Virus record (IMG/VR): IMGVR_UViG_3300020048_000080
DNA length: 64,000 nt
Origin: a virus
Taxonomy: Duplodnaviria > Heunggongvirae > Uroviricota > Caudoviricetes
Reading direction: 5' to 3' (one strand)
Shown here: positions 1 to 64,000 of the stretch, piece by piece
Layout: each line of letters opens with the position of its first letter
How positions within the stretch are numbered: position 1 is the first letter of the stretch
Notes under the pieces: generated by a model
Database searches by the model: none
What the model saw: the letters and a program-made list of their open reading frames with translations, nothing else
Told to the model about the DNA's origin: nothing
Made by a program: the position numbers and the translations under genes

Positions 1-1
1 A

Positions 2-1282
2 TGTGGTAGGGATTATGAAGAAGGATCAGAACATTTAACACATTTAACAGATAAAATTAATCAACTATTAGCAAAAAAAGAAGAAAATGCTGTTAAAATT
101 CAAGGATTTTTAAATGAATATAAAAAATTAAAAAATCAATTACCTGAATTAGAATTAAAAGAATCTGAGTTGAATAAACAAAAAGATGATTTGAAACAAG
201 GAATTTATTCAGAAGAGTTAAAGTTAAAACTTAAATTGGTTGGTAGTGTTAAAAAATTAAAACAAGAAAATGAGGAAATAAAAATAAAAATAGAAGAAAT
301 TAAAAATAATCAATTTGATAATGTTCCCTCATTAAAGGAAAATATTGAAAAGGGAAGTTCAATTTTAATAGCGGTTGAAAAAGATAAGAATAATAATCTT
401 CAAGTTATTAAAAATCTTGAATCAGAACTAAAATCTTTTAATATTGAAGATATTGAAAATGATATAGAAATTGAGGAAAAACAAAGAACAAATTTTGAAC
501 TAAGAAAGCAAAAAATATCTCAAAAAGACAATTATTTACTTTCTATTGAAAACTTTAAACTAAAAATAAATGAACTTCAATCTGAATTAGATAAATATGA
601 AGCACATAAATCAAAAATAGAAGAGAATAAAGAAATTCAGTTTTCAATTGATAGAATAGATGAAATGATATTAATAGTAAAGGAAAATATTAAAGAAATA
701 AATGATGAAAATATTGAACTTGAAAAAGATATACTTATTAAGAAAAAAGAAATAGAAACTATTCAAAATAAAATCACTAAATATATAAAACAAAAAAAGA
801 AAGAAGAACTCTTAAAAGAATATCAAAAATGTATATCAAGAGATGGTATACCAACATTTTTGTTAAAAAAATCAATTCATTTAATAAATAAAGAGTTGAG
901 TGAACTTTTAACTAACGTTGATTTTACTTTGTTTTTTGATGAAAATTTAATATTAAGAATGAGTGCTGATGATAGATTGGATGTAAGTCAAAATGCCATT
1001 GAAAGTTCAGGTATGGAAAGAACCTTTTGTTCGTTGGCATTAAAAATAGCTTTAAGACAAATAAATGTTAAATCTAAATCAACTTTAATATTTATGGATG
1101 AAATTATGGGTAAATTAATTGAAAGTTCAGTACAAGAGTTTGTTGATTTCTTAGATGATTTGAAAAATAAAGTAAAGAAAATTATTATAATTGAGCATGT
1201 TCATCCGATTAATTTTGATGGATTTATTGAAGTAAAAAAAGATACAAAAACTTTAATATCAAATTTAGAATTTAAAATATAA
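2..1282 (+). CDS. SbcC/Rad50-like recombination ATPase (T4 gp46-like), C-terminal part; 5' end lies outside the window
   Basis: The reading frame is open from position 2 with no upstream stop. Long K/E-rich coiled coil, then an ABC signature-like 'SGMERTFCSLALKIAL', a Walker B 'STLIFMDEIMG', and a C-terminal 'IIIIEHV' H-loop region. Confidence 0.6.
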   Translation, partial: CGRDYEEGSEHLTHLTDKINQLLAKKEENAVKIQGFLNEYKKLKNQLPELELKESELNKQKDDLKQGIYSEELKLKLKLVGSVKKLKQENEEIKIKIEEIKNNQFDNVPSLKENIEKGSSILIAVEKDKNNNLQVIKNLESELKSFNIEDIENDIEIEEKQRTNFELRKQKISQKDNYLLSIENFKLKINELQSELDKYEAHKSKIEENKEIQFSIDRIDEMILIVKENIKEINDENIELEKDILIKKKEIETIQNKITKYIKQKKKEELLKEYQKCISRDGIPTFLLKKSIHLINKELSELLTNVDFTLFFDENLILRMSADDRLDVSQNAIESSGMERTFCSLALKIALRQINVKSKSTLIFMDEIMGKLIESSVQEFVDFLDDLKNKVKKIIIIEHVHPINFDGFIEVKKDTKTLISNLEFKI

Positions 1283-1283
1283 T

Positions 1284-1496
1284 ATGGGAGTAGTAAGAAC
1301 ATTAAGAGGTGAAGATGGTAAACCCTATATATCATTAGAAGATTTAATTAAGGAAATTAAAGATGTTAAAAATTCTAATATAGAGGAAGATGCTATTGAT
1401 GATAGACCTAATTTTATTGATGTTGTGTTGAAAACTTTAAATCAAATGGAAGCAGAATATTATGATAAATTTTTATTCAAAAAGAAAGATAAGTAA
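1284..1496 (+). CDS. hypothetical protein
   Basis: ORF immediately follows the SbcC-like gene with a 1-nt spacer; no recognisable motifs. Confidence 0.3.
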   Translation: MGVVRTLRGEDGKPYISLEDLIKEIKDVKNSNIEEDAIDDRPNFIDVVLKTLNQMEAEYYDKFLFKKKDK

Positions 1497-1886
1497 ATGA
1501 GTAAAAAAATACAGATTTTACCTAAAAAAAAGTATAAAAATTCAACACCAATATCAGGAAATTTTACATTTTCTAGTCCAACTACAACTACACCATTCTC
1601 AATTATTGTCACAGGAAAACAAAACGAAGAAATATTTAAAATTTCAAGTGATGGTGATGTGTATTATAGATATAATGGTGAAATGACAAAGGTGGAGTGT
1701 CCAGAAGATTTATCACAAGCATTTCAAGAGTGTGTGTTGCATATGTCAGGTACAAACTATGATGATCTAATGATTGAGAAATTTATAGAAAAAATATTAA
1801 ACCATAAGAGATCTAATGAGTATATAACTAAGTTAGAATCTGTGTTTAGAAAACTAAAATTAGAAAAATTAAACAAAAGTATATGA
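1497..1886 (+). CDS. hypothetical protein
   Basis: Abutting ORF in an operon-like arrangement; no motifs. Confidence 0.3.
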   Translation: MSKKIQILPKKKYKNSTPISGNFTFSSPTTTTPFSIIVTGKQNEEIFKISSDGDVYYRYNGEMTKVECPEDLSQAFQECVLHMSGTNYDDLMIEKFIEKILNHKRSNEYITKLESVFRKLKLEKLNKSI

Positions 1887-2224
1887 TACAAACATTTGAT
1901 GAATTAATTATCAATAGCGGACCCTGGTGTGCTGAATTTGGAGAATATGAAAGAGTTCTCAATAAAGAAATTACAAACGAAGAATGTGAAATTCTTGATA
2001 AAGCATCTTCACAGATACAAGTTTTAAGATGTAAACTAAGAAATATAGATTGCTCAAAACTTAAAAATAATACTCATTATCTTCTTCATAGAGAAGGAAA
2101 AGCTGAAACATGGTTATATGAAGGTCTTGGAAAAATTGATTCTAGTTATTGTATTTTTACAAGACCATCAGATATTTACGAAAAAAAGATAAATGAGCAA
2201 TATAAGTATAATACAACATATTAA
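1883..2224 (+). CDS. hypothetical protein
   Basis: ATGA start/stop overlap with the upstream ORF. Confidence 0.3.
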   Translation: MIQTFDELIINSGPWCAEFGEYERVLNKEITNEECEILDKASSQIQVLRCKLRNIDCSKLKNNTHYLLHREGKAETWLYEGLGKIDSSYCIFTRPSDIYEKKINEQYKYNTTY

Positions 2225-2249
2225 TAAAACAACTTAACAACAATAAATT

Positions 2250-3407
2250 ATGATAGTAAACGTAAAAAGTCAAACCGGAATCTCCGGTTTTTATATTGTA
2301 TTTGATGGTTCAACAATGAATGAGAAACCAGGATGGTATGGACTCTCACACTTAATGGAACATCTAATGTGTAAATCATTTGAACATCTTCAAAATACAT
2401 ATCAACAAAAAAATATTAAATGGAACGCATATACTTCAAATACAGAGGTTGTGTTTTTTATGAAAGGTCTTGATCGTCATATAAATCAATATAAAAAAGA
2501 TTTTTTAGATTTGATACTCAGTTATGAGCCCACTCAAGAACAATTAGATAATGAAAAAAAGATAGTTTTAGAAGAATATAAAATGGCGTTTAATTCACAA
2601 ATGTCCTCACATTATTATAATCTTCAAAGAAAAATGTTCAATTATTATAATGCGATTGGACTTAGATCAGATATTGAAAAATTTACATTACAAGATTGTA
2701 AAGAATATCTTGATTTATACTGTAAACAACCAACTAAAATTATTAACATTTCAATACACAATGATTTTGAAAGTGATATTAAATTTAGAGAAAAAAAGAG
2801 TGCTAAACCACTTGAAATCAAAAACTATACTAACTTACATCATATAAAATCTGATGATGAAACTGTTGTACCAGAAGGTATGATTCCATTAGAAATTATA
2901 AATGATTATAAAAATAAAGTAAGTATAATAAATTCTTCAAAAATATTAACCGATGATTTTGCATCTGCTTCATTTCTATGTGAAATGTTAGGTGCAGGTT
3001 TAAATTCACCTTTATATAAAGAAGTTCGTGAAAAATTGGGATTGGTATATAGTATAGGTTGTTATAATGATAAATTAAATGATACATCATCTATGATAGG
3101 AATAACAACAGATACATCTAAAAAAAATATTGAAACAGTACAAAATCAAATAAAATATGTTTTAGAAAATAAAGAAAAATTTTTAACACAAGAACGGTTT
3201 GATATTGTTAAAGATAACTATATAACAAAATTAGAAGAAGCAGAAATTTTAAATTACGCTAATACCAGTAAATATATTGATGGTCCAGAATGGCGAATTG
3301 AAAGTATCATACACACAATTACGTTGAAAGATGTACATGATATGGTTGATAAATATTTAAAATGGGATGATCTCTATCTATCTGTTGATAAAACAGAATT
3401 TAAATAA
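2250..3407 (+). CDS. M16 (insulinase/pitrilysin-like) zinc peptidase family protein
   Basis: Inverted zinc-binding motif HxxEH in 'GLSHLMEHLMCK'; 385 aa matches a single-unit M16 protein. Confidence 0.5.
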   Translation: MIVNVKSQTGISGFYIVFDGSTMNEKPGWYGLSHLMEHLMCKSFEHLQNTYQQKNIKWNAYTSNTEVVFFMKGLDRHINQYKKDFLDLILSYEPTQEQLDNEKKIVLEEYKMAFNSQMSSHYYNLQRKMFNYYNAIGLRSDIEKFTLQDCKEYLDLYCKQPTKIINISIHNDFESDIKFREKKSAKPLEIKNYTNLHHIKSDDETVVPEGMIPLEIINDYKNKVSIINSSKILTDDFASASFLCEMLGAGLNSPLYKEVREKLGLVYSIGCYNDKLNDTSSMIGITTDTSKKNIETVQNQIKYVLENKEKFLTQERFDIVKDNYITKLEEAEILNYANTSKYIDGPEWRIESIIHTITLKDVHDMVDKYLKWDDLYLSVDKTEFK

Positions 3408-3440
3408 AAAATGGGCACTTTTAAGTGCCCATTTTTTTAT
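3406..3440 (+). terminator. intrinsic terminator (hairpin atgggcact/agtgcccat followed by a T-run)
   Basis: Perfect 9-bp stem followed by TTTTTTT, 2 nt after the stop codon of the M16 gene. Confidence 0.6.
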
Positions 3441-3487
3441 TCAAGAAATTTTTCTTAATTTTGTTCTAATCTAAAAAAATAAAAAAT

Positions 3488-4162
3488 ATGAATATAGATT
3501 TAATTGAAAGTGAAAAAATTACTGTAGTTTATGATAAAACTGCTAGTCATAATGTTGACCCACAAAAAGGATTTACACCTCTTTGTCCTGATGAACTTCC
3601 AGTACCAGATGGTGATAATATCGTAACCGAACTTGTTGGTCAAAATGAACTCGTTGCATATAGAACTGTTTCCAAGGATATGCACCCCGCAAATGCTATT
3701 TGGTTAGCAACAAAAGAAAAACCTCAATACACACCTGTTGAAGGCGAGAATGTAGATATTCGTTGGAATGCACATTGTATGAGTGGTACAAAAGGTGCTG
3801 AGCTTCTTGATGGACTTGGTAAAATGAGCGATTTTGATTTCTTTTTAGCAAAAGGTTATGAACCAGAACTTCACCCATATTCATCTTGTTATCATGATCT
3901 TAAAAAGACCATTTCTACAGGTCTTATTGAATGGTACAATTCAAAAAATATTTCAACAATTATTGTTGGTGGATTAGCAACCAATTATTGTGTTGGTGAA
4001 ACTGTTATTGATTTGATAAATGCTGGATTTCAAGTTATTCTTAATCTTGGTGCTTGTCGTGGTATTGGTTCAACAGAAGATGTTGATAAATATGTAAACG
4101 AACTTGTTGAAAAATATGGAGTTTTAGTTGTTAATTCTTATAAAGAAATTGAAGTAATATGA
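3488..4162 (+). CDS. pncA: nicotinamidase/pyrazinamidase (isochorismatase-like cysteine hydrolase)
   Basis: Catalytic Asp in 'NVDPQKGF' and the Cys nucleophile in 'GGLATNYCVGETV', within an isochorismatase-family layout of 224 aa. Confidence 0.7.
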   Translation: MNIDLIESEKITVVYDKTASHNVDPQKGFTPLCPDELPVPDGDNIVTELVGQNELVAYRTVSKDMHPANAIWLATKEKPQYTPVEGENVDIRWNAHCMSGTKGAELLDGLGKMSDFDFFLAKGYEPELHPYSSCYHDLKKTISTGLIEWYNSKNISTIIVGGLATNYCVGETVIDLINAGFQVILNLGACRGIGSTEDVDKYVNELVEKYGVLVVNSYKEIEVI

Positions 4163-4359
4163 GCAAGAAACAAAAAACTGTAAGAGTTGAAGAATTAATT
4201 GAATTCTTACAAACGTGTGATCCTAAAGCCAAAGTTTTTATAACTATGGGAGGAAGTTGTAATTGTAATCCAGTAACATTCTATGAAGTAGATGATTGTG
4301 GTATTGAAGTTGGTGAAAAACATGCTGGTTCAGTAATAATTGGAGAAATGACTTGGTAA
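4159..4359 (+). CDS. hypothetical small Cys-containing protein
   Basis: ATGA overlap with pncA; contains 'GGSCNCNP'. Confidence 0.3.
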   Translation: MSKKQKTVRVEELIEFLQTCDPKAKVFITMGGSCNCNPVTFYEVDDCGIEVGEKHAGSVIIGEMTW

Positions 4360-4384
4360 TTAAATTTTTTAATTCAATAATTTA

Positions 4385-5623
4385 TTGTACATTTGTACTC
4401 TAATCAAAAATAATATGAAACAAGAAGGAATCATTAGAAGTATTTTGGATAGCGATCTTTATAAGTTTTCTATGCAATATTTTGTTATTCAGCATTATAA
4501 TGAAGCTGAAGTAGATTATACTTTTAATAACCGAGACAAATCAATGGTTTTTAACCAAACTGCTGTTGATGAAATTAAAAATCAAATTAAACTTATGTCC
4601 GAACTCAAACTCACAGATGCTGAGTATGATTGGATGAAAAAAGAATTATATTTTTTACCTGTTGCATATCGTCAATATCTTGCCGCATATAGATTTAATC
4701 CAAATCAAGTTAATATTAATCTTACTTTTAATGGTCAATTAGAAATAAACATTAAAGGTAAATGGAGGGACACCATTCTTTGGGAAGTGCCTCTTATGGC
4801 TATCATATCAGAAGTATATTTTAAATATATGGATACTGACTGGAATATGGATAATCAAGAAAAATTAGCCTATAATAAAGCTAAAACTCTTAGTGAAGCT
4901 GATTGTTTCTTTGCAGATTTTGGTACCCGCAGACGTAGAAATTTTGAAACTCAGGATATTGTAGTAAAAACTATGAAGGAGTTTAAAGGATTTGTTGGAA
5001 CTAGCAATCCTTATTTAGCAATGAAATATAATGTAAAAGCACTTGGAACTTGTGCTCACGAGGCAATAGGCGCTGTCGCAGCATTAGAAAGTTTAAATCA
5101 TCCGAATAAAATATTTATGGAAAGATGGTCTGAAGTGTATGAAGGTGATTTGGGAACTATGCTACCTGATACTTATGGACTTGAATCTTTTTTGAAAGAT
5201 TTTTCATTAGGAAAAGCAAAATTATGGGATGGAGTAAGACATGACTCAGGTGATCCTTATGTTTTTGTTGATAAAATTGTTGAGCATTATAAAAAACTAC
5301 GAATTGATCCAACCACAAAAACAATTATATTTAGTGATGGATTAGATGTTGAAACTGCAATTTCACTTAGGAATTATTGTAGAGGTAAAATTCGTTGTTC
5401 ATTTGGTATAGGTACATTTTTTACTTCTGATTTCATTAAGGCTAGTACTAAAAATAGTGAAATGTGGCGACCACCTCAAGTTGAGAAAAGTAAACCAATG
5501 AATATGGTAATTAAACTTACTATGATTAATAACATACCAGTTGTTAAATTATCAGATAGTCCTGGAAAAGCAATTGGTGATCCAAAAATGGTTGAAATAA
5601 TGAAATATATTCACTTATCATAA
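4385..5623 (+). CDS. pncB: nicotinate phosphoribosyltransferase
   Basis: N-terminus 'ILDSDLYKFSMQ' matches PncB 'LLDTDAYKLHMQ'; 'FADFGTRRRRN' phosphoribosyltransferase motif; length of 412 aa fits PncB and is too short for NadV/NAMPT. Confidence 0.75.
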   Translation: MYICTLIKNNMKQEGIIRSILDSDLYKFSMQYFVIQHYNEAEVDYTFNNRDKSMVFNQTAVDEIKNQIKLMSELKLTDAEYDWMKKELYFLPVAYRQYLAAYRFNPNQVNINLTFNGQLEINIKGKWRDTILWEVPLMAIISEVYFKYMDTDWNMDNQEKLAYNKAKTLSEADCFFADFGTRRRRNFETQDIVVKTMKEFKGFVGTSNPYLAMKYNVKALGTCAHEAIGAVAALESLNHPNKIFMERWSEVYEGDLGTMLPDTYGLESFLKDFSLGKAKLWDGVRHDSGDPYVFVDKIVEHYKKLRIDPTTKTIIFSDGLDVETAISLRNYCRGKIRCSFGIGTFFTSDFIKASTKNSEMWRPPQVEKSKPMNMVIKLTMINNIPVVKLSDSPGKAIGDPKMVEIMKYIHLS

Positions 5624-5624
5624 A

Positions 5625-5804
5625 ATGAAAACTTATTATATAGGTAGTGTTCGTATGGTTGAAGGAACTGAAAAATATATATTTTCAGACGATATATATA
5701 AAGAAGAGCCTGAAATTGATTATTATAAATTACTAGATTTAATTGATAAACAAATTATTGAAAATTACTTAAGAAAGAAAAAACTAGAAAATCTTAAAAA
5801 ATAA
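5625..5804 (+). CDS. small hypothetical ORF (59 aa) not in the supplied ORF track
   Basis: ATG begins 2 nt after the pncB stop; open for 59 codons. Confidence 0.2.
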   Translation: MKTYYIGSVRMVEGTEKYIFSDDIYKEEPEIDYYKLLDLIDKQIIENYLRKKKLENLKK

Positions 5805-5837
5805 ACTTTATTAAAAGATATTAATACAATAAGAAAA

Positions 5838-6137
5838 ATGAGTGATGTAAAAGAAGATACCAAAACCTTAGAAGAAATCTTAGCAGAGTCTGGAATTTCA
5901 ACTAGTGCAGAAGAAGAGAGCAGACTCGTTTTATGGAATGATGATCATAATTCATTTGAATGGGTTATATTTTGTCTTGTTACTTTACTAGGATTTACAA
6001 TGGAAAAAGCAGAAAATGCTGCTTGGACTGTACATTTACAAGGTAAAGAAGTAGTAATGAATGGATCAAAAGAATCATTAGAACCATACAAAAAATTATT
6101 AGAAGAAAGGGGACTTACTGTCTCTATAGAGGATTAA
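5838..6137 (+). CDS. clpS: ATP-dependent Clp protease adaptor ClpS
   Basis: 'LVLWNDDHNSFEWVIFCL' matches the ClpS core 'ILVNDDYTPMEFVI'; the 99-aa size fits; located directly upstream of the Clp ATPase gene. Confidence 0.8.
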   Translation: MSDVKEDTKTLEEILAESGISTSAEEESRLVLWNDDHNSFEWVIFCLVTLLGFTMEKAENAAWTVHLQGKEVVMNGSKESLEPYKKLLEERGLTVSIED

Positions 6138-6139
6138 AA

Positions 6140-6373
6140 ATGAAAAAATTAATTGCAAAATATATTTTATATGTTTACTTAAATTTCATTAAAGATAATG
6201 ATATTGACATTTATAATGAATGGGCAATTCCTATAATAAAAACTAATAATTTTATTCGTAATATTTACGTTTGGATAGCATCAATATTATTTTTTCCAAT
6301 TTTTATCATTGGTATGATTATTGACGAAAATAGAGAACATATTCAAAAAAAAATAAATATATACCTTAACTAA
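6140..6373 (+). CDS. small membrane protein (hypothetical)
   Basis: Hydrophobic segment 'IYVWIASILFFPIFIIGMII'. Confidence 0.3.
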   Translation: MKKLIAKYILYVYLNFIKDNDIDIYNEWAIPIIKTNNFIRNIYVWIASILFFPIFIIGMIIDENREHIQKKINIYLN

Positions 6374-6382
6374 ATATAAAAA

Positions 6383-8926
6383 ATGAAATACTCAAAAGAC
6401 GTAGAAAAAGCAATAAAAGAAAGTAAGGAAATTGCGATAGAAATCAATTCTAAAACAATTAGACCTGAACATTTATTTTTAGCATTGATTAATAATCAAG
6501 AATCAAACGCATATAATATTTTATATGAAATGAATCTTAATATTGATGCTATAAAACAAACATTAAAGGATTGGTCAGTAGCAATACAATCACAAATTGG
6601 TATAGTTAAATTAAGAAGTAATGCCGCTATATCATTGGATCCTGAAACTGATAGAATTCTTAAGAGTGCAATGGAATTTGCAAAAAATGTTGAATCAGAA
6701 GAAGTTGATTCTGAACATGTTTTTTATTCTATTTTAGAAAACTCTAATAATTTAGTAACCGAATTATTTAGTAAATCTCCTGATACTTTTAAAAATTTAA
6801 AAGTAAGATTGAAAAATGATGAGGAACAAGAAGAAATTTATAATGATAACGATAATGATTTTGATATGGAACAAGACGCAACCGAAAAAGGAAATAAAAA
6901 TTCAAAAACTAAATTAATAGAACAATTTGGTGTTGAACTTACTAAACTTGCAAGAGAAGGAAAATTAGATCCAGTAGTTGGTCGCAAAACAGAAATTAAA
7001 AGAATTTCTCAAATTCTTTCTCGTAGAAAGAAAAATAATCCAGTTCTTATTGGTGAACCAGGAGTTGGTAAATCTGCAATTGCTGAAGGTATGGCACAAC
7101 TCATTGTAGAAGGTAAAGTACCAGGCAACCTAAAGGATAAAAAGATTTTCACTCTTGAAATGGGATCACTTGTTGCTGGTACTAAATACAGAGGTGAATT
7201 TGAACAAAGATTAAGAGGTATTATCAAAGAAATGGAAGAAAATAAAAATATTATTCTTTTCATTGATGAAATACATACTATAATTGGAGCAGGTTCAGCA
7301 CAAGGATCACTTGACGCTTCAAATATGTTAAAACCAGCACTTTCCCGTGGAAACTTCCAATGTATTGGTGCTACTACACTTGAAGAATATCGTAAGTATA
7401 TTGAGAAAGACGGAGCATTAGAACGTCGTTTTCAAAAGGTTAATGTTGACCCAACATCAAAATCAGAAACACTTGAAATTCTTAAAAATATTAAAGATAA
7501 ATATGAAGAGTATCACTCAGTAACTTATACTGAAGAAGCTCTACAGGCTTGTGTTGATTTGACTGATAAATATATGTCAGAAAAATTTCTTCCAGATAAA
7601 GCTATTGATGCTTTAGATGAAGCTGGTTCAAAGGTTCACGTAAACAGAACAGTTAATGTTCCCAAAAAAATTCAAGAACTTGAAAAGAAAATCAAGAAAG
7701 TTTTTATTGAAAAAGCAAAACTTATTGATGATCAAAAATTTGAAGAAGCCGCAGAAAAAAGAGACTCTGAAAGAGAACTTATTAAAGAATTGGATGTAGA
7801 AAAAGAACTATGGAAAAGTGAACAATTGAAAGTTCGTGATTCTGTTACAAAAGATGATGTTGCTGAAGTTGTTGCATTAATGACAAAAATTCCAGTTGAT
7901 AATGTATCTTCTGATGAAAACAACAAACTCAAACTTATGTCAAATAAGGTAAAGAGTGTTGTTATCGGACAAGATGAAGCAGTTGATAAATTAGTTCGTG
8001 CCGTTAAAAGAGCAAGAATTGGTATCAAGGATCCAACAAAACCAGTAGGTTCATTTATATTCTTGGGACCAACAGGTGTAGGTAAAACATATCTTGCAAA
8101 GATTATGGCAAAGGAACTTTTCGGTTCTGAGGAATCTATGATTCGTATTGATATGAGTGAGTATATGGAAAAACATACTGTATCAAGGTTAGTAGGAGCG
8201 CCTCCGGGATACGTTGGATATGAAGATGGTGGTGAACTTACCGAAGCTGTAAGACGTAGACCATATTCAATTATTCTTCTTGATGAAATTGAAAAAGCAC
8301 ACCCTGATGTTCAAAACATTCTTCTTCAATTACTTGATGATGGTGTATTAACTGATAGTTATGGTCGTAGGGTTGACTTCAAAAATACGATTATTATTAT
8401 GACTTCTAATGCAGGTTCAAGAAAAGTTAAAGATTTTGGTACAGGTATTGGTTTTTCATCATCAGCAAGAAGTGAATCAGTTCAGAAAGATAAAAATGAT
8501 GTGATTGATAAAGAATTGAAAAAAATATTCAGTCCAGAATTTTTAAACCGTATTGATGAAGTTATTATGTTTAACTCATTAGGAAAAGACCAAATTGGTA
8601 AAATTGTTGATGTTGAAGTTAAATCAACTATTCAAAGATTGAAAGATATTGGATATGAAATCAACATTACTCAATCCTTAAAAGATTATCTTTTTGAACA
8701 AGGATATGATGAAAATTTTGGAGCCCGACCACTAAAAAGAGCAATTCAGAAATATATTGAAGATTATATTACTGATGCTATTATCAACGAAGAAGTTAAA
8801 GTTGGTGATAGACTTTCATTAAGATTTGATAAGACTTTGAAAGAAGTTAAATTAATTAAATTATCATTGAAAGATGAAATTGAACCTCAAGGTTTGTTAC
8901 CTATAACAACTGAACCAATTGTCTAA
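6383..8926 (+). CDS. clpA: Clp ATPase ClpA/ClpC type (Clp_N repeats plus two AAA+ modules)
   Basis: N-terminal Clp_N repeats; Walker A motifs 'GEPGVGKSA' and 'GPTGVGKT'; Walker B 'ILFIDEIH' and '[10 protein letters not shown]'; a UVR-like linker '[12 protein letters not shown]' is closer to ClpC. Confidence 0.85.
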
Positions 8927-8958
8927 TAAAAAAGCCTCTGAAAAGAGGCTTTTTTTAT
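8927..8958. terminator. bidirectional intrinsic terminator (agcctct-gaaa-agaggct)
   Basis: Hairpin flanked by an A-run and a T-run, between the convergent clpA (+) gene and the dNMP kinase-like (-) gene. Confidence 0.6.
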
Positions 8959-9470
8959 TTTATATTTTCAATGAATTTTATTGATTCTTGTTCTAAATCT
9001 TTTTTATTTCCGTTGTTTTTAATTATAAAGTTATAATTATAATTGTCAACATTTTTATCAGAATCATTATCAGGAACAATTCTATCTTCCCTTTTTAGTA
9101 ATAAGGTTACACAATCATCACCATACTTATCGGCAAATTTTTGTATTTCATATGGTTCTCTACAATGAATAAAGTAAACAATATTCTTACTATCTATTTC
9201 TGATAAGGTTAAAAGATGTTTGGAAATTTTCTTAATAATATCTTCAAAAGGACCATTATTAAATTCTATCCAAACTCTTTTTATCTCTGATAAGAATTTT
9301 CTTGCCTCATTTGTTTTTTTACCATTCCATCCAAAATTCCTTTTTGCTATCTTTTTAACTTTATCAATTGCGGACCAATTCATGCATTTATATTCATAAT
9401 TCTTTTTAAAATATTTTACAAAATTATCTTTACCATTCTGTGCCGAACCATTTATGATTATTACTTTCAT
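8955..9470 (-). CDS. deoxynucleoside monophosphate kinase-like P-loop kinase (T4 gp1-like)
   Basis: N-terminus 'MKVIIINGSAQNGKDNF' resembles T4 gp1 'MKLIFLSGVKRSGKDT', a GxxxxGKD Walker A motif. Confidence 0.45.
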   Translation of the reverse strand: MKVIIINGSAQNGKDNFVKYFKKNYEYKCMNWSAIDKVKKIAKRNFGWNGKKTNEARKFLSEIKRVWIEFNNGPFEDIIKKISKHLLTLSEIDSKNIVYFIHCREPYEIQKFADKYGDDCVTLLLKREDRIVPDNDSDKNVDNYNYNFIIKNNGNKKDLEQESIKFIENIK

Positions 9471-9586
9471 ATATTATTTTTTGTTATTTTTTTATAATTA
9501 AGAATAAGAATATAATTATCCATGATAAGTACATCATAATTACTTGTTGCTTTGTCATTTCTTTAACAAATAAAAAATTATATATT

Positions 9587-10114
9587 TTACACCTCATTAT
9601 TTTTTGTTATTTTTTTGATTTTATCTGTTCTTAATTGTTTCTTTGATAATTTATGATTTTCATATGTTACATTTTCATATATAAATTTAACTTTAAGTTT
9701 ACTAAAATCACAATCTTGATTAAAATTTAAATTATTTTCAATAGAAATGAATTTTAATTTTTGATAATTTATTGTTAATATATCAGAAACTTTAATTTTA
9801 ACAGAAAATTCTTTTTTCTCTTCAATTAAAGACATAATAAATTCATAAGGTTGAATTCTATTGTTGATTAAATCACAATTAAAAATCATTTTATTTTTTC
9901 TTATACCTCTAATATTTTTTGATAAAATATCATCTTTGTCTAATTCAAAATAGATATAATAAGATAATTTTTCTAACGGACCTTGAATTTGAGAACTATA
10001 TAAGTTTTGATATGGATTCCAAGTAAAATTTCCTGTGTTTGTACTTACTAAAAGATTTCCTGTACTTGATATTCCAGGTAAAGATGTCGTACCTATCGTT
10101 GTTAATGATGACAT
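9587..10114 (-). CDS. hypothetical protein
   Basis: ORF only. Confidence 0.3.
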   Translation of the reverse strand: MSSLTTIGTTSLPGISSTGNLLVSTNTGNFTWNPYQNLYSSQIQGPLEKLSYYIYFELDKDDILSKNIRGIRKNKMIFNCDLINNRIQPYEFIMSLIEEKKEFSVKIKVSDILTINYQKLKFISIENNLNFNQDCDFSKLKVKFIYENVTYENHKLSKKQLRTDKIKKITKNNEV

Positions 10115-10198
10115 TATACACTATTATTTTTTATTTTTATTATTTTTGATAGATAAAGTTTATATTTTTATATATAAGAAAAAAAGAATATAAAAGTA

Positions 10199-12001
10199 AT
10201 GGCTAAAGTGTCAAAATTTATGAAGTTAAATACAAATATCTTAATGGAATGGGTATTTGATAGTGAACATTATGTTAGTGAAAATTATAGAGTTGTAACA
10301 AATTTGAATGAAAATAAAAAAAGAAGTTTTCTTTCAACATCTAATATAAATAATATAGATAATAATCTATTTCAATTAGATCCAGTTTTAAAGAAATATA
10401 CTCAAGTAAATACAGCTAAATATAATTTTTTACAATTACAGGATTATAGTTCATCACCAGTTCCATATGATAGAGTAAGAATATATTTACCAACTACTTA
10501 TAATTTTGTTTTCAATGGATATGTTGGATTATATTTAAAGATATTTGCATATGGATATGAAAATAAAAATGTTTATGAATTATCTAATATATTCTTTGAT
10601 GCTACAGTAAGTTCTAGTTCAGGTCAAACACAATTAGCAATACCTTTTATTTATGATGAACAAGAATGGGGAAAATATTATGAATTTGAAGTTCCATCTG
10701 TTGATTTTTTATCAAATCAAAGGGTCACCTCCGGAAATACAAATTCAGTAATTCCAAATTCTATTAATGCAAATTTAACTTTAAATGAAGGTATTAGTCA
10801 GACAGGTCCTATATTTGTTGATGTTCAATATTTAAACACAAAAGAAACGGTATTAGGTAATACATACTACTATGCTTCTGAATCTTATAGATCTTCTTTT
10901 GCAAAATCACCAGAATATAATACTTTAGCAGTACAAATTCAAGAATCAACAGAGGGAGATTTTTTTGAAATTTATGGTACATACGGTGAAACTAATGAGA
11001 GTTTGGATAATTTTGTTAATGATATTGAAAATAAAGGTCGTAAAATTAGAATTGAATATGATATTTATTTATATGAAGAAAATATGCAAACCAATATGCA
11101 AACAGTTGTTTTGACAGGTGGTGTTAATGATGATTTTACTAAAAAAATATTATATAGACCAATATTAATTATTTCAAACACAACAGCTGCAATTAAAGTT
11201 ACTATGAGAGTTGTAGATTTAGTTGATATGAGTACTATTTATAGATACACATCAATTGGATTAGATAATAATATTCAAAAATATGGTAAAAAACTAATGA
11301 GTTTAAATGTTCAAAATTTAAATAAACTTAAAATTTACAATGCAAAACCAGATGAGATTATCTTAGGTAAAGATTATTTTTCAGGAAATTTAATGACAGA
11401 AATTATAAAAGTAAATTCACCACAATTAATTGAGGTAGGAAAAATAGTTGTAAATAGTCCGAAATCTTCTGATACATATAAAGGAATGGGATTATTAAAT
11501 TTAATTATAACACCATTTGATAATATAATTCAATTTAGGTTAGCAACATTAACAGAATCAAGTCAACTACAATTATATGATTTAGCAAACATATTAAATA
11601 ATTCTGAAATAGTTTTAACATTTAAATCGGATTCAGAATTAGTAGAGAAATCTATTTATAATGAAGCAGATAATGATTATAAAAACGGAATAATAAATTT
11701 TAAAATTGTAGAAAACGATCTGAATGTGTTGAAGAAAATCTATTATAAAGGTTTTAATAATTTCTATTTAACAATTCTTTCAAATAAAATAAAAACATTA
11801 TTGTATTCGGGAACATTTTCATTCTTTGAAGATATTAAATTTATTGATAATACACCGAATATAATTGAAAGTAATAATACAATACAACCTCCAGGATCAG
11901 ATACTACAACAACACAAGAAGAAACCACGCCAGAGTGGCCGAAAGCTGGTAAAACTGTAATTATTTATACTAAATATAAAGATACAACACCTCAATCATA
12001 A
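10199..12001 (+). CDS. large hypothetical protein (600 aa), possibly virion-associated
   Basis: Long ORF with an N/T/S-rich composition and a Thr-rich C-terminus; it is immediately followed by Ig-like repeat proteins. The structural role is inference only. Confidence 0.35.
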   Translation: MAKVSKFMKLNTNILMEWVFDSEHYVSENYRVVTNLNENKKRSFLSTSNINNIDNNLFQLDPVLKKYTQVNTAKYNFLQLQDYSSSPVPYDRVRIYLPTTYNFVFNGYVGLYLKIFAYGYENKNVYELSNIFFDATVSSSSGQTQLAIPFIYDEQEWGKYYEFEVPSVDFLSNQRVTSGNTNSVIPNSINANLTLNEGISQTGPIFVDVQYLNTKETVLGNTYYYASESYRSSFAKSPEYNTLAVQIQESTEGDFFEIYGTYGETNESLDNFVNDIENKGRKIRIEYDIYLYEENMQTNMQTVVLTGGVNDDFTKKILYRPILIISNTTAAIKVTMRVVDLVDMSTIYRYTSIGLDNNIQKYGKKLMSLNVQNLNKLKIYNAKPDEIILGKDYFSGNLMTEIIKVNSPQLIEVGKIVVNSPKSSDTYKGMGLLNLIITPFDNIIQFRLATLTESSQLQLYDLANILNNSEIVLTFKSDSELVEKSIYNEADNDYKNGIINFKIVENDLNVLKKIYYKGFNNFYLTILSNKIKTLLYSGTFSFFEDIKFIDNTPNIIESNNTIQPPGSDTTTTQEETTPEWPKAGKTVIIYTKYKDTTPQS

Positions 12002-12015
12002 AAACATAATAATAA

Positions 12016-13164
12016 ATGGCAACAATAGAAAACAATATAGATGAATTACTAGCATTATTAAACACTTCAGAAACCTTATTAAGATTTAACTCTTCAATAG
12101 AAAAAGAGATCAGTCAACATGGTGGTACTGTGTTATATTCATATAACGATATAATTATTGCATCTGAAATTTCTGATAATTTTTTTGTTGAATTATCAAA
12201 AAATCCATTTATAGAAAATATATACGAAGTACCACTCAAGAAGTACGGAGATGTTGATATGAGTCTAATTGATCAAATTGATGTTTCAAAAATTGGAATT
12301 AACTTGAATGTTACATCTGGTGATACAACTATAATAAGTGGAAACGAATCAGGATCAGGCACAATAAGCTATTCAGGTGATGCACCATTAATAACAAATC
12401 AAAGTTTAACTTTAAATGCTGTTACTAATCAATGGTTCAATTACAAAATAACAGCAAGTGGAAAATTACCAATAAAATTTGAAATAATTCCAAATATAAA
12501 TGGACAAGTATCAATAAGTGGTGATACTATAACAGGATTTAGTTCAATTGATGGTAATTTTAATATCACATTAGTCGCAACAAATAATTTTGGTTTTGAT
12601 AATAAAACTTTAGTTGTACATGTAGTAACACAACCAAAAATAACAAGTCCTCTTATCGCATATGGAACAGTAGGTACTGGATTTACTTATACAATAACAG
12701 AAACTGGTGTTTCATATACATATAGAACATATGGATTACCATCTGGATTATCTCTAACAGGAAATATTATATCTGGTGTATTAAGTTGTGTTGCAGGTGT
12801 TTATAAATTTCCAATTGTTGTGGAAAATTCAAATGGTAGTGATAGTAAAACATTAGAATTGAGAGTTAGTGATACAAGCACTTATCTAAAACCTATTATA
12901 ACAAGTGGTGGTATTGCTAATGGTGAAGAATATACGGATTTCTCATATACTATAACATCAACAGGAACCCCGCCTATCTCATATAGTGTAATTGGTACAT
13001 TACATAATGGTTTAACTTTTAACTCAGGTGATACTATATCAGGAGTACCAACTATAGGTGGTATAAAAAATGTTACACTAAAAGCTACTAGTCCATATGG
13101 AACAACAGAAAAAAATCTTAAAATATCAATAGATAATGCTCATCCACCAGCAGAAGGTGGTTAA
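12016..13164 (+). CDS. protein with repeated putative Ig-like (He_PIG/BIG-like) domains
   Basis: Several roughly 90-aa repeats with 'YGLPSGLSLTGNIISG' and 'TYTIT.TG' patterns typical of putative Ig domains; the N-terminal module is paralogous to the next ORF. Confidence 0.5.
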   Translation: MATIENNIDELLALLNTSETLLRFNSSIEKEISQHGGTVLYSYNDIIIASEISDNFFVELSKNPFIENIYEVPLKKYGDVDMSLIDQIDVSKIGINLNVTSGDTTIISGNESGSGTISYSGDAPLITNQSLTLNAVTNQWFNYKITASGKLPIKFEIIPNINGQVSISGDTITGFSSIDGNFNITLVATNNFGFDNKTLVVHVVTQPKITSPLIAYGTVGTGFTYTITETGVSYTYRTYGLPSGLSLTGNIISGVLSCVAGVYKFPIVVENSNGSDSKTLELRVSDTSTYLKPIITSGGIANGEEYTDFSYTITSTGTPPISYSVIGTLHNGLTFNSGDTISGVPTIGGIKNVTLKATSPYGTTEKNLKISIDNAHPPAEGG

Positions 13165-13179
13165 AAATAATATTTATAA

Positions 13180-13530
13180 ATGCCAACAACATCATTACAA
13201 CGATCAATATTTACAAATTTAACATATGTTGATCAATTAAAAGATCAAATCACTAGAAGTGGTGGTACAATAGTATTTACAAAAGATAATATGATAGTGG
13301 CATCTGAAGTCTCAGAAAGTCAGTATAGAGAATTATTAAAAAGTCCATATGTTGAAAAAATTGATGTTTTACCATTAAAGCGATATGCAAATCAAGGTGT
13401 TAAATATAAAGAAAATGTTAAAATTGTTGATAATACTAGAATAAAAAGTGTGGTAATACCAACACCTCAACCAGTAGAACCAACACCAACACCTCCATCA
13501 ACACCACCAGCAGATCCAGCAGGTTCATAA
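13180..13530 (+). CDS. hypothetical protein sharing its N-terminal module with the upstream Ig-like protein; Pro/Thr-rich tail
   Basis: 'GGTIVFTKDNMIVASEVSESQYRELLKSPYVEKIDVLPLKRYA' aligns with 'GGTVLYSYNDIIIASEISDNFFVELSKNPFIENIYEVPLKKYG' of the upstream protein. Confidence 0.4.
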   Translation: MPTTSLQRSIFTNLTYVDQLKDQITRSGGTIVFTKDNMIVASEVSESQYRELLKSPYVEKIDVLPLKRYANQGVKYKENVKIVDNTRIKSVVIPTPQPVEPTPTPPSTPPADPAGS

Positions 13531-13545
13531 AAATAATAATATTAA

Positions 13546-14193
13546 ATGAGATTAAGTTCACAAAGTAATCAATTTTTATTTAACTTTCCACAAGATTTTA
13601 TTTCAAAAGATGTTGAAGAAAGATTGGCTAGATATATGGAAAAAAATTGGATTCCATATTTAGATCCAATCGCATATATAAATTCAACAATAAAAGAAAT
13701 TGTGTTCCCTAGTGTATCGTATGAAGGTTCAGAACAAACACATAGATTTGGTAAAAAAATAGAATATAAACCAGCAGGAAATATATATGATACATATAAT
13801 AGTTCAATAGATATAACATTAAGAAGTGTAGATTCACAAACTAATTATTTTATGCTTCAACAAATTTTTGCAGAGTACTATAATAATACTAGAAAATATT
13901 ATCTTCCTTGGTTAAGTTTATATATTTTAGATAAAGATGGAGACTATTTATATTCTGTTGTCTTTAGATCTGCATTACTTAAATCATTATCTGAAACTAG
14001 AATGATGTACCAATCTCAAGATGTACAAGAACAAACATTTTCAATAACATTTAAATATAATTTCATGGATGTGTATTGGGATTTAAGTGATAATCCAGAA
14101 GGTAAAAAAGATAACATCTTTCATACAGAAAGTTGGGATCATTCAGGAGATGTTTTACCAACTCAAAGACCACAAAATGATTATAATTTATAA
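13546..14193 (+). CDS. hypothetical protein
   Basis: ORF only. Confidence 0.35.
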   Translation: MRLSSQSNQFLFNFPQDFISKDVEERLARYMEKNWIPYLDPIAYINSTIKEIVFPSVSYEGSEQTHRFGKKIEYKPAGNIYDTYNSSIDITLRSVDSQTNYFMLQQIFAEYYNNTRKYYLPWLSLYILDKDGDYLYSVVFRSALLKSLSETRMMYQSQDVQEQTFSITFKYNFMDVYWDLSDNPEGKKDNIFHTESWDHSGDVLPTQRPQNDYNL

Positions 14194-14284
14194 AATTATT
14201 TTAATTAAACTTTTTTTGTTTTTGGACATATAATCTTTATATTATAAATATAAATCGTCTAACAAACTTAAAAATCAAACTATT

Positions 14285-15451
14285 ATGCTGAAACAATTAA
14301 TTGAAGGAGTAAACATTGGTTTTCTCAACAATACTCCTGGGGAAGATCCAGACCCATTTGTAAAATTATCAAATAATAAAATTCCAAAAGTAAAAGGAAT
14401 AGGAACTTTGTCCGAAGATTATTTGAATTTATATCAAAAAATGGAAAAATCATTTCTCTCTTTAAGAGAAATAAACACAAATGAAGTCATTACAGGTGTC
14501 GTTGTGTCTGTAAATGAAAAAGAAATACTTGTTGATTTTGGATATAAAGATTATATCTATGTTGATAAACCAAAAAAGAGCAATGTATCAACCGAATTAA
14601 AAGTTGGTGACACTATTGATGTTCTAATTACTGAAATTCTTGATAATCCGTTTATGATAAAAGGATCAATTACAGAATTAATTAAACAAAATGTTCACAA
14701 CAAAATGAAACATTATTTTGAAAATAATGTTCAACTTACATCAACTGTAAAATCTATGATTCCAGCTGGTTATATGATGGATATACACATGGATAATATT
14801 ACAATTGAAGCATTTATGCCTAATACATTGGCAGATATCAATAAATTATCTGATTCTAATTCTGTAATGGGATTGACATTTGAAGTAATGTTAGAAACCT
14901 TACAACAAGAAAAAGGAGTTTATGTAGTATCAAGAAGGAAGTATTTACAATCCTTAATTCCAGAAGAAATCAAAAAATTAAAAACTGGTATTGTTTATAA
15001 AGGTGAAGTTACGGGAACAACTCCATTTGGTGTCTTTGTTCAATTTAGTGCAAATCCTGGAGGACCAATCTGCTTAACAGGAATGGTTCATAAAGCTAAC
15101 ATTAATGAATATTTTCACGATAAATGGGACCAAATTGTACCTGGCTTAGAGATTGACTTTTATGTAAAAGAAGTTATTAAGAATAATAAAATTATTCTTA
15201 CTCAAATTCTAAAAGAATCTTTATGGGACACAATAAAAGTTGGTAAAGTTTTAGACGGTAAAATTAGAGATATCAAAAATTTTGGTGCTTTGATTGAATT
15301 AGATGGAGAAACTACAGGATTAATACAAACCACTTATATTAATAAATTAAATGGTAAAAAATTGAATGTAGGAGATGAAATTAAAGTAAAAGTTATATCA
15401 TTGATTCGGGATGATAGAAAAATTTATCTAAATTTTGCAGACAACAAGTAA
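14285..15451 (+). CDS. multi-S1-domain RNA-binding protein (ribosomal protein S1-like)
   Basis: Repeated S1/OB signatures, for example 'ITGVVVSVNEKEILVDFG', 'YKGEVTGTTPFGVFVQF' and 'GKVLDGKIRDIKNFGALIELDGETTGLI'. Confidence 0.6.
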   Translation: MLKQLIEGVNIGFLNNTPGEDPDPFVKLSNNKIPKVKGIGTLSEDYLNLYQKMEKSFLSLREINTNEVITGVVVSVNEKEILVDFGYKDYIYVDKPKKSNVSTELKVGDTIDVLITEILDNPFMIKGSITELIKQNVHNKMKHYFENNVQLTSTVKSMIPAGYMMDIHMDNITIEAFMPNTLADINKLSDSNSVMGLTFEVMLETLQQEKGVYVVSRRKYLQSLIPEEIKKLKTGIVYKGEVTGTTPFGVFVQFSANPGGPICLTGMVHKANINEYFHDKWDQIVPGLEIDFYVKEVIKNNKIILTQILKESLWDTIKVGKVLDGKIRDIKNFGALIELDGETTGLIQTTYINKLNGKKLNVGDEIKVKVISLIRDDRKIYLNFADNK

Positions 15452-15484
15452 TAAAAAAAGAGGCTTTCGCCTCTTTTTTTATTT
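15452..15484. terminator. bidirectional intrinsic terminator (agaggc-tttc-gcctct)
   Basis: Hairpin flanked by A- and T-runs, between convergent genes. Confidence 0.6.
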
Positions 15485-15706
15485 TAAATTATAATGAAAT
15501 GCTTTAATTTCCTTAGGTACCATATTATTATAGGATTCAATCGTATCAACCCAATACTTTTTTTTTGTTTTATATCCATAACGAACCCAGCCCTTATAAG
15601 TTGTTAGAGCAGGACGACCATCAATTATATGGATATATAACCATATACCACCGATCATTTTTCTATAAAATTCTGAACTTGAAAAAATAAAATCAAAGAC
15701 TCTCAT
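15479..15706 (-). CDS. hypothetical protein
   Basis: ORF overlapping the start of nusG by 4 nt. Confidence 0.25.
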   Translation of the reverse strand: MRVFDFIFSSSEFYRKMIGGIWLYIHIIDGRPALTTYKGWVRYGYKTKKKYWVDTIESYNNMVPKEIKAFHYNLK

Positions 15707-16200
15707 TTTTTCTCAATTTGAGTAAAAGTTAAATCTAATGGTATTTCTCTACCAAACATCAAAACAACAACTTTAACTTTTTCCTTTGTATTATCAATAT
15801 CATTAATAGTACCAAGAAAAGAAACGAAAGGACCGTCAATGATTGTAACTTCTTGACCTAGTGAAAAAATATCTGGAATATTTTTCTTTTCATCTTTTTC
15901 AATGATGTTATCAACTTCTTTCTGACTTAATGGTTGTTTTAATATATGTGAAACACCTTTAATATGTTTAAGTCCTGATTCAATATCACTAATATTTTCA
16001 CATTCAACAAAAATATATCCTGGAAAAAATTTCTTATCTATATTATATTTCTTACCATTCCTTGTTTGAACGGCTTTTTCAGATGGAATTAACATTCTTG
16101 AAACGAATTTATCTAATCCATTACGCTTGAATTCAAACATAATAGTATCTCTCATTTTATTTTCTTTACCTGAAACTACTTGTATTACATACCATTTCAT
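15703..16200 (-). CDS. nusG: transcription antitermination/elongation factor NusG-like
   Basis: NGN domain 'KWYVIQVVSGKE', 'KFFPGYIFVE', and KOW motif 'GQEVTIIDGPFVSFLGTI'; collinear with E. coli NusG. Confidence 0.8.
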   Translation of the reverse strand: MKWYVIQVVSGKENKMRDTIMFEFKRNGLDKFVSRMLIPSEKAVQTRNGKKYNIDKKFFPGYIFVECENISDIESGLKHIKGVSHILKQPLSQKEVDNIIEKDEKKNIPDIFSLGQEVTIIDGPFVSFLGTINDIDNTKEKVKVVVLMFGREIPLDLTFTQIEKK

Positions 16201-16285
16201 ATTTTCTATTTTTTTATTAGTTTATATATAACATTATCCGAAACCCAAAAATACGGAGAATATTATAAATAAAAAAATTTATAAT

Positions 16286-16726
16286 TTAAAATCTACGAAT
16301 AGTAGTTTTACTTTTTGGTGGTGCTATTGGAAGCATAGGAGGTGGAGTTGGTAATGTCATAGGAATATCTGAAAATTGCTCTTCAGGTCTTCTTATTTTT
16401 TCTTCCTTATTGGCATTTTTCTTCTTTTTCTTTTTAAGTTTTTGATTTAAGAATTCTCTCACATAATTATGTGAAAGTTTTAATGATGTCTTTAACTTAT
16501 TCCTTAGTCTGATTTCTGTGCCATCTTTCTTTTTTTTGTAGATTTTACAAATAAACTTATCTCCTTTTTTTGTTATTTCAGCATAATAATATGGTTCAGT
16601 GTTGCCTGTTTTATATCGTATAGCACCATTAGATACTTTAGGATTATATTTTGCACGACCACTAACAAATAAAGAATTGTCTATAATATTATTATTCCAC
16701 GTTTCAAATGTCTTGAGAGTTTTCAT
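16286..16726 (-). CDS. hypothetical basic protein with the 'MKTLKTFE' leader and a Pro-rich C-terminus
   Basis: The track ORF extends to 16834 but the likely start is the internal Met at 16726, which gives the 'MKTLKTFETW' leader shared by many proteins in this window. Confidence 0.35.
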   Translation of the reverse strand: MKTLKTFETWNNNIIDNSLFVSGRAKYNPKVSNGAIRYKTGNTEPYYYAEITKKGDKFICKIYKKKKDGTEIRLRNKLKTSLKLSHNYVREFLNQKLKKKKKKNANKEEKIRRPEEQFSDIPMTLPTPPPMLPIAPPKSKTTIRRF

Positions 16727-16928
16727 ATATCTATATATTAAACTTTTTTGATGATTTTTAATATATATTAAAAATAATTTTATTAAAATGGGAAAAGCAA
16801 TTAAAATTGGAAAGAAGAAAAAAAATCGTGGCAATTTATTAAAAAGAGCAAAAATAATACAAAAAAATACTGAGATTCTTAAAAGATTAAAAAAACAAAG
16901 AGAAGAAGCAGAAAAAAGTATAACCTAA

Positions 16929-17204
16929 ATGAAAGATTCCTATTTAAAATTAAGAGTAACAGACGAAGAGTATATAAAATTTCAGAGTGCATGTGAGAAT
17001 AAAAACAAAACCATGAGTGAAGTTCTAAGATACTTTATCACGTCATATAGTAATACAGAACATTTAATTTTATTAGATGTTGATAGTGATACTCTTAAAA
17101 ATACCACAGAAGTATGTAAAGAAAAAAAGATAAAATTTAATGATTTAGTTAAATTCCTTTTAGAAAAAGCTATTAAAAATAAGGATAAATTAAATTTTAA
17201 ATAA
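16929..17204 (+). CDS. hypothetical small protein
   Basis: ORF only. Confidence 0.3.
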   Translation: MKDSYLKLRVTDEEYIKFQSACENKNKTMSEVLRYFITSYSNTEHLILLDVDSDTLKNTTEVCKEKKIKFNDLVKFLLEKAIKNKDKLNFK

Positions 17205-17788
17205 TGTTATTTGTAGAAGCATACAAACGAAGATTTGATTTACCAGAAGATTCCATTGTAATTGATACAACATCAAGATCAGGTAATTGGACAAGAGGTT
17301 TTTCTCCTTTTATTATCCCAGGTGGTTATTTATATGATGGTTATTATGCTAAAAGTGTAGAAAATGCTTGGCAAGCAAGTAAAGTGTTTCCTCAATTTGT
17401 AGATGAAAATAATAATCCAACACCTGAATATTTTACTTGGGCAAAAAATATTTGGACTTCAAGTTATGCTTATAGATATCCAATGGATAAAGGTATAAAG
17501 CCTCTTTATTCTTGGTGGAATGGTCAAAAATATGATTATGTAGAAGCAAGGAAAAAAATATATATTCCTTTATATAGTAGAGGAGTTATAAAAACAAAAG
17601 CATTTGAAACTTTATTAGATATTTATAGAAAAACTGATAAAGATATTTATTTAGTTGATTTTGATGGTTATAATCATAAAAAAATGGGATTAACTTTGGT
17701 AGATGTTGCGAATAATCCAAAAAGAAGTATGGGACACGCATTTGTGATTTATGATTTATTACAAAGATACAAAAAAGAAAGCCTTTGA
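17204..17788 (+). CDS. NADAR (YbiA/DUF1768)-like domain protein
   Basis: 'GFSPFIIPGGYLYDGYYAKSVENAWQASKVF' matches the NADAR core 'FSNF..P...DG..Y.SVEHYFQAQKF'. Confidence 0.5.
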   Translation: MLFVEAYKRRFDLPEDSIVIDTTSRSGNWTRGFSPFIIPGGYLYDGYYAKSVENAWQASKVFPQFVDENNNPTPEYFTWAKNIWTSSYAYRYPMDKGIKPLYSWWNGQKYDYVEARKKIYIPLYSRGVIKTKAFETLLDIYRKTDKDIYLVDFDGYNHKKMGLTLVDVANNPKRSMGHAFVIYDLLQRYKKESL

Positions 17789-17812
17789 TTTCTCAAAGGC
17801 TTTTTTTGTTTT
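17775..17812. terminator. bidirectional intrinsic terminator (gcctttga-tttc-tcaaaggc)
   Basis: Hairpin plus TTTTTTT, between convergent genes. Confidence 0.55.
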
Positions 17813-18028
17813 TTATATCCATTCCTCCTCTTCTTGTATAGAGGGATCATATTTTAAACCAAGTTCATTGATTTTCTCATAAACATCATTTTTATTTTTT
17901 GTTTCAAACAGCTCATTAACTGTTTCAAATTCACCTTCAACCTGTTTGAGGAATAATACATCTTTTGTATCAGCATCCCAAACCAACTTCCATGGCAACT
18001 CATTGTTAGCCTTTTTGATTTTTTCCAT
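17813..18028 (-). CDS. hypothetical small acidic protein
   Basis: ORF only; a longer overlapping ORF, 17854..18141 (-), looks less coding-like. Confidence 0.3.
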   Translation of the reverse strand: MEKIKKANNELPWKLVWDADTKDVLFLKQVEGEFETVNELFETKNKNDVYEKINELGLKYDPSIQEEEEWI

Positions 18029-18249
18029 AAATTTTTAAATTTATTTTTTTGTGAAATTAAAGATTGAAATATCAACCTTTTTGATAAAAGAAAATATAAA
18101 TAAAAGATCATTTTCACAAAAGTATATATTATTTTTACCAAGTCAAAAATATTCCAAAAATAGTTAATATACTTATAATCAAATGTTTATATATATTAAA
18201 AAATAAAAAATACATAATTTAATATATAATAAAAAAATAATTTCAATTA

Positions 18250-18816
18250 ATGGCAAAATTATATTTTAGATATGGTGCTATGGGTTCAGGTAAAACTATA
18301 GATTTATTAAAAACATCTTATAACTATAAAGAGAGAGGTCAAAAAACTTTAATATTAACTTCTATTATAGATAATAGATATGGATCGAATAAGATAAAAT
18401 CAAGAATTGGAATAGAAGAAACTGCTGTTAGTGTATCATCCACCGATTCTATTTTAGATATTTTTAAATCTTACTCTGATATTAATTGTGTGTTGGTGGA
18501 TGAAGTACAATTTATGAATAAAAAACAAATATTAGAACTAAGTGAAATAGTTGATTGTTATGATATTCCTGTTATTGCATATGGCTTAAAAAGTGATTTT
18601 AAACAAGAACTATTTCCTGGTTCTGCGGCTTTATTGAGTATCTGTGATTGTATAGAAAATATACCTGTTATTTGTTGGTGTGGTAAAAAAGCAACAGTAA
18701 ACGCAAGAATATCTGATAATAAGGTAATTTATAATGGAGAACAAATCTTAATAGGTGGAAATGATCAATATATTTCATTGTGTAGAAAACATTGGAAAGA
18801 AGGTAAAATAAAGTAA
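18250..18816 (+). CDS. tdk: thymidine kinase
   Basis: P-loop 'YGAMGSGKT', 'VLVDEVQF', and a C-terminal Zn ribbon 'CWCGKKA...CRKH'. Confidence 0.85.
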   Translation: MAKLYFRYGAMGSGKTIDLLKTSYNYKERGQKTLILTSIIDNRYGSNKIKSRIGIEETAVSVSSTDSILDIFKSYSDINCVLVDEVQFMNKKQILELSEIVDCYDIPVIAYGLKSDFKQELFPGSAALLSICDCIENIPVICWCGKKATVNARISDNKVIYNGEQILIGGNDQYISLCRKHWKEGKIK

Positions 18817-18825
18817 TATTAAAAA

Positions 18826-28249: not shown

Positions 28250-29005
28250 ATGAAGAAAATAATGGCTATTAGTGATTTACATGGTAGAACTTGTTGGAAA
28301 GATTTTGGTGATATAAAATTTTTACTAACAGCAGAACCAGATGCTGCTGGGTTTGGTCCTTATACACCAGATTTTGATTTATATGTATTTCTTGGTGATT
28401 ATACTGATTCTTTCACAGAAACAAATTCAACCATAAAAGAAAATTTATTAGAAATAATAAAATTCAAAACTTTATACCCAAAAAATGTTATACTACTTTG
28501 GGGTAATCATGATGTTGAATATTATATAAATTTACCTTGGCTTAAAATGAATGGTGGAATAAGTGGATTTCGTCCAGAAATGCACTATGATTTATACGAT
28601 ATTTTTAATACAAATAAAGATAAATTTCAAGTAGCCTTTAAGGTTAATAATTATTTATTCACACATGCTGGCGTTCACTTTGGTTGGTATCATTATGTTT
28701 TTACAAAAGCTATAAAGGGAATGGGTATGAATGAAATGGATATAGCTGATCAATTAAATGAAGCTTTTAAACATAATGTTAAATGTTTATTTGATGTAGA
28801 TTGGTATCGTGGTGGTAGTAAAAAAGTTGGTGGACCTTTATGGTGTGGTAAACAATTAATGGTAAAAAAACCATTAAAATATTGTCACCAAATAGTAGGT
28901 CATACTCCAGTGGATGATTTTCAAAAAATAGTAATTGGAAACTCCAGTATAACTTTTTGTGATGTGTTGCACAAGAAAAATGAATTTTATGAAATAAATA
29001 TTTAG
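28250..29005 (+). CDS. calcineurin-like metallophosphoesterase (Ser/Thr phosphatase or ApaH-like)
   Basis: Motifs 'ISDLHG', 'GDYTD' and 'GNHD' in the canonical order. Confidence 0.7.
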   Translation: MKKIMAISDLHGRTCWKDFGDIKFLLTAEPDAAGFGPYTPDFDLYVFLGDYTDSFTETNSTIKENLLEIIKFKTLYPKNVILLWGNHDVEYYINLPWLKMNGGISGFRPEMHYDLYDIFNTNKDKFQVAFKVNNYLFTHAGVHFGWYHYVFTKAIKGMGMNEMDIADQLNEAFKHNVKCLFDVDWYRGGSKKVGGPLWCGKQLMVKKPLKYCHQIVGHTPVDDFQKIVIGNSSITFCDVLHKKNEFYEINI

Positions 29006-29007
29006 TT

Positions 29008-29463
29008 ATGAACAAAGATGAACTTAAGGATCTTTTTGAAGAGCCGTTAGCAGAATTAGATGAATTCACAAAAGAAATTCAGAAAATAAAAAAATTAATA
29101 AATCTTATAATTGAAAATTTTGATTTATTAAAAGATGATATAACTGAAGAACAAATAGGTGAAGTATCATCTGATATTAATATAAAAATGAGTAAAATAA
29201 TGTCACTTATGAAAGATGTTATATCTGATTCTAAATTATTAGAATCATTTATTCATGAAATTAAATTATTAAAAAGGAAAAGAAATAAAAAGTTAGGTAA
29301 GAAAGATGATATTGATAAGGATGATTTATTGGAACTTATTAAAAAATTAAAACAAAATTTTCCACCGCCATACACACAACAACCCTACACACAACCCTAT
29401 ACACAGCCATACACACCAAAAAAACATCCATATTTACCACCAGATTGGAATATTCAATTTTAA
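29008..29463 (+). CDS. hypothetical protein with C-terminal PYTQ repeats
   Basis: 'PPPYTQQPYTQPYTQPYTPKK'. Confidence 0.3.
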   Translation: MNKDELKDLFEEPLAELDEFTKEIQKIKKLINLIIENFDLLKDDITEEQIGEVSSDINIKMSKIMSLMKDVISDSKLLESFIHEIKLLKRKRNKKLGKKDDIDKDDLLELIKKLKQNFPPPYTQQPYTQPYTQPYTPKKHPYLPPDWNIQF

Positions 29464-29523
29464 TTAAACTTTTTAAAAAATATACAACTATATAAAAATA
29501 GATAAATTCAAATCTTTTTCGTT

Positions 29524-29760
29524 ATGAAAGATATAAAACTAATAGAAGCAATAGTTGTAGCATATTATCGTGAAAATAAAGACGATATAAAAATAGAAAG
29601 TTTAAAAGAACTTTTAATAGATTCTCTAAATATTGAGATTGATAGTGTTATTTTAGAGAATAATACTATCAACGTCTATTACGATCCAGAAAAAATAAGA
29701 AAAAAATTAACATTTCAATTTCATAATGATAAAATAAAAACAATCTTAAAAAGAAAATAA
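29524..29760 (+). CDS. hypothetical protein
   Basis: ORF only. Confidence 0.3.
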   Translation: MKDIKLIEAIVVAYYRENKDDIKIESLKELLIDSLNIEIDSVILENNTINVYYDPEKIRKKLTFQFHNDKIKTILKRK

Positions 29761-29761
29761 C

Positions 29762-30392
29762 ATGGGCAAAAGAGGTAGGAGAAAAACCAATAAAGAATAT
29801 GCTGTTAGATTAAATCATCCAGAATTAGGTACATTTTATTATCAATATAGCAATAATGAGTATTGGAATAATAATGCGAAATTTTATTTTACTCAAAATC
29901 TTTCCAAAGTTGACACTTGGAAAACTATGAAGTATGTTGAAAAACAAATAATTACCATAAAAGATAATTTAGATAAGAAAAAAGCAAAAATTCTTTTATA
30001 TTTAGGTGATCAAATTAGTAATGAATTAAAAACAAATCCTCGTATTATTCAATCTAGGAAGAGATATTATTATGAAATTACTGTTGTTACTTCTAAAACA
30101 CATTTAGATAAAGCAAAGGATAATCTTGAAAGGTTGAGTGAAACATTAATTGCTGATTCTAAAATTGTTACTAAAATGATTAAAAAATCACAAATACTTG
30201 AAAAAGATTTTATGTCATTTTTTACTAAATTATATAGTGATGTAAACCTTTATAGAAAAGAACATAGTTTTTTAGAAAAAAATAAAAATATAGATACAAT
30301 TAATTTAGATATTGTAGATGCTTCTTATAGCTTCAGGTTATTAAAACTTAAAACTTTAAAAACCGTAGAAAGTGATGAAATAAATGAAATAG

Positions 30393-30409
<17 letters not shown>
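29762..30409 (+). CDS. hypothetical protein
   Basis: ORF only. Confidence 0.3.
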
Positions 30410-32228
<1,819 letters not shown>

Positions 32229-32232
<4 letters not shown>

Positions 32233-32834
32233 ATAATCTCTTTGACTTTATCTAATTTAGTAGTTGGAAATATCCATCCAGCTTTCTTTTCACCAGTTTT
32301 TGGATCCGTCAAATAACGATTATATCTACAGCCTAGTGCAATCAATTGATCTTTAATATTTTTTGTACCTAATCCAAAAAGTGCATATGATTTATTTGAG
32401 TATTGTACTAATTCTATATCTTTTTCAATTTTTGGTTCTTTAAAAGTCGCAATAGGTTTGATGTGTTTTAATTCTCTCTTTGGCTTTTCTGGTTTTAATA
32501 ATTTTATTAAATCACTCAATGACATTTTATTACCTTCTTTATCTTCCCAAAATCTAGAAAATTTTTGTTGCCGTGAATGTTTAGTTAATAATGTTCTAAC
32601 TAATGCTAAATCAGCTTTTTGTAATGTTCCAATATTAACAAATTCAAGTTGTTTTGGAAATGTTCCGGCACCAATTCCACTTTTTGTATGAACACTATTG
32701 ATTTTTAAATATAATGAATCTTTATCTAATAATATCTCAGCTGTGATAGTAATAGCATCATATTCCCAACTCCAATAAGATTGATTTGTTGCAATAACCT
32801 CATAGTTACCAAAATCTTCAAATATTTTTATCAT
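32229..32834 (-). CDS. hypothetical protein (leader MIKIFEDF)
   Basis: ORF; the N-terminus resembles the family leader. Confidence 0.35.
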
Positions 32835-32971
32835 ATATTATATATAAATTTTTTTAAACTTTTTTTAAAAATTATTATAGATATAAGTGGGACATAAATA
32901 AGATATATAAATGGTCCCAATATATAGATAAAGCCATAAAAGCAAAATTAATTTAGAGTTAAATTAGAAAC

Positions 32972-33016
32972 AAAAAACCTTCCCCTAAATTGGATAGAAA
33001 ACGGGAAGGTTTTTTT
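32972..33016. terminator. bidirectional hairpin terminator (ccttccc...gggaagg flanked by A- and T-runs)
   Basis: 7-bp GC-rich stem with a 20-nt loop, A6 on the 5' side and T7 on the 3' side. Confidence 0.4.
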
Positions 33017-33029
33017 AATTTAAATTATT

Positions 33030-33254
33030 ATGATAACAATAAATGTAAATAACAAACCCTTCTTGACACTAGATGTTCCAAAAGAACTATTGGAAAAGAA
33101 GCGCAGAAAAATAAAAAATATTATTATACCATATCTTTATCAGATTGAAACTGCTGAGATTAAATTGGAGATAAAAAATAAAATTCTCAAGTTATTTATT
33201 AAAGATTTAAGAAAACAAAAACTTGAAAAAATAGATGCCTCCCGTATTTATTGA
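33030..33254 (+). CDS. hypothetical small protein (C-terminus LRKQKLEKID)
   Basis: ORF; the conserved junction motif is described in findings. Confidence 0.3.
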   Translation: MITINVNNKPFLTLDVPKELLEKKRRKIKNIIIPYLYQIETAEIKLEIKNKILKLFIKDLRKQKLEKIDASRIY

Positions 33255-33510
33255 AGATAAATTTTATTGTACTGAATGTAAATGGAATCGTTTATATTCT
33301 ACCAGGTTAGTTATAAATGGTTGTATAAGTCCACATGTGATTGAGTATAAAGGAATACCAGCAAAATATGGTGTCAGTTCATGTATTAGTAATGTAATAC
33401 CATCAAGTTTAGAAACTCCAATTTGGTGTCAATATTTACAAATTGAATTGAGAAAGCAAAAACTTAAAAAAATAGATGAATTTAAAAGACAAACTAGAAC
33501 AAGCATATGA
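33235..33510 (+). CDS. hypothetical Cys-rich small protein (C-terminus LRKQKLKKID)
   Basis: ORF in the +1 frame relative to the upstream ORF, with the same junction motif. Confidence 0.3.
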   Translation: MPPVFIEDKFYCTECKWNRLYSTRLVINGCISPHVIEYKGIPAKYGVSSCISNVIPSSLETPIWCQYLQIELRKQKLKKIDEFKRQTRTSI

Positions 33511-34186
33511 ATTGAATAACACAATAGATTTTATTAAAAAAGATCCAATTCAAATTCCACATAAATTTTCTAAAAAAGAAGATATTGAAATATCCGGATT
33601 TTTAACATCCATATTAGCTTTTGGTAAAAGAGAGATAATTATAAATAAAGCGAATGATTTTCTTCAAAGAATGGATAATCAACCATATAAATATCTTATG
33701 AATGGTAATTATTCAAATATGAATGGATTTGTACACAGAACAATTAATAGTGTGGATTTTATTTTTTATTTAGAATCCTTAAAAGAAATTTATGAAAATG
33801 GTGGATTAGAAAAACTTTTTTCAAATGATATTGAGAAGAGTTTAATTCAATTCTGGAAGGTTTTCTTCTCATTAGAACACGAAAAAAGGTCCGAACGACA
33901 TATCTCAAACATTGAAAAAGGATCGGCTGGAAAGAGATTAAACTTCTTTTTAAGATGGATGGTGAGAAAAGATAATATTGATTTTGGAATTTGGAAAAAT
34001 ATTGATACAAAAAATCTTTTTATTCCATTAGATGTTCATGTTGGTAATATTGCAAGAGAATTAAATATAATTACAAGAAAACAAAATGATTGGAAATCTG
34101 TGGTGGAGATAACCAATCGTTTAAAAAAATTGGATCCCAAAGATCCAATTAAATATGATATTGCATTGTTTAGCTTAGATTTTTAA
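33476..34186 (+). CDS. hypothetical protein
   Basis: ORF in the +1 frame relative to 33235..33510. Confidence 0.35.
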   Translation: MNLKDKLEQAYELNNTIDFIKKDPIQIPHKFSKKEDIEISGFLTSILAFGKREIIINKANDFLQRMDNQPYKYLMNGNYSNMNGFVHRTINSVDFIFYLESLKEIYENGGLEKLFSNDIEKSLIQFWKVFFSLEHEKRSERHISNIEKGSAGKRLNFFLRWMVRKDNIDFGIWKNIDTKNLFIPLDVHVGNIARELNIITRKQNDWKSVVEITNRLKKLDPKDPIKYDIALFSLDF

Positions 34187-34890
34187 AAATATTCAAAAGA
34201 TTTCAAATGTTCAAATTGATACTTATCCTTAATGTTTTTAATTTTAGTTTTTACTGCATCAATTTCTTTTTCTGTTGATTCTCTATCAGTATGAGTTTTT
34301 CCTGGATTTTGCTTTTCCCATTCTTTTATTCTATCCATTGTTCTTTGATAACCTGCTAGTGTGTCTTTTAATAGAATATATAATCTTCTCTTATTTTGAG
34401 TTGTTGGGTCTTCATTTGATTTAGGCTCTGGTTGTTTAGGTTTAGGGTTATATCCATAATTATATTTAGCATTATAATCATCATAATCATCATTATAGGA
34501 TTTTTTCCTATAACCATGCTTTCTACCAATCTCTTCAAGAACATCTTTCATTTCCATTATATCATCATGAATAGATTTACTAACTCTTCTTCCTCCTATT
34601 TTTTCAACCATTTGTTTCCAAAGATCAATAGAAAGATCTAAATAATAATCAAATTTTCTTTTATCTATGATTTCTATATTTTCAGATAATACTTCTAATA
34701 ATCCAACAACACTATATAAACTTGATACTGCGTCACTTACATCAATACGACCTGATGTTGTTAGTTCAGTTAATATTTCACCAACTTTTGTCATTTTTTT
34801 GAGCATGTTGACTCTTTTTTTCTCTTTCACCTTCTCAGGATTGGGAGAAAAAAAATTACCAAATAATTCAAATGTTTTTATATTTTTCAT
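34183..34890 (-). CDS. hypothetical protein (leader MKNIKTFE; C-terminal domain paralogous to that of 36095..36976)
   Basis: C-terminus 'RRLYILLKDTLAGYQRTMDRIKEWEKQNPGKTHTDRESTEKEIDAVKTKIKNIKDKYQFE'. Confidence 0.4.
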   Translation of the reverse strand: MKNIKTFELFGNFFSPNPEKVKEKKRVNMLKKMTKVGEILTELTTSGRIDVSDAVSSLYSVVGLLEVLSENIEIIDKRKFDYYLDLSIDLWKQMVEKIGGRRVSKSIHDDIMEMKDVLEEIGRKHGYRKKSYNDDYDDYNAKYNYGYNPKPKQPEPKSNEDPTTQNKRRLYILLKDTLAGYQRTMDRIKEWEKQNPGKTHTDRESTEKEIDAVKTKIKNIKDKYQFEHLKSFEYF

Positions 34891-34902
34891 TTTTCTATTT
34901 TT

Positions 34903-35280
34903 TTAATCTTCTTCTAAGAATTCAAGTTCATCATCATCATCAATATTAACCAATTTGATATCTTGTTCATAACCAACAAATTCTTTTAATTCCTGAAGTT
35001 TTTCATAAAAATCAGATTCGTCTAAATCATCTAACATATCAGCAATTTCTCCTTTTGACATTTCATAATCTAGTTCTTCATCTTGATATCCTTCTAATCC
35101 ATTTTCATCTCCATTCGTATCTAAAATTTCTAAAATTTGATCAATTGCATCGTGTTTATATTCCCAAAAAGATTCATGACTACCATCAATTTTGACTTCC
35201 CATTTATTTTCATTTTCATCATCATCATCTAAAATATTCTCTTTGATGAAATTAAATTCATTAAATTTCTTAAGTTTCAT
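34903..35280 (-). CDS. highly acidic small protein
   Basis: D/E-rich sequence, for example 'DDDDENENKWE', 'DTNGDENGLEGYQDEELDYE' and 'IDDDDELEFLEED'. Confidence 0.35.
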   Translation of the reverse strand: MKLKKFNEFNFIKENILDDDDENENKWEVKIDGSHESFWEYKHDAIDQILEILDTNGDENGLEGYQDEELDYEMSKGEIADMLDDLDESDFYEKLQELKEFVGYEQDIKLVNIDDDDELEFLEED

Positions 35281-35328
35281 AAAAATTAATTAGTTTTCTT
35301 TTATATATAAAAATAAAAACATATATTT

Positions 35329-36060
35329 GTGAAATATTTAGAAAAATTTAAAATGATTGAAAATAAGGAACATATAACTTTTAATAAAGAAGATGCTGAT
35401 TTAATTCAGAATTCTTTATATATTGATATGAAAGAAGATGGTGTTGAAAAAGATGATGTAAACTGGATTTATAATGAACTAGAATTAATCAAAAAAGATG
35501 CTGACAATTCTTGTCTTTTCCATATAATAAGAAACTATTACAAATTAACAGAAAGAAATACTATAATTAGATTAGCAATAAAGTTTTTTGATTTAAAATA
35601 TAAAGATGTTATTGAAAAATTCAAAAAAGATAGGAAAAAAGAATTTGCATCATCAAATAATTTTGATACTGAAATTGAATCTGAATTTGTTAACCTTCCA
35701 TATGGTGATAGCACATTAAGTGTACCAAGAAGAATAGGTCATAATTATATTCCAATTAAAATTCTACCATTAGAACAATTAAACACTAAATTTTCAAAAC
35801 ATAGAAGATTAAAAGTTTTTCATCATAAAGGTTTAGAATGTATATCTTGTCCTAAAATAGGTGAATATTTAATTGCAGCAAGAGATAGAGGTGGCGCAAT
35901 TCATATTGATTTATATACAAAAGATTTTGAATTAATGACTATTGATCATATTAAACCAAAAGGAAAAGGTGGAAGTAATGATATAGAGAATCTTGATCCA
36001 ATGTGTCAAACCTGTAATTCAAAGAAAGCAGATACCTACGAAGAAGAAAATATATTATAA
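35329..36060 (+). CDS. HNH endonuclease (leader MKYLEKFK)
   Basis: C-terminal HNH motif 'DHIKPKGKGGSNDIENLDPMCQTCNSKK'. Confidence 0.55.
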   Translation: MKYLEKFKMIENKEHITFNKEDADLIQNSLYIDMKEDGVEKDDVNWIYNELELIKKDADNSCLFHIIRNYYKLTERNTIIRLAIKFFDLKYKDVIEKFKKDRKKEFASSNNFDTEIESEFVNLPYGDSTLSVPRRIGHNYIPIKILPLEQLNTKFSKHRRLKVFHHKGLECISCPKIGEYLIAARDRGGAIHIDLYTKDFELMTIDHIKPKGKGGSNDIENLDPMCQTCNSKKADTYEEENIL

Positions 36061-36094
36061 TTTTTTAATATATACTAAAAAATATTTCAATTTA

Positions 36095-36976
36095 ATGATT
36101 AATGAAGGTGTTTTAAGAAGTCCAAAATGGTTAAGAAATTTTGCTGATTTTGAAATAAATACAGGTGAAGATATTAAAGGTGAGCCGTCAGAAAAAAGAA
36201 AGCGTCAATTAGAGAAAGAGCGTAAAATAAAAGAAGAAGAGAGAAGGATAAAAGAAAAAGAAGAAAGAGAAAGAGAAAGAGAAGAAGAGAGAAAAAGGAA
36301 AGAACAAGAGGAAACTAATATTTTGGTTGATGAATTAATCAAAAATGCAATTTATTTTATAAATAATTATTATAAAAAATGTAACGTAAAAGTAGATGCA
36401 TATAATAATGAAGTTACAATAAGTCACAGTAATCTTAAATTTGATGGTAAAGATTTAAAATTTGAAATCACATTAGAAAATTCAGTTGTAATTCCTAAAT
36501 TTAGATGCTCATTTACTTATAATGGATACATATATACATCCAAATTAAGCGGATTTAATTATACTGATTTCAAAATATTTATACTTCAAGTAATATATCC
36601 ATTTTATTCTAGTGGTGGATATAAATCAAATTCTAATAGTTATGAGGAGTCTAGTAGAAAAGCACGTGAAGAAGAAACTAAAAGAAAAGCAAATGATACT
36701 TATGAAGAATATAAAAAAAGATATTCTTCATCTAATGAAACCGAAGAAGTAAAAAAGAGAAGAAGATTATATAATCTTCTTAAAGAAACTCTTGATGGGT
36801 ATTTAAGAACAATGGATAGAATAAAAGAATGGGAGAAAAAAAATCCAGGAAAAAAACACACCGATAGAGACTCAACAGAAAAAGAAATTGAAGCAGTAGA
36901 AACTAAAATTAAGAATATTAAAGATAAATATAAATTTGAATCTTTAAATCATTTAACTTCTTTTATATTTTATTAA
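36095..36976 (+). CDS. hypothetical protein with an E/R/K-rich low-complexity region; C-terminal domain paralogous to that of 34183..34890
   Basis: The track ORF starts at 35993 inside the HNH gene; the likely start is Met 36095 'MINEGV'. C-terminus 'RRRLYNLLKETLDGYLRTMDRIKEWEKKNPGKKHTDRDSTEKEIEAVETKIKNIKDKYKFE'. Confidence 0.35.
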   Translation: MINEGVLRSPKWLRNFADFEINTGEDIKGEPSEKRKRQLEKERKIKEEERRIKEKEEREREREEERKRKEQEETNILVDELIKNAIYFINNYYKKCNVKVDAYNNEVTISHSNLKFDGKDLKFEITLENSVVIPKFRCSFTYNGYIYTSKLSGFNYTDFKIFILQVIYPFYSSGGYKSNSNSYEESSRKAREEETKRKANDTYEEYKKRYSSSNETEEVKKRRRLYNLLKETLDGYLRTMDRIKEWEKKNPGKKHTDRDSTEKEIEAVETKIKNIKDKYKFESLNHLTSFIFY

Positions 36977-37209
36977 AAGGGTAGGATATTAGTAGCAGTT
37001 GAAACAGTATAATCAATTTTATTTTTATTTAAAATCTTTTCTAAATCTTTTTGATCTTCTGGAACAATTTCCATAACAAATCCTGCTTTTCTATTATGTA
37101 AATAAAAAGTTATTGTATTTTGACCATTTTCTGCGGGATCAAAATTATATTTTCTTTCTTGCTCATTCCACTTTGATGTTATTTCATTCATTTTATCTAA
37201 ATGTTTCAT
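36973..37209 (-). CDS. hypothetical small protein
   Basis: ORF only. Confidence 0.3.
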   Translation of the reverse strand: MKHLDKMNEITSKWNEQERKYNFDPAENGQNTITFYLHNRKAGFVMEIVPEDQKDLEKILNKNKIDYTVSTATNILPF

Positions 37210-37213
37210 ATTG

Positions 37214-37741
37214 TTATAATAATTTTTTTAACCGTTCTATATATTTTTCTAACTTTTTTTTAAATTTTGTACTAGAAATTTCTCCAACTTCCATTGATAA
37301 TTCCTCCAATTCACTACCGATATCTTGTAATTCATCACTTGCTATCAATCCCCTAACATCAACATAATCAACATCTTTTACAATTTCATCTTTTGCAATT
37401 TCTTCTATTTTTTGTTTTTCTTCTCCTGGTTTACATTTAAAATAGTAATAATAATCATCTGATCCCCTTCTGTATTTAGACATTTTGATACCATATTTAT
37501 CTTCAAAGTAATTTACAAAATCTGAACCACCTTTTTCTGAAAATAAATTTTGATAATCAACTCTATATTTACCTGTTTCTTCATCAACATCTTGATATTT
37601 TTTATTATATCTTTTTTCATCATCTTTAAACCTAATGGCAATTAAACCACTCCTATATTTAGGTCTGTAATTTTTTTCCATACGAAGATTATGATTATAT
37701 AAAGGATTTTCTACAGTTTCATATTTTCTTACATGCTTCAT
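37214..37741 (-). CDS. hypothetical protein
   Basis: ORF only. Confidence 0.3.
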   Translation of the reverse strand: MKHVRKYETVENPLYNHNLRMEKNYRPKYRSGLIAIRFKDDEKRYNKKYQDVDEETGKYRVDYQNLFSEKGGSDFVNYFEDKYGIKMSKYRRGSDDYYYYFKCKPGEEKQKIEEIAKDEIVKDVDYVDVRGLIASDELQDIGSELEELSMEVGEISSTKFKKKLEKYIERLKKLL

Positions 37742-37761
37742 GCTTCTATATATTAAATTTT

Positions 37762-38061
37762 TTATAGATTATATTTTTCTGCATCTTTTTTCATAAAATA
37801 ATTTTCTAAATCTTTGTCTGATACTTTTTTATATCTATATCTAGCATTATCTGTTGAACCTGGTGGATCAGTACTTTCTAATTCGTTTACTATATATCCA
37901 CTATAATGTATATCTGGTGGTCCAATTTTACGTAATACTTGAAATATATCGGGATATTCTTCACGTACAGGTGATATACATTTCAAATAAATATAATCAC
38001 CAACTTCTGGTGTGTAGTTGAAATCATCATCCTTATCTTCATATTTTTTAATATATTTCAT
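37762..38061 (-). CDS. KYNL-family small protein (MKYIKKYEDKD..., VGDYIYL, AEKYNL)
   Basis: Family motifs. Confidence 0.45.
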   Translation of the reverse strand: MKYIKKYEDKDDDFNYTPEVGDYIYLKCISPVREEYPDIFQVLRKIGPPDIHYSGYIVNELESTDPPGSTDNARYRYKKVSDKDLENYFMKKDAEKYNL

Positions 38062-38079
38062 AAAATATATATTAATTTT

Positions 38080-38385
38080 CTAATCATATTTATTTACTAA
38101 AGGTTTAATTAGAAGATAAAATGTATAACAAACTATACTTGAAATAAAACCATCAAAAATAAAAAAAATAGAAATCGGAGCCACCGAAAAAACAGGACTA
38201 AACCAAAATATTGATGTTAATAATCCTGAAAAAAATCCAAAACACATTGGACATTTAATCCAATAACCTAAAAAATTTGGATTTATTTTCAATAAAAAGG
38301 TTCTTAAAGGTTTAATTATTTTACTTTGAGTTACAATTGTTGTAAATCCAAGATTTACTAATAAAAATATTATAAAATTTAACAT
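38080..38385 (-). CDS. small integral membrane protein
   Basis: Three hydrophobic segments. Confidence 0.35.
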   Translation of the reverse strand: MLNFIIFLLVNLGFTTIVTQSKIIKPLRTFLLKINPNFLGYWIKCPMCFGFFSGLLTSIFWFSPVFSVAPISIFFIFDGFISSIVCYTFYLLIKPLVNKYD

Positions 38386-38394
38386 AAAAAATAT

Positions 38395-38429
38395 GGGGTA
38401 GCAATGCTACCCCTTTGAAATTTTTTTTT
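38395..38429 (+). terminator. hairpin (ggggtagc-aat-gctacccc) with a T-rich tail, followed by a second hairpin gccctat-aa-atagggc at 38430..38445
   Basis: GC-rich 8-bp stem then 'tttgaaattttttttt'. Confidence 0.45.
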
Positions 38430-38564
38430 GCCCTATAAATAGGGCAAAGTCAACAGCCATCTTTACAATGTGCAGTTGCTCTTAGAAAATATCTAATTCT
38501 TCCTACCATAATTTTTTATTTTTATATATTTTTATTTGTAAATCCTTTTTTGTAATTTTGCTAT

Positions 38565-39065
38565 ATGGAAAATTTTAAAGAAGTATTTAACAACTGGATT
38601 AACTCAAAAACACAATCTCAAGTTGAGGTTATATCAGAAATATGTGAAGAGGTTGGCATTGATCCTAAATCTTGGCTTACTCATTATATTAATCGTCATG
38701 GTGGAGATTGCTCTGGTACACAAATTTTAACTGATATGGGTGAAATGTTCGCATATTATATTGAAACAAAATTTCAAGATCTTTTTTTAAAATTTCTTGA
38801 ACCACGTGGATATAATATTTATAAAGAACCTTATTTAGGACTTGAATTTGATTTAGAAATAAAAAATAAAAAATTATATGCTAAAAAATATCACAAGAAA
38901 AATTTTAAAAAAATGTGTGATAAATTAACATTAGACCAAAAAATAGAATTATCAGAAAATAAATTAATTTCTTACGTTGTATCTCAAACAAATTTAAAAA
39001 TGTTTTCTAAAAAAGAGATAAGATTTTTAAAATTAAAAAAAATAAATGAATATGAACAAATTTGA
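38565..39065 (+). CDS. hypothetical protein
   Basis: ORF only. Confidence 0.3.
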   Translation: MENFKEVFNNWINSKTQSQVEVISEICEEVGIDPKSWLTHYINRHGGDCSGTQILTDMGEMFAYYIETKFQDLFLKFLEPRGYNIYKEPYLGLEFDLEIKNKKLYAKKYHKKNFKKMCDKLTLDQKIELSENKLISYVVSQTNLKMFSKKEIRFLKLKKINEYEQI

Positions 39066-39222
39066 AGCAATAGAATTTATCGTAAATAGTGATTTTGAAT
39101 ACGTTAGTCATGATGATGAATGGGTAGAAGCAGGACTATATTGTTTAATTGAGGGTATAGTAAAAAATAAGAAAGATGCTTACACAAGAGAAGAACTTAT
39201 CAAAATGATGGAAGAAATATAA
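39052..39222 (+). CDS. small hypothetical ORF (56 aa), not in the supplied track
   Basis: Open frame overlapping the stop of the previous gene. Confidence 0.2.
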   Translation: MNKFEAIEFIVNSDFEYVSHDDEWVEAGLYCLIEGIVKNKKDAYTREELIKMMEEI

Positions 39223-39237
39223 AAATAATCAAATACA

Positions 39238-39462
39238 TTGTCATTAAATCCATTAAAGTCTATTAAATCTAGATATACAGCAACATCTTCATCGTTTTTA
39301 GGAATAAAAAATTCAGGAATAACAAACAGTTATATATATGCACCATACATAATAATGGAGACAACTCCAATAATTATTGATAATATGTATAGAATAAGAA
39401 ATCTAAGAAAAGAAAGAAAGAATAAATTAGAAAAAATATGGAAAGATCAGAAGATTTTGTGA
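39238..39462 (+). CDS. hypothetical small protein
   Basis: ORF only. Confidence 0.25.
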   Translation: MSLNPLKSIKSRYTATSSSFLGIKNSGITNSYIYAPYIIMETTPIIIDNMYRIRNLRKERKNKLEKIWKDQKIL

Positions 39463-39728
39463 TATGTAAGAAAACTTATATTGATGGTTCTGGAAAAATT
39501 CGGTATTCTAAAAATATAAGATATACGTTTAATATTGATAATTGTAGTGATGGTGATTTCTATCACGTAGAACATCCATTAACATATAGTAGTGATTCTG
39601 AAGATAAAAAAGGTGTTATTGTTTCAATAGGATTTCTTAAACAGGAATTTAATAAATATTTTATGGATTATAAAATATTTGAAAGAAAAATAAAAATAGA
39701 AAAAATAAATGATACTGAATATAATTAA
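39438..39728 (+). CDS. hypothetical small protein
   Basis: ORF only. Confidence 0.3.
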   Translation: MERSEDFVICKKTYIDGSGKIRYSKNIRYTFNIDNCSDGDFYHVEHPLTYSSDSEDKKGVIVSIGFLKQEFNKYFMDYKIFERKIKIEKINDTEYN

Positions 39729-40146
39729 ATATGGTGATCAAAATTTTGGAAAACTGAAATCACCAAGTGTTGATGTTAAAAAAGAAAATCCATTTTTACA
39801 GCAATTAATAAGTGATATGTATGAAACTCTTGAACATAGTGAGAATGGTATTGGCTTAGCTGCACCACAAGTTGGTAGAAATTTAAACTTGTTTATTATA
39901 AACTTACCAAACTTTAAAGAAGTTTTTATAAATCCTGAAATAAAATTAGAAGGTCTCTCAATACAGTGTAGAGAAGGGTGTTTAAGTTTTCCGGGAATTG
40001 AAGTACCTGTTGATAGAAGACAAAAAGTAAAAGTTAAATACTATAACAGAGACTGGGTTCTTATCATGAGAGAATTTGATGAATTAGTATCAATAGCTAT
40101 ACAACACGAATATGACCATTTAAGAGGAAAATTAATTCTAGATTAA
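39709..40146 (+). CDS. def: peptide deformylase
   Basis: All three PDF motifs are present: 'GIGLAAPQVG', 'EGCLSFPG' and 'QHEYDHLRG'. Confidence 0.9.
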   Translation: MILNIIKYGDQNFGKLKSPSVDVKKENPFLQQLISDMYETLEHSENGIGLAAPQVGRNLNLFIINLPNFKEVFINPEIKLEGLSIQCREGCLSFPGIEVPVDRRQKVKVKYYNRDWVLIMREFDELVSIAIQHEYDHLRGKLILD

Positions 40147-40224
40147 TTTTTTTTTTATAAAAATAAAATCCTATCTTTGTAGAGTTAAAAAAATTAAACT
40201 TTTAAAAAAAATTAACTATATCTT

Positions 40225-40578
40225 ATATTAAAGTTCTTAAAAATATTGAGTGTGGCTGAATAAGGGATAGCCAGTCCCTAAAGCTCAGGTAGAATATCTG
40301 AAAAGGTAATCTCCCTGGTAGTACAAGATAACCACTATAAACCCGAAAAAGACATAGTTGCGCAACTATGATCCTCGTAAGGACAGAACAAATCGTTGAC
40401 ATACTATGCGATGGCTGTATTCTGTTGGAGGTAACCACTCCTCCCAGTTGTTAACAACTTATCTGATCAATTTGTTGGACTGTGGGTGAATAATAGAGAT
40501 TATTTCAAGGCTTGTGAGTACTCGCAATTCTCACCATCAAGTTTAAAGACCCTCCCATTCGTGGGAGGGTTTTTTTAT
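40225..40578 (+). ncRNA. candidate structured RNA: a GC-enriched roughly 350-nt element ending in an intrinsic terminator (gaccctccca-ttc-gtgggagggt followed by T7). Either the leader or riboswitch-like attenuator of the downstream gene, or a stand-alone sRNA
   Basis: GC content is markedly higher than flanking DNA, and several local hairpins are present (ggga...tccc, ggagg-taaccact-cctcc). The terminator ends 25 nt before the ATG at 40603. The only ORF here, 40223..40438 on the minus strand, is implausible. Confidence 0.3.
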
Positions 40579-40602
40579 TTTAAATAAATTAATATATAAC
40601 AT

Positions 40603-41460
40603 ATGAATAAAATTAAAAATTGGAGCAAATTTGTTTTTGAGCAAAATAATATAGATGTTTTAAAATATTTTATATTTGATATTGATGATAATTTATTGTT
40701 TATGGAAACACCATTACATTTTCAACATTTTGAAAATGGTAGATGGATAAATAAAGATATAACAACACAACAATTTGCAGAAATAAGAAAAAAATATCCA
40801 AATAATTACATGGATAATAGTGAATGGAAAGGTGATCCTAAATTTTCATTTATAGAATTTCAAGATTTTGGACCAAGAGGAACAAACGCTTTTCTAGAAG
40901 ATATTAAAAAGTCTATAAAAGATAAAAAATTTGGACCATCATGGGAAATATTTCTTAGTGCAATAAAAGAAGGAAGATTATTTGCAATCGTAACAACAAG
41001 AGGTCATGAACCTGCTACACTTCGTGCTGGTGTAAAATATATTATTGATAATGTTTTAACACCTGACGAAAAACTTAAAATGGAAGCAAAACTCACAAGC
41101 TTTAATCAAATATTTGGAATTGTTACAAATGATTTAATAACTCAATATTTGGGAAGTTGCTTCTTTATGGGATTAAATTCAAAAGCATTTAAAGATGAAT
41201 TCAACTATACACCACAAGGAGATAAGTTAAACCAAGGTAAACAAGATGCTATTAATAAATTTGTTAATTTTATAAAGGAATTTTCTAAAAGAATTGATAT
41301 GTCTGTAAAAATTGGATTCTCAGATGATGATAAAAATTTCTCAAACTCAGCAAAAGAATTATTTATGAATATGGAAAAATCTTTAGATTTTCCCGAAATA
41401 TTTTATGTATTTGATACATCAAATCCAAATATAAAAGGTGGAGTAAAAGTAAAAATATAA
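40603..41460 (+). CDS. HAD-like hydrolase (putative nucleotidase/phosphatase)
   Basis: 'IFDIDDNLLF' (motif I-like DxD), 'AIVTTRGHE' (motif II Thr), 'GFSDDDKN' (motif IV-like). Confidence 0.35.
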   Translation: MNKIKNWSKFVFEQNNIDVLKYFIFDIDDNLLFMETPLHFQHFENGRWINKDITTQQFAEIRKKYPNNYMDNSEWKGDPKFSFIEFQDFGPRGTNAFLEDIKKSIKDKKFGPSWEIFLSAIKEGRLFAIVTTRGHEPATLRAGVKYIIDNVLTPDEKLKMEAKLTSFNQIFGIVTNDLITQYLGSCFFMGLNSKAFKDEFNYTPQGDKLNQGKQDAINKFVNFIKEFSKRIDMSVKIGFSDDDKNFSNSAKELFMNMEKSLDFPEIFYVFDTSNPNIKGGVKVKI

Positions 41461-41461
41461 A

Positions 41462-41749
41462 ATGAAAAAATTTTTCAATGACTTTATAAACGAAAAAAAG
41501 GAAGTTTATAAATTTAAAAAAGGTGATTATGTAAAATACGACATAAATTACACTAATAATAACTATTCAGATAAAATCTTTATGATCGTCAATAGGCAAA
41601 AACTAAGAAAAAATCAAATAAATAATTCAACATATTGTATTTATACAATTGATGCTATTGACGGAAGTAAATCTGTAAGTTCTGTGTATGGATGGGAATT
41701 ACGAGAATTAACTGATTTTGAACTTGCCACATTAAAATATAATTTATGA
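41462..41749 (+). CDS. KYNL-family small protein (KGDYVKY, C-terminus TLKYNL)
   Basis: Family motifs. Confidence 0.45.
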   Translation: MKKFFNDFINEKKEVYKFKKGDYVKYDINYTNNNYSDKIFMIVNRQKLRKNQINNSTYCIYTIDAIDGSKSVSSVYGWELRELTDFELATLKYNL

Positions 41750-41750
41750 T

Positions 41751-41987
41751 ATGAATTGGTTCAAAAAAATTTTTGATTTTAGAAAAATAATTGATGAAGA
41801 TTTAGATAAAATATCTATTTGTGAACAATTAAAAAATGATTATGGAAATCCTGATATCTATGGTCCTTGGACAAAACCTGAGGATTGTGTTGATGAAAAT
41901 GGTAAAATAAAATTTTTTAAAAGTTATTGGCTTATAACGACAAATGATAAATCACCTGAAATAAAAAGCATAAAAAAAGAGAACTGA
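41751..41987 (+). CDS. hypothetical small protein
   Basis: ORF; ATGA-type overlap with the previous gene (KYNL then ATG). Confidence 0.3.
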   Translation: MNWFKKIFDFRKIIDEDLDKISICEQLKNDYGNPDIYGPWTKPEDCVDENGKIKFFKSYWLITTNDKSPEIKSIKKEN

Positions 41988-42006
41988 AAAGTTCTCTTTT
42001 TTTATT
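41970..42006. terminator. bidirectional intrinsic terminator (agagaac-tgaaaa-gttctct)
   Basis: Hairpin flanked by A8 and T7, between convergent genes. Confidence 0.55.
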
Positions 42007-42017
42007 TAAACAAATTT

Positions 42018-42452
42018 TTATATTTTGTCAAAACGATATTGAGTTTCTTGCTGTGAATACATGTATGGATATATTGTACATGTAAATAAAAAATTGCCAA
42101 ATTTATCATAATAAGTGTACATAAAAGTAACATCATAGTCTCTTAAAATTGACATACTTTCTGTATTTTTTACAGAACTTGAAAGAGAGTTTAACATATA
42201 TGATTTCATAGTTTCAAGCATTTGAGGACTATAATCACTTTTAGATTTTAGTAAAGTATATCTGTACTCAATAGTTTTAGGTTCATATACATTAACCATA
42301 TCCAATCTGGTTATCTCGTCAACCATAGTTGGACAATTTGCATTAACAGAAACCGAAGCTTCCTTTAGAAAAGAATAAATTTCCGAAGTACTTTGCGAAT
42401 ATGAAAATATACTAGCAAACACGAAAGTAATAATAAAAAAGAGTTTTTTCAT
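42018..42452 (-). CDS. secreted protein (signal peptide MKKLFFIITFVFASIFSYSQ)
   Basis: Bacteroidetes-style signal peptide. Confidence 0.4.
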   Translation of the reverse strand: MKKLFFIITFVFASIFSYSQSTSEIYSFLKEASVSVNANCPTMVDEITRLDMVNVYEPKTIEYRYTLLKSKSDYSPQMLETMKSYMLNSLSSSVKNTESMSILRDYDVTFMYTYYDKFGNFLFTCTIYPYMYSQQETQYRFDKI

Positions 42453-42567
42453 AAGTTTATTTTTTTGAATTTTTTTAAATATTTTAGTTATAAGTAATAT
42501 AATTTTTATTTTAAAATGTTTTAATAAACTTAGTTTTTTATTAATTATATATTAAAATAAAAAAATT

Positions 42568-43011
42568 ATGAAAAAATTATTTTTAAGTTTTATTATTTTA
42601 TTTTGTATCACCTTGAGTGCTATTTCTCAAAGTTTTATTGGTCAATCATCTACTTCTATTAAGAATAGTGTTTTAAAAGAGTATAGTAGTGGAATCTCAA
42701 ATGTAAGTGATGAAAGTAATATTTTAACTATTTCTTTCCAAGATGGGCATTCTGCTTTGTATTTTACAAATTCAAATGATTTATGTAAATATTATACTTT
42801 ATGCTATCCTATAGCTAATTATAATACAATGAGAAACATGTTACAAACTAATTTTACTAAAGTATATAATTACGAAAAATGGTATTATAAAGATGGTGAA
42901 TACTATATTTACTATAAAATAGTGATAGATAAAAGTGGTACAGTATTTTGGATATTTGTATATCCTGATTTTTATGAAAGTGAAATTGATCAGATAATAA
43001 ACTCTTTATGA
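42568..43011 (+). CDS. secreted protein (signal peptide MKKLFLSFIILFCITLSAISQ)
   Basis: Signal peptide; divergently transcribed from the previous gene. Confidence 0.4.
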   Translation: MKKLFLSFIILFCITLSAISQSFIGQSSTSIKNSVLKEYSSGISNVSDESNILTISFQDGHSALYFTNSNDLCKYYTLCYPIANYNTMRNMLQTNFTKVYNYEKWYYKDGEYYIYYKIVIDKSGTVFWIFVYPDFYESEIDQIINSL

Positions 43012-43076
43012 ATTAAGGATAAGGAAGAGTATAAGGAATATGATAAAGAAAATGATAAGTTAATTAAAACTTGAAA

Positions 43077-43433
43077 TTATAAATTATATTTTTCAGCATT
43101 TATAAGTGTTTCTAATTCTCCCTTATTATCTGACCAATATTTGAAATTTTGTGTTGTGTAGTCCGATGTATTGTTTCTTCTAAAATAATTAGTTTTTGAA
43201 AAAGATAAAATTTCTGGTATATTTTCAAATTTAACAATGTATATCTGACCACTAGGAGTTTTTAAACCATTATGTTGGTCTTTTATATCTACTATTTCTC
43301 CTATATTTTCACTAACAAATCTATTATACACATCCAATGCTTGACTATCTCCTCTAGCGTTATATATTATCACATAATCACCAAGATTAGGTTGTGTACT
43401 GACTGTTTCAAATATTTTAAATCTTGTTATCAT
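43077..43433 (-). CDS. KYNL-family protein (MITRFKIFETV, LGDYVII, KYWSDNKGEL, C-terminus AEKYNL)
   Basis: The track ORF extends to 43484, but the family alignment favours a start at Met 43433. Confidence 0.45.
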   Translation of the reverse strand: MITRFKIFETVSTQPNLGDYVIIYNARGDSQALDVYNRFVSENIGEIVDIKDQHNGLKTPSGQIYIVKFENIPEILSFSKTNYFRRNNTSDYTTQNFKYWSDNKGELETLINAEKYNL

Positions 43434-43511
43434 CATCTTATATATAAAATTGAAAAATATTTTTTTATATGATAACTTTTTCATACTTTTGTACTACCAA
43501 ATATAAAAACT

Positions 43512-45539
43512 ATGACCTTATCAGAAACTTATATCCTATTACATAACGGTGATTTTATCGCTGTTGCAAACGAAATTAAAAGATTAAATAAAAAATATCG
43601 TGATGGTGATCCCGAAATAACAGATTCCGAATACGACCTTTTACTTAAAACATTTAAATCTGTTGATCCGGAGAATGAAATTTTTACATCAGGTGTTATT
43701 GAAGTTGTTGAGGTTGATTCTGATAGAAAAGAAACTTTAAAATATCCAATGTTTTCTTTAGATAAAGAAAGTTCTATTGAAGAAATCAAGAAATGGTTAA
43801 TCAATAAAGGCTTACCTCTCTCTACTGTTTTAGTATGTACCGCAAAATATGACGGTATCTCAGTTTTAAAAAACGAAAAAACTGCTCTTGTTTGGTCAAG
43901 AGGTGATGGTGTTGAAGGTGAAACAATGCACGAACACTATAAAAAATTAAATGCGAAAAACTCCAATATTGAAATTTATACAATTGGAGAAATGATTATT
44001 CCTAAACCAGTTTTTGCAACACATACATTCTATCGTGATAATGGTGAAGCATTTAGAAATGCTAGAAATATGATTGCTGGTCTTAAAAATTCAGATACAG
44101 TTTCAGATGATTTGAAATATGCAAAACACGTTCGTTATGGATTTGCTAGTGAGGATTTTACAATGAATAAATCTGAACAACTTGATTTTATCTCAAAAGA
44201 ATTGAATCCTGTTCCTTATAAAATATTCCATGCTGATGATTTGAAAGTTGATGAGTTAAATGAACTTTTTATTGAATGGGGTAAAGAATATGACATTGAC
44301 GGTCTTGTGTTAGATATTAATGATAAAGATATAAGAAAAAATTTAGGTCGTGAAAGAAATAATAATCCTTGTTACGCAAGAGCATACAAAAATCCCGAAT
44401 GGTCAGTAATAAATACACCTGCATACAAAGATATAGAATGGAATCTAAGTAAAACTAAGGCTTTAAAACCTGTTGTTCTTGTAGAACCATTTGATGTTGA
44501 TGGTGTTACGATATCAAGGGTAACAGGATATAATGCTAAATTTATCCAAGAAAATCAAATTGGTGAAGGCTCTATTTTAGAAGTTATTCGTTCTGGTGGA
44601 GTTATTCCAAAAATTACTGGAGTTATAAAAGTTGGTAAACTTGCTCTTCCAACCCATTGTCCTAGTTGTAATACAAAATTAGAATGGAATGAAAACGCAG
44701 TAGATTTGGTTTGTAATAACAAAGGTTGTGATGAAATTAATTTTCAAAAAGTTGCATTCTTTTTTGTTCGTTTTAATATTGTAGGATTTGCAGAAAAAAC
44801 TATTAAAAAAGTATATGATGCTGGTTATAATACAGTTGGTAAAATTTTATCAATGAGTTTTATTGATATTCAAAAAATTGAAGGTATGGGAAATCTCTCA
44901 GCAACAAAACTTTTGAAAGAATTTGATGAAAAAATTAAACAAGCACCTTTTGAGGTTATTGGACACGCATCAGGTTGCTTTGAAAATATTGGTTCAAGAA
45001 AACTGAAGATGATTAATGATGGAATTAAAGATATGGTTTATGCACCAGGTAAATCTTATCCTCATTTTGATACATTTAAAGATTCCATTGTAAAAATGGA
45101 CTTGGAATTAATTTCAACAATGTTATATTTTAATGATGTTTATAAAGAAATTTTATCAGTATTGAATTCTATAAAAGGTATGTCAGATAAAACTTCTGAA
45201 AACTTTTTAAATGGTCTTATCTGTTTTAATTCTTTTATGAAGGATTTGAACATTACAATTAGTGATGAACCGAAAGTGAAAAAAGAAACTCCAAAAAATA
45301 ATACTAACAATATGAAAACTACTGATTTAAAAGGTCGTGAATTTGTGTTCACAGGCTTCCGTGATGCTGAACTTAAAAGTTTCATTGAAAGTTGTGGTGG
45401 CGTTGTTAAAGATGATATTAGAAAAAGTACAACAGATTTACTTACAAAAAGTCCTGATACTACCTCAGCAAAAGCAAAAAAAGCACAAGCAATAGGTGCA
45501 ACTGTAACACAGGTTGATGATTTTAAACTTTCATTATGA
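43512..45539 (+). CDS. ligA: NAD+-dependent DNA ligase
   Basis: Adenylation motif 'CTAKYDGISV' (KxDG); Zn finger 'CPSCNTKLEWNENAVDLVCNNKGC'; HhH region; C-terminal BRCT 'GREFVFTGF'. Length 675 aa. Confidence 0.85.
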   Translation: MTLSETYILLHNGDFIAVANEIKRLNKKYRDGDPEITDSEYDLLLKTFKSVDPENEIFTSGVIEVVEVDSDRKETLKYPMFSLDKESSIEEIKKWLINKGLPLSTVLVCTAKYDGISVLKNEKTALVWSRGDGVEGETMHEHYKKLNAKNSNIEIYTIGEMIIPKPVFATHTFYRDNGEAFRNARNMIAGLKNSDTVSDDLKYAKHVRYGFASEDFTMNKSEQLDFISKELNPVPYKIFHADDLKVDELNELFIEWGKEYDIDGLVLDINDKDIRKNLGRERNNNPCYARAYKNPEWSVINTPAYKDIEWNLSKTKALKPVVLVEPFDVDGVTISRVTGYNAKFIQENQIGEGSILEVIRSGGVIPKITGVIKVGKLALPTHCPSCNTKLEWNENAVDLVCNNKGCDEINFQKVAFFFVRFNIVGFAEKTIKKVYDAGYNTVGKILSMSFIDIQKIEGMGNLSATKLLKEFDEKIKQAPFEVIGHASGCFENIGSRKLKMINDGIKDMVYAPGKSYPHFDTFKDSIVKMDLELISTMLYFNDVYKEILSVLNSIKGMSDKTSENFLNGLICFNSFMKDLNITISDEPKVKKETPKNNTNNMKTTDLKGREFVFTGFRDAELKSFIESCGGVVKDDIRKSTTDLLTKSPDTTSAKAKKAQAIGATVTQVDDFKLSL

Positions 45540-46189
45540 GAACATCTGAAATAATAGATATTATAAAAAATTGTAAACATTTTTTACCATTAATAATGGA
45601 AATCAATGAGAATTGGTTTTCGTATAAAATTGGAAAGAAAAAATATAATTTAGAAATAACTGACGATTGGAAATATTTTGTTTTTGATTCAGGATTATTT
45701 AAGCATAATATTAAAAATATTAGGGTTTCTATATCTAAAAAATACGCAACAGAAAAAAGTGTTTTATCAAAATTTAGAGAAGTTTTAAGAAGAATAAATA
45801 AATTTCATCAAATTATTTGTAATAAAGAAGAACATATAAAAAAAATTGAACCAATAATAAAATCATACATAAAAACTAATTATTTTATTGAAACTGATCT
45901 TAATCTTAATGTGAATTTTCCGAAAAGTCATTATTTAGTAAACGGAAGGTATAGAACTACTGCATTTGACACAAATAAGGAAAATCCTGAAAATGTTAAA
46001 TATTCTATCTTTATAGTAGTTACAGAAAATAAAGATGATTATCATTTTCAATTTCAGTTTAATGTAAAACAAAAAAAATTGATTCTTCTAAAAAAACTCG
46101 TCAATTATTATATCGCAAAAGATGTAACCAAAATAATAAGAAGTGAAAAATTAAAAAATTTAATGTTAACAAATGAAGAAGATAACTGA
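45536..46189 (+). CDS. hypothetical protein
   Basis: ORF; ATGA overlap with ligA. Confidence 0.3.
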   Translation: MRTSEIIDIIKNCKHFLPLIMEINENWFSYKIGKKKYNLEITDDWKYFVFDSGLFKHNIKNIRVSISKKYATEKSVLSKFREVLRRINKFHQIICNKEEHIKKIEPIIKSYIKTNYFIETDLNLNVNFPKSHYLVNGRYRTTAFDTNKENPENVKYSIFIVVTENKDDYHFQFQFNVKQKKLILLKKLVNYYIAKDVTKIIRSEKLKNLMLTNEEDN

Positions 46190-46712
46190 AATAGATGTTA
46201 AAAACAAACTTATAAAATATCTTTCTAGTAAAGGTATTGAAATTTCTATTTCTGAAACAGGAGTATTGTATTGGTATTATAAACCATTTTATTCAAAATA
46301 TCTTATTAAACTTCATTTTGAAGAAAAGTATGGAAAATATCTTATAACATATTCTGTTAATGAATACATGAAAGGTATTAATAGAAGAAAAACTACTGTT
46401 AATAGTGGATTTTGTACTAAAGTTTTTAATAACTTAATTCATTTTAAAGAAGAATTAGATAAACTTGCTGAAATTGAAAGAGAAACAATAGACACAAAAA
46501 CAAAATATTGTACTGAACTTGAAAGTTATTATAAAAGAACATATGAAAGAGTAGAGATATCCACTAGAATACAGAAAGCACGTATAGATATTGGTATAAA
46601 CTGTTATGATGGTTTTAAACATAAAGCTTCTTATTCAATTTACTATGATAGAAATAAATATTATCTTATGCAAAAAACAGAACATGTTTGTGAAGTTTTC
46701 AACGTAGAATAA
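46173..46712 (+). CDS. hypothetical protein
   Basis: ORF only. Confidence 0.3.
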   Translation: MKKITEIDVKNKLIKYLSSKGIEISISETGVLYWYYKPFYSKYLIKLHFEEKYGKYLITYSVNEYMKGINRRKTTVNSGFCTKVFNNLIHFKEELDKLAEIERETIDTKTKYCTELESYYKRTYERVEISTRIQKARIDIGINCYDGFKHKASYSIYYDRNKYYLMQKTEHVCEVFNVE

Positions 46713-46748
46713 ATTTTTTTAGTGAAATAAAAATTATACTTTTGTAAA

Positions 46749-47252
46749 ATGAAGTCAAAAATACCAGAAATAAGAAATATTTGGAGAAAAATTCTAAATC
46801 GTAAATTAAAAAAAGGATTTACGTTATATTTAGCAGCATTGGATTTTGAAGAATTTGATGCTATATTTTCTTATTACTCAACTGTTATGTATAGATTAAG
46901 AAAAACTTATGATAAAAAATATAGATTTTTAAGTAAAAATTGGTTTAAGAAAAAAATCATAAACTATAAATACAATCAGATTTTTAATCTTTTTGCTATT
47001 GCAAATTTAGGGTTTATTGATAAATCAAATGAACTTCTTAAACAAAGAAATATAAAACTAAATAATATAATTAGGGATATTCAAGAATCAAAAGAAATAA
47101 TTGAACATATTTCAAAAAATCCTGTTATTATAAATATGTACTCTACTCAAGAAGATATTTTGAAATTTTATTTTACACTTATTTCCAATGCATATAACGC
47201 AAATAAATTGGTAGAATCAATAAACGAATTAAATAGCTTGAAAAATGAGTAA
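46749..47252 (+). CDS. hypothetical protein
   Basis: ORF only. Confidence 0.3.
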   Translation: MKSKIPEIRNIWRKILNRKLKKGFTLYLAALDFEEFDAIFSYYSTVMYRLRKTYDKKYRFLSKNWFKKKIINYKYNQIFNLFAIANLGFIDKSNELLKQRNIKLNNIIRDIQESKEIIEHISKNPVIINMYSTQEDILKFYFTLISNAYNANKLVESINELNSLKNE

Positions 47253-47535
47253 AAATCTATCAATGCAAAAAAATGAACTAACATACAAAGACTTTAAAAT
47301 AGGTCAAAAAATTGTTTGTGTTCAAGTTGATGATTTTGTTGAGGATCAACATCTTACTATAGGAAAAACATATAAAATAGAAGATTTGGATTTTCATTTT
47401 CCAAATTCTATTTGTGTTAGAAGTGATAATAAAAGGGTAAGTATGTTTTTTAATATTGCATATTTTAGTAATGTTAAAACACTTAGAAAATTGAAATTAC
47501 AAAAAATTCAAAAAAATGCAGAGTCAGGTATATAA
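47245..47535 (+). CDS. hypothetical protein
   Basis: ORF only. Confidence 0.3.
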   Translation: MSKNLSMQKNELTYKDFKIGQKIVCVQVDDFVEDQHLTIGKTYKIEDLDFHFPNSICVRSDNKRVSMFFNIAYFSNVKTLRKLKLQKIQKNAESGI

Positions 47536-47902
47536 AATACCACCATTTATTAATAACTCTTTTGAGGACACTCTAAAAGAATTTGTAGAATATATTAGAC
47601 AAGAATATAAAGTTCAAAAAATTATATTTACTGAATCTAAAATATCACCAGATAAATGTGAAGTTGGTGGTTGGTCATCACAACATGTGATATTCAAAAA
47701 ACCTGAATATATTTTTGTTTCTTTAGTATTTATGAGCAAAGATGGTTGGACTAATAGAGGTGGATATGAGGTTTGTACTTGTAAACTATATGATAAATCT
47801 AATATTTTTATTAGATGGAGCACATCAGGAAAAGCAGATAAAGAATTAAACATAAAATTTATAAGAAAAATAAAATTAAAAAACTTAGAGAATCTAATAT
47901 AA
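47516..47902 (+). CDS. hypothetical protein
   Basis: ORF only. Confidence 0.3.
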   Translation: MQSQVYKIPPFINNSFEDTLKEFVEYIRQEYKVQKIIFTESKISPDKCEVGGWSSQHVIFKKPEYIFVSLVFMSKDGWTNRGGYEVCTCKLYDKSNIFIRWSTSGKADKELNIKFIRKIKLKNLENLI

Positions 47903-48213
47903 TGGCGGCACACATTTTTGATATTGATGGAACAATAGTTAATTTTCATAATAATGAATGGATTGATGGCGCTAAAGAATTAATTATTCAATTATATAAT
48001 GAAGGACACAACATAATCTTTGTTACTATGCGAGGTCCTCAAGATGATGGTACAATATGGAGTATTGAAAACACTAAAAAAACAATACTAAAGGACTTGG
48101 ATGAACTTAATATAAAATATACTGTGATTTTTGGGGTACAATCACCAAGAATAATTCACGATGATTCACCAGTTTATGTTGATAAAAGACAAATGAATCA
48201 AAAATATATTTAA
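47902..48213 (+). CDS. small HAD-like phosphatase domain protein
   Basis: N-terminal 'HIFDIDGTIV' DxDGT motif; 'IFVTMRG'. Confidence 0.35.
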   Translation: MAAHIFDIDGTIVNFHNNEWIDGAKELIIQLYNEGHNIIFVTMRGPQDDGTIWSIENTKKTILKDLDELNIKYTVIFGVQSPRIIHDDSPVYVDKRQMNQKYI

Positions 48214-48262
48214 CAAACTTAATAACAATAAATTAATATATAACAAAAACAAATTAAACAAG

Positions 48263-48946
48263 ATGGAAACACTAGTGATTGAAATTAGAGCATCCGAGGG
48301 TGGCAACGACTCCAAATTGTTAGTAAATGATTTAACTAACATTTACACAAAATCTTGCCGAAATAATAACTTCTCCTACAAAGTAGAAGAACGTGATGGT
48401 GTTGCAAATATTTGAATATCAGGTAAAAAAATCTTCTCCTATTTTAGCAATGAAAGCGGATCGCACTGTTTTGTGAGGGTTCCTCCCACAGAAAAAAATA
48501 ATAGGGTACAAACAAGTTTCGTAACAGTAGCAATTATGAACACAGAAAAAGAATCTGAGTTCAAATTGGATAGAAATACGGTATTGAAAAGTTATATCAG
48601 ATCCAGTAAAAAAGCGGGTGGTCAAAATTTAAACAAGGTATCCTCATGTGTTCAATTGACACATATTCCAACAGGAATTCAAGTTAAGATTCAAGATACA
48701 AGAGACCAATGTAAAAATGAGGTTATTGCTTGGAAAACATTAACAGAAAAATTAAAATCTATTGAAGATAAGAAAAATTACGAGATAACTAAAAATTATC
48801 GTAATGATCAGATAGGAAATGGAAGTAGAGGTGGAACAAAAAGACGAACTTATAGAATATTAGAAGATTTGGTAATAGATCATATTACAGGTAAAACTTG
48901 TAGATGGAAAGATATACTAAAAGGTAAAATTGATTTACTTTGCTAA
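48263..48946 (+). CDS. PrfH-like class-I release factor homolog (RF1-type, domains 2 to 4 only) interrupted by one in-frame TGA at 48413..48415
   Basis: 50 codons 'METLVIEIRASEGGNDSKLLVNDL...GVANI', then TGA, then in the same frame 'ISGKKIFSYFSNESGSHCFVRVPPTEKNNRVQTSFVTVAIM...SSKKAGGQNLNKVSSCVQLTHIPTGIQVKIQDTRDQCKN...'. It is collinear with RF1 'LEVRAGTGGDEA...IIAKISGDGVYG...[25 protein letters not shown]...[38 protein letters not shown]'. The GGQ motif and a PxT-type tripeptide (PPT) are present. The N-terminal domain 1 is absent, as in PrfH. Confidence 0.6.
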
Positions 48947-49034
48947 TTTTTCCTTGAAAAATTTTTCAATATTTATTATAGTCAAAAAGTAAATAAAGTA
49001 TCATTTTTTCATAATTTTTTATATAAGAATTTTA

Positions 49035-49688
49035 TTGTATCTTTGCGAAATGGAAAAGATTTATGTATATTACGGTGATAATAAGGCATTCAAAAAATTG
49101 GCAAATATGTCTTATTCTTTGAATGGTCTATCATTTCTTAGTGGTTCTGCTAAATTCTGCGGTTTAAAATTGTCACAAAAACTTGAGAGAAAAATAAAAT
49201 TATTCCAGTTTTCAGTTAAGAAACCTAGACGAATTGTTTATTTACATAATGTGATTTCTAATTCCACAATACATTCTGAAAAAAGTTTTGAAAATCTACA
49301 ACATAAATCTTGGCTAGAAAAAAAGACTAAAACTTATTCCTCTACTTATAAAAAAATGCCAAAGGGTATCACTAAGGATAACCAGGAAGCATTTAATAGG
49401 AGAGGTGGTGGTCAGAGTGGTGGGTCATATAAAATGTTCTGTATAAAGTGTCATTTCACTCATAAGCCATATAAATATTATTTTAAATCTAAAGATGATA
49501 AAGATAATAGGAAATTTTCCGGATTTTTTGTTTCATCAACCAAAGATAAAAATCATTGTCCAAATTGTGGATCAGAGGATTCGTATATAACATTATATTC
49601 TGCTACAAGAGTACCAAGGCAAAAAGCAAGTAAAAAAGTTTGGGAGAATTTTTATAAATTGTATGTTTATCCAAAATTAAAAAAATAA
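49035..49688 (+). CDS. hypothetical protein with a C-terminal Zn-ribbon (CPNCGSEDSY)
   Basis: ORF; CxxC pairs 'CIKCHF' and 'CPNCG'. Confidence 0.3.
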   Translation: MYLCEMEKIYVYYGDNKAFKKLANMSYSLNGLSFLSGSAKFCGLKLSQKLERKIKLFQFSVKKPRRIVYLHNVISNSTIHSEKSFENLQHKSWLEKKTKTYSSTYKKMPKGITKDNQEAFNRRGGGQSGGSYKMFCIKCHFTHKPYKYYFKSKDDKDNRKFSGFFVSSTKDKNHCPNCGSEDSYITLYSATRVPRQKASKKVWENFYKLYVYPKLKK

Positions 49689-49731
49689 TGGGTTCATTTA
49701 TTGTTTATATATAAAAATAAACAAAAATTAT

Positions 49732-49932
49732 ATGAAGTATGAAATTTCAGTTTATATTAATGATGGTTCAGTAGTTCTATTACCAGTCCAATATGAAAAA
49801 GATTATGATCTTCGCAGAGACGTAACGAATATTGGAGTTAATGGTCTTTTACAAAAAGTTGAAGAAATGTTTGTGTATTATCCACCTCACAAAATTGATA
49901 AAATTGAGGTTCAATTAGCTGCTAAACCATAG
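49732..49932 (+). CDS. hypothetical small protein
   Basis: ORF only. Confidence 0.25.
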   Translation: MKYEISVYINDGSVVLLPVQYEKDYDLRRDVTNIGVNGLLQKVEEMFVYYPPHKIDKIEVQLAAKP

Positions 49933-50137
49933 AAGATTTAAGTTCTAATTCATTTTTTATTTTTCTAATATTTAATTCATAAAAATATAAATGCTCTTCA
50001 ATATAAAAAGACTCATTTTTAGGATCAGATTTCATTATAGAATTTATATCTTTCTTTAATTTACTATAAACAGATAATAAATCTAATAGTTCATCAATAT
50101 CTTTCGTTCTTAATTCTTTATAGCAATATATTTTCAT
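49922..50137 (-). CDS. hypothetical small protein
   Basis: ORF only. Confidence 0.2.
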   Translation of the reverse strand: MKIYCYKELRTKDIDELLDLLSVYSKLKKDINSIMKSDPKNESFYIEEHLYFYELNIRKIKNELELKSSMV

Positions 50138-50228
50138 ATATGTATATATTAATTTTTTAAGTCATTATATAAATTAATATAAACTTTTTTTCTAAAATGA
50201 ATATATCAAAAAAAATAATATACCAAAT

Positions 50229-50453
50229 ATGAAAGAATATATAATTACTATGAATTTTTCAGTAGAAGCAGAGGAAGCAGAATTTGAAGAAATTAGTGAA
50301 TTTGCAGAACAATTATTAGAAAATATAATGAGTGATGATAAATTAATTTATAAAAATGATATTGAAATAGTTGGTATAACTATTGATAATATTGATGATC
50401 TAAATTATGAAAAAAATGAAAGTTATTTAGAAGATGAAGAATTTGATGATTAA
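50229..50453 (+). CDS. very acidic small protein (74 aa)
   Basis: 'EAEEAEFEEISEFAEQ' and 'YLEDEEFDD'. Confidence 0.3.
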   Translation: MKEYIITMNFSVEAEEAEFEEISEFAEQLLENIMSDDKLIYKNDIEIVGITIDNIDDLNYEKNESYLEDEEFDD

Positions 50454-50565
50454 TTTTTTTTATTCTAAAAAATAACTTAATTTTGTATTTAATATAGGGT
50501 TCTACCATTGGGCTACTTCTCCGCAAAAAAATTAACCAATAAAAAAAAACCTTAAATTAAAAAGT

Positions 50566-51573
50566 ATGAGAAAGTTAGCAAGTATTCGCACTATTTCAAA
50601 TATCAGACCAATTGATGGTGCTGATATGATTGAAGTTGCAACAGTAGACAACTGGAGTGTTGTTGTTGGAAAGAACGATTTTAAGATTGGTGATAATGTT
50701 ATCTATTTTGAAATTGATTCATTTTTACCTATTCGTCCAGAATTTGAATTTTTAAGAAAGTCTTCATATAAGAAGTTAGCTGATGGTTCAGAAGGCTTCA
50801 GATTAAAGACAATCCGTCTTCGTTGTCAAATCTCACAAGGTTTGATTACTCCCACATCTATTCTTCCAAATCAAAACTTCCAAGTAGGGGAAGAAGTTAC
50901 AGATATTCTTGGAGTTATTAAGTATGAACCTCCAATTCCAGCCGAATTAGCTGGTAAGGTTATCGGTTATTTTCCTTCTTTTATTCAAAAGTCAGATGAA
51001 GAAAGAGTTCAAAATTTAACCGATGAATATGATGAAATGAGAAAGTATAAGTACTTCGCATCTGAAAAGTTAGACGGTACATCTTCTACATTTTTTATAA
51101 ATGAAAATATTTTTGGAGTTTGTTCAAGAAATCTTCAATTAGAATTTAATCCTGATAATACCTTCTGTAAGATTGCTATTCAAAATGATATTGAAAATAA
51201 GTTGAGAAGTCTTCAACGTAATTTAGCAATTCAAGGAGAAATTATTGGTGAAGGTATTCAAGGTAATAAGTATAAGTTGATTGGACAAAAGTTATTTGTA
51301 TTCAATATTTTTGATATTGATAAGTTTGAATATTTATCAAAGGAAGAAATGGTTAATATGTGTAATCTTTTCAACTTAAATACTGTACCTACAATTTATT
51401 CTGATTTTACATTAACTGAAACTATTGAAGAATTGTTAGAAATTGCAAATGGTCAATCTCAATTAAATGTAAATACAAAGAGAGAAGGTTTAGTTTGGGT
51501 TTCAATTGACTCACCAAAGAGAATTTCCTTTAAGACTATCTCAAATCAATTTTTATTAAAGTACGACGAATAA
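50566..51573 (+). CDS. ATP-dependent RNA ligase-like nucleotidyltransferase (Rnl2/Rnl5-type), N-terminal OB-like domain
   Basis: Motif I 'ASEKLDGTSSTF' (KxDGT/S as in Rnl2 'KIHGTN'); a downstream motif 'IQGEIIGEGIQGNKY' (motif IV-like); 335 aa. The genome already encodes an NAD-dependent DNA ligase. Confidence 0.45.
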   Translation: MRKLASIRTISNIRPIDGADMIEVATVDNWSVVVGKNDFKIGDNVIYFEIDSFLPIRPEFEFLRKSSYKKLADGSEGFRLKTIRLRCQISQGLITPTSILPNQNFQVGEEVTDILGVIKYEPPIPAELAGKVIGYFPSFIQKSDEERVQNLTDEYDEMRKYKYFASEKLDGTSSTFFINENIFGVCSRNLQLEFNPDNTFCKIAIQNDIENKLRSLQRNLAIQGEIIGEGIQGNKYKLIGQKLFVFNIFDIDKFEYLSKEEMVNMCNLFNLNTVPTIYSDFTLTETIEELLEIANGQSQLNVNTKREGLVWVSIDSPKRISFKTISNQFLLKYDE

Positions 51574-51646
51574 ATTTTTTAATAAAAATTAAACTTTACT
51601 ATTTTTTTAAACTAAATTTAATAAACAATCACAAAACTTAAAAATT

Positions 51647-51985
51647 ATGAATATCAGTGAAATTTTAACAGGCTCTGTTACCAATTGTTCTGTAGATGAA
51701 CAAAAAGAAGTTTTAGAACAGATGAAAGAAAATAAAGTCTTTGATCTCAATGAGACAGAAAAAACTAATCTTATCAATTTTTTGTGTGATAAGGTTGAAA
51801 GTGAAATAGCAATTGAATATCTATTTCATGTATTAGATACTGAAATTTCTTATCCAATTGATGATGAAAAGGTTAAATCACTTTTCTCAGACGAGAGGAT
51901 GAAAAGGATGAAAGATTTAATGATGGAAAGACTTCAAGAAGATGAGGAAGAAACTTCTGAATCAGAAGAAGAAACCGAAGCTTAA
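51647..51985 (+). CDS. acidic hypothetical protein
   Basis: E/D-rich C-terminus 'QEDEEETSESEEETEA'. Confidence 0.3.
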   Translation: MNISEILTGSVTNCSVDEQKEVLEQMKENKVFDLNETEKTNLINFLCDKVESEIAIEYLFHVLDTEISYPIDDEKVKSLFSDERMKRMKDLMMERLQEDEEETSESEEETEA

Positions 51986-51987
51986 GA

Positions 51988-52016
51988 AAAAAGGAACTAA
52001 GTTCCTTTTTTTTTTG
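51988..52016 (+). terminator. intrinsic terminator (aaggaac-taa-gttcctt followed by T10)
   Basis: Hairpin then a T-run immediately after the stop codon. Confidence 0.6.
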
Positions 52017-52079
52017 TCTCACCTACTATTTAAAATAGTAGAAATAAGATATTTTTAATAATTAATATATACAATAAAA

Positions 52080-52508
52080 ATGGAAAACCAAGTTAATTTT
52101 TTTTCTAAGCTTTTCAAAAAAGCATGGAAAAAAATAGATAAAGATGATGTATTAACACCAGCACAACAATTGGCGTTTGATATATTTAAAATTTGTCTAT
52201 ATGACGAAAATAATATTCGTTATCTAAATGCAAGAAATTCATTTAAAAAATATATCGTAACTAAAAGATATGTTACTGATAAAGATATTAGCACTTTTAT
52301 TCTTCTTGAAGAAAGAAAATTAACAATTGTTAATCATCAGTATAGATATGATATTAATATGCCACAAAAAACTTCTGATATTATGCAAAATATGTTTCAT
52401 GACAAAGTAGAACAAGAACGTTCAAACATGGAAAAAGAAATATTAAGTAATATTACTCAAAGTTTAGAAATTGTTCTTAGTCAATTCAAAGAAAAATTAG
52501 AAAGCTAA
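52080..52508 (+). CDS. hypothetical protein
   Basis: ORF only. Confidence 0.3.
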   Translation: MENQVNFFSKLFKKAWKKIDKDDVLTPAQQLAFDIFKICLYDENNIRYLNARNSFKKYIVTKRYVTDKDISTFILLEERKLTIVNHQYRYDINMPQKTSDIMQNMFHDKVEQERSNMEKEILSNITQSLEIVLSQFKEKLES

Positions 52509-52544
52509 TTTTTTATTCTCAATTTTTACCTTACATTTGTCTTA

Positions 52545-53132
52545 ATGAGAAAATATACACCAGATAATATAGAAAAGTTGGATCCTGATTGTATTTTTGT
52601 CTTCGGCAGTAATGGTGAAGGTAAACATGGAAAAGGTGCCGCACTACTTGCTGTTCAAAAATTCGGTGCGATATACGGACAGGCACAAGGATTACAAGGA
52701 CAATCTTATGCTATTATCACAAAGAAAAATTGGAGAATACCAAAATCTTCATCTTTAACAGAAATTAGTTTTGGTATTGAAAAATTTCTAAAATTTGCAA
52801 AAGAAAAATATACACTAACATTTTATGTTACTAAATTAGGTAGTTCATTGGCTGGTTATACAGTTGAAGAAATAAAAAATTTATTCCTTGATGCTCATTA
52901 CCATAATATGATTCCTGATAATGTAATTTTACCAAAAGAATATGAAGTTAGAGATATTAAATTAACATATAGCGTAGGTGAAGTTGATTTGCTGCTACAA
53001 AGACAAAGAAAAAAATGTCTGGAAAATGCAAAAATAATTGTAAATGAAAACTCTTACTTAGATGATACCACAGAGATTGAATATATAATTGACAAAGATT
53101 CAATATTAAACGCAAAGATAGATGTATTATAA
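52545..53132 (+). CDS. hypothetical protein with a Gly-rich loop (IFVFGSNGEGKHGKGAALLA), possibly a SLOG/Rossmann-like nucleotide-processing fold
   Basis: Only the G-rich loop after a beta-strand suggests this fold; no family assigned. Confidence 0.2.
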   Translation: MRKYTPDNIEKLDPDCIFVFGSNGEGKHGKGAALLAVQKFGAIYGQAQGLQGQSYAIITKKNWRIPKSSSLTEISFGIEKFLKFAKEKYTLTFYVTKLGSSLAGYTVEEIKNLFLDAHYHNMIPDNVILPKEYEVRDIKLTYSVGEVDLLLQRQRKKCLENAKIIVNENSYLDDTTEIEYIIDKDSILNAKIDVL

Positions 53133-53379
53133 TATTAAAGAAGAAAAGAATCATTTTATAGTTGATTTTAATGGAAGAACAAGAATGTTTAGTTCCATAG
53201 AACACGCACATGAATACATACAATGTCAATTAGAATATGAACATAGATTATTAATGGCTCAGAAAAGTGCTGATATGCAAATTATGCTATCTCAAATTGA
53301 ATTAAGAGAATATAAAAAATTGAAATTAAAAACAGAAAGAATAGAAAAACTTAAAAAATTAAATCTTAAAACACAATAA
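53122..53379 (+). CDS. hypothetical small protein
   Basis: ORF only. Confidence 0.25.
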   Translation: MYYNIKEEKNHFIVDFNGRTRMFSSIEHAHEYIQCQLEYEHRLLMAQKSADMQIMLSQIELREYKKLKLKTERIEKLKKLNLKTQ

Positions 53380-53382
53380 AAT

Positions 53383-54066
53383 ATGAATCAAAACTCGGAA
53401 TTTCAAAAATTTGCAACAGGACACATGCGTATCAATTCAATGGTACTTCACGATTATCAAAGTAAAGCAAACATTATGGGAAATTATATTTCCCCGACAA
53501 TTATAGAAGAACGGCAACTCAATGTTGCGCAGATGGATGTATTTAGTCGCTTGATGATGGATAGAATTATCTTCTTAGGTACGGCAATTAATGATCACGT
53601 TTCAAATATTATACAGGCTCAACTTCTTTTCTTAGAGTCTATTGATAAATCAAAAGATATTCAAATCTATTTAAATTCACCAGGTGGTGGTGTTTACGCT
53701 GGTATGGGTATTTACGATACTATGCAATACGTTCAACCTGATATTGCAACAATTTGTACAGGTATGGCGGCATCTATGGGCGCAGTTCTACTTTGTGCAG
53801 GTGAAAAAGGAAAACGAACCGCTCTTAAACATTCAAGAGTAATGATACATCAACCTTCCGGTGGTGCTGATGGACAAGCATCTGACATTCTTATCGTTGC
53901 AAAAGAAATTCAACTTTTGAAAAATGAATTATACCAAATCATGTCAGACCATACTGGACAGACTTTTGAACAAATAGAAAAAGATAGTGATCGTGACCAT
54001 TGGATGACTTCAACTGAAGCAAAAGCATATGGTATGATAGATGAAGTTTTAATTAGAAATAAATAA
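53383..54066 (+). CDS. clpP: ATP-dependent Clp protease proteolytic subunit ClpP
   Basis: 'RIIFLGTAINDHVSNIIQAQLLFL', Ser nucleophile in 'GMAASMGAVLL', His in 'MIHQPSGG', 'SDRDHWMTSTEAKAYGMIDEV'. This is a canonical ClpP rather than a diverged prohead protease. Confidence 0.9.
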   Translation: MNQNSEFQKFATGHMRINSMVLHDYQSKANIMGNYISPTIIEERQLNVAQMDVFSRLMMDRIIFLGTAINDHVSNIIQAQLLFLESIDKSKDIQIYLNSPGGGVYAGMGIYDTMQYVQPDIATICTGMAASMGAVLLCAGEKGKRTALKHSRVMIHQPSGGADGQASDILIVAKEIQLLKNELYQIMSDHTGQTFEQIEKDSDRDHWMTSTEAKAYGMIDEVLIRNK

Positions 54067-54545
54067 TGAACTCAAAATTAGATAGTTACTTAGTTACAAA
54101 ATATCCTAAACTTTTTATTAAAAGATATGAGGATATGAAATCCACAGCAATGTGTTGGGGATTTGAATGTGGTGATGGTTGGTTTTGGTTACTTGATAAC
54201 CTTTGTCAATCTATACAATCCTATATAGATTATAATACACATAAAAATATAACTCAAGTTACAGTTGAACAGGTAAAAGAAAAATTTGGCGGTTTACGAT
54301 TTTATATAGAAGGTGGTGATGATACCATTCACGGTATGATTTCATTAGCTGAACGTATGTCATATAATATTTGTGAAACATGTGGTTCTACGGAAAATAT
54401 AGGACAAACAAGTGGATGGATAAAAAATATCTGTGAGGACTGTGCTAAACTAGACACAAAATCAAATTGGAAAAAAAGGGAAATTCCACAAATAGAAATA
54501 TCTAAAGAATTAAGAAAAATAAAACTTGATAAATTAAATCAATAA
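54066..54545 (+). CDS. hypothetical protein with a Zn-ribbon (CETCGSTEN...CEDC)
   Basis: ATGA overlap with clpP; CxxC...CxxC. Confidence 0.3.
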   Translation: MNSKLDSYLVTKYPKLFIKRYEDMKSTAMCWGFECGDGWFWLLDNLCQSIQSYIDYNTHKNITQVTVEQVKEKFGGLRFYIEGGDDTIHGMISLAERMSYNICETCGSTENIGQTSGWIKNICEDCAKLDTKSNWKKREIPQIEISKELRKIKLDKLNQ

Positions 54546-54661
54546 AAAAACAAACTTTTTTAAAAAATTATATATATAGTGTTTAGAGTTAAAAATTTAA
54601 AAATGAACATTTTTAACAAAAAAAATATAATATATACAAAAAAAACAAAAAAATCAAAATT

Positions 54662-54838
54662 ATGAAAAAATTAGTATTAAGTTTAATCACAGTAGTAATG
54701 ATATCAATGTTAGCAATATCCTGTGGACCTTCCGCTAAACAATTGGAAGAAAAAAGATATGCAGATTCTTGTGCAGCAGCAGAAGCAGATTCTACACAAG
54801 CAGATTCAACTATTGTTATTGACACATTAGCAAATTAA
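54662..54838 (+). CDS. small lipoprotein (58 aa), preferred over the antisense ORF 54613..54825
   Basis: 'MKKLVLSLITVVMISMLAISCGPS' signal peptide with lipobox. Confidence 0.4.
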   Translation: MKKLVLSLITVVMISMLAISCGPSAKQLEEKRYADSCAAAEADSTQADSTIVIDTLAN

Positions 54839-54960
54839 GAAAAAAATGTATAAAAATTTTTAAGGATAAGAATATTTTTTATTTTTATCCTTTTTTATTT
54901 TTAAATTTTTTTTTATGACTTTTTATAGTATCTTTGTTTTAATCAAAAAAATATATTTTT

Positions 54961-55617
54961 ATGAACTTAAATAAAATATTTCAATTTTTAACACCAAAAA
55001 ATCCTGTATTCTTTCCATTGTTTAATGGACAAGCAAAATGTATAGTAGAAGCAACACAACTCTTAGTTGGAATTATGTCAGTAAAAACTGACGAAGAAAG
55101 ACTAGATTTTGTAAAAAGAATTAAATCAATTGAATCAGAAGGTGATTCAGTTGCATCAAAATTGAATACTGCCTTAGTAAAAGAATTTATAGTACCTTTT
55201 GATAAAGAAGATATACACGAATTATCTTCAAAATTAGATGATGTACTAGATAATATTTATGCAGTAAGTCAAAGAATTCAATGGTATAAACCTAAACCTA
55301 AAAAAATGAGTCCTGAAATGTTAGGATTTATTGAAGTTATTACCGAAATGTCAAAAGAAATAGAAACTGTTGTTTCTCTTTTAGATCATATTATTGATAA
55401 CAAAACACCAATTACCGAATCTTGTAAAAAACTAAACAATTTAGAGAAAAAAGCAGATATTTTCTTCTATACTCATATGTCACAATTATTTGAAAATGAG
55501 AAAAATTTGGTGGAAATTATCAAAGATAAAGATATTTTTCACTCATTAGAAAAAACTGCAAATTCAGCAGAAGATATAGCCAATATTATAAAAACAATTT
55601 TAATAAAAAATATTTAA
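54961..55617 (+). CDS. DUF47/PhoU-like (Pit accessory/phosphate-regulator-like) protein
   Basis: 'IESEGDSVASKLNTALVKEFIVPFDKEDIHELSSKLDDVLDNI' matches the DUF47 core 'E.eaD........f..P.dReDi..L...lDdi.D'. Confidence 0.45.
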   Translation: MNLNKIFQFLTPKNPVFFPLFNGQAKCIVEATQLLVGIMSVKTDEERLDFVKRIKSIESEGDSVASKLNTALVKEFIVPFDKEDIHELSSKLDDVLDNIYAVSQRIQWYKPKPKKMSPEMLGFIEVITEMSKEIETVVSLLDHIIDNKTPITESCKKLNNLEKKADIFFYTHMSQLFENEKNLVEIIKDKDIFHSLEKTANSAEDIANIIKTILIKNI

Positions 55618-56441
55618 TGTTTTTTAAAAAATACCTAAACAAATTTTTAAACAAAAAAAGTGATTTTACTGAAGATGAAAAACTGAAAACTCTAAATGAT
55701 CAGTTTTACTTTATTCTAGGTGAAGAACGCAGATTATTAAATTTTCTTATAAAAGAAAATATAAAATATTATTTTACCCATAAAAAAATATATCTTACAA
55801 AACTCCTATTTGTGAATACAATTAGAGTTGGAGTTTTCGCTGGAATTATTTTTGGTATATTTTTTACGTTGAATTATTTTAATATACTTGATATTTCAAA
55901 ATCAAAACCAAAAATAGCAGATAAAATCACAGTATATCTTCCTGATTACGATACAATTAATCAAAAGAAATTAGAAAAGGATTTTAATGTTGTTATATTT
56001 TTCGTTCCAGATTCAAGAAAAGATTGGAAATTATATAAAAGAGCAATACATAATATTGAAACTCGCGGCACAACCGATGCTCAATCATATCTTACTCAAT
56101 CCGCAGATGGACTTTATTGGGGTAGATATCAAATGGGTGCTTCTGCTAGAAAAATTTCAAAAGCTGGACAATATACTTGGAAAGAATTTTCATCAAATCC
56201 TGATGCTCAGGAAGCGGCATTTTTAGAATGGGCTAAATTTCTTAAAAAATCAATGCAACCAGAAATAAATAGGTATTCTGGTCACTTTATAAGTGGTATA
56301 CAAATGACAGAATCTGGTATCATTTCAATAGCGCATAACGCTGGTGATGGTGCCGCTAAATCATATTTGAGAAATGGAAAAATTCCTGATAATGTGATAA
56401 AATTTGCAAAAATAGGTGGTTACAATTTAAATTTAGAATAA
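55617..56441 (+). CDS. membrane-anchored lytic transglycosylase (SLT/GH23-like) candidate
   Basis: N-terminal TM segment. 'ETRGTTDAQSYLTQSADGLYWG' fits SLT 'ES.....A.S..GA.GLMQ' with the catalytic Glu; 'SIAHNAGDGAA' fits the SLT 'AYNAG' motif. Confidence 0.45.
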   Translation: MFFKKYLNKFLNKKSDFTEDEKLKTLNDQFYFILGEERRLLNFLIKENIKYYFTHKKIYLTKLLFVNTIRVGVFAGIIFGIFFTLNYFNILDISKSKPKIADKITVYLPDYDTINQKKLEKDFNVVIFFVPDSRKDWKLYKRAIHNIETRGTTDAQSYLTQSADGLYWGRYQMGASARKISKAGQYTWKEFSSNPDAQEAAFLEWAKFLKKSMQPEINRYSGHFISGIQMTESGIISIAHNAGDGAAKSYLRNGKIPDNVIKFAKIGGYNLNLE

Positions 56442-56442
56442 T

Positions 56443-57189
56443 ATGACAAAAGAAGAAATCTACAATTCCGCAATTGAAGTGTATAAAAAAACTGGTCAAG
56501 GATTACCAGGCTTTATAACATTAAAAATAGGTCGTGATGAAATTGACGAACTTATAGAAGAAGGAAAACTTAAATCAATAAAACAACACTACTCATATTT
56601 ACCCGATGATGAATGGCTTTGTTTAACTGGTGTTTATTGTGTTGAAGAAGAAATGGCTAAGGGTAATCATAGACCACTGGATTTTATTCGTATATACCTT
56701 GGTGTAAAAGGTAATTCTGGAATAGATGCGAAAATGAAAGAATTTTTTGATCAAAATCCAAAAGAAAAAATAAAATATGATAGTGAATACAATGAATGGT
56801 TAACCACTAATAAAGAAATTCTTGAAAAATCTTTTCAAATTCAAAAAGTGGAAATTCCAAGCACACCTTCAAAAACTACTATAAATAAAGAATTATCTGA
56901 ATATATAAAAGATTCAAATTGGTACATTGATAATTATTCTGTAAAAGAAGCAGAAAAAAATATATCTAAAAAATTACTATTAAACGGTGAAATTAAAGGA
57001 TTGTATAAAAGAAAAATTCAAATGATGTCACCATTCACTGATCCACAAGCAGTTGAAAAAACTAAAAAAGATTTAGAAAAAACTGAATTTGAATTGACGA
57101 TGGATTCAAAAGTTCAAAAACTACTTTTTAAATCAAACGATAATAATAAAAAAGTTCAAGAATTTTTTCAAAATTTTAATTTTTCATAA
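56443..57189 (+). CDS. hypothetical protein
   Basis: ORF only. Confidence 0.3.
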   Translation: MTKEEIYNSAIEVYKKTGQGLPGFITLKIGRDEIDELIEEGKLKSIKQHYSYLPDDEWLCLTGVYCVEEEMAKGNHRPLDFIRIYLGVKGNSGIDAKMKEFFDQNPKEKIKYDSEYNEWLTTNKEILEKSFQIQKVEIPSTPSKTTINKELSEYIKDSNWYIDNYSVKEAEKNISKKLLLNGEIKGLYKRKIQMMSPFTDPQAVEKTKKDLEKTEFELTMDSKVQKLLFKSNDNNKKVQEFFQNFNFS

Positions 57190-57190
57190 T

Positions 57191-57379
57191 ATGAAAACAA
57201 AAGACTTAGAAGTAAATGATAAGATAATTTTTATCTTAAATGGTGTAATGCTTGATGGAGAAATTTTGGAAAAAAACTATTTGGACAAGGGTGACATTGA
57301 CTTTGTTATTAAAGTCGCAAATGATAAAAAAACGAGAATACTACATAGAAATTTAAATCTTTATTATAAACTTAAATGA
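57191..57379 (+). CDS. hypothetical small protein
   Basis: ORF only. Confidence 0.25.
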   Translation: MKTKDLEVNDKIIFILNGVMLDGEILEKNYLDKGDIDFVIKVANDKKTRILHRNLNLYYKLK

Positions 57380-57927
57380 AAGTATTATTTAGACATGGTC
57401 TTTGTGACCATAATATTGAAAATAGAATCAGTTGTAGTTTAGATTCTAAATCTGAACTAACAGAAAAAGGAAAAGAACTAGTCTTAGAATCAGCACTAGA
57501 ACTGAAAAAAAATTATAATTGGTATTTCCGAAAAAATAGTGATATAAAAGTTTTTTGCTCTCCACTCTTGAGAACAAAACAAACCGCTAAAATCTTATGT
57601 GATACTTTAGAAATTGATTTTGATAAAGTTATATACGATGAAAGATTAAAAGAAGCACAATATGGTACCTACGACGAAGGACCCGTTTCCAATCTTCCTT
57701 ATGACGTATACGACATGGACAATTTCCAAGATCATGGCTCCGAAACCTACTTTGATATAGAAAGTAGAATAAGAAGCTTCCTGAGAGATACAAATCCTTG
57801 TATGCCTCCACAACACTACACACATTTAATAGTATCTCATGCTCTCCCAATTAGAGTTATGCACAAAATGCTAACAGAAATAAACGACAAAGTTAAAGTC
57901 GCAAAATATTTTATCGTAAATCAATAA
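57376..57927 (+). CDS. histidine phosphatase superfamily (PGAM-like) protein
   Basis: N-terminal 'VLFRHGLCDHN' RHG motif and a later 'SHALPIR' His. Confidence 0.5.
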   Translation: MKVLFRHGLCDHNIENRISCSLDSKSELTEKGKELVLESALELKKNYNWYFRKNSDIKVFCSPLLRTKQTAKILCDTLEIDFDKVIYDERLKEAQYGTYDEGPVSNLPYDVYDMDNFQDHGSETYFDIESRIRSFLRDTNPCMPPQHYTHLIVSHALPIRVMHKMLTEINDKVKVAKYFIVNQ

Positions 57928-57934
57928 AAAAATT

Positions 57935-58087
57935 ATGGAATCAGCACTTTATTTAATCTTAGCAGTAATACTTATTGTATTAGGATTTTTATTAACATCA
58001 TCAATTGCCTATATTTTCCTAATTATAGGTGGTTTTATGTTCGGAAGAACTTTAGCCAAATTAGTATTAGAAAAAAATAATCATTAA
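57935..58087 (+). CDS. small membrane peptide (50 aa), not in the supplied track
   Basis: Two hydrophobic helices 'LYLILAVILIVLGFLL...IFLIIGGFMF'. Confidence 0.25.
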   Translation: MESALYLILAVILIVLGFLLTSSIAYIFLIIGGFMFGRTLAKLVLEKNNH

Positions 58088-58153
58088 ACTTTTTAAATTA
58101 AATATAATAAATCAATCAATAAACAATCAAATTTTAACTAAAACAATTAAATT

Positions 58154-64000: not shown

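What the first reader, a model, noticed from the sequence alone, without database searches (positions are those of the whole stretch)
3488..5623. NAD salvage pair PncA and PncB (Preiss-Handler entry) encoded together
Nicotinamidase (Cys hydrolase motifs) and nicotinate phosphoribosyltransferase (PncB-like N-terminus, FGTRRR) are separated only by a 66-aa ORF. Phage NAD-reconstitution pathways are known to counter NAD-depleting defences such as Thoeris, DSR and SEFIR, but those use Nampt/Nmnat or Adps/Namat. A PncA and PncB route that converts the nicotinamide released by NADase defences into NaMN would be a different solution. The genome also carries an NAD-dependent ligase (43512..45539) and a NADAR-like gene (17204..17788).
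Basis: partly seen in the sequence, partly recalled or inferred. Interest (0 to 1): 0.6.

Follow-up and report, generated by a model that had tools for sequence, protein, structure and literature searches.

The report
Megaphage copy of bacterial pncA–pncB salvage genes
A very large phage carries working-looking copies of the two bacterial enzymes that turn nicotinamide into a precursor of NAD, a gene pair that is common in bacteria and already reported in large phages, so it is a real but fairly ordinary metabolic add-on whose role against NAD-destroying defences is untested.

Summary
Window 3488-4162 encodes a nicotinamidase (PncA) with an intact active site. Window 4415-5623 (ATG start, not the TTG at 4385) encodes an ATP-type nicotinate phosphoribosyltransferase (PncB). 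A non-conserved 66-aa ORF lies between them.

The window belongs to a clade of roughly 0.5-Mb megaphages (related contigs of 501 and 531 kb). In this clade PncA and PncB keep the same syntenic slot, with variable mobile inserts between them.

The pair is not a new solution:
- The same PncA subfamily sits next to pncB in 75 of 80 bacterial genomes sampled. The closest are Bacteroidales MAGs at 63-65% identity.
- Sixty of 80 NadE-centred IMG/VR viral contigs carry full PncA-PncB-NadE-NadD(-Nudix) clusters.
- Li et al. 2024 already described Preiss-Handler genes in jumbo phages.

No nadD, nadE, Nampt or Nmnat was found in this window. The pair lies in a terminator-bounded block with ClpS and ClpB, not among known anti-defence genes. 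The "NADAR-like" gene matches only DUF6939, so that label is unproven. The NAD-dependent ligase is confirmed.

Best reading: a host-derived auxiliary NAD-salvage module that depends on NadD and NadE from elsewhere. A counter-defence role is plausible but untested.

The parts
3406..3437 (.). Bidirectional intrinsic-terminator-like hairpin after the M16 peptidase gene. It marks the upstream edge of the block that holds pncA.
   Evidence: 14-bp stem with 5 GC pairs, T-tracts on both sides. Sequence read.
3488..4162 (+). pncA: nicotinamidase of the isochorismatase-like cysteine hydrolase fold, 224 aa.
   Evidence: Active-site positions were placed from the alignment to 2wt9; their roles come from general knowledge of nicotinamidases. 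Catalytic residues: D24, K122, C168. Metal ligands: D64, H66, H96. In 35 homologs K122, C168, H66 and H96 are invariant, and D24 and D64 are Asp in 29 and Glu in 6.
4159..4359 (+). 66-aa ORF overlapping the pncA stop codon (ATGA). It is lineage-specific filler in a variable slot and has no known domain.
   Evidence: No Pfam or NCBIfam hit. No tblastn hit in 14 related loci. It is unrelated to the 66-aa ORF at the same place in the 531-kb relative. It is called as a gene in the identical Logan contig.
4415..5623 (+). pncB: nicotinate phosphoribosyltransferase of the ATP-coupled type, 402 aa from the ATG start.
   Evidence: PDB 1vlp E 2e-80; 2im5 E 1.1e-76. P0121 is 402 aa and 100% identical. 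R172-R174, H215 (the His of GTxAHE), D277-S278-G279 and G331-I332-G333-T334 are invariant in 33 homologs.
5625..5804 (+). 59-aa ORF immediately after pncB (stop and start 1 nt apart). Function unknown.
5838..8926 (+). ClpS (5838-6137), a 77-aa ORF (6140-6373) and a ClpA/ClpB-type AAA+ chaperone (6383-8926), co-directional with pncA and pncB. No terminator-like site was found between pncB and these genes.
   Evidence: Pfam ClpS, AAA_2, ClpB_D2-small. The synteny is conserved in relatives.
8928..8955 (+). Terminator-like hairpin closing the pncA-to-clpB block.
   Evidence: 12-bp stem followed by a T-run.
43512..45539 (+). NAD-dependent DNA ligase (LigA-like), an NAD+ consumer encoded by the same phage.
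   Evidence: Pfam adenylation, OB, Zn-finger and BRCT domains. (TIGR00575, E 9.4e-68, full-length alignment but below the equivalog cutoff).
17204..17788 (+). The relationship to NADAR is unproven.
   Evidence: hhalign against YbiA gives probability 0.46% and E 0.13, although the SPF/SNF and VENAWQxSK/SEHYFQAQK motifs line up; the single-sequence model is unusable (pLDDT 40.7).

Best explanation
The pair is a bacterial-type pncA-pncB nicotinamide/nicotinate salvage module carried as auxiliary metabolic genes by a roughly 0.5-Mb megaphage.

Proposed mechanism:
- PncA hydrolyses nicotinamide to nicotinate and ammonia.
- PncB uses PRPP, coupled to ATP hydrolysis through a phospho-histidine, to make nicotinate mononucleotide (NaMN).
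- NaMN becomes NAD+ through NadD and NadE. These are not in this window, so they must come from the host or from elsewhere in the phage genome.

The net effect is a higher flux from nicotinamide back to NAD+ during a long infection. The nicotinamide can come from the environment, from ADP-ribosyltransferases or sirtuins, or from host NADase defences. The phage itself spends NAD+, for example through its LigA-type ligase.

Shown here: gene identity, intact active sites, conservation as a pair across the phage clade, and the bacterial operon origin.

Inferred: enzyme activities, dependence on host NadD and NadE, and the benefit to the phage.
For: Enzyme identity:
- Pfam and NCBIfam hits.
- PDB sequence hits are nicotinamidases and NAPRTases.
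- The 11 best fold matches for PncA are nicotinamidases.
- Catalytic and metal-binding residues are invariant or conservatively D/E across 35 PncA and 33 PncB homologs.

Conservation in the phage clade:
- Both genes are present in the same slot (SbcCD ... PncA - variable inserts - PncB - ClpS - ClpB) in every distinct related viral locus that spans the slot except one (L009). These include the 501-kb and 531-kb contigs.
- More than 100 metagenomic homologs of each protein share 57-98% identity with the window copy.
- PncB exists in three roughly 40%-identical forms next to a PncA that stays 66-74% identical. This suggests the function, not one lineage of the gene, is retained.

Bacterial origin:
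- The nearest cellular PncA sequences are in Bacteroidales MAGs at 63-65% identity, one in a clearly bacterial context.
- PncB lies within 4 kb of this PncA subfamily in 75 of 80 bacterial genomes.

Precedent:
- Jumbo-phage Preiss-Handler genes are published (PMC11662467).
- Full PncA-PncB-NadE-NadD-Nudix clusters occur in 60 of 80 IMG/VR loci.

NAD demand: a LigA-type ligase is in the same window.
Against: - No enzymatic or expression data exist.
- NadD and NadE were not found in the window or in the ±10 kb flanks of clade relatives. The pathway is therefore incomplete as seen. The rest of the roughly 0.5-Mb genome could not be read.
- PncA scores below the NCBIfam equivalog cutoff.
- The AF2 model is poor (pLDDT below 50) over residues 67-75 and 80-100, which include the metal-binding His96.
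- One relative (L009) lacks PncA, so PncA is dispensable in at least one lineage.
- The likely host lineage appears to have its own pncA-pncB. The added value of a phage copy is therefore assumed, not shown.
Confidence: 0.7

Rival explanations
1. Dedicated counter-defence, in effect a fourth NAD+ reconstitution pathway. The pair is selected specifically to recycle the nicotinamide released by NADase immune effectors (TIR/Thoeris, SIR2, SEFIR, DSR) into NaMN, letting the phage escape NAD+ depletion.
For: - NADase defences release nicotinamide, and phages are known to rebuild NAD+ through NARP1, NARP2 and NARP3 (PMC13464706; bioRxiv 10.1101/2024.02.11.579819).
- The pair is strongly conserved in the clade, and PncB was replaced rather than lost.
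- Complete PncA-headed NAD operons in many viral contigs include a Nudix gene, which suggests ADPR/NAD handling.
Against: - No paper in the searchable library tests PncA or PncB against a defence system.
- Here the genes sit in a block with ClpS and ClpB, next to an M16 peptidase, not with known anti-defence genes.
- The route needs four steps and two enzymes absent from the window.
- From general knowledge: E. coli has its own PncA-PncB-NadD-NadE route, yet it is depleted of NAD+ by these defences. Extra PncA and PncB alone may not be enough.
Confidence: 0.25
2. Nicotinamide clearance rather than NAD+ supply. PncA removes nicotinamide, a product inhibitor of sirtuins and ADP-ribosyltransferases, so that phage or host NAD+-consuming enzymes keep working. 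PncB then disposes of the nicotinate.
For: Established knowledge that yeast Pnc1 regulates Sir2 by removing nicotinamide. PncA and PncB are conserved together.
Against: No sirtuin or ADP-ribosyltransferase was detected among the window ORFs scanned. Retention and repeated replacement of PncB fit flux to NaMN better than mere clearance.
Confidence: 0.08
3. Recently captured passenger genes with no role in infection.
For: The genes are clearly of bacterial origin. Huge phages accumulate host-like genes.
Against: - The genes have shifted to phage-like G+C: about 28% in the window against 44-48% in the nearest bacterial loci.
- They are conserved across a clade whose members share only 57-88% protein identity.
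- Active-site residues are invariant.
Confidence: 0.03

Closest known systems
Bacterial pncA-pncB nicotinamide/nicotinate salvage operon (Preiss-Handler entry), e.g. Bacteroidales MAG GCA_023231065.1 contig JALNWE010000057.1
   Same: Same two enzymes. The PncA subfamily is the same, at 63-65% identity. The genes are adjacent: PncB lies within 4 kb of PncA in 75 of 80 genomes, usually directly downstream.
   Different: Here the pair is in a roughly 0.5-Mb phage genome at about 28% G+C. The window's PncB is only 37% identical to the Bacteroidales neighbour's PncB. In Bacteroidales the genes are divergent; in the phage they are co-directional with variable inserts between them.
'NAD-jumbo phage' Preiss-Handler clusters (Li et al. 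2024, Microbiome, PMC11662467), and the PncA-PncB-NadE-NadD-Nudix clusters in IMG/VR contigs and GenBank MT835470.1
   Same: Phage-encoded deamidated NAD+ route starting from PncA and/or PncB. These are large phages with Bacteroidota hosts proposed for one clade.
   Different: Those clusters are complete, with NadE and NadD adjacent and often a Nudix gene. The window and its clade relatives show only PncA and PncB within ±10 kb. The gut-phage PncB is only about 39% identical to the window's.
NARP2 (Nampt + Nmnat), also known as the Vibrio phage KVP40 NadV/NatV salvage pathway
   Same: Uses nicotinamide plus PRPP through a type II phosphoribosyltransferase to rebuild a pyridine mononucleotide. 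It is phage-encoded.
   Different: NARP2 keeps the amide (nicotinamide to NMN to NAD+), is self-contained in two enzymes, and is experimentally shown to defeat NADase defences. The pair here deamidates first, ends at NaMN, needs NadD and NadE, and is untested.
NARP1 (Adps + Namat) and NARP3 (PnuC + NadR)
   Same: Phage two-gene modules aimed at the NAD+ pool.
   Different: Different substrates (ADPR-PP; imported nicotinamide riboside) and unrelated enzymes. No homologs were seen in the window.

Membership tests
Nicotinamidase PncA (isochorismatase-like cysteine hydrolase) | Isochorismatase-like fold | tested here: met
   Pfam PF00857, 45.3 bits against a cutoff of 27. AF2 model pTM 0.79; the 11 best Foldseek PDB hits are nicotinamidases, with TM-score normalised to the query 0.62-0.75.
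Nicotinamidase PncA (isochorismatase-like cysteine hydrolase) | Catalytic triad Asp-Lys-Cys | tested here: met
   D24, K122 and C168 align with the corresponding residues of A. baumannii nicotinamidase 2wt9. K122 and C168 are invariant, and D24 is Asp or Glu, in 35 homologs.
Nicotinamidase PncA (isochorismatase-like cysteine hydrolase) | Metal-binding Asp/His/His (DxH ... HC), which separates nicotinamidases from other isochorismatase-like hydrolases (established knowledge) | tested here: met
   D64-x-H66 and H96-C97 are present. H66 and H96 are invariant; D64 is Asp or Glu. The model is low-confidence around this loop.
Nicotinamidase PncA (isochorismatase-like cysteine hydrolase) | Score above the NCBIfam equivalog cutoff (NF008623) | tested here: not met
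   80.7 bits against a cutoff of 174. It is the only NCBIfam hit, so this is a divergent subfamily rather than a different family.
Nicotinamidase PncA (isochorismatase-like cysteine hydrolase) | Hydrolysis of nicotinamide to nicotinate | not testable with these tools
   Needs an enzyme assay.
Nicotinate phosphoribosyltransferase PncB (ATP-coupled type) | NAPRTase N-terminal and catalytic domains; equivalog-level score | tested here: met
   PF17767 and PF04095. TIGR01514, 431.4 bits against a cutoff of 269.55; NF003704, 462.9 bits against 379. PDB NAPRTases, E 2e-80 to 1.3e-58.
Nicotinate phosphoribosyltransferase PncB (ATP-coupled type) | Conserved phospho-acceptor His in GTxAHE, plus the PRPP/phosphate-binding RRR, DSG and GIGT motifs | tested here: met
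   H215, R172-174, D277-G279 and G331-T334 are invariant in 33 homologs. The role of the His rests on established knowledge of Salmonella PncB.
Experimentally defined phage NAD+ reconstitution pathways (NARP1, NARP2, NARP3) | Signature enzyme pairs: Adps + Namat, Nampt + Nmnat, or PnuC + NadR | tested here: not met
   No such families appear among the window ORFs of at least 140 aa and the shorter ORFs that were scanned. PncB is a NAPRTase by NCBIfam, and its PHROG hit to a nicotinamide phosphoribosyltransferase family is weak, E 1.1e-12.
Experimentally defined phage NAD+ reconstitution pathways (NARP1, NARP2, NARP3) | Restores NAD+ and phage growth in cells armed with NADase defences | not testable with these tools
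   Needs an infection and LC-MS experiment.
Complete phage Preiss-Handler cluster (PncA-PncB-NadE-NadD) | NadE and NadD encoded next to PncA and PncB | tested here: not met
   None in the window or in the ±10 kb of clade relatives. The rest of the genome was not available. Searches for clade contigs among IMG/VR NadD and NadE loci were capped at 80 loci and are inconclusive.

The most novel reading that the evidence does not exclude
PncA plus PncB act as a host-dependent 'deamidating' NAD+ reconstitution pathway. By converting defence-released nicotinamide to NaMN and feeding the host's essential NadD and NadE, the two genes alone let Bacteroidota megaphages outrun NADase immune systems. Their conservation, and the repeated replacement of PncB, reflect that arms race.
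Probability: 0.22. Interest if true: 0.55.

Novelty: new member of a known kind. Interest (0 to 1): 0.3.

Why it matters
If the pair measurably raises NAD+ during infection, it would add the deamidated (Preiss-Handler) route to the experimentally proven ways phages protect the NAD+ pool. It would also show that a phage can do this with only the two entry enzymes by leaning on the host's essential NadD and NadE.

As it stands, the finding documents a conserved, host-derived NAD-salvage module in an uncultured megaphage clade of roughly 0.5 Mb. The far commoner complete PncA-PncB-NadE-NadD-Nudix operons in viral contigs are better first targets for such an experiment.

Tried and rejected
- blastn of the region against 50,697 phage records found no match. 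The clade is absent from INPHARED.
- Exact look-ups of PncA (twice) and of the protein at 62591-63304 found no contig. Only PncB linked the window to Logan contig SRR7760390_928.
- Search for nadD and nadE:
  - Pfam on all window ORFs of at least 140 aa, plus several shorter ones, found none.
  - tblastn of E. coli NadD and NadE against the window and clade loci found nothing.
  - IMG/VR scans with NadD and NadE alignments returned other phage lineages only, capped at 80 loci.
  - Two low-G+C NadD loci (L081, L097) could not be tied to the clade.
  - Result: absent from the window, unknown for the whole genome.
- NADAR test of 17204-17788: no hit in Pfam (even at E up to 5), NCBIfam or PDB. 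hhalign against YbiA was not significant.
- Riboswitch search around pncA and pncB: only terminator look-alikes below threshold.
- Bacteroidota-type TAnnTTTG promoter element: present 25 nt and 20 nt upstream of pncA and pncB. The upstream enrichment (15 genes against 4.7 expected) is matched by the antisense control (12), so it gives no evidence for promoters or host.
- Sigma-70 promoter scan: not above shuffles.
- The 66-aa ORF as a conserved third component: rejected, since it has no homolog in relatives.
Full report
**What is in the sequence.**
The window is about 25-29% G+C throughout. ORF listing shows, on the + strand, a 224-aa ORF at 3488-4162, a 66-aa ORF at 4159-4359 overlapping its stop, and a 412-aa ORF at 4385-5623 that starts with TTG.

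The first ORF matches Pfam Isochorismatase above its gathering score. Its only NCBIfam hit is the nicotinamidase/pyrazinamidase equivalog, at 80.7 bits against a cutoff of 174.

The third ORF matches NAPRTase_N and NAPRTase. It passes the PncB equivalog TIGR01514 at 431 bits against a cutoff of 269.55.

A public gene call with 100% identity is 402 aa long (P0121). The true start is therefore the ATG at 4415, 55 nt after the 66-aa ORF.

**Are the enzymes intact?**
For PncA, the seven best PDB sequence matches are nicotinamidases or pyrazinamidases (2wt9, E 6.8e-19). That alignment places the catalytic Asp24, Lys122 and Cys168 and the metal ligands Asp64, His66 and His96.

In 35 homologs spanning 63-88% identity, Lys122, Cys168, His66 and His96 are invariant. 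The two Asp positions are Asp in 29 and Glu in 6.

An AF2 model has pLDDT 78.9, but it is poor over residues 67-75 and 80-100, which include the metal ligand His96. Its 11 best Foldseek PDB hits are nicotinamidases.

PncB aligns end to end with solved NAPRTases (1vlp, E 2e-80; 2im5 from Porphyromonas, E 1.1e-76). Its RRR (172-174), the His of GTxAHE (His215), DSG and GIGT motifs are invariant in 33 homologs. His215 corresponds, by established knowledge, to the phospho-acceptor of ATP-coupled PncB. Enzyme activities are inferred, not shown.

**What genome is this?**
The window also encodes an M16 peptidase, ClpS, a ClpA/B-type chaperone, ClpP, an S1-domain protein and NusG. It further carries a hybrid histidine kinase, a CCA/poly(A) polymerase, PurA, thymidine kinase, peptide deformylase and an RF-1-domain protein. 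RNA ligase, a LigA-type ligase and five tRNA-Leu genes complete the list.

Most other ORFs have no Pfam or PHROG hit.

Relatives of PncA and PncB at 63-77% identity lie in IMG/VR viral contigs of up to 501,337 bp and an ENA contig of 531,023 bp, with the same gene order. Logan contig SRR7760390_928 is identical to the window over 7,624 bases.

This is a member of an uncultured clade of roughly 0.5-Mb megaphages, absent from INPHARED at the DNA level.

**Is the pairing meaningful?**
Every distinct related viral locus that spans the slot, except one (L009), has PncA and PncB in the same position: SbcCD, small ORFs, with or without M16, then PncA, PncB, ClpS, a 77-aa ORF and ClpB. L009 has PncB but no PncA.

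The gap between the two genes ranges from 0.25 kb here to about 3.2 kb. It holds unrelated cargo:
- GIY-YIG-like endonuclease ORFs, judged from their N-terminal sequence.
- ParB-like proteins and a CYTH-domain protein.
- ORFans.

The window's 66-aa ORF is one such lineage-specific insert, with no homolog elsewhere.

PncB occurs in three forms that are only about 40% identical to each other. L013, which shares the whole syntenic slot, and L014, matched only through PncA and PncB, each carry a different form. The adjacent PncA stays 66-74% identical. This suggests that the function is kept while the gene is exchanged.

Terminator-like hairpins at 3406-3437 and 8928-8955 bracket pncA, pncB, clpS and clpB, with none between them on the + strand. 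No riboswitch precedes either gene.

**Where did the pair come from?**
The closest cellular PncA sequences (63-65% identity) are in Bacteroidales and Draconibacterium MAGs with 44-48% G+C. One lies among T9SS-tail proteins and an efflux pump, which is a bacterial context.

Across the 80 best bacterial loci holding this PncA subfamily, PncB lies within 4 kb in 75, usually directly downstream. These loci come from Bacteroidales, Spirochaetes, many Gammaproteobacteria, Bordetella and others.

The phage pair is thus a captured version of a common bacterial operon, now at phage-like base composition.

**Is it a new kind of phage solution?**
No.
- Li et al. 2024 (PMC11662467) reported that 174 of 668 gut jumbo phages encode complete salvage or Preiss-Handler routes. 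They cite a pncB-nadD-nadE cluster and mention phage pncA.
- GenBank MT835470.1 (117 kb, human faeces) has co-directional PncA-PncB-NadE-(367 aa)-NadD-Nudix.
- Of 80 NadE-centred IMG/VR viral loci, 60 carry PncA+PncB+NadE+NadD within ±3 kb. In 45 of them the order is PncA>PncB>NadE>NadD>Nudix.
- In INPHARED the genes are rare: PncB in 13 records and PncA in 10. The 735-kb phage LR756501 has both within about 8 kb and a NadD-like gene elsewhere.

Earlier surveys (PMC7824862, PMC9503650) listed only NadV, NadM and NadR. The validated pathways are NARP1, NARP2 and NARP3, the last being PnuC + NadR. None of the papers I could search tests PncA or PncB against a defence system.

**What is missing here.**
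No NadD, NadE, Nampt, Nmnat, NadR or PnuC family was detected among the window ORFs of at least 140 aa or the shorter ones scanned. E. coli NadD and NadE found nothing in the window or in clade flanks.

Attempts to find such genes elsewhere in the clade's genomes were inconclusive, because only ±10 kb around matches can be fetched and the lists are capped. As seen, the route stops at NaMN and must rely on NadD and NadE from the host or from unseen parts of the genome.

**Context claims.**
The LigA-type ligase is real.

The 'NADAR-like' gene at 17204-17788 matches only Pfam DUF6939. hhalign against E. coli YbiA gives 0.46% probability, although two motifs line up. The structure model failed. 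NADAR membership is unproven.

**Verdict.**
The best explanation (confidence about 0.7) is a host-derived auxiliary NAD-salvage module that raises flux from nicotinamide or nicotinate to NaMN during infection.

A dedicated counter-defence role is plausible (about 0.2-0.25) but rests on analogy. The gene neighbourhood is proteostasis, not anti-defence. From general knowledge, bacteria that already own this route are still depleted by NADase systems.

The finding is a new member of a known kind. Interest is modest.

Noticed in passing
L003 11887-15393; L013 14174-17668 (compare window 6383-8926): In two related phages the ClpA/B-type chaperone gene matches in two pieces (residues 1-570 and 569-832) separated by about 1 kb. 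This suggests an intein or an intron/homing-endonuclease insertion. The window copy is uninterrupted.
   Followed up: no
L007 9311-9934; L014 13136-13750: A CYTH-domain (triphosphate tunnel metalloenzyme) protein is encoded immediately upstream of PncB in L007 (Pfam E 8.5e-15). L014 has a similar, unscanned ORF at the same place. Both follow a shared set of small ORFs. Any link to NAD or PRPP metabolism is unknown.
   Followed up: partly
L013 10993-12168; L014 13818-15020, versus window 4415-5623: There are three PncB forms, about 40% identical to each other. L013's sits in the same syntenic slot. L014's lies next to PncA but in a locus with no other shared neighbours. The adjacent PncA remains 66-74% identical. 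This looks like repeated xenologous replacement.
   Followed up: partly
window 62366-63572: Five tRNA-Leu genes (anticodons TAA x2, AAG, TAG, CAA) lie in two clusters flanking a 237-aa ORF with no family hit.
   Followed up: no
window 18826-20316: A full hybrid histidine kinase (PAS-HisKA-HATPase-receiver) is encoded by the phage. This is an unusual signalling gene for a virus.
   Followed up: no
window 16929-17788: A 91-aa ORF with a sub-threshold RelB-antitoxin match (E 1.8e-4) abuts the DUF6939 gene; its last base is the first base of that gene. DUF6939 shows motif-level but statistically unsupported resemblance to NADAR.
   Followed up: partly
window 58001-60000: G+C rises locally to 0.36 against about 0.25 elsewhere. 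The rise coincides with a 613-aa SPFH/Band-7 domain protein at 58154-59995. This may be a recent acquisition.
   Followed up: no
window 5625-5804; L017 8510-8710: Unrelated small ORFs flanking pncA and pncB share a C-terminal '(Y/F)xRKKKLENLK' tail (11 residues aligned, 82% identical). The window's 129-aa ORF at 1497-1886 ends in a similar basic tail. Meaning unknown.
   Followed up: no
L081 (IMGVR_UViG_3300035698_019895) 32-3555: A low-G+C viral contig has a dense cluster: a 283-aa ORF (possibly a type II phosphoribosyltransferase), an HD-domain-like ORF, a small CoaD-like nucleotidyltransferase-like ORF, two further small ORFs, and a NadD-like gene. The NadD-like gene is supported by tblastn. 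The other identities are guesses from motifs read in the ORF translations and were not checked with profiles.
   Followed up: no
window 35329-36976: An HNH endonuclease ORF (35329-36060) overlaps the start of the next 327-aa ORF (35993-36976) by 68 nt. This may be a mobile insertion.
   Followed up: no
window 57376-57927: A histidine-phosphatase (His_Phos_1, CobC/PGM-like) gene is present. A 2026 preprint found reports phage phosphatases countering an NAD+-degrading RES defence. No link was tested here.
   Followed up: no

Follow-up and report, generated by a model that had tools for sequence, protein, structure and literature searches.

Genes for a ClpS adaptor, a ClpC-type unfoldase and a canonical ClpP peptidase in a lineage of huge bacteriophages

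The closest described systems are the ClpS-ClpC-ClpP proteases of bacteria and plastids, such as mycobacterial ClpS/ClpC1/ClpP1P2 and cyanobacterial and chloroplast ClpS1/ClpC/ClpPR, together with ClpCP of Bacillus subtilis. The gene set described here has the same three-part architecture, but it is encoded by a virus. With the Escherichia coli ClpS-ClpAP system it shares the adaptor logic, whereas its unfoldase is of the ClpC type with a middle domain, two residues of its ClpS differ (T38 to N, M40 to F) and no Aat transferase was found in the window. Parts of such proteases have already been reported from large phages: ClpP, ClpS, ClpA and ClpX are listed for jumbo phages (Iyer et al, 2021; PMC7824862), Bacillus phage G encodes ClpXP (PMC12484599), and ClpA is a core gene of the "moraphages" (PMC12619734). 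As in the present case, these are host-derived Clp parts, which the reports read as tools for host targeting or assembly. Whereas those reports concern single components or a ClpX-ClpP pair, the set analysed here combines ClpS, a ClpC with an N-domain and a canonical ClpP, with clpS and clpC in an operon. In the literature that we searched, a phage ClpS/ClpC/ClpP trio appears through mentions of individual components only.

We analysed a 64-kb stretch of viral DNA, referred to below as the window. The clpS gene (5838..6137, plus strand) encodes a 99-residue N-recognin adaptor, in which an N-terminal extension of about 27 residues precedes the ClpS core. It is followed on the same strand by orf77 (6140..6373), which encodes a conserved hydrophobic protein of 77 residues with one predicted membrane span at about residues 44-63, and by clpC (6383..8926), which encodes an 847-residue class-I Hsp100 unfoldase comprising an N-domain, an acidic linker, D1, a short middle domain and D2. 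These genes form one tightly spaced unit, closed by an intrinsic terminator on the plus strand (8928..8965; 12-bp stem with 4 G-C pairs, 4-nt loop, T-rich tail) that starts 2 nt past the clpC stop; no plus-strand terminator was found between clpS and clpC. The clpP gene (53383..54066, plus strand) starts 44.5 kb beyond the clpC stop. All three clp genes are intact ORFs with Pfam matches, so the central observation of the first-pass annotation, a phage genome carrying ClpS, a ClpA/C-type unfoldase and a canonical ClpP some 44 kb away, is confirmed. Its description of clpS and the unfoldase gene as adjacent stands as regards their tight coupling, but the conserved orf77 sits between them.

The orf77 product has no match in Pfam or NCBIfam. 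Homologs with 40-55% identity and 12 invariant residues occupy the same position in related contigs (loci L005/L006, L011, L032 and L206/L207). This hydrophobic ORF and the acidic low-complexity linker between the N-domain and D1 of ClpC set the window apart from the bacterial and plastid systems. With nine occurrences in the window against eight expected, the promoter consensus of Bacteroidota (TTTG...TAnnTTTG) shows no enrichment, and a sigma-70 scan stayed at background level, so no promoter was assigned. Located 3′ of the clp operon are genes for a highly conserved all-beta protein and for a protein similar to a minor tail protein.

The adaptor is recognisable by both sequence and predicted structure. 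It scores 55 bits against the Pfam ClpS model (cutoff 23) but misses the cutoff of every NCBIfam ClpS equivalog model (best 40 versus 86), which is why we call it divergent; in this it differs from bacterial and plastid ClpS. Its AlphaFold2 model has a core pLDDT of about 90, and in a fold search the top 38 PDB matches were all ClpS proteins (target TM 0.87-0.93). The best of them, chloroplast ClpS1 and mycobacterial ClpS, serve unfoldases of the ClpC type, and the model superimposes on Arabidopsis ClpS1 and Mycobacterium smegmatis ClpS with an rmsd of 0.7-1.0 Å. Like these two proteins, the phage ClpS combines the ClpS fold with the N34/D35/H66 pocket; N34, D35, D36 and H66 fall at positions identical to those of E. 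coli ClpS, which likewise carries an N-terminal extension.

Across 121 phage homologs, N34, D35 and H66 never vary, while D36 is kept in 110. The invariance of the pocket residues argues that peptide binding by ClpS is under selection. Equally invariant are an asparagine at position 38 and a phenylalanine at position 40, where E. coli ClpS has T38 and the gatekeeper M40; in alignments, N38 is shared by M. smegmatis ClpS and F40 by Plasmodium ClpS. Residues 1-27, which precede the core, are modelled with low pLDDT. Compared with bacterial and plastid ClpS, this extension is unusually conserved in sequence, with L11, I14 and L15 invariant.

The Pfam domains of the unfoldase are Clp_N, AAA, AAA_lid_9, AAA_2 and ClpB_D2-small. 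Its best PDB match, B. subtilis ClpC, aligns end to end (770 bits, residues 3-813), whereas ClpB and ClpA match it only as two separate stretches. The Walker A (GEPGVGKS, 224-231; GPTGVGKT, 562-569) and Walker B motifs (ILFIDE, 291-296; IILLDE, 630-635), the pore loops (KYRG, 268-271; GYVG, 609-612) and the sensor-2 motif (GARPLKR, 780-786) are all present. A single Clp_N repeat passes the Pfam threshold (residues 16-62, 42 bits), and the whole N-domain aligns with residues 6-140 of B. subtilis ClpC. An 11-residue UVR-like motif at residues 451-461 aligns without length difference to QEFEKAASLRD of B. subtilis ClpC. A short UVR-like middle domain marks ClpC, while ClpA has no middle domain and that of ClpB is long. 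The protein also misses both ClpA equivalog models (TIGR02639, 811 versus 993; NF008263, 626 versus 1350). On the strength of its middle domain with the UVR-like motif, the unfoldase is classed as ClpC-type and not ClpA. It resembles B. subtilis ClpC further in its N-domain, in its pore loops and in an IGF-type loop: the ClpP-docking loop, FGTGIGFSS with IGF at 689-691, aligns to the VGF loop of that protein and is kept as I/V/M-G-F in the sampled phage-clade ClpC proteins. ClpB-type chaperones lack this docking loop.

Members of the phage ClpC clade show 58-86% identity, and the nearest named bacterial sequences, from Flavobacteriia, 52-55%. Our trees are neighbour-joining trees without support values. 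Exact-sequence look-ups of ClpC, with the window copy and with P0121, returned no contig. Among relatives, some clpC genes carry inteins placed exactly in the Walker A loops, a location usually seen where ATPase function is indispensable to the gene product.

The clpP product, of 227 residues, is a canonical Bacteroidota-type Clp peptidase. It scores 256 bits against Pfam CLP_protease (cutoff 20) and passes both the cellular equivalog model NF011091 (370 versus 361) and the subfamily model NF001368 (291 versus 249). The catalytic triad, S131 (GMAASMG), H156 (IHQP) and D205 (DRD), aligns to S97/H122/D171 of E. coli ClpP and is invariant in 80 bacterial homologs; among 45 phage homologs the serine and histidine are invariant and the aspartate is kept in 44. 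The claim of a non-diverged ClpP with an intact Ser-His-Asp triad is thus upheld. Over its full length, N-terminal axial region included, the protein is 70-77% identical to ClpP of Bacteroidota, including one from a 4.8-Mb Bacteroidales chromosome, and it is about 60% identical to ClpP of the Lak megaphages. In the unfoldase-docking pocket, the residue at each of the 11 positions examined is either in the majority or common among 80 Bacteroidota ClpPs, and 7 of the 11 are identical to E. coli ClpP. At two handle-helix positions where 80 bacterial ClpPs show at least 95% invariance, the ClpP lineage of the window has different residues. In a neighbour-joining tree, for which the bacterial ClpPs were sampled with a bias towards similar sequences, the protein nests among bacterial ClpPs, with phage sequences interspersed among the bacterial ones; judging from this tree, ClpP appears to have entered different phage lineages on separate occasions. 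An exact-sequence look-up of ClpP found only the same phage, in two samples; samples that contain this phage include SRR7760390 and ERZ27262927. The neighbours of clpP are small ORFs without family assignment and a gene for a PhoU_div protein. Overlapping the clpP stop is orf159, which encodes CxxC..CxxC motifs; it was considered as a ClpP partner, but it lies near clpP in the four closest relatives only, which is insufficient.

The viral origin of the window follows from the exclusive similarity of its lineage-specific genes to curated huge-phage genomes and from its membership in IMG/VR. In the phage collection, orf600 (10199-12001) matches six records and no other, LR756500-LR756504 and LR745206, all of them uncultured huge-phage genomes of 462-735 kb that belong to the "Mahaphage" clade or lie near it (Al-Shayeb et al, 2020). 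The ClpS, ClpC and ClpP of the window match these curated genomes as well, and further close relatives are found among viral contigs of IMG/VR, reaching 501 kb, and among metagenome contigs, reaching 711 kb. The window also contains five clustered tRNA-Leu genes, an S1 protein, a CCA-adding enzyme, a phage-type RNA ligase and an HNH gene, a set typical of huge phages, alongside numerous small ORFs without family assignment. A search for ribosomal and other cellular RNAs in the 64 kb found none. By gene content and similarity, the window is a fragment of a huge bacteriophage genome related to those of Al-Shayeb et al (2020); the whole genome probably exceeds 500 kb, of which the window shows 64 kb and the source contig at least 85 kb, and the host of the lineage is most likely a member of the Bacteroidota.

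The fold of orf600 plays no part in this assignment. The protein has no Pfam or PHROG match, and its candidacy as a virion hallmark was dropped, as its AlphaFold2 model reached a pLDDT of 55 and the beta-sandwich matches of a fold search (TM ≤ 0.17) are meaningless. For one homolog of orf600, the database entry names a Candidatus Dojkabacteria MAG. The GC content of the window, about 25%, is likened to that of reduced bacterial genomes. Since Lak phages recode TAG, stop-codon recoding was considered; standard-code ORFs cover 85% of the window without gaps, which gives no sign of it.

At least five independent relatives share the clpS-orf-clpC operon, with identities of 61-70% and on contigs of up to 711 kb, and within the lineage of the window clpS always lies beside an N-domain-bearing clpC. 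On the contig IMGVR_UViG_3300022555_002641, clpC (L011) and clpP (L170) are about 56 kb apart; an IGF-bearing ClpC and the phage's own ClpP thus occur together on at least two contigs of the lineage. The lineage is widespread in metagenomes, where ClpS and ClpC occur in over 100 distinct variants, so the Clp trait is under selection. Taken together, the comparisons indicate that the clp genes are real and conserved across a whole phage lineage.

More distant relatives are arranged differently. The published genomes LR756502 (642 kb) and LR745206 (634 kb), which share orf600 with the window and so belong to the same broad phage group, each carry all three clp genes, hundreds of kb apart. Identity to the window is 70% and 53%, respectively, for ClpP, 30-42% for ClpS and 59-60% for the ClpC-like ATPase. 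Unlike that of the window, their ClpC (701-707 aa) lacks the N-domain and falls in another branch, beside ClpC of Flavobacteriia. Given these N-domain-less ClpC proteins and unlinked ClpS genes, the three clp genes do not always move as one functional unit. Because the components were already known (PMC7824862, PMC12484599, PMC12619734) and these two genomes hold all three in dispersed form, the first-pass view of the set as unusual for a phage is not sustained.

We consider it probable that this huge-phage lineage has a self-contained ClpC-ClpP protease with the N-recognin ClpS, all derived from Bacteroidota host genes. Judging from its intact motifs, ClpC would form an ATP-driven double-ring hexamer whose IGF loops dock onto a ClpP tetradecamer. 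ClpS, from its fold and pocket residues, would bind proteins with a bulky hydrophobic residue exposed at the N-terminus, dock on the ClpC N-domain and pass substrates to the pore by means of its N-terminal extension. Such a protease would give the phage its own regulated proteolysis during a long infection cycle, independent of host Clp levels, and it could serve either to clear host or phage proteins or to sustain proteostasis. Several observations speak against this reading: clpP is unlinked, at 44.5 kb, and host-like enough that it may serve host unfoldases; ClpS lies below all NCBIfam equivalog cutoffs, with T38 replaced by N and M40 by F; a single Clp_N repeat of ClpC passes Pfam; an enzyme that generates N-degrons was not found in the window; and the related published huge phages pair an N-domain-less ClpC with an unlinked ClpS.

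The first-pass annotation had gone further and proposed a full N-degron pathway. ClpS, ClpC and ClpP with intact motifs are in place, but a Pfam scan of about 46 ORFs of the window found no Leu/Phe-tRNA protein transferase (Leu_Phe_trans, ATE; Aat/Bpt); the host may supply the enzyme that generates N-degrons. The accompanying idea that proteins of the KYNL family are ClpS substrates is unsupported: KYNL is a C-terminal tail, whereas ClpS reads N-termini, and the N-termini of the family (Met-Lys-Tyr-Leu...) are not primary N-degrons unless processed. A more elaborate version of the pathway strikes us as improbable; here the phage would follow rules of its own, with an F40/N38 gate, an N-terminal helix that possibly binds a partner, localisation or regulation by orf77, a ClpP handle that blocks mixing with host subunits, and timed destruction of host defence proteins or of multi-copy small phage proteins after processing by a nearby M16 peptidase.

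Among the alternatives to a self-contained protease, the one that survives best is an exchange of parts with the host, in which phage ClpS and ClpC would feed host ClpP while phage ClpP boosts or mixes into the host pool serving ClpX and ClpC. We think this unlikely as the whole explanation, but not negligible, and the two readings are not mutually exclusive. Delivery of targets by phage ClpS to host ClpAP has been proposed before (Iyer et al, PMC7824862), and the same direction is indicated by the 70-77% identity of ClpP to its Bacteroidota counterparts, its host-consensus docking pocket, the lack of linkage to clpS-clpC and the seemingly separate acquisitions of ClpP by different phage lineages. 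Pairing across the two sets, with ClpX, ClpC or ClpP of the host, is also possible, because the surface on which phage ClpP docks unfoldases is still of the host type. Against exchange as the main role, at least two contigs of the lineage encode both an IGF-bearing ClpC and a ClpP of its own, and the two changed handle-helix positions could limit mixing.

That ClpS acts chiefly by inhibiting the Clp unfoldases of the host or switching their specificity, and so blocks host quality control or the degradation of phage proteins, seems improbable. E. coli ClpS provides a precedent, as it inhibits degradation of ssrA-tagged and other substrates by ClpA. In the published related huge phages, whose ClpC lacks the N-domain that ClpS needs, ClpS must act on host partners, and the unusually conserved extension, with its invariant L11, I14 and L15, would also suit such a function. 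In the window lineage, however, clpS always adjoins an N-domain-bearing clpC, and the N-degron pocket residues are invariant, which argues for selection on peptide binding.

We give still less credence to a ClpP-independent ClpC that would act in virion assembly or protein translocation as an unfoldase or chaperone, with ClpP serving an unrelated role. Non-protease functions of this kind have been suggested for ClpA and ClpX of jumbo phages (Iyer et al, PMC7824862), and the genes downstream of clpC, which include those for the conserved all-beta and minor-tail-like proteins, could be read in their favour; yet the IGF docking loop is present and kept across the sampled phage clade, and ClpS and ClpP co-occur with ClpC.

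That ClpP is a prohead (capsid maturation) protease is very unlikely: ClpP-fold proteases fill that role in many phages and the protein does match PHROGs head-maturation families (phrog_94, 143 bits), but it misses the ClpP-related head-maturation models NF045542 (92 versus 120) and NF045540 (104 versus 475) while passing the cellular equivalog cutoff, resembles cellular ClpP over its full length including the axial region, nests among bacterial ClpPs in the neighbour-joining tree, and is encoded neither in fusion with nor beside capsid or scaffold genes, and related huge phages have further ClpP-like loci, two to three per record, that could be the prohead protease. Hardly tenable, too, is a bacterial contig, from a small genome of low GC or a wrongly binned MAG, with ordinary housekeeping Clp genes. 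Host-like Clp proteins, the Dojkabacteria-labelled orf600 homolog and the low GC content might be cited for it, but against it stand lineage-specific genes matching curated huge-phage genomes only, a window free of ribosomal and other cellular RNAs, a five-gene tRNA-Leu cluster, a phage-type RNA ligase, an HNH gene and many family-less small ORFs, relatives in IMG/VR, and a ClpC on a long separate branch with just 52-55% identity to the nearest named bacterial ClpC. Both outcomes that the first-pass annotation had named as refuting it, a bacterial contig and a ClpP of the prohead type, were thus put to the test, and neither refuted it.

Each Clp part is already known from large phages, and the novelty of the set is accordingly limited to moderate. 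The practical value is likewise modest: the genes are a clear and testable addition to the host-like machines of huge phages and reveal no new mechanism. The divergent phage ClpS proteins offer natural variants of the N-degron pocket for studies of specificity. If the three proteins cooperate, the virus would possess a complete adaptor-unfoldase-peptidase line that is independent of host protease levels in the course of a presumably long infection, and could use N-terminal recognition to eliminate selected proteins of the host or of the phage itself.

Three clp reading frames lie on the plus strand exactly where the first-pass annotation had placed them, as ORF and Pfam checks confirmed. These are clpS (5838–6137; 99 aa; Pfam ClpS at 55 bits, above the 23-bit cutoff), clpC (6383–8926), whose 847-aa double-AAA+ product carries the Pfam Clp_N, AAA, AAA_lid_9, AAA_2, and D2-small domains, and the distant clpP (53383–54066; 227 aa; Pfam CLP_protease, 256 bits). 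The clpS and ATPase genes are indeed close neighbors, but a previously unmentioned 77-aa ORF (orf77, 6140–6373, plus strand) sits between them. Since a plus-strand terminator with a 12-bp stem (8928–8955) lies 3′ of the clpC stop codon and a terminator scan found none on that strand within clpS-orf77-clpC, these genes look like a single transcription unit, possibly starting further upstream at the nicotinate phosphoribosyltransferase (NAPRTase) gene. The order NAPRTase, clpS, small ORF, clpC is common to the IMG/VR contigs L005/L006 (501 kb), L032, and L011 and to the related loci L206/L207, with protein identities of 61–70% to the window; the small ORF shows 40–55% identity across these relatives. 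In IMGVR_UViG_3300022555_002641, clpC (L011) and clpP (L170) are likewise far apart, at a distance of ~56 kb. In the window, NAPRTase and an isochorismatase/nicotinamidase-like protein form a NAD-salvage pair (3488–5623), and NAPRTase also directly precedes clpS in the related phages L005/L006, L032, and L011.

The phage ClpS is divergent, falling below all NCBIfam ClpS cutoffs, and as a query it retrieved ClpS-like genes from only 4 of 50,697 phage records. Its residues 28–73 nonetheless align position for position with residues 28–73 of E. coli ClpS (HMMER). All 121 phage homologs share N34, D35, and H66 (E. coli numbering, consistent with PDB alignments), and 110 of them have D36; the replacements of T38 by N and of the gatekeeper M40 by F are essentially invariant in the same set. 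M. smegmatis ClpS also has N at position 38 and Plasmodium ClpS has F at position 40; thus, both substitutions are known from crystallized ClpS proteins. For the AF2 model (core pLDDT ~90), the 38 best PDB matches are ClpS structures only, the closest being Arabidopsis ClpS1 and M. smegmatis ClpS (rmsd 0.7–1.0 Å), both of which work with ClpC-type partners. N-terminal extensions of ClpS ordinarily vary in sequence; that of the phage family (residues 1–27, window 5838–5920) is unusually conserved, with the consensus TKTLEEILAESGI, invariant L11, I14, and L15, and a short helix predicted at low confidence.

The unfoldase, initially described as ClpA/C, is a ClpC rather than a ClpA: B. subtilis ClpC, its best solved relative, aligns in a single stretch (770 bits, residues 3–813), whereas ClpA and ClpB align in two pieces only. 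All Walker A (224–231, 562–569) and Walker B (291–296, 630–635) motifs are intact, and the protein further features pore loops (KYRG 268–271, GYVG 609–612), a UVR-like middle-domain motif (451–461), sensor-2 (780–786), and a ClpP-docking loop GIGF (IGF 689–691). An IGF-type loop is likewise present in those phage-clade proteins that were sampled. This large metagenomic clade spans 58–86% identity and is followed, after a clear gap, by Flavobacteriia ClpC at 52–55%. The clpC-like products of the published huge-phage genomes LR756502 and LR745206 differ from the window ClpC in being only 701–707 aa long and lacking the N-domain; the window N-domain alone, used as a query, found no match in these two genomes. 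In a neighbor-joining tree of the AAA+ core, built without bootstrap, these N-less proteins are placed near Flavobacteriia ClpC, apart from the window clade. Several relatives (P0125, P0138, P0164, P0185, and L032 at 10001–13507) carry clpC inteins of ~335–360 aa with homing-endonuclease domains. Their insertion point falls exactly in a Walker A loop, either that of D2 (GVGK|C...HN|T, following residue 568 in the numbering of the window protein) or that of D1 (following residue 230). No intein interrupts the window clpC.

The ClpP was claimed to be canonical and not of the prohead type, and this holds: it scores 370 bits with NF011091, NCBI's equivalog model for cellular ClpP (cutoff 361), and fails the model for ClpP-related head-maturation proteases (92 against 120), which makes the latter assignment very unlikely. 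Residues 35–225 align with solved ClpPs at ~230 bits, and the Ser-His-Asp triad, assigned by comparison with E. coli ClpP in a numbering that agrees with PDB alignments, is intact (S131/H156/D205). The clp genes are of Bacteroidota ancestry. For ClpP, the best 80 matches, with one genome per bacterial species, are nearly all from Bacteroidota, at 68–77% identity over the whole length, and include a 4.8-Mb Bacteroidales chromosome (77%). In a neighbor-joining tree without bootstrap and with a similarity-biased bacterial set, the window ClpP and four IMG/VR relatives (74–81% identity) cluster as a small group within the bacterial sequences, LR756502 and several IMG/VR groups are placed elsewhere among bacteria, and Lak megaphages, LR756504, and LR745206 form deeper branches. 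This scatter suggests that phages have captured ClpP from hosts repeatedly. The unfoldase-docking pocket has the majority residue or a common residue of Bacteroidota ClpPs at each of the 11 positions examined. In the handle helix, the window lineage has L170 in place of E and L178 in place of K, both positions being at least 95% invariant in the 80 Bacteroidota ClpPs; the closest phage relatives have Q/A and I/T, respectively. These changes may influence ring–ring contacts or mixing with host ClpP. A Cys-rich 159-aa ORF (CxxC...CxxC; 54066–54545) shares a single base with the clpP stop codon, and only the four closest relatives (L165–L168) have a homolog within ~1.3 kb of clpP.

Judging from the conserved motifs and the ClpS model, ClpS would bind bulky hydrophobic N-terminal residues of substrates and, by binding the ClpC N-domain, pass them on to ClpC, whose hexamers would dock onto ClpP via the IGF loops. 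Because the phage ClpP is so strongly host-like, pairing of the phage components with host partners is a serious alternative to such a phage-only machine, although the two are not exclusive. Of the full N-degron pathway initially proposed, ClpS, ClpC, and ClpP are present, but no Leu/Phe-transferase was seen within the 64-kb window. The gene at 2250–3407, 2.4 kb upstream of clpS, encodes a zinc peptidase of the M16 (insulinase) type whose HxxEH motif is intact (H34–H38). That this peptidase makes new N-termini or scavenges ClpP products is conceivable, if speculative.

A bacterial origin of the contig is very unlikely given the exclusivity of orf600 to huge-phage genomes, the relatives in IMG/VR, and the gene content, and we regard the window as viral with high confidence. 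The all-beta orf600 (10199–12001) is lineage-specific and very conserved (62–82% identity). No phage genomes other than the largest known ones share it: of 50,697 phage-collection records, it matches 6, namely LR756500 to LR756504 and LR745206, all uncultured huge phages of 462–735 kb. Structure-based identification gave no fold (poor AF2 model, pLDDT 55). A homolog on a 16-kb contig (P0315, 72% identity) is filed at NCBI under a Candidatus Dojkabacteria MAG; most likely, this contig comes from a phage and was mis-binned with bacterial sequences. Close relatives of ClpC and orf600 occur on IMG/VR contigs of up to 501 kb and on metagenome contigs of up to 531 and 711 kb. According to the study that published the huge-phage genomes, its largest ones and the Lak phages belong to the “Mahaphage” clade, with predicted Bacteroidetes hosts (PMC7162821). 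Genes typical of huge phages include the host-like S1-domain protein (14285–15451), hybrid PAS-histidine kinase/receiver (18826–20316), CCA-adding enzyme (23448–24638), adenylosuccinate synthetase (30701–31897), and NAD-dependent DNA ligase (43512–45539), as well as a phage-type RNA ligase, thymidine kinase, HNH endonuclease, SbcC-like fragment, and many family-less ORFs. A further host-like gene encodes a 613-aa SPFH/Band 7 protein (58154–59995) at a local GC peak (36%), GC being ~25% throughout the window. The ORF after orf600, orf382 (12016–13164), is similar in its C-terminal half to a minor tail protein from Rhodococcus phages; at the N-terminus, orf382 and orf116 (13180–13530) are paralogs. 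No capsid, portal, or terminase gene was identified within the 64 kb, the sole visible part of the genome. An Rfam scan of the window found no family other than tRNA, represented by five clustered tRNA-Leu genes (62366–63572; anticodons TAA twice, AAG, TAG, and CAA) in two tight clusters around a 237-aa ORF.

The ten small KYNL ORFs (91–179 aa) are a real and striking paralog family. Six run head to tail at 22.8–26.1 kb (22811–26071), and the others lie at 31894–32232 (minus), 37762–38061 (minus), 41462–41749, and 43077–43484 (minus). All end in KYNL-stop, and most begin MKY(L/I)K(T/K)FE...GDY. Among 176 ORFs, no other C-terminal tetrapeptide comes close to the 10 occurrences of KYNL; the runner-up occurs twice. 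Pfam gave no match for the two members tested. Their suggested role as Clp substrates finds no backing, as the KYNL tail is C-terminal, ClpS recognizes N-termini, and no link to the Clp genes was found; moreover, Met-Lys N-termini are not primary degrons. Elsewhere, a truncated RF1-type release-factor-like gene (48263–48946) retains PPT and GGQ motifs without domain 1, and one in-frame TGA, at 48413, interrupts it. TAG is rare as a stop (5 of 98 window ORFs), and the window gives no sign of global stop-codon recoding, standard-code ORFs covering 85% of it.

The initial description of such a phage-encoded pathway as unusual is overstated. ClpP, ClpS, ClpA, and ClpX have been listed in jumbo phages, with the proposal that phage ClpS supplies host ClpAP (Iyer et al, 2021; PMC7824862); phage G encodes ClpXP, and virion proteomics found both proteins (PMC12484599); and ClpA is a core gene of “moraphages” (PMC12619734). 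The main text of the huge-phage study does not mention Clp (PMC7162821), but LR756502 and LR745206 carry clpS, clpC-like, and clpP genes in dispersed positions. Our analysis adds a widespread lineage whose ClpC has the N-domain and is encoded in a fixed operon together with ClpS and a small protein of membrane type, alongside a canonical, host-like ClpP.

Follow-up and report, generated by a model that had tools for sequence, protein, structure and literature searches.

A short N-terminal leader on a family of small phage proteins and on unrelated enzymes, tentatively read as a capsid-targeting or propeptide tag

Why do so many genes of this phage begin with nearly the same few amino acids? 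A sequence-only reading of the window (the whole 64,000-nt stretch analyzed here) had described one N-terminal leader on unrelated proteins between 16286 and 37741 and had proposed either a common post-translational fate or a conserved translational start context. The N-termini it quoted are present at 16286-16726 (-), 34183-34890 (-), 32229-32834 (-), 23448-24638 (+), and in the KYNL genes at 22811-26071. The leader occurs throughout the range given, but also extends to 41462-41749 (+) and 43077-43436 (-) and beyond the window, and the TTG-started gene 22512-22814 has to be included. With its variants, the leader is 8–12 residues long and is found on 19 window genes spanning 16286-43436, about one gene in six. 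The same contig has four or five further leader genes past the right edge of the window. The carriers in the window are as follows, with C-terminal KYNL endings given where present.

16286..16726 (-): basic protein of 146 aa, leader MKTLKTFE (MKTLKTFETW), KYNL tail absent; a TAATATATA box lies 4 nt 5' of the ATG
20708..21712 (-): 334-aa protein, variant leader MITLFENF (weaker match)
22512..22814 (+): gene 1 of the tandem array, TTG start, MITEFFNF ... MYNL; promoter-like box 19 nt 5' of the start
22811..23152 (+): KYNL core-family gene, MITEFKIFE ... KYNL, ATGA overlap with its neighbours
23149..23451 (+): KYNL core-family gene, MITKFKIYE ... KYNL
23448..24638 (+): CCA-adding tRNA nucleotidyltransferase, MITKFKIFE, 12-residue leader (MITKFKIFENLS)
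24635..24982 (+): array gene, MKYIKLFE ... KYNL, middle unrelated to the core family
24979..25518 (+): array gene, 179 aa, MKYLKTFE ... KYNL, unrelated middle
25515..25799 (+): KYNL core-family gene (modelled protein), MKYLKTFE ... KYNL
25796..26071 (+): final array gene, MKYLKTFE ... KYNL, no coupled gene 3'
31894..32232 (-): 112-aa protein ending in KYNL; its leader variant is the nearest to the T4 capsid-targeting sequence (CTS)
32229..32834 (-): 201-aa protein, MIKIFEDF, KYNL tail absent; promoter-like box 3-4 nt 5'
34183..34890 (-): 235-aa protein, MKNIKTFE
34903..35280 (-): 125-aa protein, very acidic (pI 4.05), variant leader MKLKKFNEF
35329..36060 (+): HNH endonuclease, leader-like only, membership doubtful
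37214..37741 (-): 175-aa protein, MKHVRKYE, C-terminal KKLL (an ending shared with the CCA enzyme 23448..24638)
37762..38061 (-): 99-aa protein, MKYIKKYE ... KYNL, own promoter-like box
41462..41749 (+): 95-aa protein, variant MKKFFNDFINE ... KYNL
43077..43436 (-): KYNL core-family gene, MMITRFKIFE ... KYNL; a box ends 1 nt before the ATG

Two of these entries depend on the choice of start codon. The HNH endonuclease (Pfam HNH, 6.7e-11), which had been counted among the carriers, is a doubtful member: it needs a GTG start, reads KYLEKFK, and has no Glu at position 8. A TTATATATA box 19 nt 5' of the GTG is consistent with this start. For 43077..43436, MMITRFKIFE is the true start, with the BLAST alignment beginning at residue 18 of the long ORF and the database gene call P0003 beginning MMITRF as well. 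Neither the 16286..16726 protein nor the 20708..21712 protein matched any family in Pfam or PHROG. Over its C-terminal half, the 34183..34890 protein shares 57% identity with the corresponding half of 36095-36976, which has no leader.

As a common N-terminal element, the leader is real and not a product of chance. K-x-[FY]-E occurred within the first 11 residues of 12 of the 104 window genes, whereas four null models predicted 0.19 (internal positions, P ~2e-18), 0.70 (genome codon usage), 1.23 (N-terminal codon usage), and 1.63 genes (within-gene shuffles), and the highest count in 1000 simulations was 6-8. An origin by chance from AT-rich codon bias (ATG AAA TAT ...), for which a genome of ~25% GC with frequent MK- starts might seem to allow, is ruled out by these models and simulations, and the exact 24-nt leader form also matches at >120 viral loci. 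The leader is a short linear peptide motif specific to one phage clade, with a core of [ILF]-K-x-[FY]-E that spans residues 4-8 or 5-9. MKY[IL]Kx[FY]E and MIT[KR]FK[IL][FY]E are its two forms, and either can take the place of the other.

The signal resides at the peptide level rather than in the nucleotide sequence or start context, which is the better fit to the codons used. Lys2 was encoded by AAA in 88% of cases (background 87%), Glu8 by GAA in 88% (background 87%), and Ile4 by ATA/ATT/ATC in proportions of 50/40/10 (background 44/49/7). Synonymous codons in the leader thus follow the genome background, which points to selection on the peptide. Across 111 family members, K5 was conserved in 98% and E8 in 96%, and position 7 was invariably F or Y.

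The leader is predicted to be flexible and to lie outside the fold on two unrelated folds. In the AF2 model of the 25515..25799 protein (pLDDT 80.7 overall), an SH3/Tudor/KOW-like barrel occupies residues 18-77 and a helix residues 80-91, residues 1-6 score <50, and the final four residues average 59. The CCA enzyme was modelled with a pLDDT of 90.6 overall and <50 for residues 1-7. True paralogues sharing an SH3-like barrel make up many of the carriers, which would be expected were the leader only the opening structural element of a single homologous domain. This is very unlikely, since the leader is left unplaced in both models, is joined to the fold by a linker whose length varies, and is present on unrelated folds. 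Of the two explanations offered by the sequence-only reading, a post-translational fate is therefore better supported than a start context, given the background codons and a sequence that is conserved yet predicted to be unstructured on two folds.

Most leader carriers also have a C-terminal K[YF]N[LI]. Both elements were found in 184 proteins, the leader only in 104, the tail only in 69, and neither in 788. Together they define a very large, fast-diversifying family of ~100-residue proteins. The family had no match in Pfam or PHROG and was not found among 50,697 deposited phage genomes. Related metagenomic huge-phage contigs carry arrays of it (40 of 56 genes within 20 kb of a 531-kb contig) and encode gp6-like and gp5-like baseplate genes and tail fibres. 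The arrays are tandem and translationally coupled, in AT-rich huge myovirus-like phages. The description "unrelated proteins" therefore holds for a minority only, enzymes included, since the strict motif occurs in just 4 of the 93 non-KYNL genes; most carriers belong to the one family.

The leader is modular: with their termini trimmed, the 288 unique leader proteins of related loci fell into 171 clusters, and the leader is also placed ahead of unrelated enzymes. Unrelated carriers include the CCA-adding enzyme, NT5C, ART-PolyVal with or without Tpt1, phage lysozyme, ankyrin, and FMN reductase proteins. In the CCA enzyme of the window, an internal Met stands at the canonical start, after the 12-residue leader, and Pfam PolyA_pol begins at residue 35. 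About 100 of 104 CCA orthologues keep an N-terminal extension, down to 50% identity, which is usually the leader or a T4-CTS-like Ar-x-x-F-[IL]-x-E; Ar-x-x-Ar-[ILVM]-x-E (e.g., MITRFIEFITE) was present in 46/104 and K-[ILVM]-Ar-E in another 29/104, counts that ignore kinship, as the orthologues are phylogenetically related and the events are not independent. When only residues 1-14 were considered, [IL]-x-E was present in 72% of the CCA orthologues and in 59% of the core KYNL proteins, compared to 1-18% in control windows. The leader is kept in orthologues of two unrelated families, and its type interchanges between orthologues. Orthologues of the 16286..16726 protein (50-63% identity) retain MKNFKTFE, MNNIKTFE, MKKLKNFE, or MITIFE; P0002, an orthologue of the 22811..23152 protein (56% identity), has MKYIKTYE in place of MITEFKIFE, and the orthologue of 34903..35280 in L017 starts with MGLKKFDEF.

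We tentatively favour, by analogy with T4, the reading of the leader as a capsid-targeting or propeptide tag. It would act post-translationally, through recognition by a partner that the phage itself encodes. By a mechanism analogous to that of the T4 CTS, this amphipathic peptide of aromatic and acidic residues would serve to dock its carrier on the prohead core, and a prohead protease of the gp21 family (Peptidase S77) may then remove it after the conserved Glu. Diversified small proteins and a few enzymes would in this way bind the head core, be cleaved, be packaged with the DNA, and be delivered into the host. A Peptidase_S77 gene of T4 gp21 type lies on the same contig 7 kb right of the window (Pfam 2.9e-9; phrog_207 4e-23), and adjoining it is a gene for a 131-aa protein with three tandem [FY][IL]AE units (YAEFIAE, YTEYIAE, YTEYLAE). 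The earlier proposal of a shared protease site gains from this nearby Glu-specific protease but loses from the commonest leader, MKY[IL]KTFE, which lacks the canonical T4 cleavage pattern (I/L)-x-E and has T or K at P3, not I or L; [IL]-x-E is contained in only 32% of all leaders.

The T4 CTS is MKTYQEFIAE (PMC8442874), and it is the sole common feature of the otherwise diverse T4 internal proteins (PMC3012670). CTS propeptides are 10-20 residues long, and the T4, phiKZ, and SPN3US proteases cut after Glu (PMC5694885). For ARTs, Alt and the polyvalent-protein ones among them, packaging and injection are known or predicted (PMC5512222). Like the CTS of IPI-III and Alt, the leader is a Glu-ended amphipathic peptide of ~10 residues, aromatic and acidic, at the extreme N-terminus of otherwise unrelated, rapidly diversifying accessory proteins, in a genome that also encodes a gp21-family S77 protease, and some of its variants, MITRFIEFITE among them, come near the T4 sequence. 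MKY[IL]KTFE, however, is not detectably homologous to the CTS: the main-leader PSSM scores the T4 CTS at -15.6, rank 320 among 857 non-leader N-termini, so that the T4 sequence serves as an analogue rather than a demonstrated homologue. T4 has a handful of carriers per genome, compared to tens to hundreds here, and packaging and cleavage are putative here. Against a T4-like reading, the carriers have a conserved C-terminal tail without T4 counterpart and, in contrast to the T4 internal proteins, are not notably basic (median pI 5.95). Against packaging, their number is very high for capsid cargo (17% of window genes and as many as 70% of those in 20-kb arrays), and the CCA enzyme, NT5C, and FMN reductase resemble ordinary cytoplasmic enzymes.

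A stability tag is an unlikely alternative that would suit such enzymes better, as a degron on a cytoplasmic CCA enzyme or NT5C is easier to rationalize than packaging. The phage's own ClpC-ClpP would recognize the N-terminal peptide, perhaps along with the C-terminal tail, so that accessory proteins and some enzymes would be short-lived or cleared at a set time of infection. The window encodes a bona fide ClpP (Pfam 1.9e-76) and a ClpC-like unfoldase with Clp_N, two AAA modules, D2-small, and an IGF ClpP-docking loop at 689-691. AAA+ proteases use exposed, unstructured terminal peptides, and terminal degrons are established for Clp proteases (e.g., lambda O and ssrA). The leader nevertheless bears no sequence likeness to known Clp recognition motifs, and a degron leaves the convergence of the CCA variants on T4-CTS-like F-[IL]-x-E unexplained.

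We also consider it improbable that the leader is an expression cassette without post-translational role, in which the junction of KYNL stop and leader ATG would serve as a ready unit for coupling translation and for the early steps of elongation, the host being one that does not use Shine-Dalgarno sequences. It would have spread and been renewed by duplication, unequal crossing-over, and gene conversion in the arrays, with enzymes gaining the leader by recombination into them. Consistent with this, the arrays contain 4-nt ATGA overlaps (34 in L125), adjacent paralogues share identical leader codons (the rare CTA included), frameshifted family fragments indicate birth-and-death turnover, SD-like tracts were absent 5' of the starts inspected, the CCA gene lies within the array, and the Thr6 codon was ACA in 24/24 cases (background 51%). 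However, the remaining synonymous sites are free, 9 of the 19 window carriers are uncoupled and have a promoter-like box of their own, three KYNL genes have no coupled 3' gene, and 27% of K[YF]N[LI] tails stop at TAA or TAG. The leader is also absent from structural and core genes, which are presumably highly expressed, and the CCA-orthologue extension persists to 50% identity in several sequence variants.

The pairing of leader and tail raises a further possibility, rather more doubtful, that the N-terminal phi-K-x-Ar-E and the C-terminal K-Ar-N-phi-COOH are docking handles which bind in trans or to a common scaffold, giving heteromeric family assemblies to which leader-only enzymes would be recruited. 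Both motifs rank with the best-conserved columns, yet the monomer model gives them low confidence and does not pair them; they appear complementary in charges and aromatics, judging from their sequences. Their strong co-occurrence fits this idea but is also predicted by common descent; AF2 made no cis pairing of the two, genome effects confounded an attempt to detect covariation of position 7 with position -3, and docking of this kind has no precedent.

The capsid-targeting or propeptide reading can be set beside other systems. The giant myoviruses phiKZ, 201phi2-1, and SPN3US have S77-type proteases cutting after Glu, and conserved N-termini on diverged paralogues were proposed to be CTS-like (PMC5694885). 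Most propeptides of their head and ejection proteins have 80-130 residues and (S/A/G)-x-E sites, and ~8-19 proteins carry them, whereas the leader has only 8-12 residues and is far more widespread. Plasmodium PEXEL and mycobacterial PE/PPE, export or secretion signatures of expanded families, resemble it in placing a short N-terminal signature on hundreds of diverse parasite proteins with a shared trafficking fate, a likeness that is conceptual only, as organisms, machinery, and sequences are entirely different. Encapsulin cargo-loading peptides are short, conserved, disordered, and terminal, and address unrelated enzymes inside an HK97-fold shell; they differ in being usually C-terminal, of other sequence, and bacterial rather than phage, and no protease takes them off, as is proposed for the leader. 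Among the tandem multigene families of large DNA viruses, the ASFV MGFs and poxvirus gene accordions are, like the leader family, arrays of diverging paralogues with birth-and-death turnover that lie in variable genome regions. To our knowledge, neither has a two-ended linear-motif signature or lends its N-terminus to unrelated enzymes. The leader and its accompanying tail mark a huge, previously undescribed family of small phage proteins.

The strict form of the leader, with K-x-[FY]-E located in the first 11 residues, was present in 12 of the 104 window genes. At the internal rate, 0.19 such genes would be expected; codon usage predicts 0.70 when taken from the whole genome and 1.23 when taken from N-termini, and shuffling within genes predicts 1.63. 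The highest count across 1000 simulations was 6–8. Inside the window proteins, the same motif occurred at background rate only. Chance and AT-rich codon bias, the alternative raised in the sequence-only reading, are thus ruled out by four null models, and the enrichment of this N-terminus is confirmed. All of the N-termini quoted in that reading were present. When variants were included, 19 window genes carried the leader, among them the TTG-started first gene of a tandem array (22512) and the gene at 43436, whose true start lies inside the longest ORF. The range proposed earlier, 16286–37741, does contain the leader, but the true span is larger (16286–43436). The HNH endonuclease, which had been listed as a carrier, is only leader-like at its N-terminus: its start codon is GTG, and position 8 is not Glu. 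The HNH gene is flanked by the divergent genes 34183–34890 (-) and 36095–36976 (+), the products of which share a C-terminal domain of ~100 residues (57% identical, E = 1e-37), with the leader on only one of them. Another leader protein, encoded at 34903–35280 (-) and with an orthologue in the locus L017, is 125 aa long and extremely acidic (pI 4.05, Asp/Glu runs), which calls to mind DNA-mimic anti-restriction proteins.

The conserved core of the leader is [ILF]-K-x-[FY]-E, at residues 4–8 or 5–9, and the leader occurs as either MKY[IL]Kx[FY]E or MIT[KR]FK[IL][FY]E. These forms swap between orthologues, as the database homologue P0002, which is 56% identical to the product of 22811–23152, starts with MKYIKTYE and not with MITEFKIFE. 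Of the 19 carriers, 11 end with KYNL and one more with MYNL. The region 22512–26071 is an eight-gene tandem array with ATGA stop/start overlaps, where only the last junction is a single-base gap, and the gene for a CCA-adding enzyme lies mid-array. In an all-against-all BLAST, the true paralogue core was limited to 22811, 23149, 25515 and 43077, and the remaining carriers were alike at both termini only. The leader is found on otherwise unrelated proteins, in the window and in related metagenomic loci, including:

23448–24638 (+), window: CCA-adding enzyme, a leader carrier with a recognizable domain
NT5C, with the leader MKHLILFETF
ART-PolyVal, alone or with Tpt1
Phage lysozyme
Ankyrin-repeat protein
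L107:8708–10606 (-), related locus: leader-bearing NADPH-dependent FMN reductase/flavodoxin-like protein, split by a LAGLIDADG-containing intein

Among 104 full-length CCA orthologues (50–100% identity), 46 start with Ar-x-x-Ar-[ILVM]-x-E (e.g., MITRFIEFITE, MITKFTQFITE) and 29 with K-[ILVM]-Ar-E, while most of the remaining ones start with a different leader-like form and only a few lack an extension. The leader of this enzyme is thus not a one-off accident. Orthologues of the basic protein 16286–16726 also retain the leader. The CCA-adding enzyme and the product of 37214–37741 (-) have the leader without the KYNL tail, and both end with KKLL. The C-terminal F-K-K-L-L is 68–98% conserved among CCA orthologues, and KKLL may be a second variant of the tail.

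Across 111 aligned family members, K5 (98%), E8 (96%), the aromatic residue at position 7 and the terminal K-Y-N-L (92–100%) were among the most conserved columns. The AF2 model of the CCA-adding enzyme had an overall pLDDT of 90.6, with residues 1–7 below 50; the Pfam domain of this enzyme begins at residue 35, and an internal Met13 is located at the canonical start. Two AF2 models rule out the leader as part of the fold. Such conservation of an unstructured leader, across two unrelated folds, is the hallmark of a linear recognition motif.

The family is much larger than the sequence-only reading had noticed. The exact 24-nt form of the leader was found in >120 IMG/VR loci, on contigs of 4.5–676 kb with a GC content of 19–34%. 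The leader is present on 524 of the 1818 ORFs of these loci, and about three quarters of the carriers end with K[FY]N[LI]. Both motifs are present in 184 of 1145 unique proteins; 104 have only the leader, 69 only the tail and 788 neither. After trimming of the termini, the 288 leader proteins fell into 171 clusters, 140 of which were singletons. Dense arrays were observed in a 20-kb stretch of the 531-kb contig ERZ27297473 k141_239578 (strict leader in 40 of 56 genes, tail in 47, and 34 four-base overlaps) and in a 54-kb NCBI metagenome contig (leader in 30 and tail in 36 of 58 genes). Some family genes, such as L122:5716–6079 and 17235–17859 in another related locus, are split by frameshifts into leader-bearing and KYNL-bearing halves, which points to rapid birth-and-death turnover inside the arrays. 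A profile search detected 604 family members; none of the best 120 of these homologues has a Pfam domain, and a single one of the 120 has a name other than "hypothetical protein". The KYNL proteins had no match under E = 0.01 in Pfam-A or PHROGs and were absent from 50,697 deposited phage records, among which they have no cultured relative. The junction pattern was essentially absent from 185,579 species genomes, with one match in a 5.7-kb contig of a Muribaculaceae MAG. No description was found in the searchable literature on the motif strings and on huge-phage tandem families. The leader signals a gene family of huge phages that is vast and undescribed and has a peptide code at its two ends, a code that is also present on enzymes.

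Synonymous codon use was compared in three data sets, namely the non-seed leaders of the IMG/VR loci, two arrays found via protein homology, and the window itself. The synonymous codons of both leader and tail corresponded to background in each of them. Lys2 of the leader was AAA in 88–89% (background, 87–89%), Glu8 was GAA in 88–96% (background, 87–89%), and Ile4 was ATA/ATT/ATC in 50/40/10 (background, 44/49/7). Only two codons deviated: Thr6, for which ACA was used, and the final codon, whose identity is set by the ATGA overlap. Selection therefore acts on the peptide, and an element acting at the nucleotide level, such as a promoter, an RBS or a recombination site, is rejected. Neighboring array paralogues have identical codons, so local duplication or conversion is also at work. 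The array structure could be read as an expression cassette, in which leader and tail reflect pure translational coupling kept up by array recombination. We consider this improbable, because synonymous sites are free, some leaders are on uncoupled genes that have promoter-like boxes of their own, some tails are on genes with nothing downstream, and structural genes have no leader. A Sec, Tat or lipoprotein signal peptide does not fit either, as the leader has no hydrophobic core of about 7–15 residues after a basic n-region. It consists of only 8 amphipathic residues followed by polar linkers, and the true signal peptides of the window differ from it (e.g., MKKLFFIITFVFAS).

The window has a GC content of ~25% and densely packed, prokaryote-style genes, including:

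15703–16200 (-): NusG
Multi-S1 protein, thymidine kinase, hybrid histidine kinase, PurA and peptide deformylase
NAD-dependent DNA ligase and RNA ligase
6383–8926 (+): ClpC-like AAA+ protein with Clp_N, two AAA modules, D2-small and an IGF ClpP-docking loop at residues 689–691
53383–54066 (+): ClpP (Pfam 1.9e-76)
62366–63572: five tRNA-Leu genes (anticodons TAA twice, AAG, TAG and CAA)

The only match of the window DNA in the 50,697 deposited phage records was purA of two 735-kb uncultured-phage records. The contig L128 is 100% identical to the window across 12,540 nt and continues 7.8 kb rightward; exact-sequence look-ups for the left and right contig flanks returned nothing useful. Genes for a gp6-like baseplate wedge, a gp5-like hub and tail fibers are present on related metagenomic contigs. 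Together with the T4 gp21-family head maturation protease gene on L128, these findings show that the window is one piece of the genome of a huge, AT-rich, myovirus-like phage that is uncultured. A eukaryotic giant virus, suggested by the ankyrin repeats, the NAD ligase and the tRNA-Leu cluster, is rejected on account of NusG, S1, peptide deformylase and ClpCP, the ATGA-overlap operons and the T4-like baseplate, tail and head genes. The tRNA-Leu cluster includes the only tRNAs of the window, and the last sense codon of most KYNL genes is TTA-Leu.

A TWATATATA box occurs 42 times in the window (12.9 ± 4.1 in shuffles), before many start codons; examples are at 10168–10176, 16732–16740, 18220–18228, 22483–22491, 37747–37755, 38066–38074, 40590–40598 and 52063–52071. 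It is probably the general promoter element of this phage. Its distance to the start codon falls into two classes, 1–7 nt and 17–25 nt, and the shorter spacing implies leaderless or near-leaderless mRNAs. No Shine-Dalgarno-like tracts were visible in the upstream contexts shown. A promoter-like box also precedes four consecutive genes at 10199–14193 (+), encoding proteins of 600, 382, 116 and 215 aa, which had no Pfam or PHROG match and may be structural. Related contigs (L079) appear to encode a counterpart of the 600-aa protein, judging from its similar N-terminus, and the 215-aa protein, the last of the four, ends with DYNL. Secreted or lipoprotein-like proteins are encoded at 42018–42452 (-), 42568–43011 (+) and 27416–27676 (+) in the window and at L128:17931–18899 (-); one of them is a low-complexity protein of 322 aa, rich in Tyr, Pro and Thr. 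Their signal peptides (e.g., MKKIFLLLVMFISMFSFAQQ and ...LLLVGC) appear to be of the Bacteroidota type, which, with the single Muribaculaceae MAG match, hints at a Bacteroidota host.

The common post-translational fate proposed in the sequence-only reading is the best-supported class of explanation: the leader is probably a post-translational recognition tag of some kind. Within this class, capsid targeting is the leading candidate by analogy with phage T4, and we put it forward tentatively, as somewhat short of an even chance. In T4, the capsid targeting sequence (CTS), a peptide of ~10 residues (MKTYQEFIAE), is the sole part that the otherwise diverse internal proteins conserve; the CTS attaches these proteins to the prohead core, and gp21 removes it by cleavage after Glu (PMC8442874, PMC3012670, PMC5694885). 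Alt, an ADP-ribosyltransferase, is treated like the T4 internal proteins, and polyvalent proteins have ART domains for which packaging and injection are predicted (PMC5512222). The leader would act in the same manner, as a capsid-targeting and prohead-protease propeptide tag that docks its carriers to the prohead core and is cleaved after Glu.

Like the CTS class (~10–20 aa), the leader is a short peptide at the extreme N-terminus of otherwise unrelated proteins, and this genome also encodes a gp21-family (Peptidase S77) prohead protease. Its gene, L128:19345–19917 (-), lies ~7 kb to the right of the window (PF03420, 37.2 bits at a gathering threshold of 27; phrog_207, 4e-23). A search for S77 relatives in IMG/VR and the related loci led nowhere. 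The adjoining gene, L128:18943–19338 (-), encodes a 131-aa protein that starts with MGIINYAEFIAE and contains tandem YAEFIAE, YTEYIAE and YTEYLAE; by sequence, these [FY][IL]AE repeats are a T4-like signature. This protein also has a collagen-like Gly-x-x stretch, and the gene pair is located outside any canonical portal-scaffold-capsid module. The near-invariant Glu of the leader speaks for capsid targeting, as does the interchange of T4-CTS-like and leader forms in orthologues. Also in favor, 72% of the CCA orthologues and 59% of the KYNL core proteins had [IL]-x-E within their first 14 residues, compared with 1–18% in control windows. This sequence also occurs in type-2 leaders. Against capsid targeting, only 32% of all leaders have it; the T4-type protease site is (I/L)-x-E, and the commonest leader form has Thr or Lys at P3, as do most leaders. 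A protein encoded at L073:13460–13780 (-), in a related locus, starts with MKNIKSFEDFIAEN, where the leader is fused straight onto a T4-like FIAE motif.

Other observations weigh against capsid targeting. The PSSM of the main leader type scored the T4 CTS at -15.6 (rank 320 of 857), which rules out direct homology of the main leader to this sequence; only minority variants resemble MKTYQEFIAE. Carriers are very many and include some ordinary metabolic enzymes. Unlike in the T4 system, they are not basic, and the C-terminal tail is left unexplained by capsid targeting. Separately, charge and pI were uninformative as carrier discriminators, with a broad distribution, and a general N-terminal [FYW][IL][AS]E signal was not enriched in related loci (3 observed, 3.1 expected).

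The tag could instead be a degron that is read by phage ClpC and ClpP. This is feasible because the phage encodes the cognate unfoldase-protease pair, with the IGF loop present in the ClpC-like protein. Nevertheless, we regard it as unlikely, and the leader is not known to resemble Clp recognition motifs. That the two termini are docking handles, binding one another in trans or a common scaffold, appears quite improbable; the pairing test, covariation of leader position 7 with tail position -3, was confounded by genome effects and uninformative.

A more speculative and rather doubtful extension is that the N-terminal phi-K-x-[FY]-E and the C-terminal K[YF]N[LI]-COOH form a two-ended address code in a clade of AT-rich huge phages. 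This code would mark a single cargo class of about a hundred or more small, diversified, binder-like proteins and selected enzymes, either loaded in bulk into the giant capsid as an injectable effector library or joined by tail-to-head peptide zippers into an intracellular scaffold. In either version, phages would have an undescribed equivalent of PEXEL and similar effector-export signatures. Should the leader be an address label, many of the unannotated genes of uncultured huge phages could be recognized by sequence, and these genes, up to 70% of those in some 20-kb stretches, would have one common fate. If capsid targeting is true, the T4 principle, hitherto limited to a handful of proteins, would be stretched to a whole diversified arsenal, and the leader would be a natural short tag for putting foreign proteins into large capsids. 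If turnover by phage ClpCP or self-assembly applies instead, this would be a new regulatory or structural principle in giant phages. Whichever reading holds, a family with >600 detected members, no Pfam or PHROG entry and none in deposited phage genomes merits a curated profile.

What the first reader, a model, noticed from the sequence alone, without database searches (positions are those of the whole stretch)
40147..40602. GC-enriched structured RNA element of roughly 350 nt ending in a strong terminator 25 nt before the next start codon
GC content jumps between def and the HAD-like gene, and there are several GC hairpins and a terminal stem of 8 to 10 bp followed by T7. The layout fits a riboswitch or attenuator leader or a phage sRNA. 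A 'CTGATC' motif and a 'GGGTG' motif are present, but no known riboswitch class could be assigned by eye.
Basis: seen in the sequence. Interest (0 to 1): 0.55.

Follow-up and report, generated by a model that had tools for sequence, protein, structure and literature searches.

The report
manA-like self-assembling phage RNA gene
The GC-rich stretch is a free-standing gene for a roughly 300-nt, highly folded RNA from a large, so far unnamed family found in big phages and some gut Bacteroidales; it is distantly related to the cage-forming manA RNA and, like it, probably sticks to copies of itself rather than acting as a riboswitch.

Summary
Window 40245-40542 (+) is a 34-40% GC island in 25% GC DNA that folds better than shuffles and is followed by a strong intrinsic terminator (40545-40576).

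It is one copy of a widespread RNA family. I recovered 143 hits (100 distinct sequences) from viral, metagenome and genome contigs. No Rfam 15 model reaches its threshold on any copy. On 85 full-length sequences, 67 of 77 proposed base pairs show compensatory changes.

Relatives sit on the same strand as tRNA/tmRNA genes, sometimes abutting them. Others stand alone in Alistipes-type chromosomes. The closest relatives have their own terminators and convergent downstream genes, so this is not a leader or riboswitch for the 285-aa ORF.

The closest known relative is the manA RNA motif (RF01745). That match is sub-threshold but consistent, and it holds in both directions for the 5' and 3' end modules. 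manA is a former riboswitch candidate that a 2026 preprint shows forms RNA-only cages.

Two apical loops carry self-complementary cores (window GCGC and UGAUCA) that covary at adjacent nucleotides, which is the signature of symmetric intermolecular kissing loops. The best reading is a new, enlarged manA-like RNA that homo-oligomerises. Its biological role is unknown.

The parts
40233..40240 (+). Promoter-like box GTTCTTAA, 5 nt upstream of P1. Relatives carry TCTTTG at the same place.
   Evidence: A TCTTTG-like box lies within 60 nt upstream in 60 of 85 family members. The window has TCTTAA at the same offset as L204 and L183. Its resemblance to the Bacteroidota -7 element TAnnTTTG comes from my own knowledge, so its promoter function is inferred.
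40245..40542 (+). The conserved structured RNA (298 nt), a member of the manA-like family.
   Evidence: nhmmer match 40237-40544, E = 5e-68. The window copy keeps 73 of the 77 consensus pairs.
40245..40252 (+). P1, 5' strand. It pairs with 40535-40542 and closes the molecule.
   Evidence: All 7 P1 pairs show compensatory changes (helix 1). Coordinates.
40255..40284 (+). H2: hairpin with a UAA/GAN-type internal loop (GAAUA 40258-40262 opposite UAA 40279-40281) and the conserved loop UAGCCAG. This module is shared with manA.
   Evidence: helices 2 and 3. manA CM alignment. Module model R1 finds the manA 5' module as its top hit in 4 of 4 cyanophage loci.
40286..40317 (+). H3: hairpin capped by the GNRA tetraloop GAAA (40300-40303).
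   Evidence: helices 4-6. Relatives vary the loop to GGGA, GUAA, GAGA and GCAA.
40321..40343 (+). H4, 5' strand of the long-range helix that encloses the central five-way junction. It contains UAA (40338-40340) of the second UAA/GAN-type loop.
   Evidence: helices 7-10; pair 90-280 reads GC37/AU23/UA21.
40349..40375 (+). H5: hairpin whose apex UUGCGCAA (40358-40365) is self-complementary. This is the first proposed symmetric kissing loop.
   Evidence: The core G-N-N'-C reads GGCC 25, GUAC 20, GCGC 6 and GAUC 4, plus the wobble forms GGUC 12 and GGCU 11. That makes 78 of 83 self-complementary. Counted once per 80%-identity cluster: 36 strict and 47 with wobble, out of 53.
40376..40382 (+). Invariant junction strand CGUAAG(G).
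   Evidence: Invariant in all 85 sequences, though it was part of the search pattern used to collect them.
40384..40424 (+). H6: irregular hairpin with the invariant strands ACAAAUCG (40388-40395) and GAUGGCUGUAU (40410-40420). The 3' part of its loop, GCGA (40408-40411), pairs with the H9 loop.
   Evidence: helices 14-16. Loop-loop covariation: 177-294 reads CG51/AU19/GC6 and 178-293 reads UA76/CG5/AU3.
40427..40444 (+). H7: hairpin GGAGG/CCUCC with the conserved loop UAAnCAnU.
   Evidence: helix 17: 5 of 5 pairs covary.
40445..40482 (+). H8: variable-length hairpin whose apical loop carries the palindrome UGAUCA (40464-40469). This is the second proposed symmetric kissing loop.
   Evidence: Loop cores across the family: UAGCUA 19, UAAUUA 17, UGAUCA/GAUC 15, GCGC 7, CGCG 3, AGCU 3, UCAUGA/GUCAUGAC 2, GGCC 1. 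A minority carries GACG(R)-type loops that are not palindromic.
40485..40511 (+). H4, 3' strand, containing GAAUA (40488-40492) of the second UAA/GAN-type loop.
   Evidence: helices 7-10. Coordinates.
40514..40534 (+). H9: terminal hairpin. Its loop UCGC (40522-40525) is complementary to GCGA in the H6 loop. This module is shared with the last hairpin of manA.
   Evidence: helix 20. Model R2 finds the last manA hairpin as its top hit in 4 of 4 cyanophage loci, E = 0.00018-0.056. nhmmer result.
40535..40542 (+). P1, 3' strand.
   Evidence: helix 1.
40545..40576 (+). Intrinsic terminator (AAAGACCCUCCCA UUCG UGGGAGGGUUUUU, then U run).
   Evidence: L204 and L183 have different terminator hairpins at the same position. 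21 of 81 members have a terminator-like hairpin within 90 nt.
39709..40146 (+). Upstream neighbour: peptide deformylase gene. It is not part of the element.
   Evidence: Pfam PF01327, E = 4e-41.
40603..41460 (+). Downstream neighbour: 285-aa ORF without a family match. It is not conserved next to the RNA elsewhere.

Best explanation
Window 40245-40542 (+) is a free-standing gene for a stable, compactly folded RNA of about 300 nt. It is transcribed from just upstream of helix P1 and ended by the intrinsic terminator at 40545-40576.

The fold has a closing helix P1 and nine further helices (H2-H9, with H4 enclosing a five-way junction). It includes two UAA/GAN-type internal loops, a GNRA tetraloop and a covarying loop-loop pairing between H6 and H9.

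The RNA belongs to a large family that no Rfam model captures at threshold. The family lives mainly in large phage genomes, often co-oriented with and abutting tRNA/tmRNA genes, so many copies are probably released by tRNA-type processing. It also occurs in some Bacteroidales chromosomes. It is a distant, enlarged relative of the manA RNA motif.

The mechanism I commit to is that the RNA acts in trans as a homo-oligomer. The self-complementary apical loops of H5 (UUGCGCAA) and H8 (UGAUCA) each pair with the same loop of another copy. The H6-H9 loop pairing may be a third contact, either within one molecule or between molecules. Together these would give a closed ring or cage, as for manA, ROOL and GOLLD.

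Shown: the family, the fold, the genomic context, the palindrome covariation and the similarity to manA. Inferred: oligomerisation, the transcript ends and any cargo or cellular role.
For: Family and fold:
- 143 nhmmer hits, of which 100 are distinct copies.
- On 85 full-length sequences, 91.9% of cells are paired, against 38-46% when partners are slid by 1-3 columns.
- 67 of 77 pairs have changes on both sides. The covariation score is 0.697 against 0.22 for shuffles, with 0 of 500 shuffles reaching it.

Context:
- tRNAs within 2 kb are on the same strand in 133 cases and on the opposite strand in 3. 31 of 100 copies have a tRNA or tmRNA within 500 nt.
- Abutting examples: L245 (11 nt upstream, 2 nt downstream), L238 (28 and 17 nt), L031 (21 and 9 nt), L160 (tmRNA 22 nt downstream).
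- Stand-alone chromosomal copies occur in Alistipes-type contigs.

Self-complementary loops:
- All four possible G-N-N'-C palindromes occur in H5. 78 of 83 cores are self-complementary, or 47 of 53 when each type is counted once per cluster. A rough binomial p is about 1e-14, not corrected for relatedness.
- H8 shows at least seven different palindromic cores.
- The two loops vary independently of each other.
- Covariation at adjacent loop nucleotides is the criterion used for the intermolecular kissing loops of OLE and GOLLD in PMC12286853.

Relation to manA:
- The RF01745 model hits the family at the right place and strand in the window (17.7 bits), L132 (19.6), L183 (26), L204 (33.0, E = 5e-7), L173 (37.9) and 17 of 20 further loci.
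- Module models built only from this family find the 5' module and the last hairpin of genuine cyanophage manA RNAs as the top hit in 8 of 8 cases.
- manA RNAs form octamers, decamers and a 60-mer cage through kissing loops.
Against: - No experiment supports any of this. Oligomerisation is inferred from sequence patterns alone.
- About 12 of 85 members lack a palindrome in H8 (GACG-type loops), and 5 of 83 lack one in H5.
- In H5 the palindrome continues the stem, so part of the signal could come from selection or mutation acting on a perfect inverted repeat.
- Palindromic tetranucleotides such as GATC, GGCC and GCGC are also typical restriction or methylation sites, which would be a DNA-level explanation.
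- The published manA assemblies use heterotypic loop pairs (L5-L7', L8-L9'), not homotypic ones. The analogy is therefore of kind, not of detail.
- Similarity to manA stays below Rfam's gathering score (at most 37.9 against 55.2). The central domains could not be aligned with confidence (low posterior probabilities).
- The family was collected with patterns containing CGUAAG, ACAAAUCG and GAUGGCUG, so the invariance of those blocks is partly due to how the set was gathered.
Confidence: 0.6

Rival explanations
1. Cis-regulatory leader (riboswitch or attenuator). The fold would sense a ligand and control read-through of the terminator into the downstream 285-aa ORF.
For: - The RNA lies directly upstream of a same-strand ORF, with a terminator about 26 nt before its ATG.
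- Its relative manA was originally proposed as a riboswitch candidate found in 5' UTRs.
Against: - The downstream gene is not conserved. L204 and L183 have convergent genes after their own terminators.
- Many copies are flanked by tRNAs or a tmRNA.
- The Alistipes copies lie between opposite-strand genes.
- P1 closes before the terminator, and I found no alternative pairing that overlaps it.
- No relative of the 285-aa ORF was found in viral contigs.
- No Rfam riboswitch matches.
Confidence: 0.06
2. A monomeric, trans-acting structured RNA, such as a decoy or regulator tied to tRNA or translation biology, or an anti-defence RNA. The palindromic loops would then reflect DNA-level constraints (restriction or methylation sites, protein operators) or simply perfect inverted repeats.
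For: - There is a strong association with tRNA/tmRNA arrays and with phages carrying suppressor tRNAs.
- The palindromes include typical restriction or methylase sites.
- A minority of members lack the H8 palindrome.
Against: - The palindromes switch between all four G-N-N'-C types and at least seven H8 cores while staying at the apex of covarying RNA hairpins.
- The wobble forms GGUC and GGCU are self-complementary only at the RNA level.
- The related manA RNAs are experimentally multimeric.
Confidence: 0.18
3. The RNA subunit of a ribonucleoprotein. Candidates are a Y-RNA-like partner of the TROVE/Ro60-type protein encoded nearby in some phages, or a phi29-pRNA-like ring on a packaging motor.
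For: - A TROVE-domain protein (PF05731, E = 1e-14) lies about 1.5 kb downstream in 11 loci, and an AAA ATPase lies upstream in 13 loci.
- From my own knowledge, phi29 pRNA also multimerises through loop-loop pairs.
Against: - Those neighbours are confined to one or two clades. No protein neighbour is shared across the family.
- Chromosomal Alistipes copies have unrelated neighbours.
- No YrlA or Y RNA model matches the RNA itself.
Confidence: 0.1
4. A tRNA-processing ribozyme, that is a divergent RNase P RNA encoded to mature the phage tRNA arrays.
For: The RNA sits inside tRNA arrays and next to a tmRNA gene, and the window also encodes a CCA-adding enzyme.
Against: - No RNase P model matches, even at E <= 10.
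- The helix order (P1, two hairpins, a long-range helix enclosing a five-way junction, a terminal hairpin) does not fit the P1-P2-P3-P4 core of RNase P. I found no P4-type pseudoknot or CR-I/CR-V blocks (compared with my own knowledge of RNase P).
Confidence: 0.04

Closest known systems
manA RNA motif (Rfam RF01745; Weinberg et al. 2010, PMC2864571; cryo-EM preprint 10.64898/2026.07.01.735769)
   Same: - It is phage-borne.
- A helix joining the 5' and 3' ends closes the molecule.
- It has the same 5' module, GUGnCUGAAUAA-hairpin-UAAnG (a UAA/GAN-type loop).
- It has the same terminal hairpin next to the closing helix (UUGUnGGUAnnCAGGAAUCCnACC).
- It contains a GNRA hairpin.
- A CUG-containing loop faces the CAG of the terminal loop.
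- Sequence and structure matches hold in both directions.
- manA is shown experimentally to multimerise through kissing loops.
   Different: - This family is about 300 nt against about 175-190 nt.
- The central domain differs and carries extra helices: the H4 long-range helix with a second UAA/GAN loop, H7 and H8.
- Scores never reach the Rfam gathering cut-off (at most 37.9 against 55.2 bits).
- The predicted contacts here are homotypic palindromic loops, while the published manA contacts are heterotypic.
- The hosts and habitats differ: large phages of gut, rumen, freshwater and soil samples and Bacteroidales chromosomes, often in tRNA arrays, rather than T4-like cyanophages and marine samples in apparent 5' UTRs.
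ROOL (RF03087) and GOLLD (RF02032) RNAs
   Same: - They are phage or prophage RNAs often found near tRNA islands.
- They have complex folds of unknown function.
- They form homo-oligomeric cages held by kissing loops, some of them symmetric with palindrome covariation.
- In L217 a partial GOLLD match lies directly upstream of this RNA.
   Different: - There is no sequence or structure match of this RNA to either model.
- This RNA is half to a third of their size.
Bacteriophage T4 tRNA-cluster stable RNAs (species 1 and 2) (my own knowledge)
   Same: They are stable non-tRNA RNAs encoded within, and co-processed from, a phage tRNA gene cluster, and their function is unknown.
   Different: They are much smaller. 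No similarity was tested or is known, and no multimerisation has been reported.
phi29 pRNA (my own knowledge)
   Same: It is a phage RNA that forms rings through intermolecular loop-loop pairing.
   Different: - pRNA uses two mutually complementary loops, not self-complementary ones.
- It binds the portal of small podoviruses.
- No similarity was found.

Membership tests
manA RNA motif (RF01745) | Scores at or above the Rfam gathering cut-off (55.2 bits) with the family covariance model. | tested here: not met
   Window 17.7 bits, L132 19.6, L183 26, L204 33.0. The best of 20 further loci is 37.9.
manA RNA motif (RF01745) | The 5' module GUGnCUGAAUAA - hairpin - UAAgG immediately after the 5' strand of the closing helix. 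| tested here: met
   High-posterior alignment. Model R1, built from this family only, finds this module as the top hit in 4 of 4 cyanophage manA loci, E = 0.002-0.008.
manA RNA motif (RF01745) | A terminal hairpin with loop GUAnnCAGGAAUC directly before the 3' strand of the closing helix. | tested here: met
   Family consensus UUGUGGGUAGUCAGGAAUCCCACC. Model R2 gives the top hit in 4 of 4 manA loci. The window itself carries a variant loop, GUACUCGCAAUUC, which co-varies with its H6 partner.
manA RNA motif (RF01745) | Overall size of about 190 nt, with a central stem enclosing three hairpins (loops GUGGUG, GAAA and uaACCA). | tested here: not met
   The family is about 300 nt with a different central five-way junction. 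The manA model aligns there only with low posterior probability.
manA RNA motif (RF01745) | Position in apparent 5' UTRs of mannose/fructose, nucleotide-synthesis, ibpA or photosynthesis genes of cyanophages and marine bacteria. | tested here: not met
   Contexts here are tRNA arrays, stand-alone genes with terminators, or Bacteroidales chromosomes. One coincidence: a ManC-like NTP_transferase gene is the divergent neighbour in the Alistipes loci.
manA RNA motif (RF01745) | Forms discrete RNA-only oligomers through kissing loops. | not testable with these tools
   Only indirect evidence is available: palindrome covariation in two loops.
ROOL / GOLLD ornate phage RNAs | A match to RF03087 or RF02032. 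| tested here: not met
   The RNA gets no hit even at E <= 10.
ROOL / GOLLD ornate phage RNAs | Encoded in phages or prophages near tRNA islands. | tested here: met
   In the window itself the nearest tRNAs are 21.8 kb away.
Riboswitch / transcription-attenuation leader | A conserved aptamer consistently upstream of a related set of genes, with an expression platform that competes with the aptamer fold. | tested here: not met
   Downstream genes are unrelated, convergent or tRNAs. P1 is complete before the terminator.
Bacterial RNase P RNA | The P1-P2-P3-P4 core with conserved CR-I/CR-V sequences, and a match to the RNase P models. | tested here: not met
   There are no RNase P hits at E <= 10. 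The helix order is incompatible. The comparison with RNase P anatomy rests on my own knowledge.
Intrinsic (Rho-independent) terminator | A G+C-rich hairpin followed by a U run at the 3' end of the transcript. | tested here: met
   Stem 40545-40574 with 13 pairs, then T7. The closest relatives have equivalent but different hairpins.

The most novel reading that the evidence does not exclude
This family would be a new class of natural RNA-only closed assembly, a ring or cage. It would be built from a ~300-nt protomer with two two-fold (self-complementary) kissing interfaces plus a third, heterotypic H6-H9 loop contact that may be intermolecular. That geometry differs from the pentamer-based manA cages. 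The RNA would be encoded and co-processed inside the tRNA islands of huge phages and borrowed by some gut Bacteroidales, possibly to enclose or organise tRNAs or other translation components during infection.
Probability: 0.35. Interest if true: 0.8.

Novelty: new variant of a known kind. Interest (0 to 1): 0.66.

Why it matters
Natural RNA-only cages (ROOL, GOLLD and now manA) are a very recent discovery, and their function is unknown. This family adds four things:

- It is a widespread relative of manA, with at least 100 distinct copies from gut, rumen, freshwater and soil samples.
- Its fold has strong covariation support.
- It has a different set of predicted contacts (two homotypic kissing loops), which can be tested directly in vitro.
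- It has informative contexts: it is co-oriented with and abuts tRNA/tmRNA genes in large and recoded phages, and it occurs as a chromosomal gene in Alistipes-type bacteria, which may be cultivable.

The result also suggests that manA-type RNAs are not riboswitches of mannose genes. They would instead be one branch of a broader family of self-assembling phage RNAs, which current Rfam models miss.

Tried and rejected
- Rfam at gathering threshold on the window and on 16 loci found nothing on the RNA. Low-stringency scans gave only terminator look-alikes, apart from manA.
- ARAGORN found no tRNA or tmRNA at the site.
- Megablast of 10 kb around the site against phages found no match. Distant blastn gave only one weak hit, which turned out to be a true homologue in a 735-kb uncultured phage.
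- A search for relatives of the downstream 285-aa ORF in viral contigs found none.
- The loose pattern ACAAATCGN{8,20}GATGGCTG returned mostly chance hits and had to be filtered with an HMM.
I used nhmmer, MAFFT and my own mutual-information script instead.
- I considered RNase P, tmRNA, SRP, 6S, group I intron, Y RNA and cobalamin or lysine riboswitches. All were rejected on helix order and the absence of model hits.
- Protein coding was not tested with a dedicated method. The 71-aa ORF on the - strand (40223-40438) and the 33-aa ORFs are unlikely to be genes, given the compensatory base-pair pattern and the variable-length loop insertions across the family.
- Literature searches by conserved sequence strings and by keywords found no description of this family.
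Full report
**1. The observation**

The interval between the peptide deformylase gene (39709-40146; Pfam PF01327, E = 4e-41) and the next ORF (40603-41460) contains a clear GC island. GC is 0.34-0.405 in 200-nt windows against 0.20-0.30 on both sides. The + strand of 40240-40580 folds at -96.7 kcal/mol against -80 +/- 5.1 for dinucleotide shuffles (z = -3.26). The - strand is unremarkable (z = -1.33). One terminator-like site is present, a 13-pair stem at 40545-40574 followed by T7, and 26 bases separate the end of the T run from the ATG. The first ~100 nt of the reported interval are an AT-rich spacer.

**2. It is a member of a large family**

Rfam at gathering thresholds finds only five tRNA-Leu genes in the window, far from the site, and ARAGORN agrees. 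A weak blastn hit led to a 735-kb uncultured phage (LR756501.1). By eye, the homology there extends over the whole element and includes compensatory changes.

Pattern scans with the conserved blocks recovered the following:
- 15 loci from viral contigs, and more from a looser scan;
- 7 from one-genome-per-species contigs: Alistipes sp. CAG:514, Bacteroidales and Muribaculaceae MAGs, and one Saccharibacteria bin;
- 107 from metagenomes of human gut, rumen, freshwater, soil and sediment.

An HMM built from the first members finds 143 copies in the held loci and only one in the window. These give 100 distinct sequences, of which 85 are full length, falling into 43 clusters at 80% identity. The closest relatives of the window copy, L204 and L183, are 78-80% identical to it. 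Most others are 50-62% identical.

**3. The fold**

RNAalifold on 11 and then on 85 sequences gives the same architecture:
- Helix P1 joins the two ends.
- P1 encloses H2, a hairpin with an internal loop GAAnA/UAA.
- It encloses H3, a hairpin with a GNRA tetraloop.
- It encloses a long-range helix H4, which carries a second GAAUA/UAA internal loop and in turn encloses a five-way junction (H5, the invariant strand CGUAAG, H6, H7, H8).
- It encloses the terminal hairpin H9.

On alignment A2, 91.9% of cells form standard pairs, against 38-46% when partners are slid by 1-3 columns. 67 of 77 pairs show changes on both sides. The covariation score is 0.697 against 0.22 in shuffles, with 0 of 500 shuffles reaching it.

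My mutual-information scan added several covarying pairs:
- long-range pairs 90-280 and 113-151;
- a loop-loop pairing between the 3' part of the H6 loop and the H9 loop, where 177-294 reads CG51/AU19/GC6 and 178-293 reads UA76/CG5/AU3.

The window copy keeps 73 of the 77 consensus pairs. In it the loop-loop pair is GCGA (40408-40411) with UCGC (40522-40525). I identify the two GAAnA/UAA loops as UAA/GAN motifs from my own knowledge of that motif, not from a test.

**4. Context**

The RNA is not a leader. The closest relatives have their own, different terminators at the same position, followed by convergent genes.

Many copies lie in tRNA arrays:
- Of 100 distinct copies, 31 have a tRNA or tmRNA within 500 nt and 46 within 2 kb.
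- Those tRNAs are on the same strand in 133 cases and on the opposite strand in 3.
- Some copies are abutted on both sides: L245 (tRNA-Pro 11 nt upstream, tRNA-Ala 2 nt downstream), L238 and L031.
- In L160 the RNA is followed after 22 nt by a tmRNA gene. In L004 it lies two genes from one.

About 28 human-gut loci are GC-rich bacterial chromosome. There the RNA stands between a divergent ManC-like NTP_transferase gene and a convergent GH95 gene, with rpmE nearby. No protein neighbour is shared across the family.

A TCTTTG-like box lies within 60 nt upstream in 60 of 85 copies, mostly just upstream of P1. The window has GTTCTTAA at the same offset as the box in L204 and L183. The box resembles the Bacteroidota -7 promoter element, a comparison that rests on my own knowledge.

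The window itself encodes a ClpB-like ATPase, NAPRTase, PurA, a CCA-adding enzyme, an NAD-dependent ligase and a hybrid histidine kinase in 25% GC DNA. That gene set fits a very large phage, but I did not establish this.

**5. Closest known family**

At low stringency the Rfam manA model (RF01745) hits the RNA at the right place and strand again and again. The scores are 17.7 bits for the window, 19.6 for L132, 26 for L183, 33.0 for L204 (E = 5e-7), and 15.6-37.9 for 17 of 20 further loci. All are below the gathering score of 55.2.

The alignment is confident only for the 5' module (GUGnCUGAAUAA-hairpin-UAAnG) and for one hairpin. To check the relation in the other direction, I fetched genuine manA RNAs from T4-like cyanophages:
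- The HMM of this family aligns its H9 to the last manA hairpin, and its UAA/GAN module to the manA 5' end.
- Two small covariance models built only from this family (P1/H2 and H9/P1') find exactly these two manA modules as the top hit in all four loci. E-values are 0.002-0.008 and 0.0002-0.06 in 25 kb searched.

The two families thus share their closing helix and both terminal modules. This family is about 1.6 times longer and has a different central domain.

manA was described in 2010 as a riboswitch candidate in apparent 5' UTRs of cyanophage and marine genes (PMC2864571). A July 2026 preprint reports that manA RNAs form RNA-only octamers, decamers and a 60-subunit icosahedral cage held by intermolecular kissing loops (10.64898/2026.07.01.735769).

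**6. Evidence for self-association**

The apex of H5 reads U-U-G-N-N'-C-A-A.
- The inner four bases are GGCC (25), GUAC (20), GCGC (6, including the window) and GAUC (4), which are all four possible palindromes.
- The RNA-level wobble forms GGUC (12) and GGCU (11) also occur.
- In total 78 of 83 cores are self-complementary.
- Counted once per type and 80%-identity cluster, 36 of 53 are strict palindromes and 47 of 53 are self-complementary with wobble. The expectations are 25% and 37.5%, and a rough binomial p is 6e-11 and 1e-14. These values are not corrected for relatedness.

The apical loop of H8 carries UAGCUA (19), UAAUUA (17), UGAUCA/GAUC (15, including the window), GCGC (7), CGCG, AGCU, UCAUGA and GGCC. 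About a dozen members have a GACG-type loop that is not palindromic.

The two loops vary independently and are not complementary to each other. Adjacent nucleotides of one loop cannot pair with each other within one chain. Kretsch et al. use exactly this kind of covariation (GGCC to GAUC or AGCU; GC to CG) as evidence for the symmetric intermolecular kissing loops seen in the OLE and GOLLD cryo-EM structures (PMC12286853).

Two independent two-fold contacts per protomer, plus the H6-H9 loop pairing (which covariation cannot assign to cis or trans), would allow closed rings or cages.

**7. Verdict**

The finding is a real, free-standing, terminator-ended gene for a complex-folded RNA. It belongs to a widespread family that Rfam does not capture and that I could not find described.

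It is best filed as a new, enlarged variant of the manA kind of phage RNA. It is not a member of RF01745, because the score, size, central domain and context criteria are not met. The most likely mode of action is homo-oligomerisation through two self-complementary kissing loops. I put this at about 0.6 overall: about 0.9 for the family, the fold and the stand-alone gene, and about 0.6 for oligomerisation. The cellular role is unknown.

The riboswitch or leader reading is not supported. The RNase P, RNP and monomeric-decoy readings remain possible at low to moderate probability.

Noticed in passing
window 62366-63572: There are five tRNA-Leu genes with four different anticodons (taa twice, aag, tag, caa). 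They form two groups separated by a 237-aa ORF (62591-63304). This is an unusual single-amino-acid tRNA cluster.
   Followed up: no
window 4385-5623, 6383-8926, 18826-20316, 23448-24638, 30701-31897, 43512-45539: The 25% GC, gene-dense DNA, with most ORFs on one strand, encodes NAPRTase, a ClpB-like ATPase, a hybrid histidine kinase with a receiver domain, a CCA-adding enzyme, adenylosuccinate synthetase and an NAD-dependent ligase. This gene set suggests a very large phage. Megablast of 36000-46000 against the phage collection found no match.
   Followed up: partly
L217 1-221 (RNA family copy at 247-619): A partial match to the 3' part of GOLLD RNA (RF02032, 45 bits, E = 6e-9, cut off by the contig end) lies directly upstream of the manA-like RNA on the same strand. 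Two putative self-assembling RNAs would thus sit side by side.
   Followed up: no
L185 2652-4079 and 10 further loci; L140 148-269: A TROVE-domain (Ro60-like) protein with a vWA-type DVSGSM motif is encoded about 1.5 kb downstream of the RNA in one phage clade. A weak YrlA (Y RNA-like) hit (37.5 bits) overlaps tRNA genes in L140.
   Followed up: partly
L001 600-2000 (LR756501.1), L002, L008, L012, L013: In the 735-kb phage and its relatives the RNA sits in an ORF-poor region of about 1.4 kb. Further conserved non-coding blocks lie upstream (cttaatacgacgaatgtcgtccc) and downstream (CCTTCAGAAAG ... terminator). These may be additional RNAs.
   Followed up: no
L140/L156 (74 nt upstream of the RNA), L147, L159, L195, L182, L237, L026: tRNAs with anticodon CUA lie close to the RNA in several gut and rumen phage contigs that carry up to 36 tRNAs. 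ARAGORN calls them 'tRNA-Pyl', but they are likely amber suppressors, which would point to stop-codon-recoded phages.
   Followed up: no
L132, L133, L137, L139, L164, L240, L241 and similar loci: In Alistipes-type chromosomes the divergent upstream neighbour of the RNA is a ManC-like NTP_transferase (mannose-1-phosphate guanylyltransferase type). This is a curious echo of the mannose genes that gave manA its name.
   Followed up: partly
It does contain an FDIDDN stretch reminiscent of a DxD motif.
   Followed up: partly
family H9 loop, alignment A4 (window 40519-40529): The H9 loop comes in discrete variants: GUAGUCAGGAAUC, GUAAUCAUUAAUC, and GUA(C/U)UC(GC/UC)AAnUC. Two loop positions switch together between G..G and A..U (kept columns 290 and 295: GG 51, AU 25). 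This is not explained by the simple loop-loop pairing.
   Followed up: no

Follow-up and report, generated by a model that had tools for sequence, protein, structure and literature searches.

A conserved in-frame UGA in RF1-type release factor genes of huge phages points to programmed readthrough

Introduction

The stretch of DNA analysed in this study (64,000 nucleotides of the Caudoviricetes virus record IMGVR_UViG_3300020048_000080, in the following referred to as the window) contains a gene for a putative class-I release factor (RF) whose reading frame is interrupted by TGA after 50 codons, raising the question of whether and how translation passes this codon. Recoding within RF genes is the standard textbook example of how a translation factor can sense what it does itself, and was hitherto known only as the +1 frameshift of prfB and from one giant-virus eRF1 gene. 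Autoregulation of an RF by readthrough was proposed before prfB was sequenced, but was never found for RF2 or RF1; according to the same 2016 review, an early in-frame stop with continuation in the same frame was not found in RF2 genes, and an RF1 counterpart was unknown (PMC5009743).

Results and Discussion

The Interrupted Gene Is Neither a Pseudogene nor a Sequencing Error

Translation of positions 48263-48946 (+) yielded one frame, in which the TGA at 48413-48415 (codon 51) is the sole internal stop and TAA at 48944-48946 the terminal stop (Table 1). Where termination happens at the TGA, ORF1 is the product. An earlier note on this DNA had described a frame split by a single TGA and collinear with RF1 domains 2-4, and both statements were borne out: Pfam matches run across the stop, and ORF2 is collinear with RF1 residues through to the C-terminus in profile and PDB sequence alignments. 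The chance of 176 stop-free codons 3' of the TGA is 1.3e-7, given the base composition of the window.

Table 1. Features of the interrupted release factor gene and of its surroundings in the window.
Feature	Position	Strand	Remarks
Complete gene, putatively recoded, for a class-I release factor of RF1 type lacking domain 1	48263..48946	+	227 codons, internal TGA counted
ORF1, codons 1-50, comprising the first strand, a helix (conserved A-x-E-G-G-x-D motif), and the first strand of the hairpin	48263..48412	+	
In-frame TGA, codon 51 ('site 0'), putative recoding site	48413..48415	+	context AAT ATT TGA ATA, +4 base A
ORF2, codons 52-227, same frame: rest of domain 2, GGQ domain 3, domain 4	48416..48943	+	
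PPT tripeptide, codons 74-76, predicted stop-codon recognition loop	48482..48490	+	within 'HCFVRVPPTE'
GGQ catalytic motif, codons 119-121	48617..48625	+	read from sequence
Small HAD-type hydrolase, upstream neighbour	47902..48213	+	Pfam Hydrolase_6 and Hydrolase_3; PHROG 1238 and 415
Rnl-type RNA ligase, 1.6 kb downstream	50566..51573	+	Pfam PHA02142 OB-fold and RNA_ligase
Array of five tRNA-Leu genes	62366..63572	+	anticodons UAA, AAG, UAG, UAA, CAA; ARAGORN and Rfam

Pseudogenes are commonly recognized by a lone in-frame stop, and in one relative (L012/L040) 1 nt is inserted close to the start. A pseudogene or a sequencing error had been among the explanations considered before, and an assembly error was considered here as well. 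However, the gene was found to be 100% identical, TGA included, on a 27.8 kb contig of run SRR7760390, and ATT TGA ATA is retained in a 97.4%-identical strain of run SRR28423913, so that the TGA is present in two independent assemblies, one of them representing a diverged strain. Moreover, 94% of the 87 homologs, with identities as low as 38%, contain a stop, and in these AT-rich genomes purifying selection acts on the approximately 170 other codons, which have remained open save for one truncated copy (L087). The RF gene is neither a pseudogene nor a sequencing error; this explanation, to which we give next to no credence, is refuted by the two assemblies, the conservation in the family, and the coding constraint.

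The Encoded Protein Is an RF1-Type Factor without Domain 1

Pfam searches matched PCRF (profile positions 102-194 of 194) and the RF-1 domain across the TGA. The earlier note had labelled the protein PrfH-like and had suggested an alignment to RF1 and PrfH HMMs as a check. In this comparison, RF1 was the best-scoring NCBIfam family (167 bits, compared to 130 for RF2 and 57.6 for PrfH), though it stayed below the curated equivalog cutoffs (167.1 vs. 400 bits for NF001859 and 160.2 vs. 423.25 bits for TIGR00019), and the PrfH score was far under the cutoff of its model (166.65 bits, TIGR03072). The PDB sequence search gave the same order (RF1 116, RF2 74, and PrfH 60 bits), the solved PrfH chains reaching 59.8 and 33 bits. 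An AF2 model of the 82%-identical homolog P0001 (pLDDT 85.8), standing in for the window protein, matched ribosome-bound RF1 in Foldseek with TM values of 0.91-0.92 and an rmsd of 1.8 A, and PrfH appeared at rank 47 (TM 0.68). By sequence and modelled fold, the window protein is thus an RF1-type factor without domain 1 and not PrfH, and the earlier label had to be abandoned.

The other protein features noted before, namely the PPT motif, GGQ, and the missing domain 1, were all confirmed. The match to the RF1 models begins at profile position 106-114 (102 of 194 for PCRF), the gene start is a conserved M-E-T-x-x-I-E-I-R, and the adjacent 5' gene, a HAD hydrolase, encodes no domain 1. An N-terminal extension in one homolog (L070), considered as a candidate domain 1, turned out to be an insertion, namely a zinc-ribbon endonuclease-like ORF. 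All family members share 'PPTE', which aligned with the PxT of RF1, and G119, G120, and Q121 do not vary in the family alignment. At the protein level, conservation within the gene is highest in ORF1, where A10, E12, G13, G14, D16, K18, D23, Y28, and K30 are invariant; its A-x-E-G-G-x-D helix tip takes part in stop-codon recognition in the published structures of RF1 and RF2. Within the recognition pocket, the clade of the window carries V and Q ('HCFVRVPPTE...RVQTS'), the V standing where divergent family members, which show the RF1-like state (HRWQR...RVHTS), have Q. We take these loop residues V/Q to correspond to RF2 Val203 and RF1 Q181 of the published RF structures. Since two pocket positions differ from the RF1-like state, the predicted stop specificity of the window's clade is uncertain. 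Overall, a functional class-I release factor of RF1 type is the best explanation for the sequence features of this gene.

Codon 51 had also been described as a conserved sense position of RF1, which was not upheld. The aligned residue is Met or Phe in two solved RF1s, Lys in the phage homolog L005, and Lys in E. coli RF1; in these alignments the position is variable. A search of a plasmid collection for an annotated name of the family returned ordinary prfA only.

The In-Frame Stop Is Conserved and Its Context Is Unlike That of Genuine Terminators

The family was examined in 87 distinct homologs (38-100% identity), mostly from huge phages. One or two in-frame stops were present in 82 of them (two in 32 members), every one within codons 38-55 (codons 38, 39, 43, 44, 51, and 55). 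Among the 114 stops, 107 were TGA, 6 TAG, and 1 TAA. The alignment position of codon 51 is a stop in 73 of the 87 homologs (66 TGA, 6 TAG, and 1 TAA) and never TGG, and in most of the members lacking it, codon 38/39 or 43 is a stop. At the hairpin sites, 105 stops and no TGG were counted, compared to 130 TGG and a single stop in the rest of the gene (p=8e-68); Trp codons elsewhere in the gene are never TGA, and TGA and TGG never interchange. Beyond codon 60, no in-frame stop was detected in the 87 homologs except for a TAA at codon 120 in the truncated copy.

When aligned with uninterrupted homologs, the stop takes the place of exactly one residue. Third-position entropy is far above second-position entropy before, between, and after the stops; for ORF1, the codon-position values are 0.88/0.51/1.45, and 44% of the codon differences are synonymous. 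Judged by these substitution patterns, every gene segment, including that between two stops, evolves as coding sequence in this frame. In the 114 cases, the base following the stop (+4) is A 72 times, C 41 times, G once, and T never, whereas genuine TGA terminators are followed by T in 20 of 55 cases (36%) and by C in one of 55 (p=1e-11 for T and p=1e-7 for C, both in comparison with the gene sites). A Leu following the stop is encoded by CTN in 32 of 32 cases, never by TTA or TTG, while TTR accounts for 52-67% of Leu codons. Likewise, TAA serves as in-frame stop once in 114 cases, compared to 370 of 538 genuine stops. These counts show that the in-frame stop itself and its weak-terminator context are under selection. 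Of the features expected for programmed readthrough, a conserved in-frame stop, coding constraint on both flanks, and a context unlike that of genuine terminators were found in this family.

Several other ways of passing the codon were considered. No stimulatory or conserved RNA structure was detected near the stop (consensus energy -2.4 kcal/mol; window z-score -0.2). Selenocysteine insertion was rejected, as there is no SECIS-like hairpin, the stop position varies, and TAG and TAA variants exist. Hopping between Ile take-off and landing codons fails in members with Leu after the stop. The TAG variant of L012/L040, the gene with the 1-nt insertion at its 5' end, was considered as a decaying copy; five other TAG or TAA copies have intact starts, which indicates that the TAG variants are genuine.

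The C-terminal part alone might also be functional, being produced by internal initiation, with ORF1 as a leader peptide or the remnant of a split gene. This is how gene callers treat the locus, predicting C-terminal fragments of 134-175 aa from GTG or ATG starts, and in the window GTG at 48473 opens a 157-aa ORF; in public annotations, including those of published huge-phage genomes, the RF gene accordingly appears as two fragments or a short one. The called starts, however, vary between homologs, and the codon after the stop is ATA, ATT, CTG, or CTA, none of which is a canonical start. Internal initiation would also leave unexplained that ORF1 is the most conserved part, with its invariant helix tip, that the inter-stop segment is constrained as coding sequence, and that the stop substitutes for exactly one residue. 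In the frameshift-type relatives described below, the two frames overlap in a classic CUU-UGA shift site, with which only a fused product is compatible. We therefore regard expression of the C-terminal part alone as very unlikely.

Relatives of the Gene Carry a prfB-Like Frameshift Cassette at the Same Position

Cassettes for a +1 frameshift (CTT-TGA/TAG-C/G) were identified at codon 38 (codon 48 in some) in approximately 57 bacterial loci and in the huge phage LR745208 (L006). An SD-like element accompanies the cassette in 42 of 52 sites, mostly 3 nt upstream. The bacterial carriers are GC-rich, e.g., Myxococcota, which are standard-code organisms. Minicystis rosea, Pyxidicoccus fallax, Nannocystis spp., and Thiobacillus denitrificans are among the culturable ones. 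In the window gene, no prfB-type frameshift site was recognized: the context AAT ATT TGA ATA contains neither CUU nor an SD-like element, and homology continues in the zero frame. Because the GC-rich relatives carry a prfB-like cassette at the same position, recoding at this site appears to be a hallmark of the family, and the sequences indicate that some lineages have adopted readthrough and others the frameshift.

The Genetic Code Is Standard and a Dedicated UGA-Decoding tRNA Was Not Detected

The long genes of the window (848, 687, 614, and 607 aa) are free of internal TGA, approximately ten ORFs terminate in TGA, and the DNA ligase gene, with its stop at 45537-45539, shares an ATGA overlap with the gene that follows. 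Genome-wide tRNA and TGA scans were made in the complete 642 kb relative LR756502, the genome to which the window belongs being incomplete. In LR756502, TGA serves solely as a stop, and a convincing interruption by TGA was seen in no gene but that of the RF; 79-129 TGAs flanked by long open stretches, which could have indicated genome-wide or late-gene recoding, were antisense shadows of intact plus-strand genes. The RF gene is also the only interrupted gene in approximately 200 kb of compared loci, as judged from a screen for conserved in-frame stops in the best frame per region only; two further candidates from this screen sit in tRNA arrays or at a C-terminus. Genome-wide reassignment of TGA is excluded, in agreement with what had been argued before from the intact long genes.

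UGA could nevertheless be a sense codon in the host (code 4 or 25, RF2 absent), in which case the gene would be translated normally and the TGA would be at most a sensor of the host code. Phages compatible with the standard code were predicted to infect code-25 Gracilibacteria and Absconditabacteria (PMC10746230), the genomes in question are very AT-rich, and stand-alone TGA terminators are rare in LR756502 (17 of 538 stops, with 51 of 68 TGA stops lying in ATGA overlaps). On the other hand, no other gene body within the 642 kb contains TGA, conserved Trp residues are never encoded by it, and TAG and TAA occur as variants of the gate. An apparent enrichment of backup stops after TGA terminators (p=1.7e-4) was due entirely to ATGA overlaps, and no excess was found after stand-alone TGA (p=0.5). 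Furthermore, the bacteria carrying the frameshift version are standard-code, and Al-Shayeb et al. predict Bacteroidetes hosts for relatives of >634 kb. A host with UGA as a sense codon thus seems hardly probable.

A dedicated decoder of UGA, e.g., a phage suppressor tRNA (maybe non-canonical) encoded outside the window, deserves more attention, and would turn the stop into a temporal switch and not a termination sensor. The tRNA arrays of these phages are very large (LR756502, 46-69 calls; L011 and L014, 13-17 tRNAs beside the RF gene), several odd tRNAs with anticodon loops of 6 or 8 nt were encountered, and in one sub-clade an amber suppressor tRNA(CUA) is located 0.9-2.8 kb from the RF gene; TAG recoding was looked for in this sub-clade, for which only short flanks could be inspected. 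Borges et al. (10.1101/2021.08.26.457843) report that a suppressor could be detected in no more than 35-40% of the phage genomes with recoding, and two in-frame UGAs, as in 32 of the 87 members, would be hard to pass by ordinary leakiness. However, no tRNA with a UCA anticodon was found in LR756502 (ARAGORN at default and 90% thresholds) or among 127 tRNAs flanking RF genes; at the 80% threshold, LR756502 gave 345 calls, most of them spurious, and the 'tca' calls among these were not part of the tRNA arrays. With a general UGA suppressor, the TGA terminators of the phage itself would be read through as well, in-frame TGA is not used by any further LR756502 gene, and a codon-specific tRNA does not explain the combination of TGA and TAG in one gene (L068, L077, and L106) or the TAA (L107). 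The idea of a suppressor tRNA elsewhere, raised in the earlier note, is therefore weakened by the complete relative, and we consider it rather unlikely. A tRNA-Trp(CCA) is present in LR756502; a Hirsh-type (A24) variant was excluded, the pair there being U11-G24.

The Genomic Neighbourhood Is Translation-Related but Contains No Conserved Partner

Considering the tRNA-Leu array nearby, the RF gene resides in a translation-related region. The same array occurs approximately 9 kb downstream of the RF gene in three relatives (L008, L009, and L010), and in others tRNAs are located upstream of the gene (13-17 in L011 and L014) or flank it directly. The pairing with an RNA ligase that had been suggested before was not borne out: the Rnl gene at 50566-51573 is real, but apart from the window, L012 is the only case in which such a ligase gene is located close to the RF gene. 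The upstream HAD hydrolase has homologs near the RF gene only in L011 and L036. No RtcB match was obtained in the ten ORFs scanned around the window gene, and no neighbour family recurred in more than six of 76 bacterial loci (clustering of neighbours, with no RtcB model). Hence, no conserved protein partner was found beside the RF gene in phages or bacteria.

A Possible Cross-Regulatory Device

Among the explanations considered, programmed readthrough of the in-frame UGA, with the stop acting as a regulatory device that couples synthesis of the factor to termination efficiency, is on balance the one that we hold to be probable. A regulated readthrough linked to RF2, and loosely analogous to prfB, had been proposed in the earlier note; it is the best-supported explanation, and the prfB-type cassettes of the relatives make the analogy closer. 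Ribosomes would have to pass the UGA at codon 51 to produce the full-length factor. From the position of the stop early in the gene and a context that makes for weak termination (A or C, but never U, after the UGA), we infer that most ribosomes would stop after 50 codons, and that a fraction would insert an amino acid, probably Trp via near-cognate tRNA-Trp, and stay in frame. Since termination at UGA depends on RF2, the yield should follow RF2 activity, going up when RF2-dependent termination in the host cell is slow or saturated, and down when it is efficient. The logic would be that of prfB autoregulation, achieved by readthrough here and by the prfB-like +1 frameshift in the GC-rich relatives. 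We likewise infer that the factor would provide capacity for UAA/UAG termination to an AT-rich phage whose genes end mostly in TAA.

Being of RF1 type by motif, sequence, and modelled fold, the factor should not itself read UGA. For this reason, the loop would represent cross-regulation by the RF2 of the host and not true autoregulation, and its selective logic is a matter of conjecture. With two stops in 32 of the 87 members and near-cognate readthrough of a few percent per stop, the expected yield would be well below 1%, which hints at an efficient decoder or at strongly elevated readthrough during infection. A further, tentative possibility, which appears less likely to us than not, is that the family is a hitherto unrecognised third lineage of bacterial-type class-I RFs (without domain 1, with a 'PPT' loop, in huge phages, Myxococcota, and other bacteria), everywhere gated by a shifty or leaky UGA or UAG, with the two codons being interchangeable among close relatives of identical decoding loop, and acting as a backup or broad-specificity terminator that reads its own gating codons. 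If this were true, the phage version would be the first natural readthrough-based autoregulation of a release factor.

Comparison with Known Recoding Systems

Similar to the window gene, prfB (RF2) is a class-I RF gene with an early in-frame UGA whose full-length product requires failure of termination. Its consensus, CTT_TGA_C with an upstream SD-type stimulator (PMC3711429), is shared by the GC-rich relatives, which have an SD-like element, CUU, a stop, and C or G. In contrast, the window gene and the AT-rich phage clade apparently rely on zero-frame readthrough, with no slippery CUU and no SD-like element. The window gene also differs from prfB in encoding an RF1-type protein (PPT, not SPF) without domain 1, in the location of the site (domain 2, codons 38-55 in the family, compared to domain 1, codon 26, in prfB), in the use of UAG as a gate in some members, and in a loop that, given a factor not expected to read UGA, may not regulate itself.

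The RF gene of Mimivirus (R726) and Megavirus (mg280) combines UGA-C readthrough with a CUU UAG C +1 shift near its 5' end, in stop contexts that terminate weakly and are seldom found where genes really end (Jeudy et al. 2012, PMC3521657). As in the phages analysed here, a very large virus encodes its own release factor, and translation passes internal stops. R726, however, is of the eukaryotic/archaeal eRF1 type, belongs to a virus with an amoeba host, and contains both events in one gene; these events were tested experimentally, whereas those of the phage and bacterial family are predicted.

The 'code-change modules' of phages, which use the standard code themselves and act in the recoding of late genes throughout the genome (Borges et al., 10.1101/2021.08.26.457843), resemble the window family by a phage RF among tRNA genes and, in one sub-clade, by an amber suppressor next to the RF gene. 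In the window family, by contrast, the RF gene itself is the only interrupted gene of a genome that is otherwise standard-code.

PrfH (RF-H) is an RtcB-associated rescue factor for damaged ribosomes. Like the window protein, it is a class-I RF paralog of approximately 200-230 residues with GGQ and without domain 1; the window protein differs in keeping an RF1-like PxT-type loop, and no RtcB neighbour was seen. To our knowledge, PrfH contains no recoding site.

In the coat-to-A1 event of the RNA phage Q-beta, likewise a bacterial system, an in-frame UGA is read through in a programmed manner by near-cognate tRNA-Trp, no special tRNA being involved. There, the event yields a structural protein with an extended C-terminus, as a constant small share of the product. 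The event proposed for the window gene differs in that it could respond to the termination state, because it gates a translation factor, the short product presumably having no activity.

Conclusions

The window family would supply the missing case of RF-gene recoding, and it is widespread, with hundreds of metagenomic matches and 87 distinct copies examined. As the family appears to use both solutions in different lineages, readthrough and frameshift become directly comparable on homologous genes. Since gene callers systematically truncate the RF gene, the translation-related gene content of huge phages is mis-described. Finally, the function of a domain-1-less RF1-type factor, and its tie to UGA decoding, become directly testable.

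Conservation of an in-frame stop in a release-factor gene

The release-factor homolog encoded in the window (RF gene; see the table) was found by translation to be a single frame of 227 codons that ends with TAA and contains one internal stop, TGA at codon 51, which is flanked by the PCRF domain (profile positions 102–194 of 194) and the RF-1 domain of Pfam. The description of a frame broken by one in-frame TGA, as given in an earlier note, was thus confirmed. Since the G+C content of the window is 26%, a stop is expected in approximately 8.6% of random codons, and 176 open codons past the TGA have a chance probability of 1.3e-7. The window looks like a piece of a large phage.

A pseudogene or a sequencing error, considered in the earlier note, was rejected, because the TGA is kept in independent assemblies and 82 of 87 homologs have at least one in-frame stop. 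The RF gene was 100% identical throughout in a 27.8 kb contig from a separate assembly, and a strain from a different run, featuring 16 mismatches, retained ATT TGA ATA. In the phage collection, the nearest relatives proved to be genomes of 485–735 kb, described by Al-Shayeb et al. 2020; three of these have TGA at the same alignment position, and three have additional TGAs a few codons upstream. Among IMG/VR relatives (71–77% identity), all seven have a stop at this position. Moreover, 80 metagenomic loci were gathered by patterns outside the recoded region, and each copy was aligned codon by codon. The 87 distinct usable homologs (38–100% identity) feature one (50), two (32) or no (5) in-frame stops, located exclusively at codons 38, 39, 43, 44, 51 or 55 and amounting to 114 stops (107 TGA, 6 TAG, and 1 TAA). 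Where codon 51 is not a stop, the gene is mostly interrupted at codon 38/39 or 43, and no copy, except for a truncated one, is interrupted past codon 60. Start codons are intact in the TAG/TAA variants, with the exception of one relative (L012, also represented by L040). Because of an extra T, its start codon is not in frame with the rest of the gene; if ribosomes shifted by +1 at AAT TGA A, the product would have exactly the family length (METICN-EIRASEGG). The extra base may result from mutation or misassembly, or this may be a further shifty stop.

Coordinates of the RF gene and associated features in the window and in homologous loci
Feature	Source	Position	Details
RF gene	window	48263..48946 (+)	in-frame TGA at 48413-48415
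Other genes	window		NAD-dependent DNA ligase, Rnl-type RNA ligase, ClpP, five-gene tRNA-Leu array
tRNA-Leu array	window	62366-63572	five genes, four anticodons (UAA twice, AAG, UAG, CAA); no other tRNA type
Stop-free frame	window	62522-63304	260 codons
tmRNA/tRNA-Met/RF/tRNA(CUA) cluster	L110	3369-6632
tmRNA/tRNA-Met/RF/tRNA(CUA) cluster	L084	882-5861
tmRNA/tRNA-Met/RF/tRNA(CUA) cluster	L082	994-5260
Same cluster sub-clade	L070, L075, L080, L091, L096, L098, L102
Inserted ORF	L070	1521-2411	about 297 codons
Odd-loop tRNA-like genes	LR756502.1	390899-390971, 422753-422823, 434082-434155, 435101-435174
Odd-loop tRNA-like genes	L011	2162-2244, 2683-2756
Odd-loop tRNA-like genes	L082	2650-2793
Odd-loop tRNA-like gene	L095	541-614
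Putative +1 shift site	L006 (LR745208.1)	3090-3115	CGG AGG GGT CTT TGA C
Extra T near start	L012 (= L040)	9991-10011	after ATG GAA ACA ATT
Bacterial locus (among L113-L188)	L147, Minicystis rosea CP016211	5001-5667
Bacterial locus (among L113-L188)	L148, Pyxidicoccus fallax
Bacterial locus (among L113-L188)	L185, Nannocystis exedens
Bacterial locus (among L113-L188)	L155, Thiobacillus denitrificans

Identity of the protein and selection for the stop

Sequence and model comparisons place the protein among RF1-type factors, with domain 1 missing, and the label 'PrfH-like' had to be abandoned. NCBIfam scores were 167 bits for RF1, 130 for RF2, and 57.6 for PrfH (cutoff 166.65), and sequence matches to solved structures reached 116, 74, and 60 bits, respectively. 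The AlphaFold model of P0001, an 82%-identical homolog protein (pLDDT 85.8), matched ribosome-bound RF1 with TM 0.91–0.92 at 1.8 Å, with PrfH being placed only at rank 47 (TM 0.68) in the fold search. All family members lack domain 1, and GGQ and the PPT tripeptide (aligned to the PxT of RF1) are invariant, in agreement with the RF1-like character proposed previously. The loop reads 'HCFVRVPPTE...RVQTS' in the clade of the window, compared to 'HRWQR.PPTE...RVHTS' in divergent clades; in the light of published RF structures, the V and Q of the window's clade presumably occupy the positions of RF1 Gln181 and His193, which leaves the exact codon specificity uncertain.

In the model, all recoded positions fall within a β-hairpin (strands 38–44 and 47–54) following a long helix (15–34). 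Counted over 90 distinct nucleotide sequences, 105 stops but no TGG occur in the hairpin, as opposed to 130 TGG and a single stop at all other positions (p = 8e-68), TGG being found there at conserved Trp sites, e.g., codons 70, 157, and 215. This distribution indicates that a stop, and not a Trp codon, is selected at the gate, i.e., the in-frame stop inside the RF gene. Uninterrupted members carry K, S, T, I, L, C, F, E, Q, R or V at codon 51, and this diversity implies that no particular amino acid is needed there. Codon-position entropy was far higher at position 3 than at position 2 before the first stop, between stops and after them, and the strongest conservation in the gene was found in the N-terminal 37 codons. 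Since the coding signature extends across all segments, the RF gene is most probably translated as one polypeptide through the stops.

Genetic code and tRNA genes

A changed genetic code is not the explanation of the in-frame TGA, in line with the argument of the earlier note against global reassignment. TGA is a real terminator in the window: approximately ten ORFs end with it, and genes of 848, 687, 614, and 607 codons contain none internally. When 13 related loci were compared with the window, keeping the best frame, the RF gene emerged as the sole conserved coding region with an in-frame stop. Likewise, when the entire genome of the relative LR756502.1 (642,428 bp) was scanned and antisense shadows of longer ORFs were removed, the RF gene was the single convincing TGA-interrupted gene. 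In this genome (L015–L028), ORFs of 150 codons or more end with TGA in 68 cases, 51 of which lie in ATGA start/stop overlaps, stand-alone TGA stops being rare (17 vs. 100 TAG and 370 TAA). Backup stops seemed to be in excess after TGA terminators, but this was no longer so after splitting off these overlaps.

The main rival explanation is that a non-canonical suppressor tRNA reads the gate stop. ARAGORN detected no UCA, CUA or UUA anticodon among the 46 tRNAs of LR756502.1; with the threshold slightly relaxed, a tRNA-Trp(CCA) that lacks the Hirsh A24 feature was found within an array, and a UCA tRNA was still absent. In a sub-clade with 42–47% identity, the gene order is tmRNA (in three of four loci scanned, L110, L084, and L082), one or two tRNA-Met(CAU), an RF gene with two TGAs, and an amber-suppressor tRNA(CUA), followed by tRNA-Cys(GCA) in 7 of 10 loci.

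The RF gene sits among tRNA genes in many relatives, with 13–17 tRNAs upstream in L011 and L014 and a tRNA-Thr(CGU) 29–284 nt upstream in four loci. Phage tRNA arrays also contain tRNA-like genes with anticodon loops of 6 or 8 nt (ARAGORN 'anticodons' cc, tg, tt, ca, acgg, and tcta), the two L082 examples being recognized as tRNAs by Rfam at 50 bits; these may represent frameshift- or nonsense-suppressor-like tRNAs, or pseudo-tRNAs. In L070, an inserted ORF separates the tRNA-Met genes from the RF gene; it encodes three 'CPIHGEF...HLKGSGCPxCGG' zinc-ribbon repeats, is homing-endonuclease-like, and has no stop in its frame before the RF start. In L008, L009, and L010, a Leu-only array like that of the window, where a stop-free frame takes up most of the second-to-third tRNA gap, recurs approximately 9 kb downstream of the RF gene. 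The suggested link to the Rnl-type RNA ligase 1.6 kb downstream did not hold, such a gene being near the RF gene in just one other locus. No RtcB-type partner was seen among the ten ORFs scanned around the RF gene of the window, and in 76 bacterial loci no family of neighbours was shared by more than 6.

Frameshift version in relatives and previous annotations

In the huge phage LR745208.1 (485 kb, 57% G+C), what appears from its sequence to be a prfB-type site for +1 shifting ends the zero frame of the RF gene at codon 38, and homology resumes in the +1 frame. The protein has a decoding loop shortened to 'HRVQRTSNGRIHSS', and PPTE is absent. Approximately 57 bacterial loci were found to encode the domain-1-less protein of this family as well, its loop there reading GGHRWQRVPPTE[KR]RGRVH[TS]S; among them are Myxococcota isolates (e.g., Minicystis rosea, Pyxidicoccus fallax, and Nannocystis spp.) and beta-proteobacteria (e.g., Thiobacillus denitrificans), and the +1 shift is at codon 38 or, in some, codon 48. 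This bacterial 'PPT' homolog passes no NCBIfam model, and no description of it was found in the searchable literature. Shift sites were CTT TGA C (34), CTT TAG C (16), CTT TGA G (6), and CTT TAG G (1), UGA and UAG being swapped between close relatives with identical decoding loops. At 42 of 52 sites, an SD-like stretch rich in G lies upstream, mostly spaced by 3 nt, which is the same architecture as in the prfB cassette (PMC3711429).

Al-Shayeb et al. (PMC7162821) mentioned phage RF1 and RF2 but not the interrupted gene; their supplementary GenBank files (e.g., 17, 74, 89, and 113) list, uncommented and in several genomes, a short N-terminal CDS (ending '...KRYGL*', '...SRRGL*' or '...HSKG*') and a 'peptide chain release factor 1' fragment, so the interruption is present, unremarked, in clades beyond those sampled. 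Borges et al. (preprint 10.1101/2021.08.26.457843) described phage RF genes in 'code-change modules' under the standard code. In a large protein database, homologs on long contigs are fragments of 134–175 aa and 'full-length' calls on short contigs carry W at the stop positions, both being annotation artefacts. According to a 2016 review (PMC5009743), no RF2 gene has been found in which an early in-frame stop is followed by continuation of the same frame, and no RF1 counterpart is known. The sole parallel cited there is a giant-virus gene, Mimivirus R726, whose translation requires both readthrough at UGA-C and frameshifting at CUU UAG C (PMC3521657). No description of the phage or bacterial RF family was found in the searched literature, subscription-journal papers lying outside its reach. 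Recoding of RF genes is thus known in kind, and the form seen here appears not to have been described previously.

Stop context and proposed mechanism

The base following the gate stop (+4) was A in 72, C in 41, G in one and T in no case, whereas T follows 20, and C follows 1, of 55 genuine TGA terminators from the same genomes (p = 1e-11 and 1e-7, respectively). In E. coli, +4 U reportedly gives the strongest and C or A the weakest termination (Poole, Brown and Tate, 1995). TAA, ending 370 of 538 long ORFs of the complete relative, accounts for 1 of 114 gates (p = 4e-47). Leu after the gate stop is encoded by CTG, CTA or CTT in 32 of 32 cases, TTA and TTG representing 52–67% of Leu codons in these phage genomes. 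No conserved RNA structure was found around the gate stop.

The best-supported explanation of these sequence features is a programmed readthrough, in frame, of a stop that is weak by design. Near-cognate tRNA-Trp would probably decode the stop, and the level of full-length factor would depend inversely on termination efficiency at the gate codon, which for a UGA gate would correspond to RF2 activity. Two difficulties of this explanation are as follows: two stops, as in a third of the members, would imply a very low yield unless infection strongly raises readthrough, and an RF1-type factor beside an amber-suppressor tRNA, as in one sub-clade, looks antagonistic.

The frameshift-type relatives share the prfB cassette, which is known to sense the rate of termination, and this supports, by analogy, a regulatory role of the gate. 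The previously proposed regulated UGA readthrough sensing RF2 in a prfB-like manner stands as the best explanation, with one further difficulty: as an RF1-type factor should not read UGA, control through a UGA gate may represent cross-regulation rather than autoregulation.
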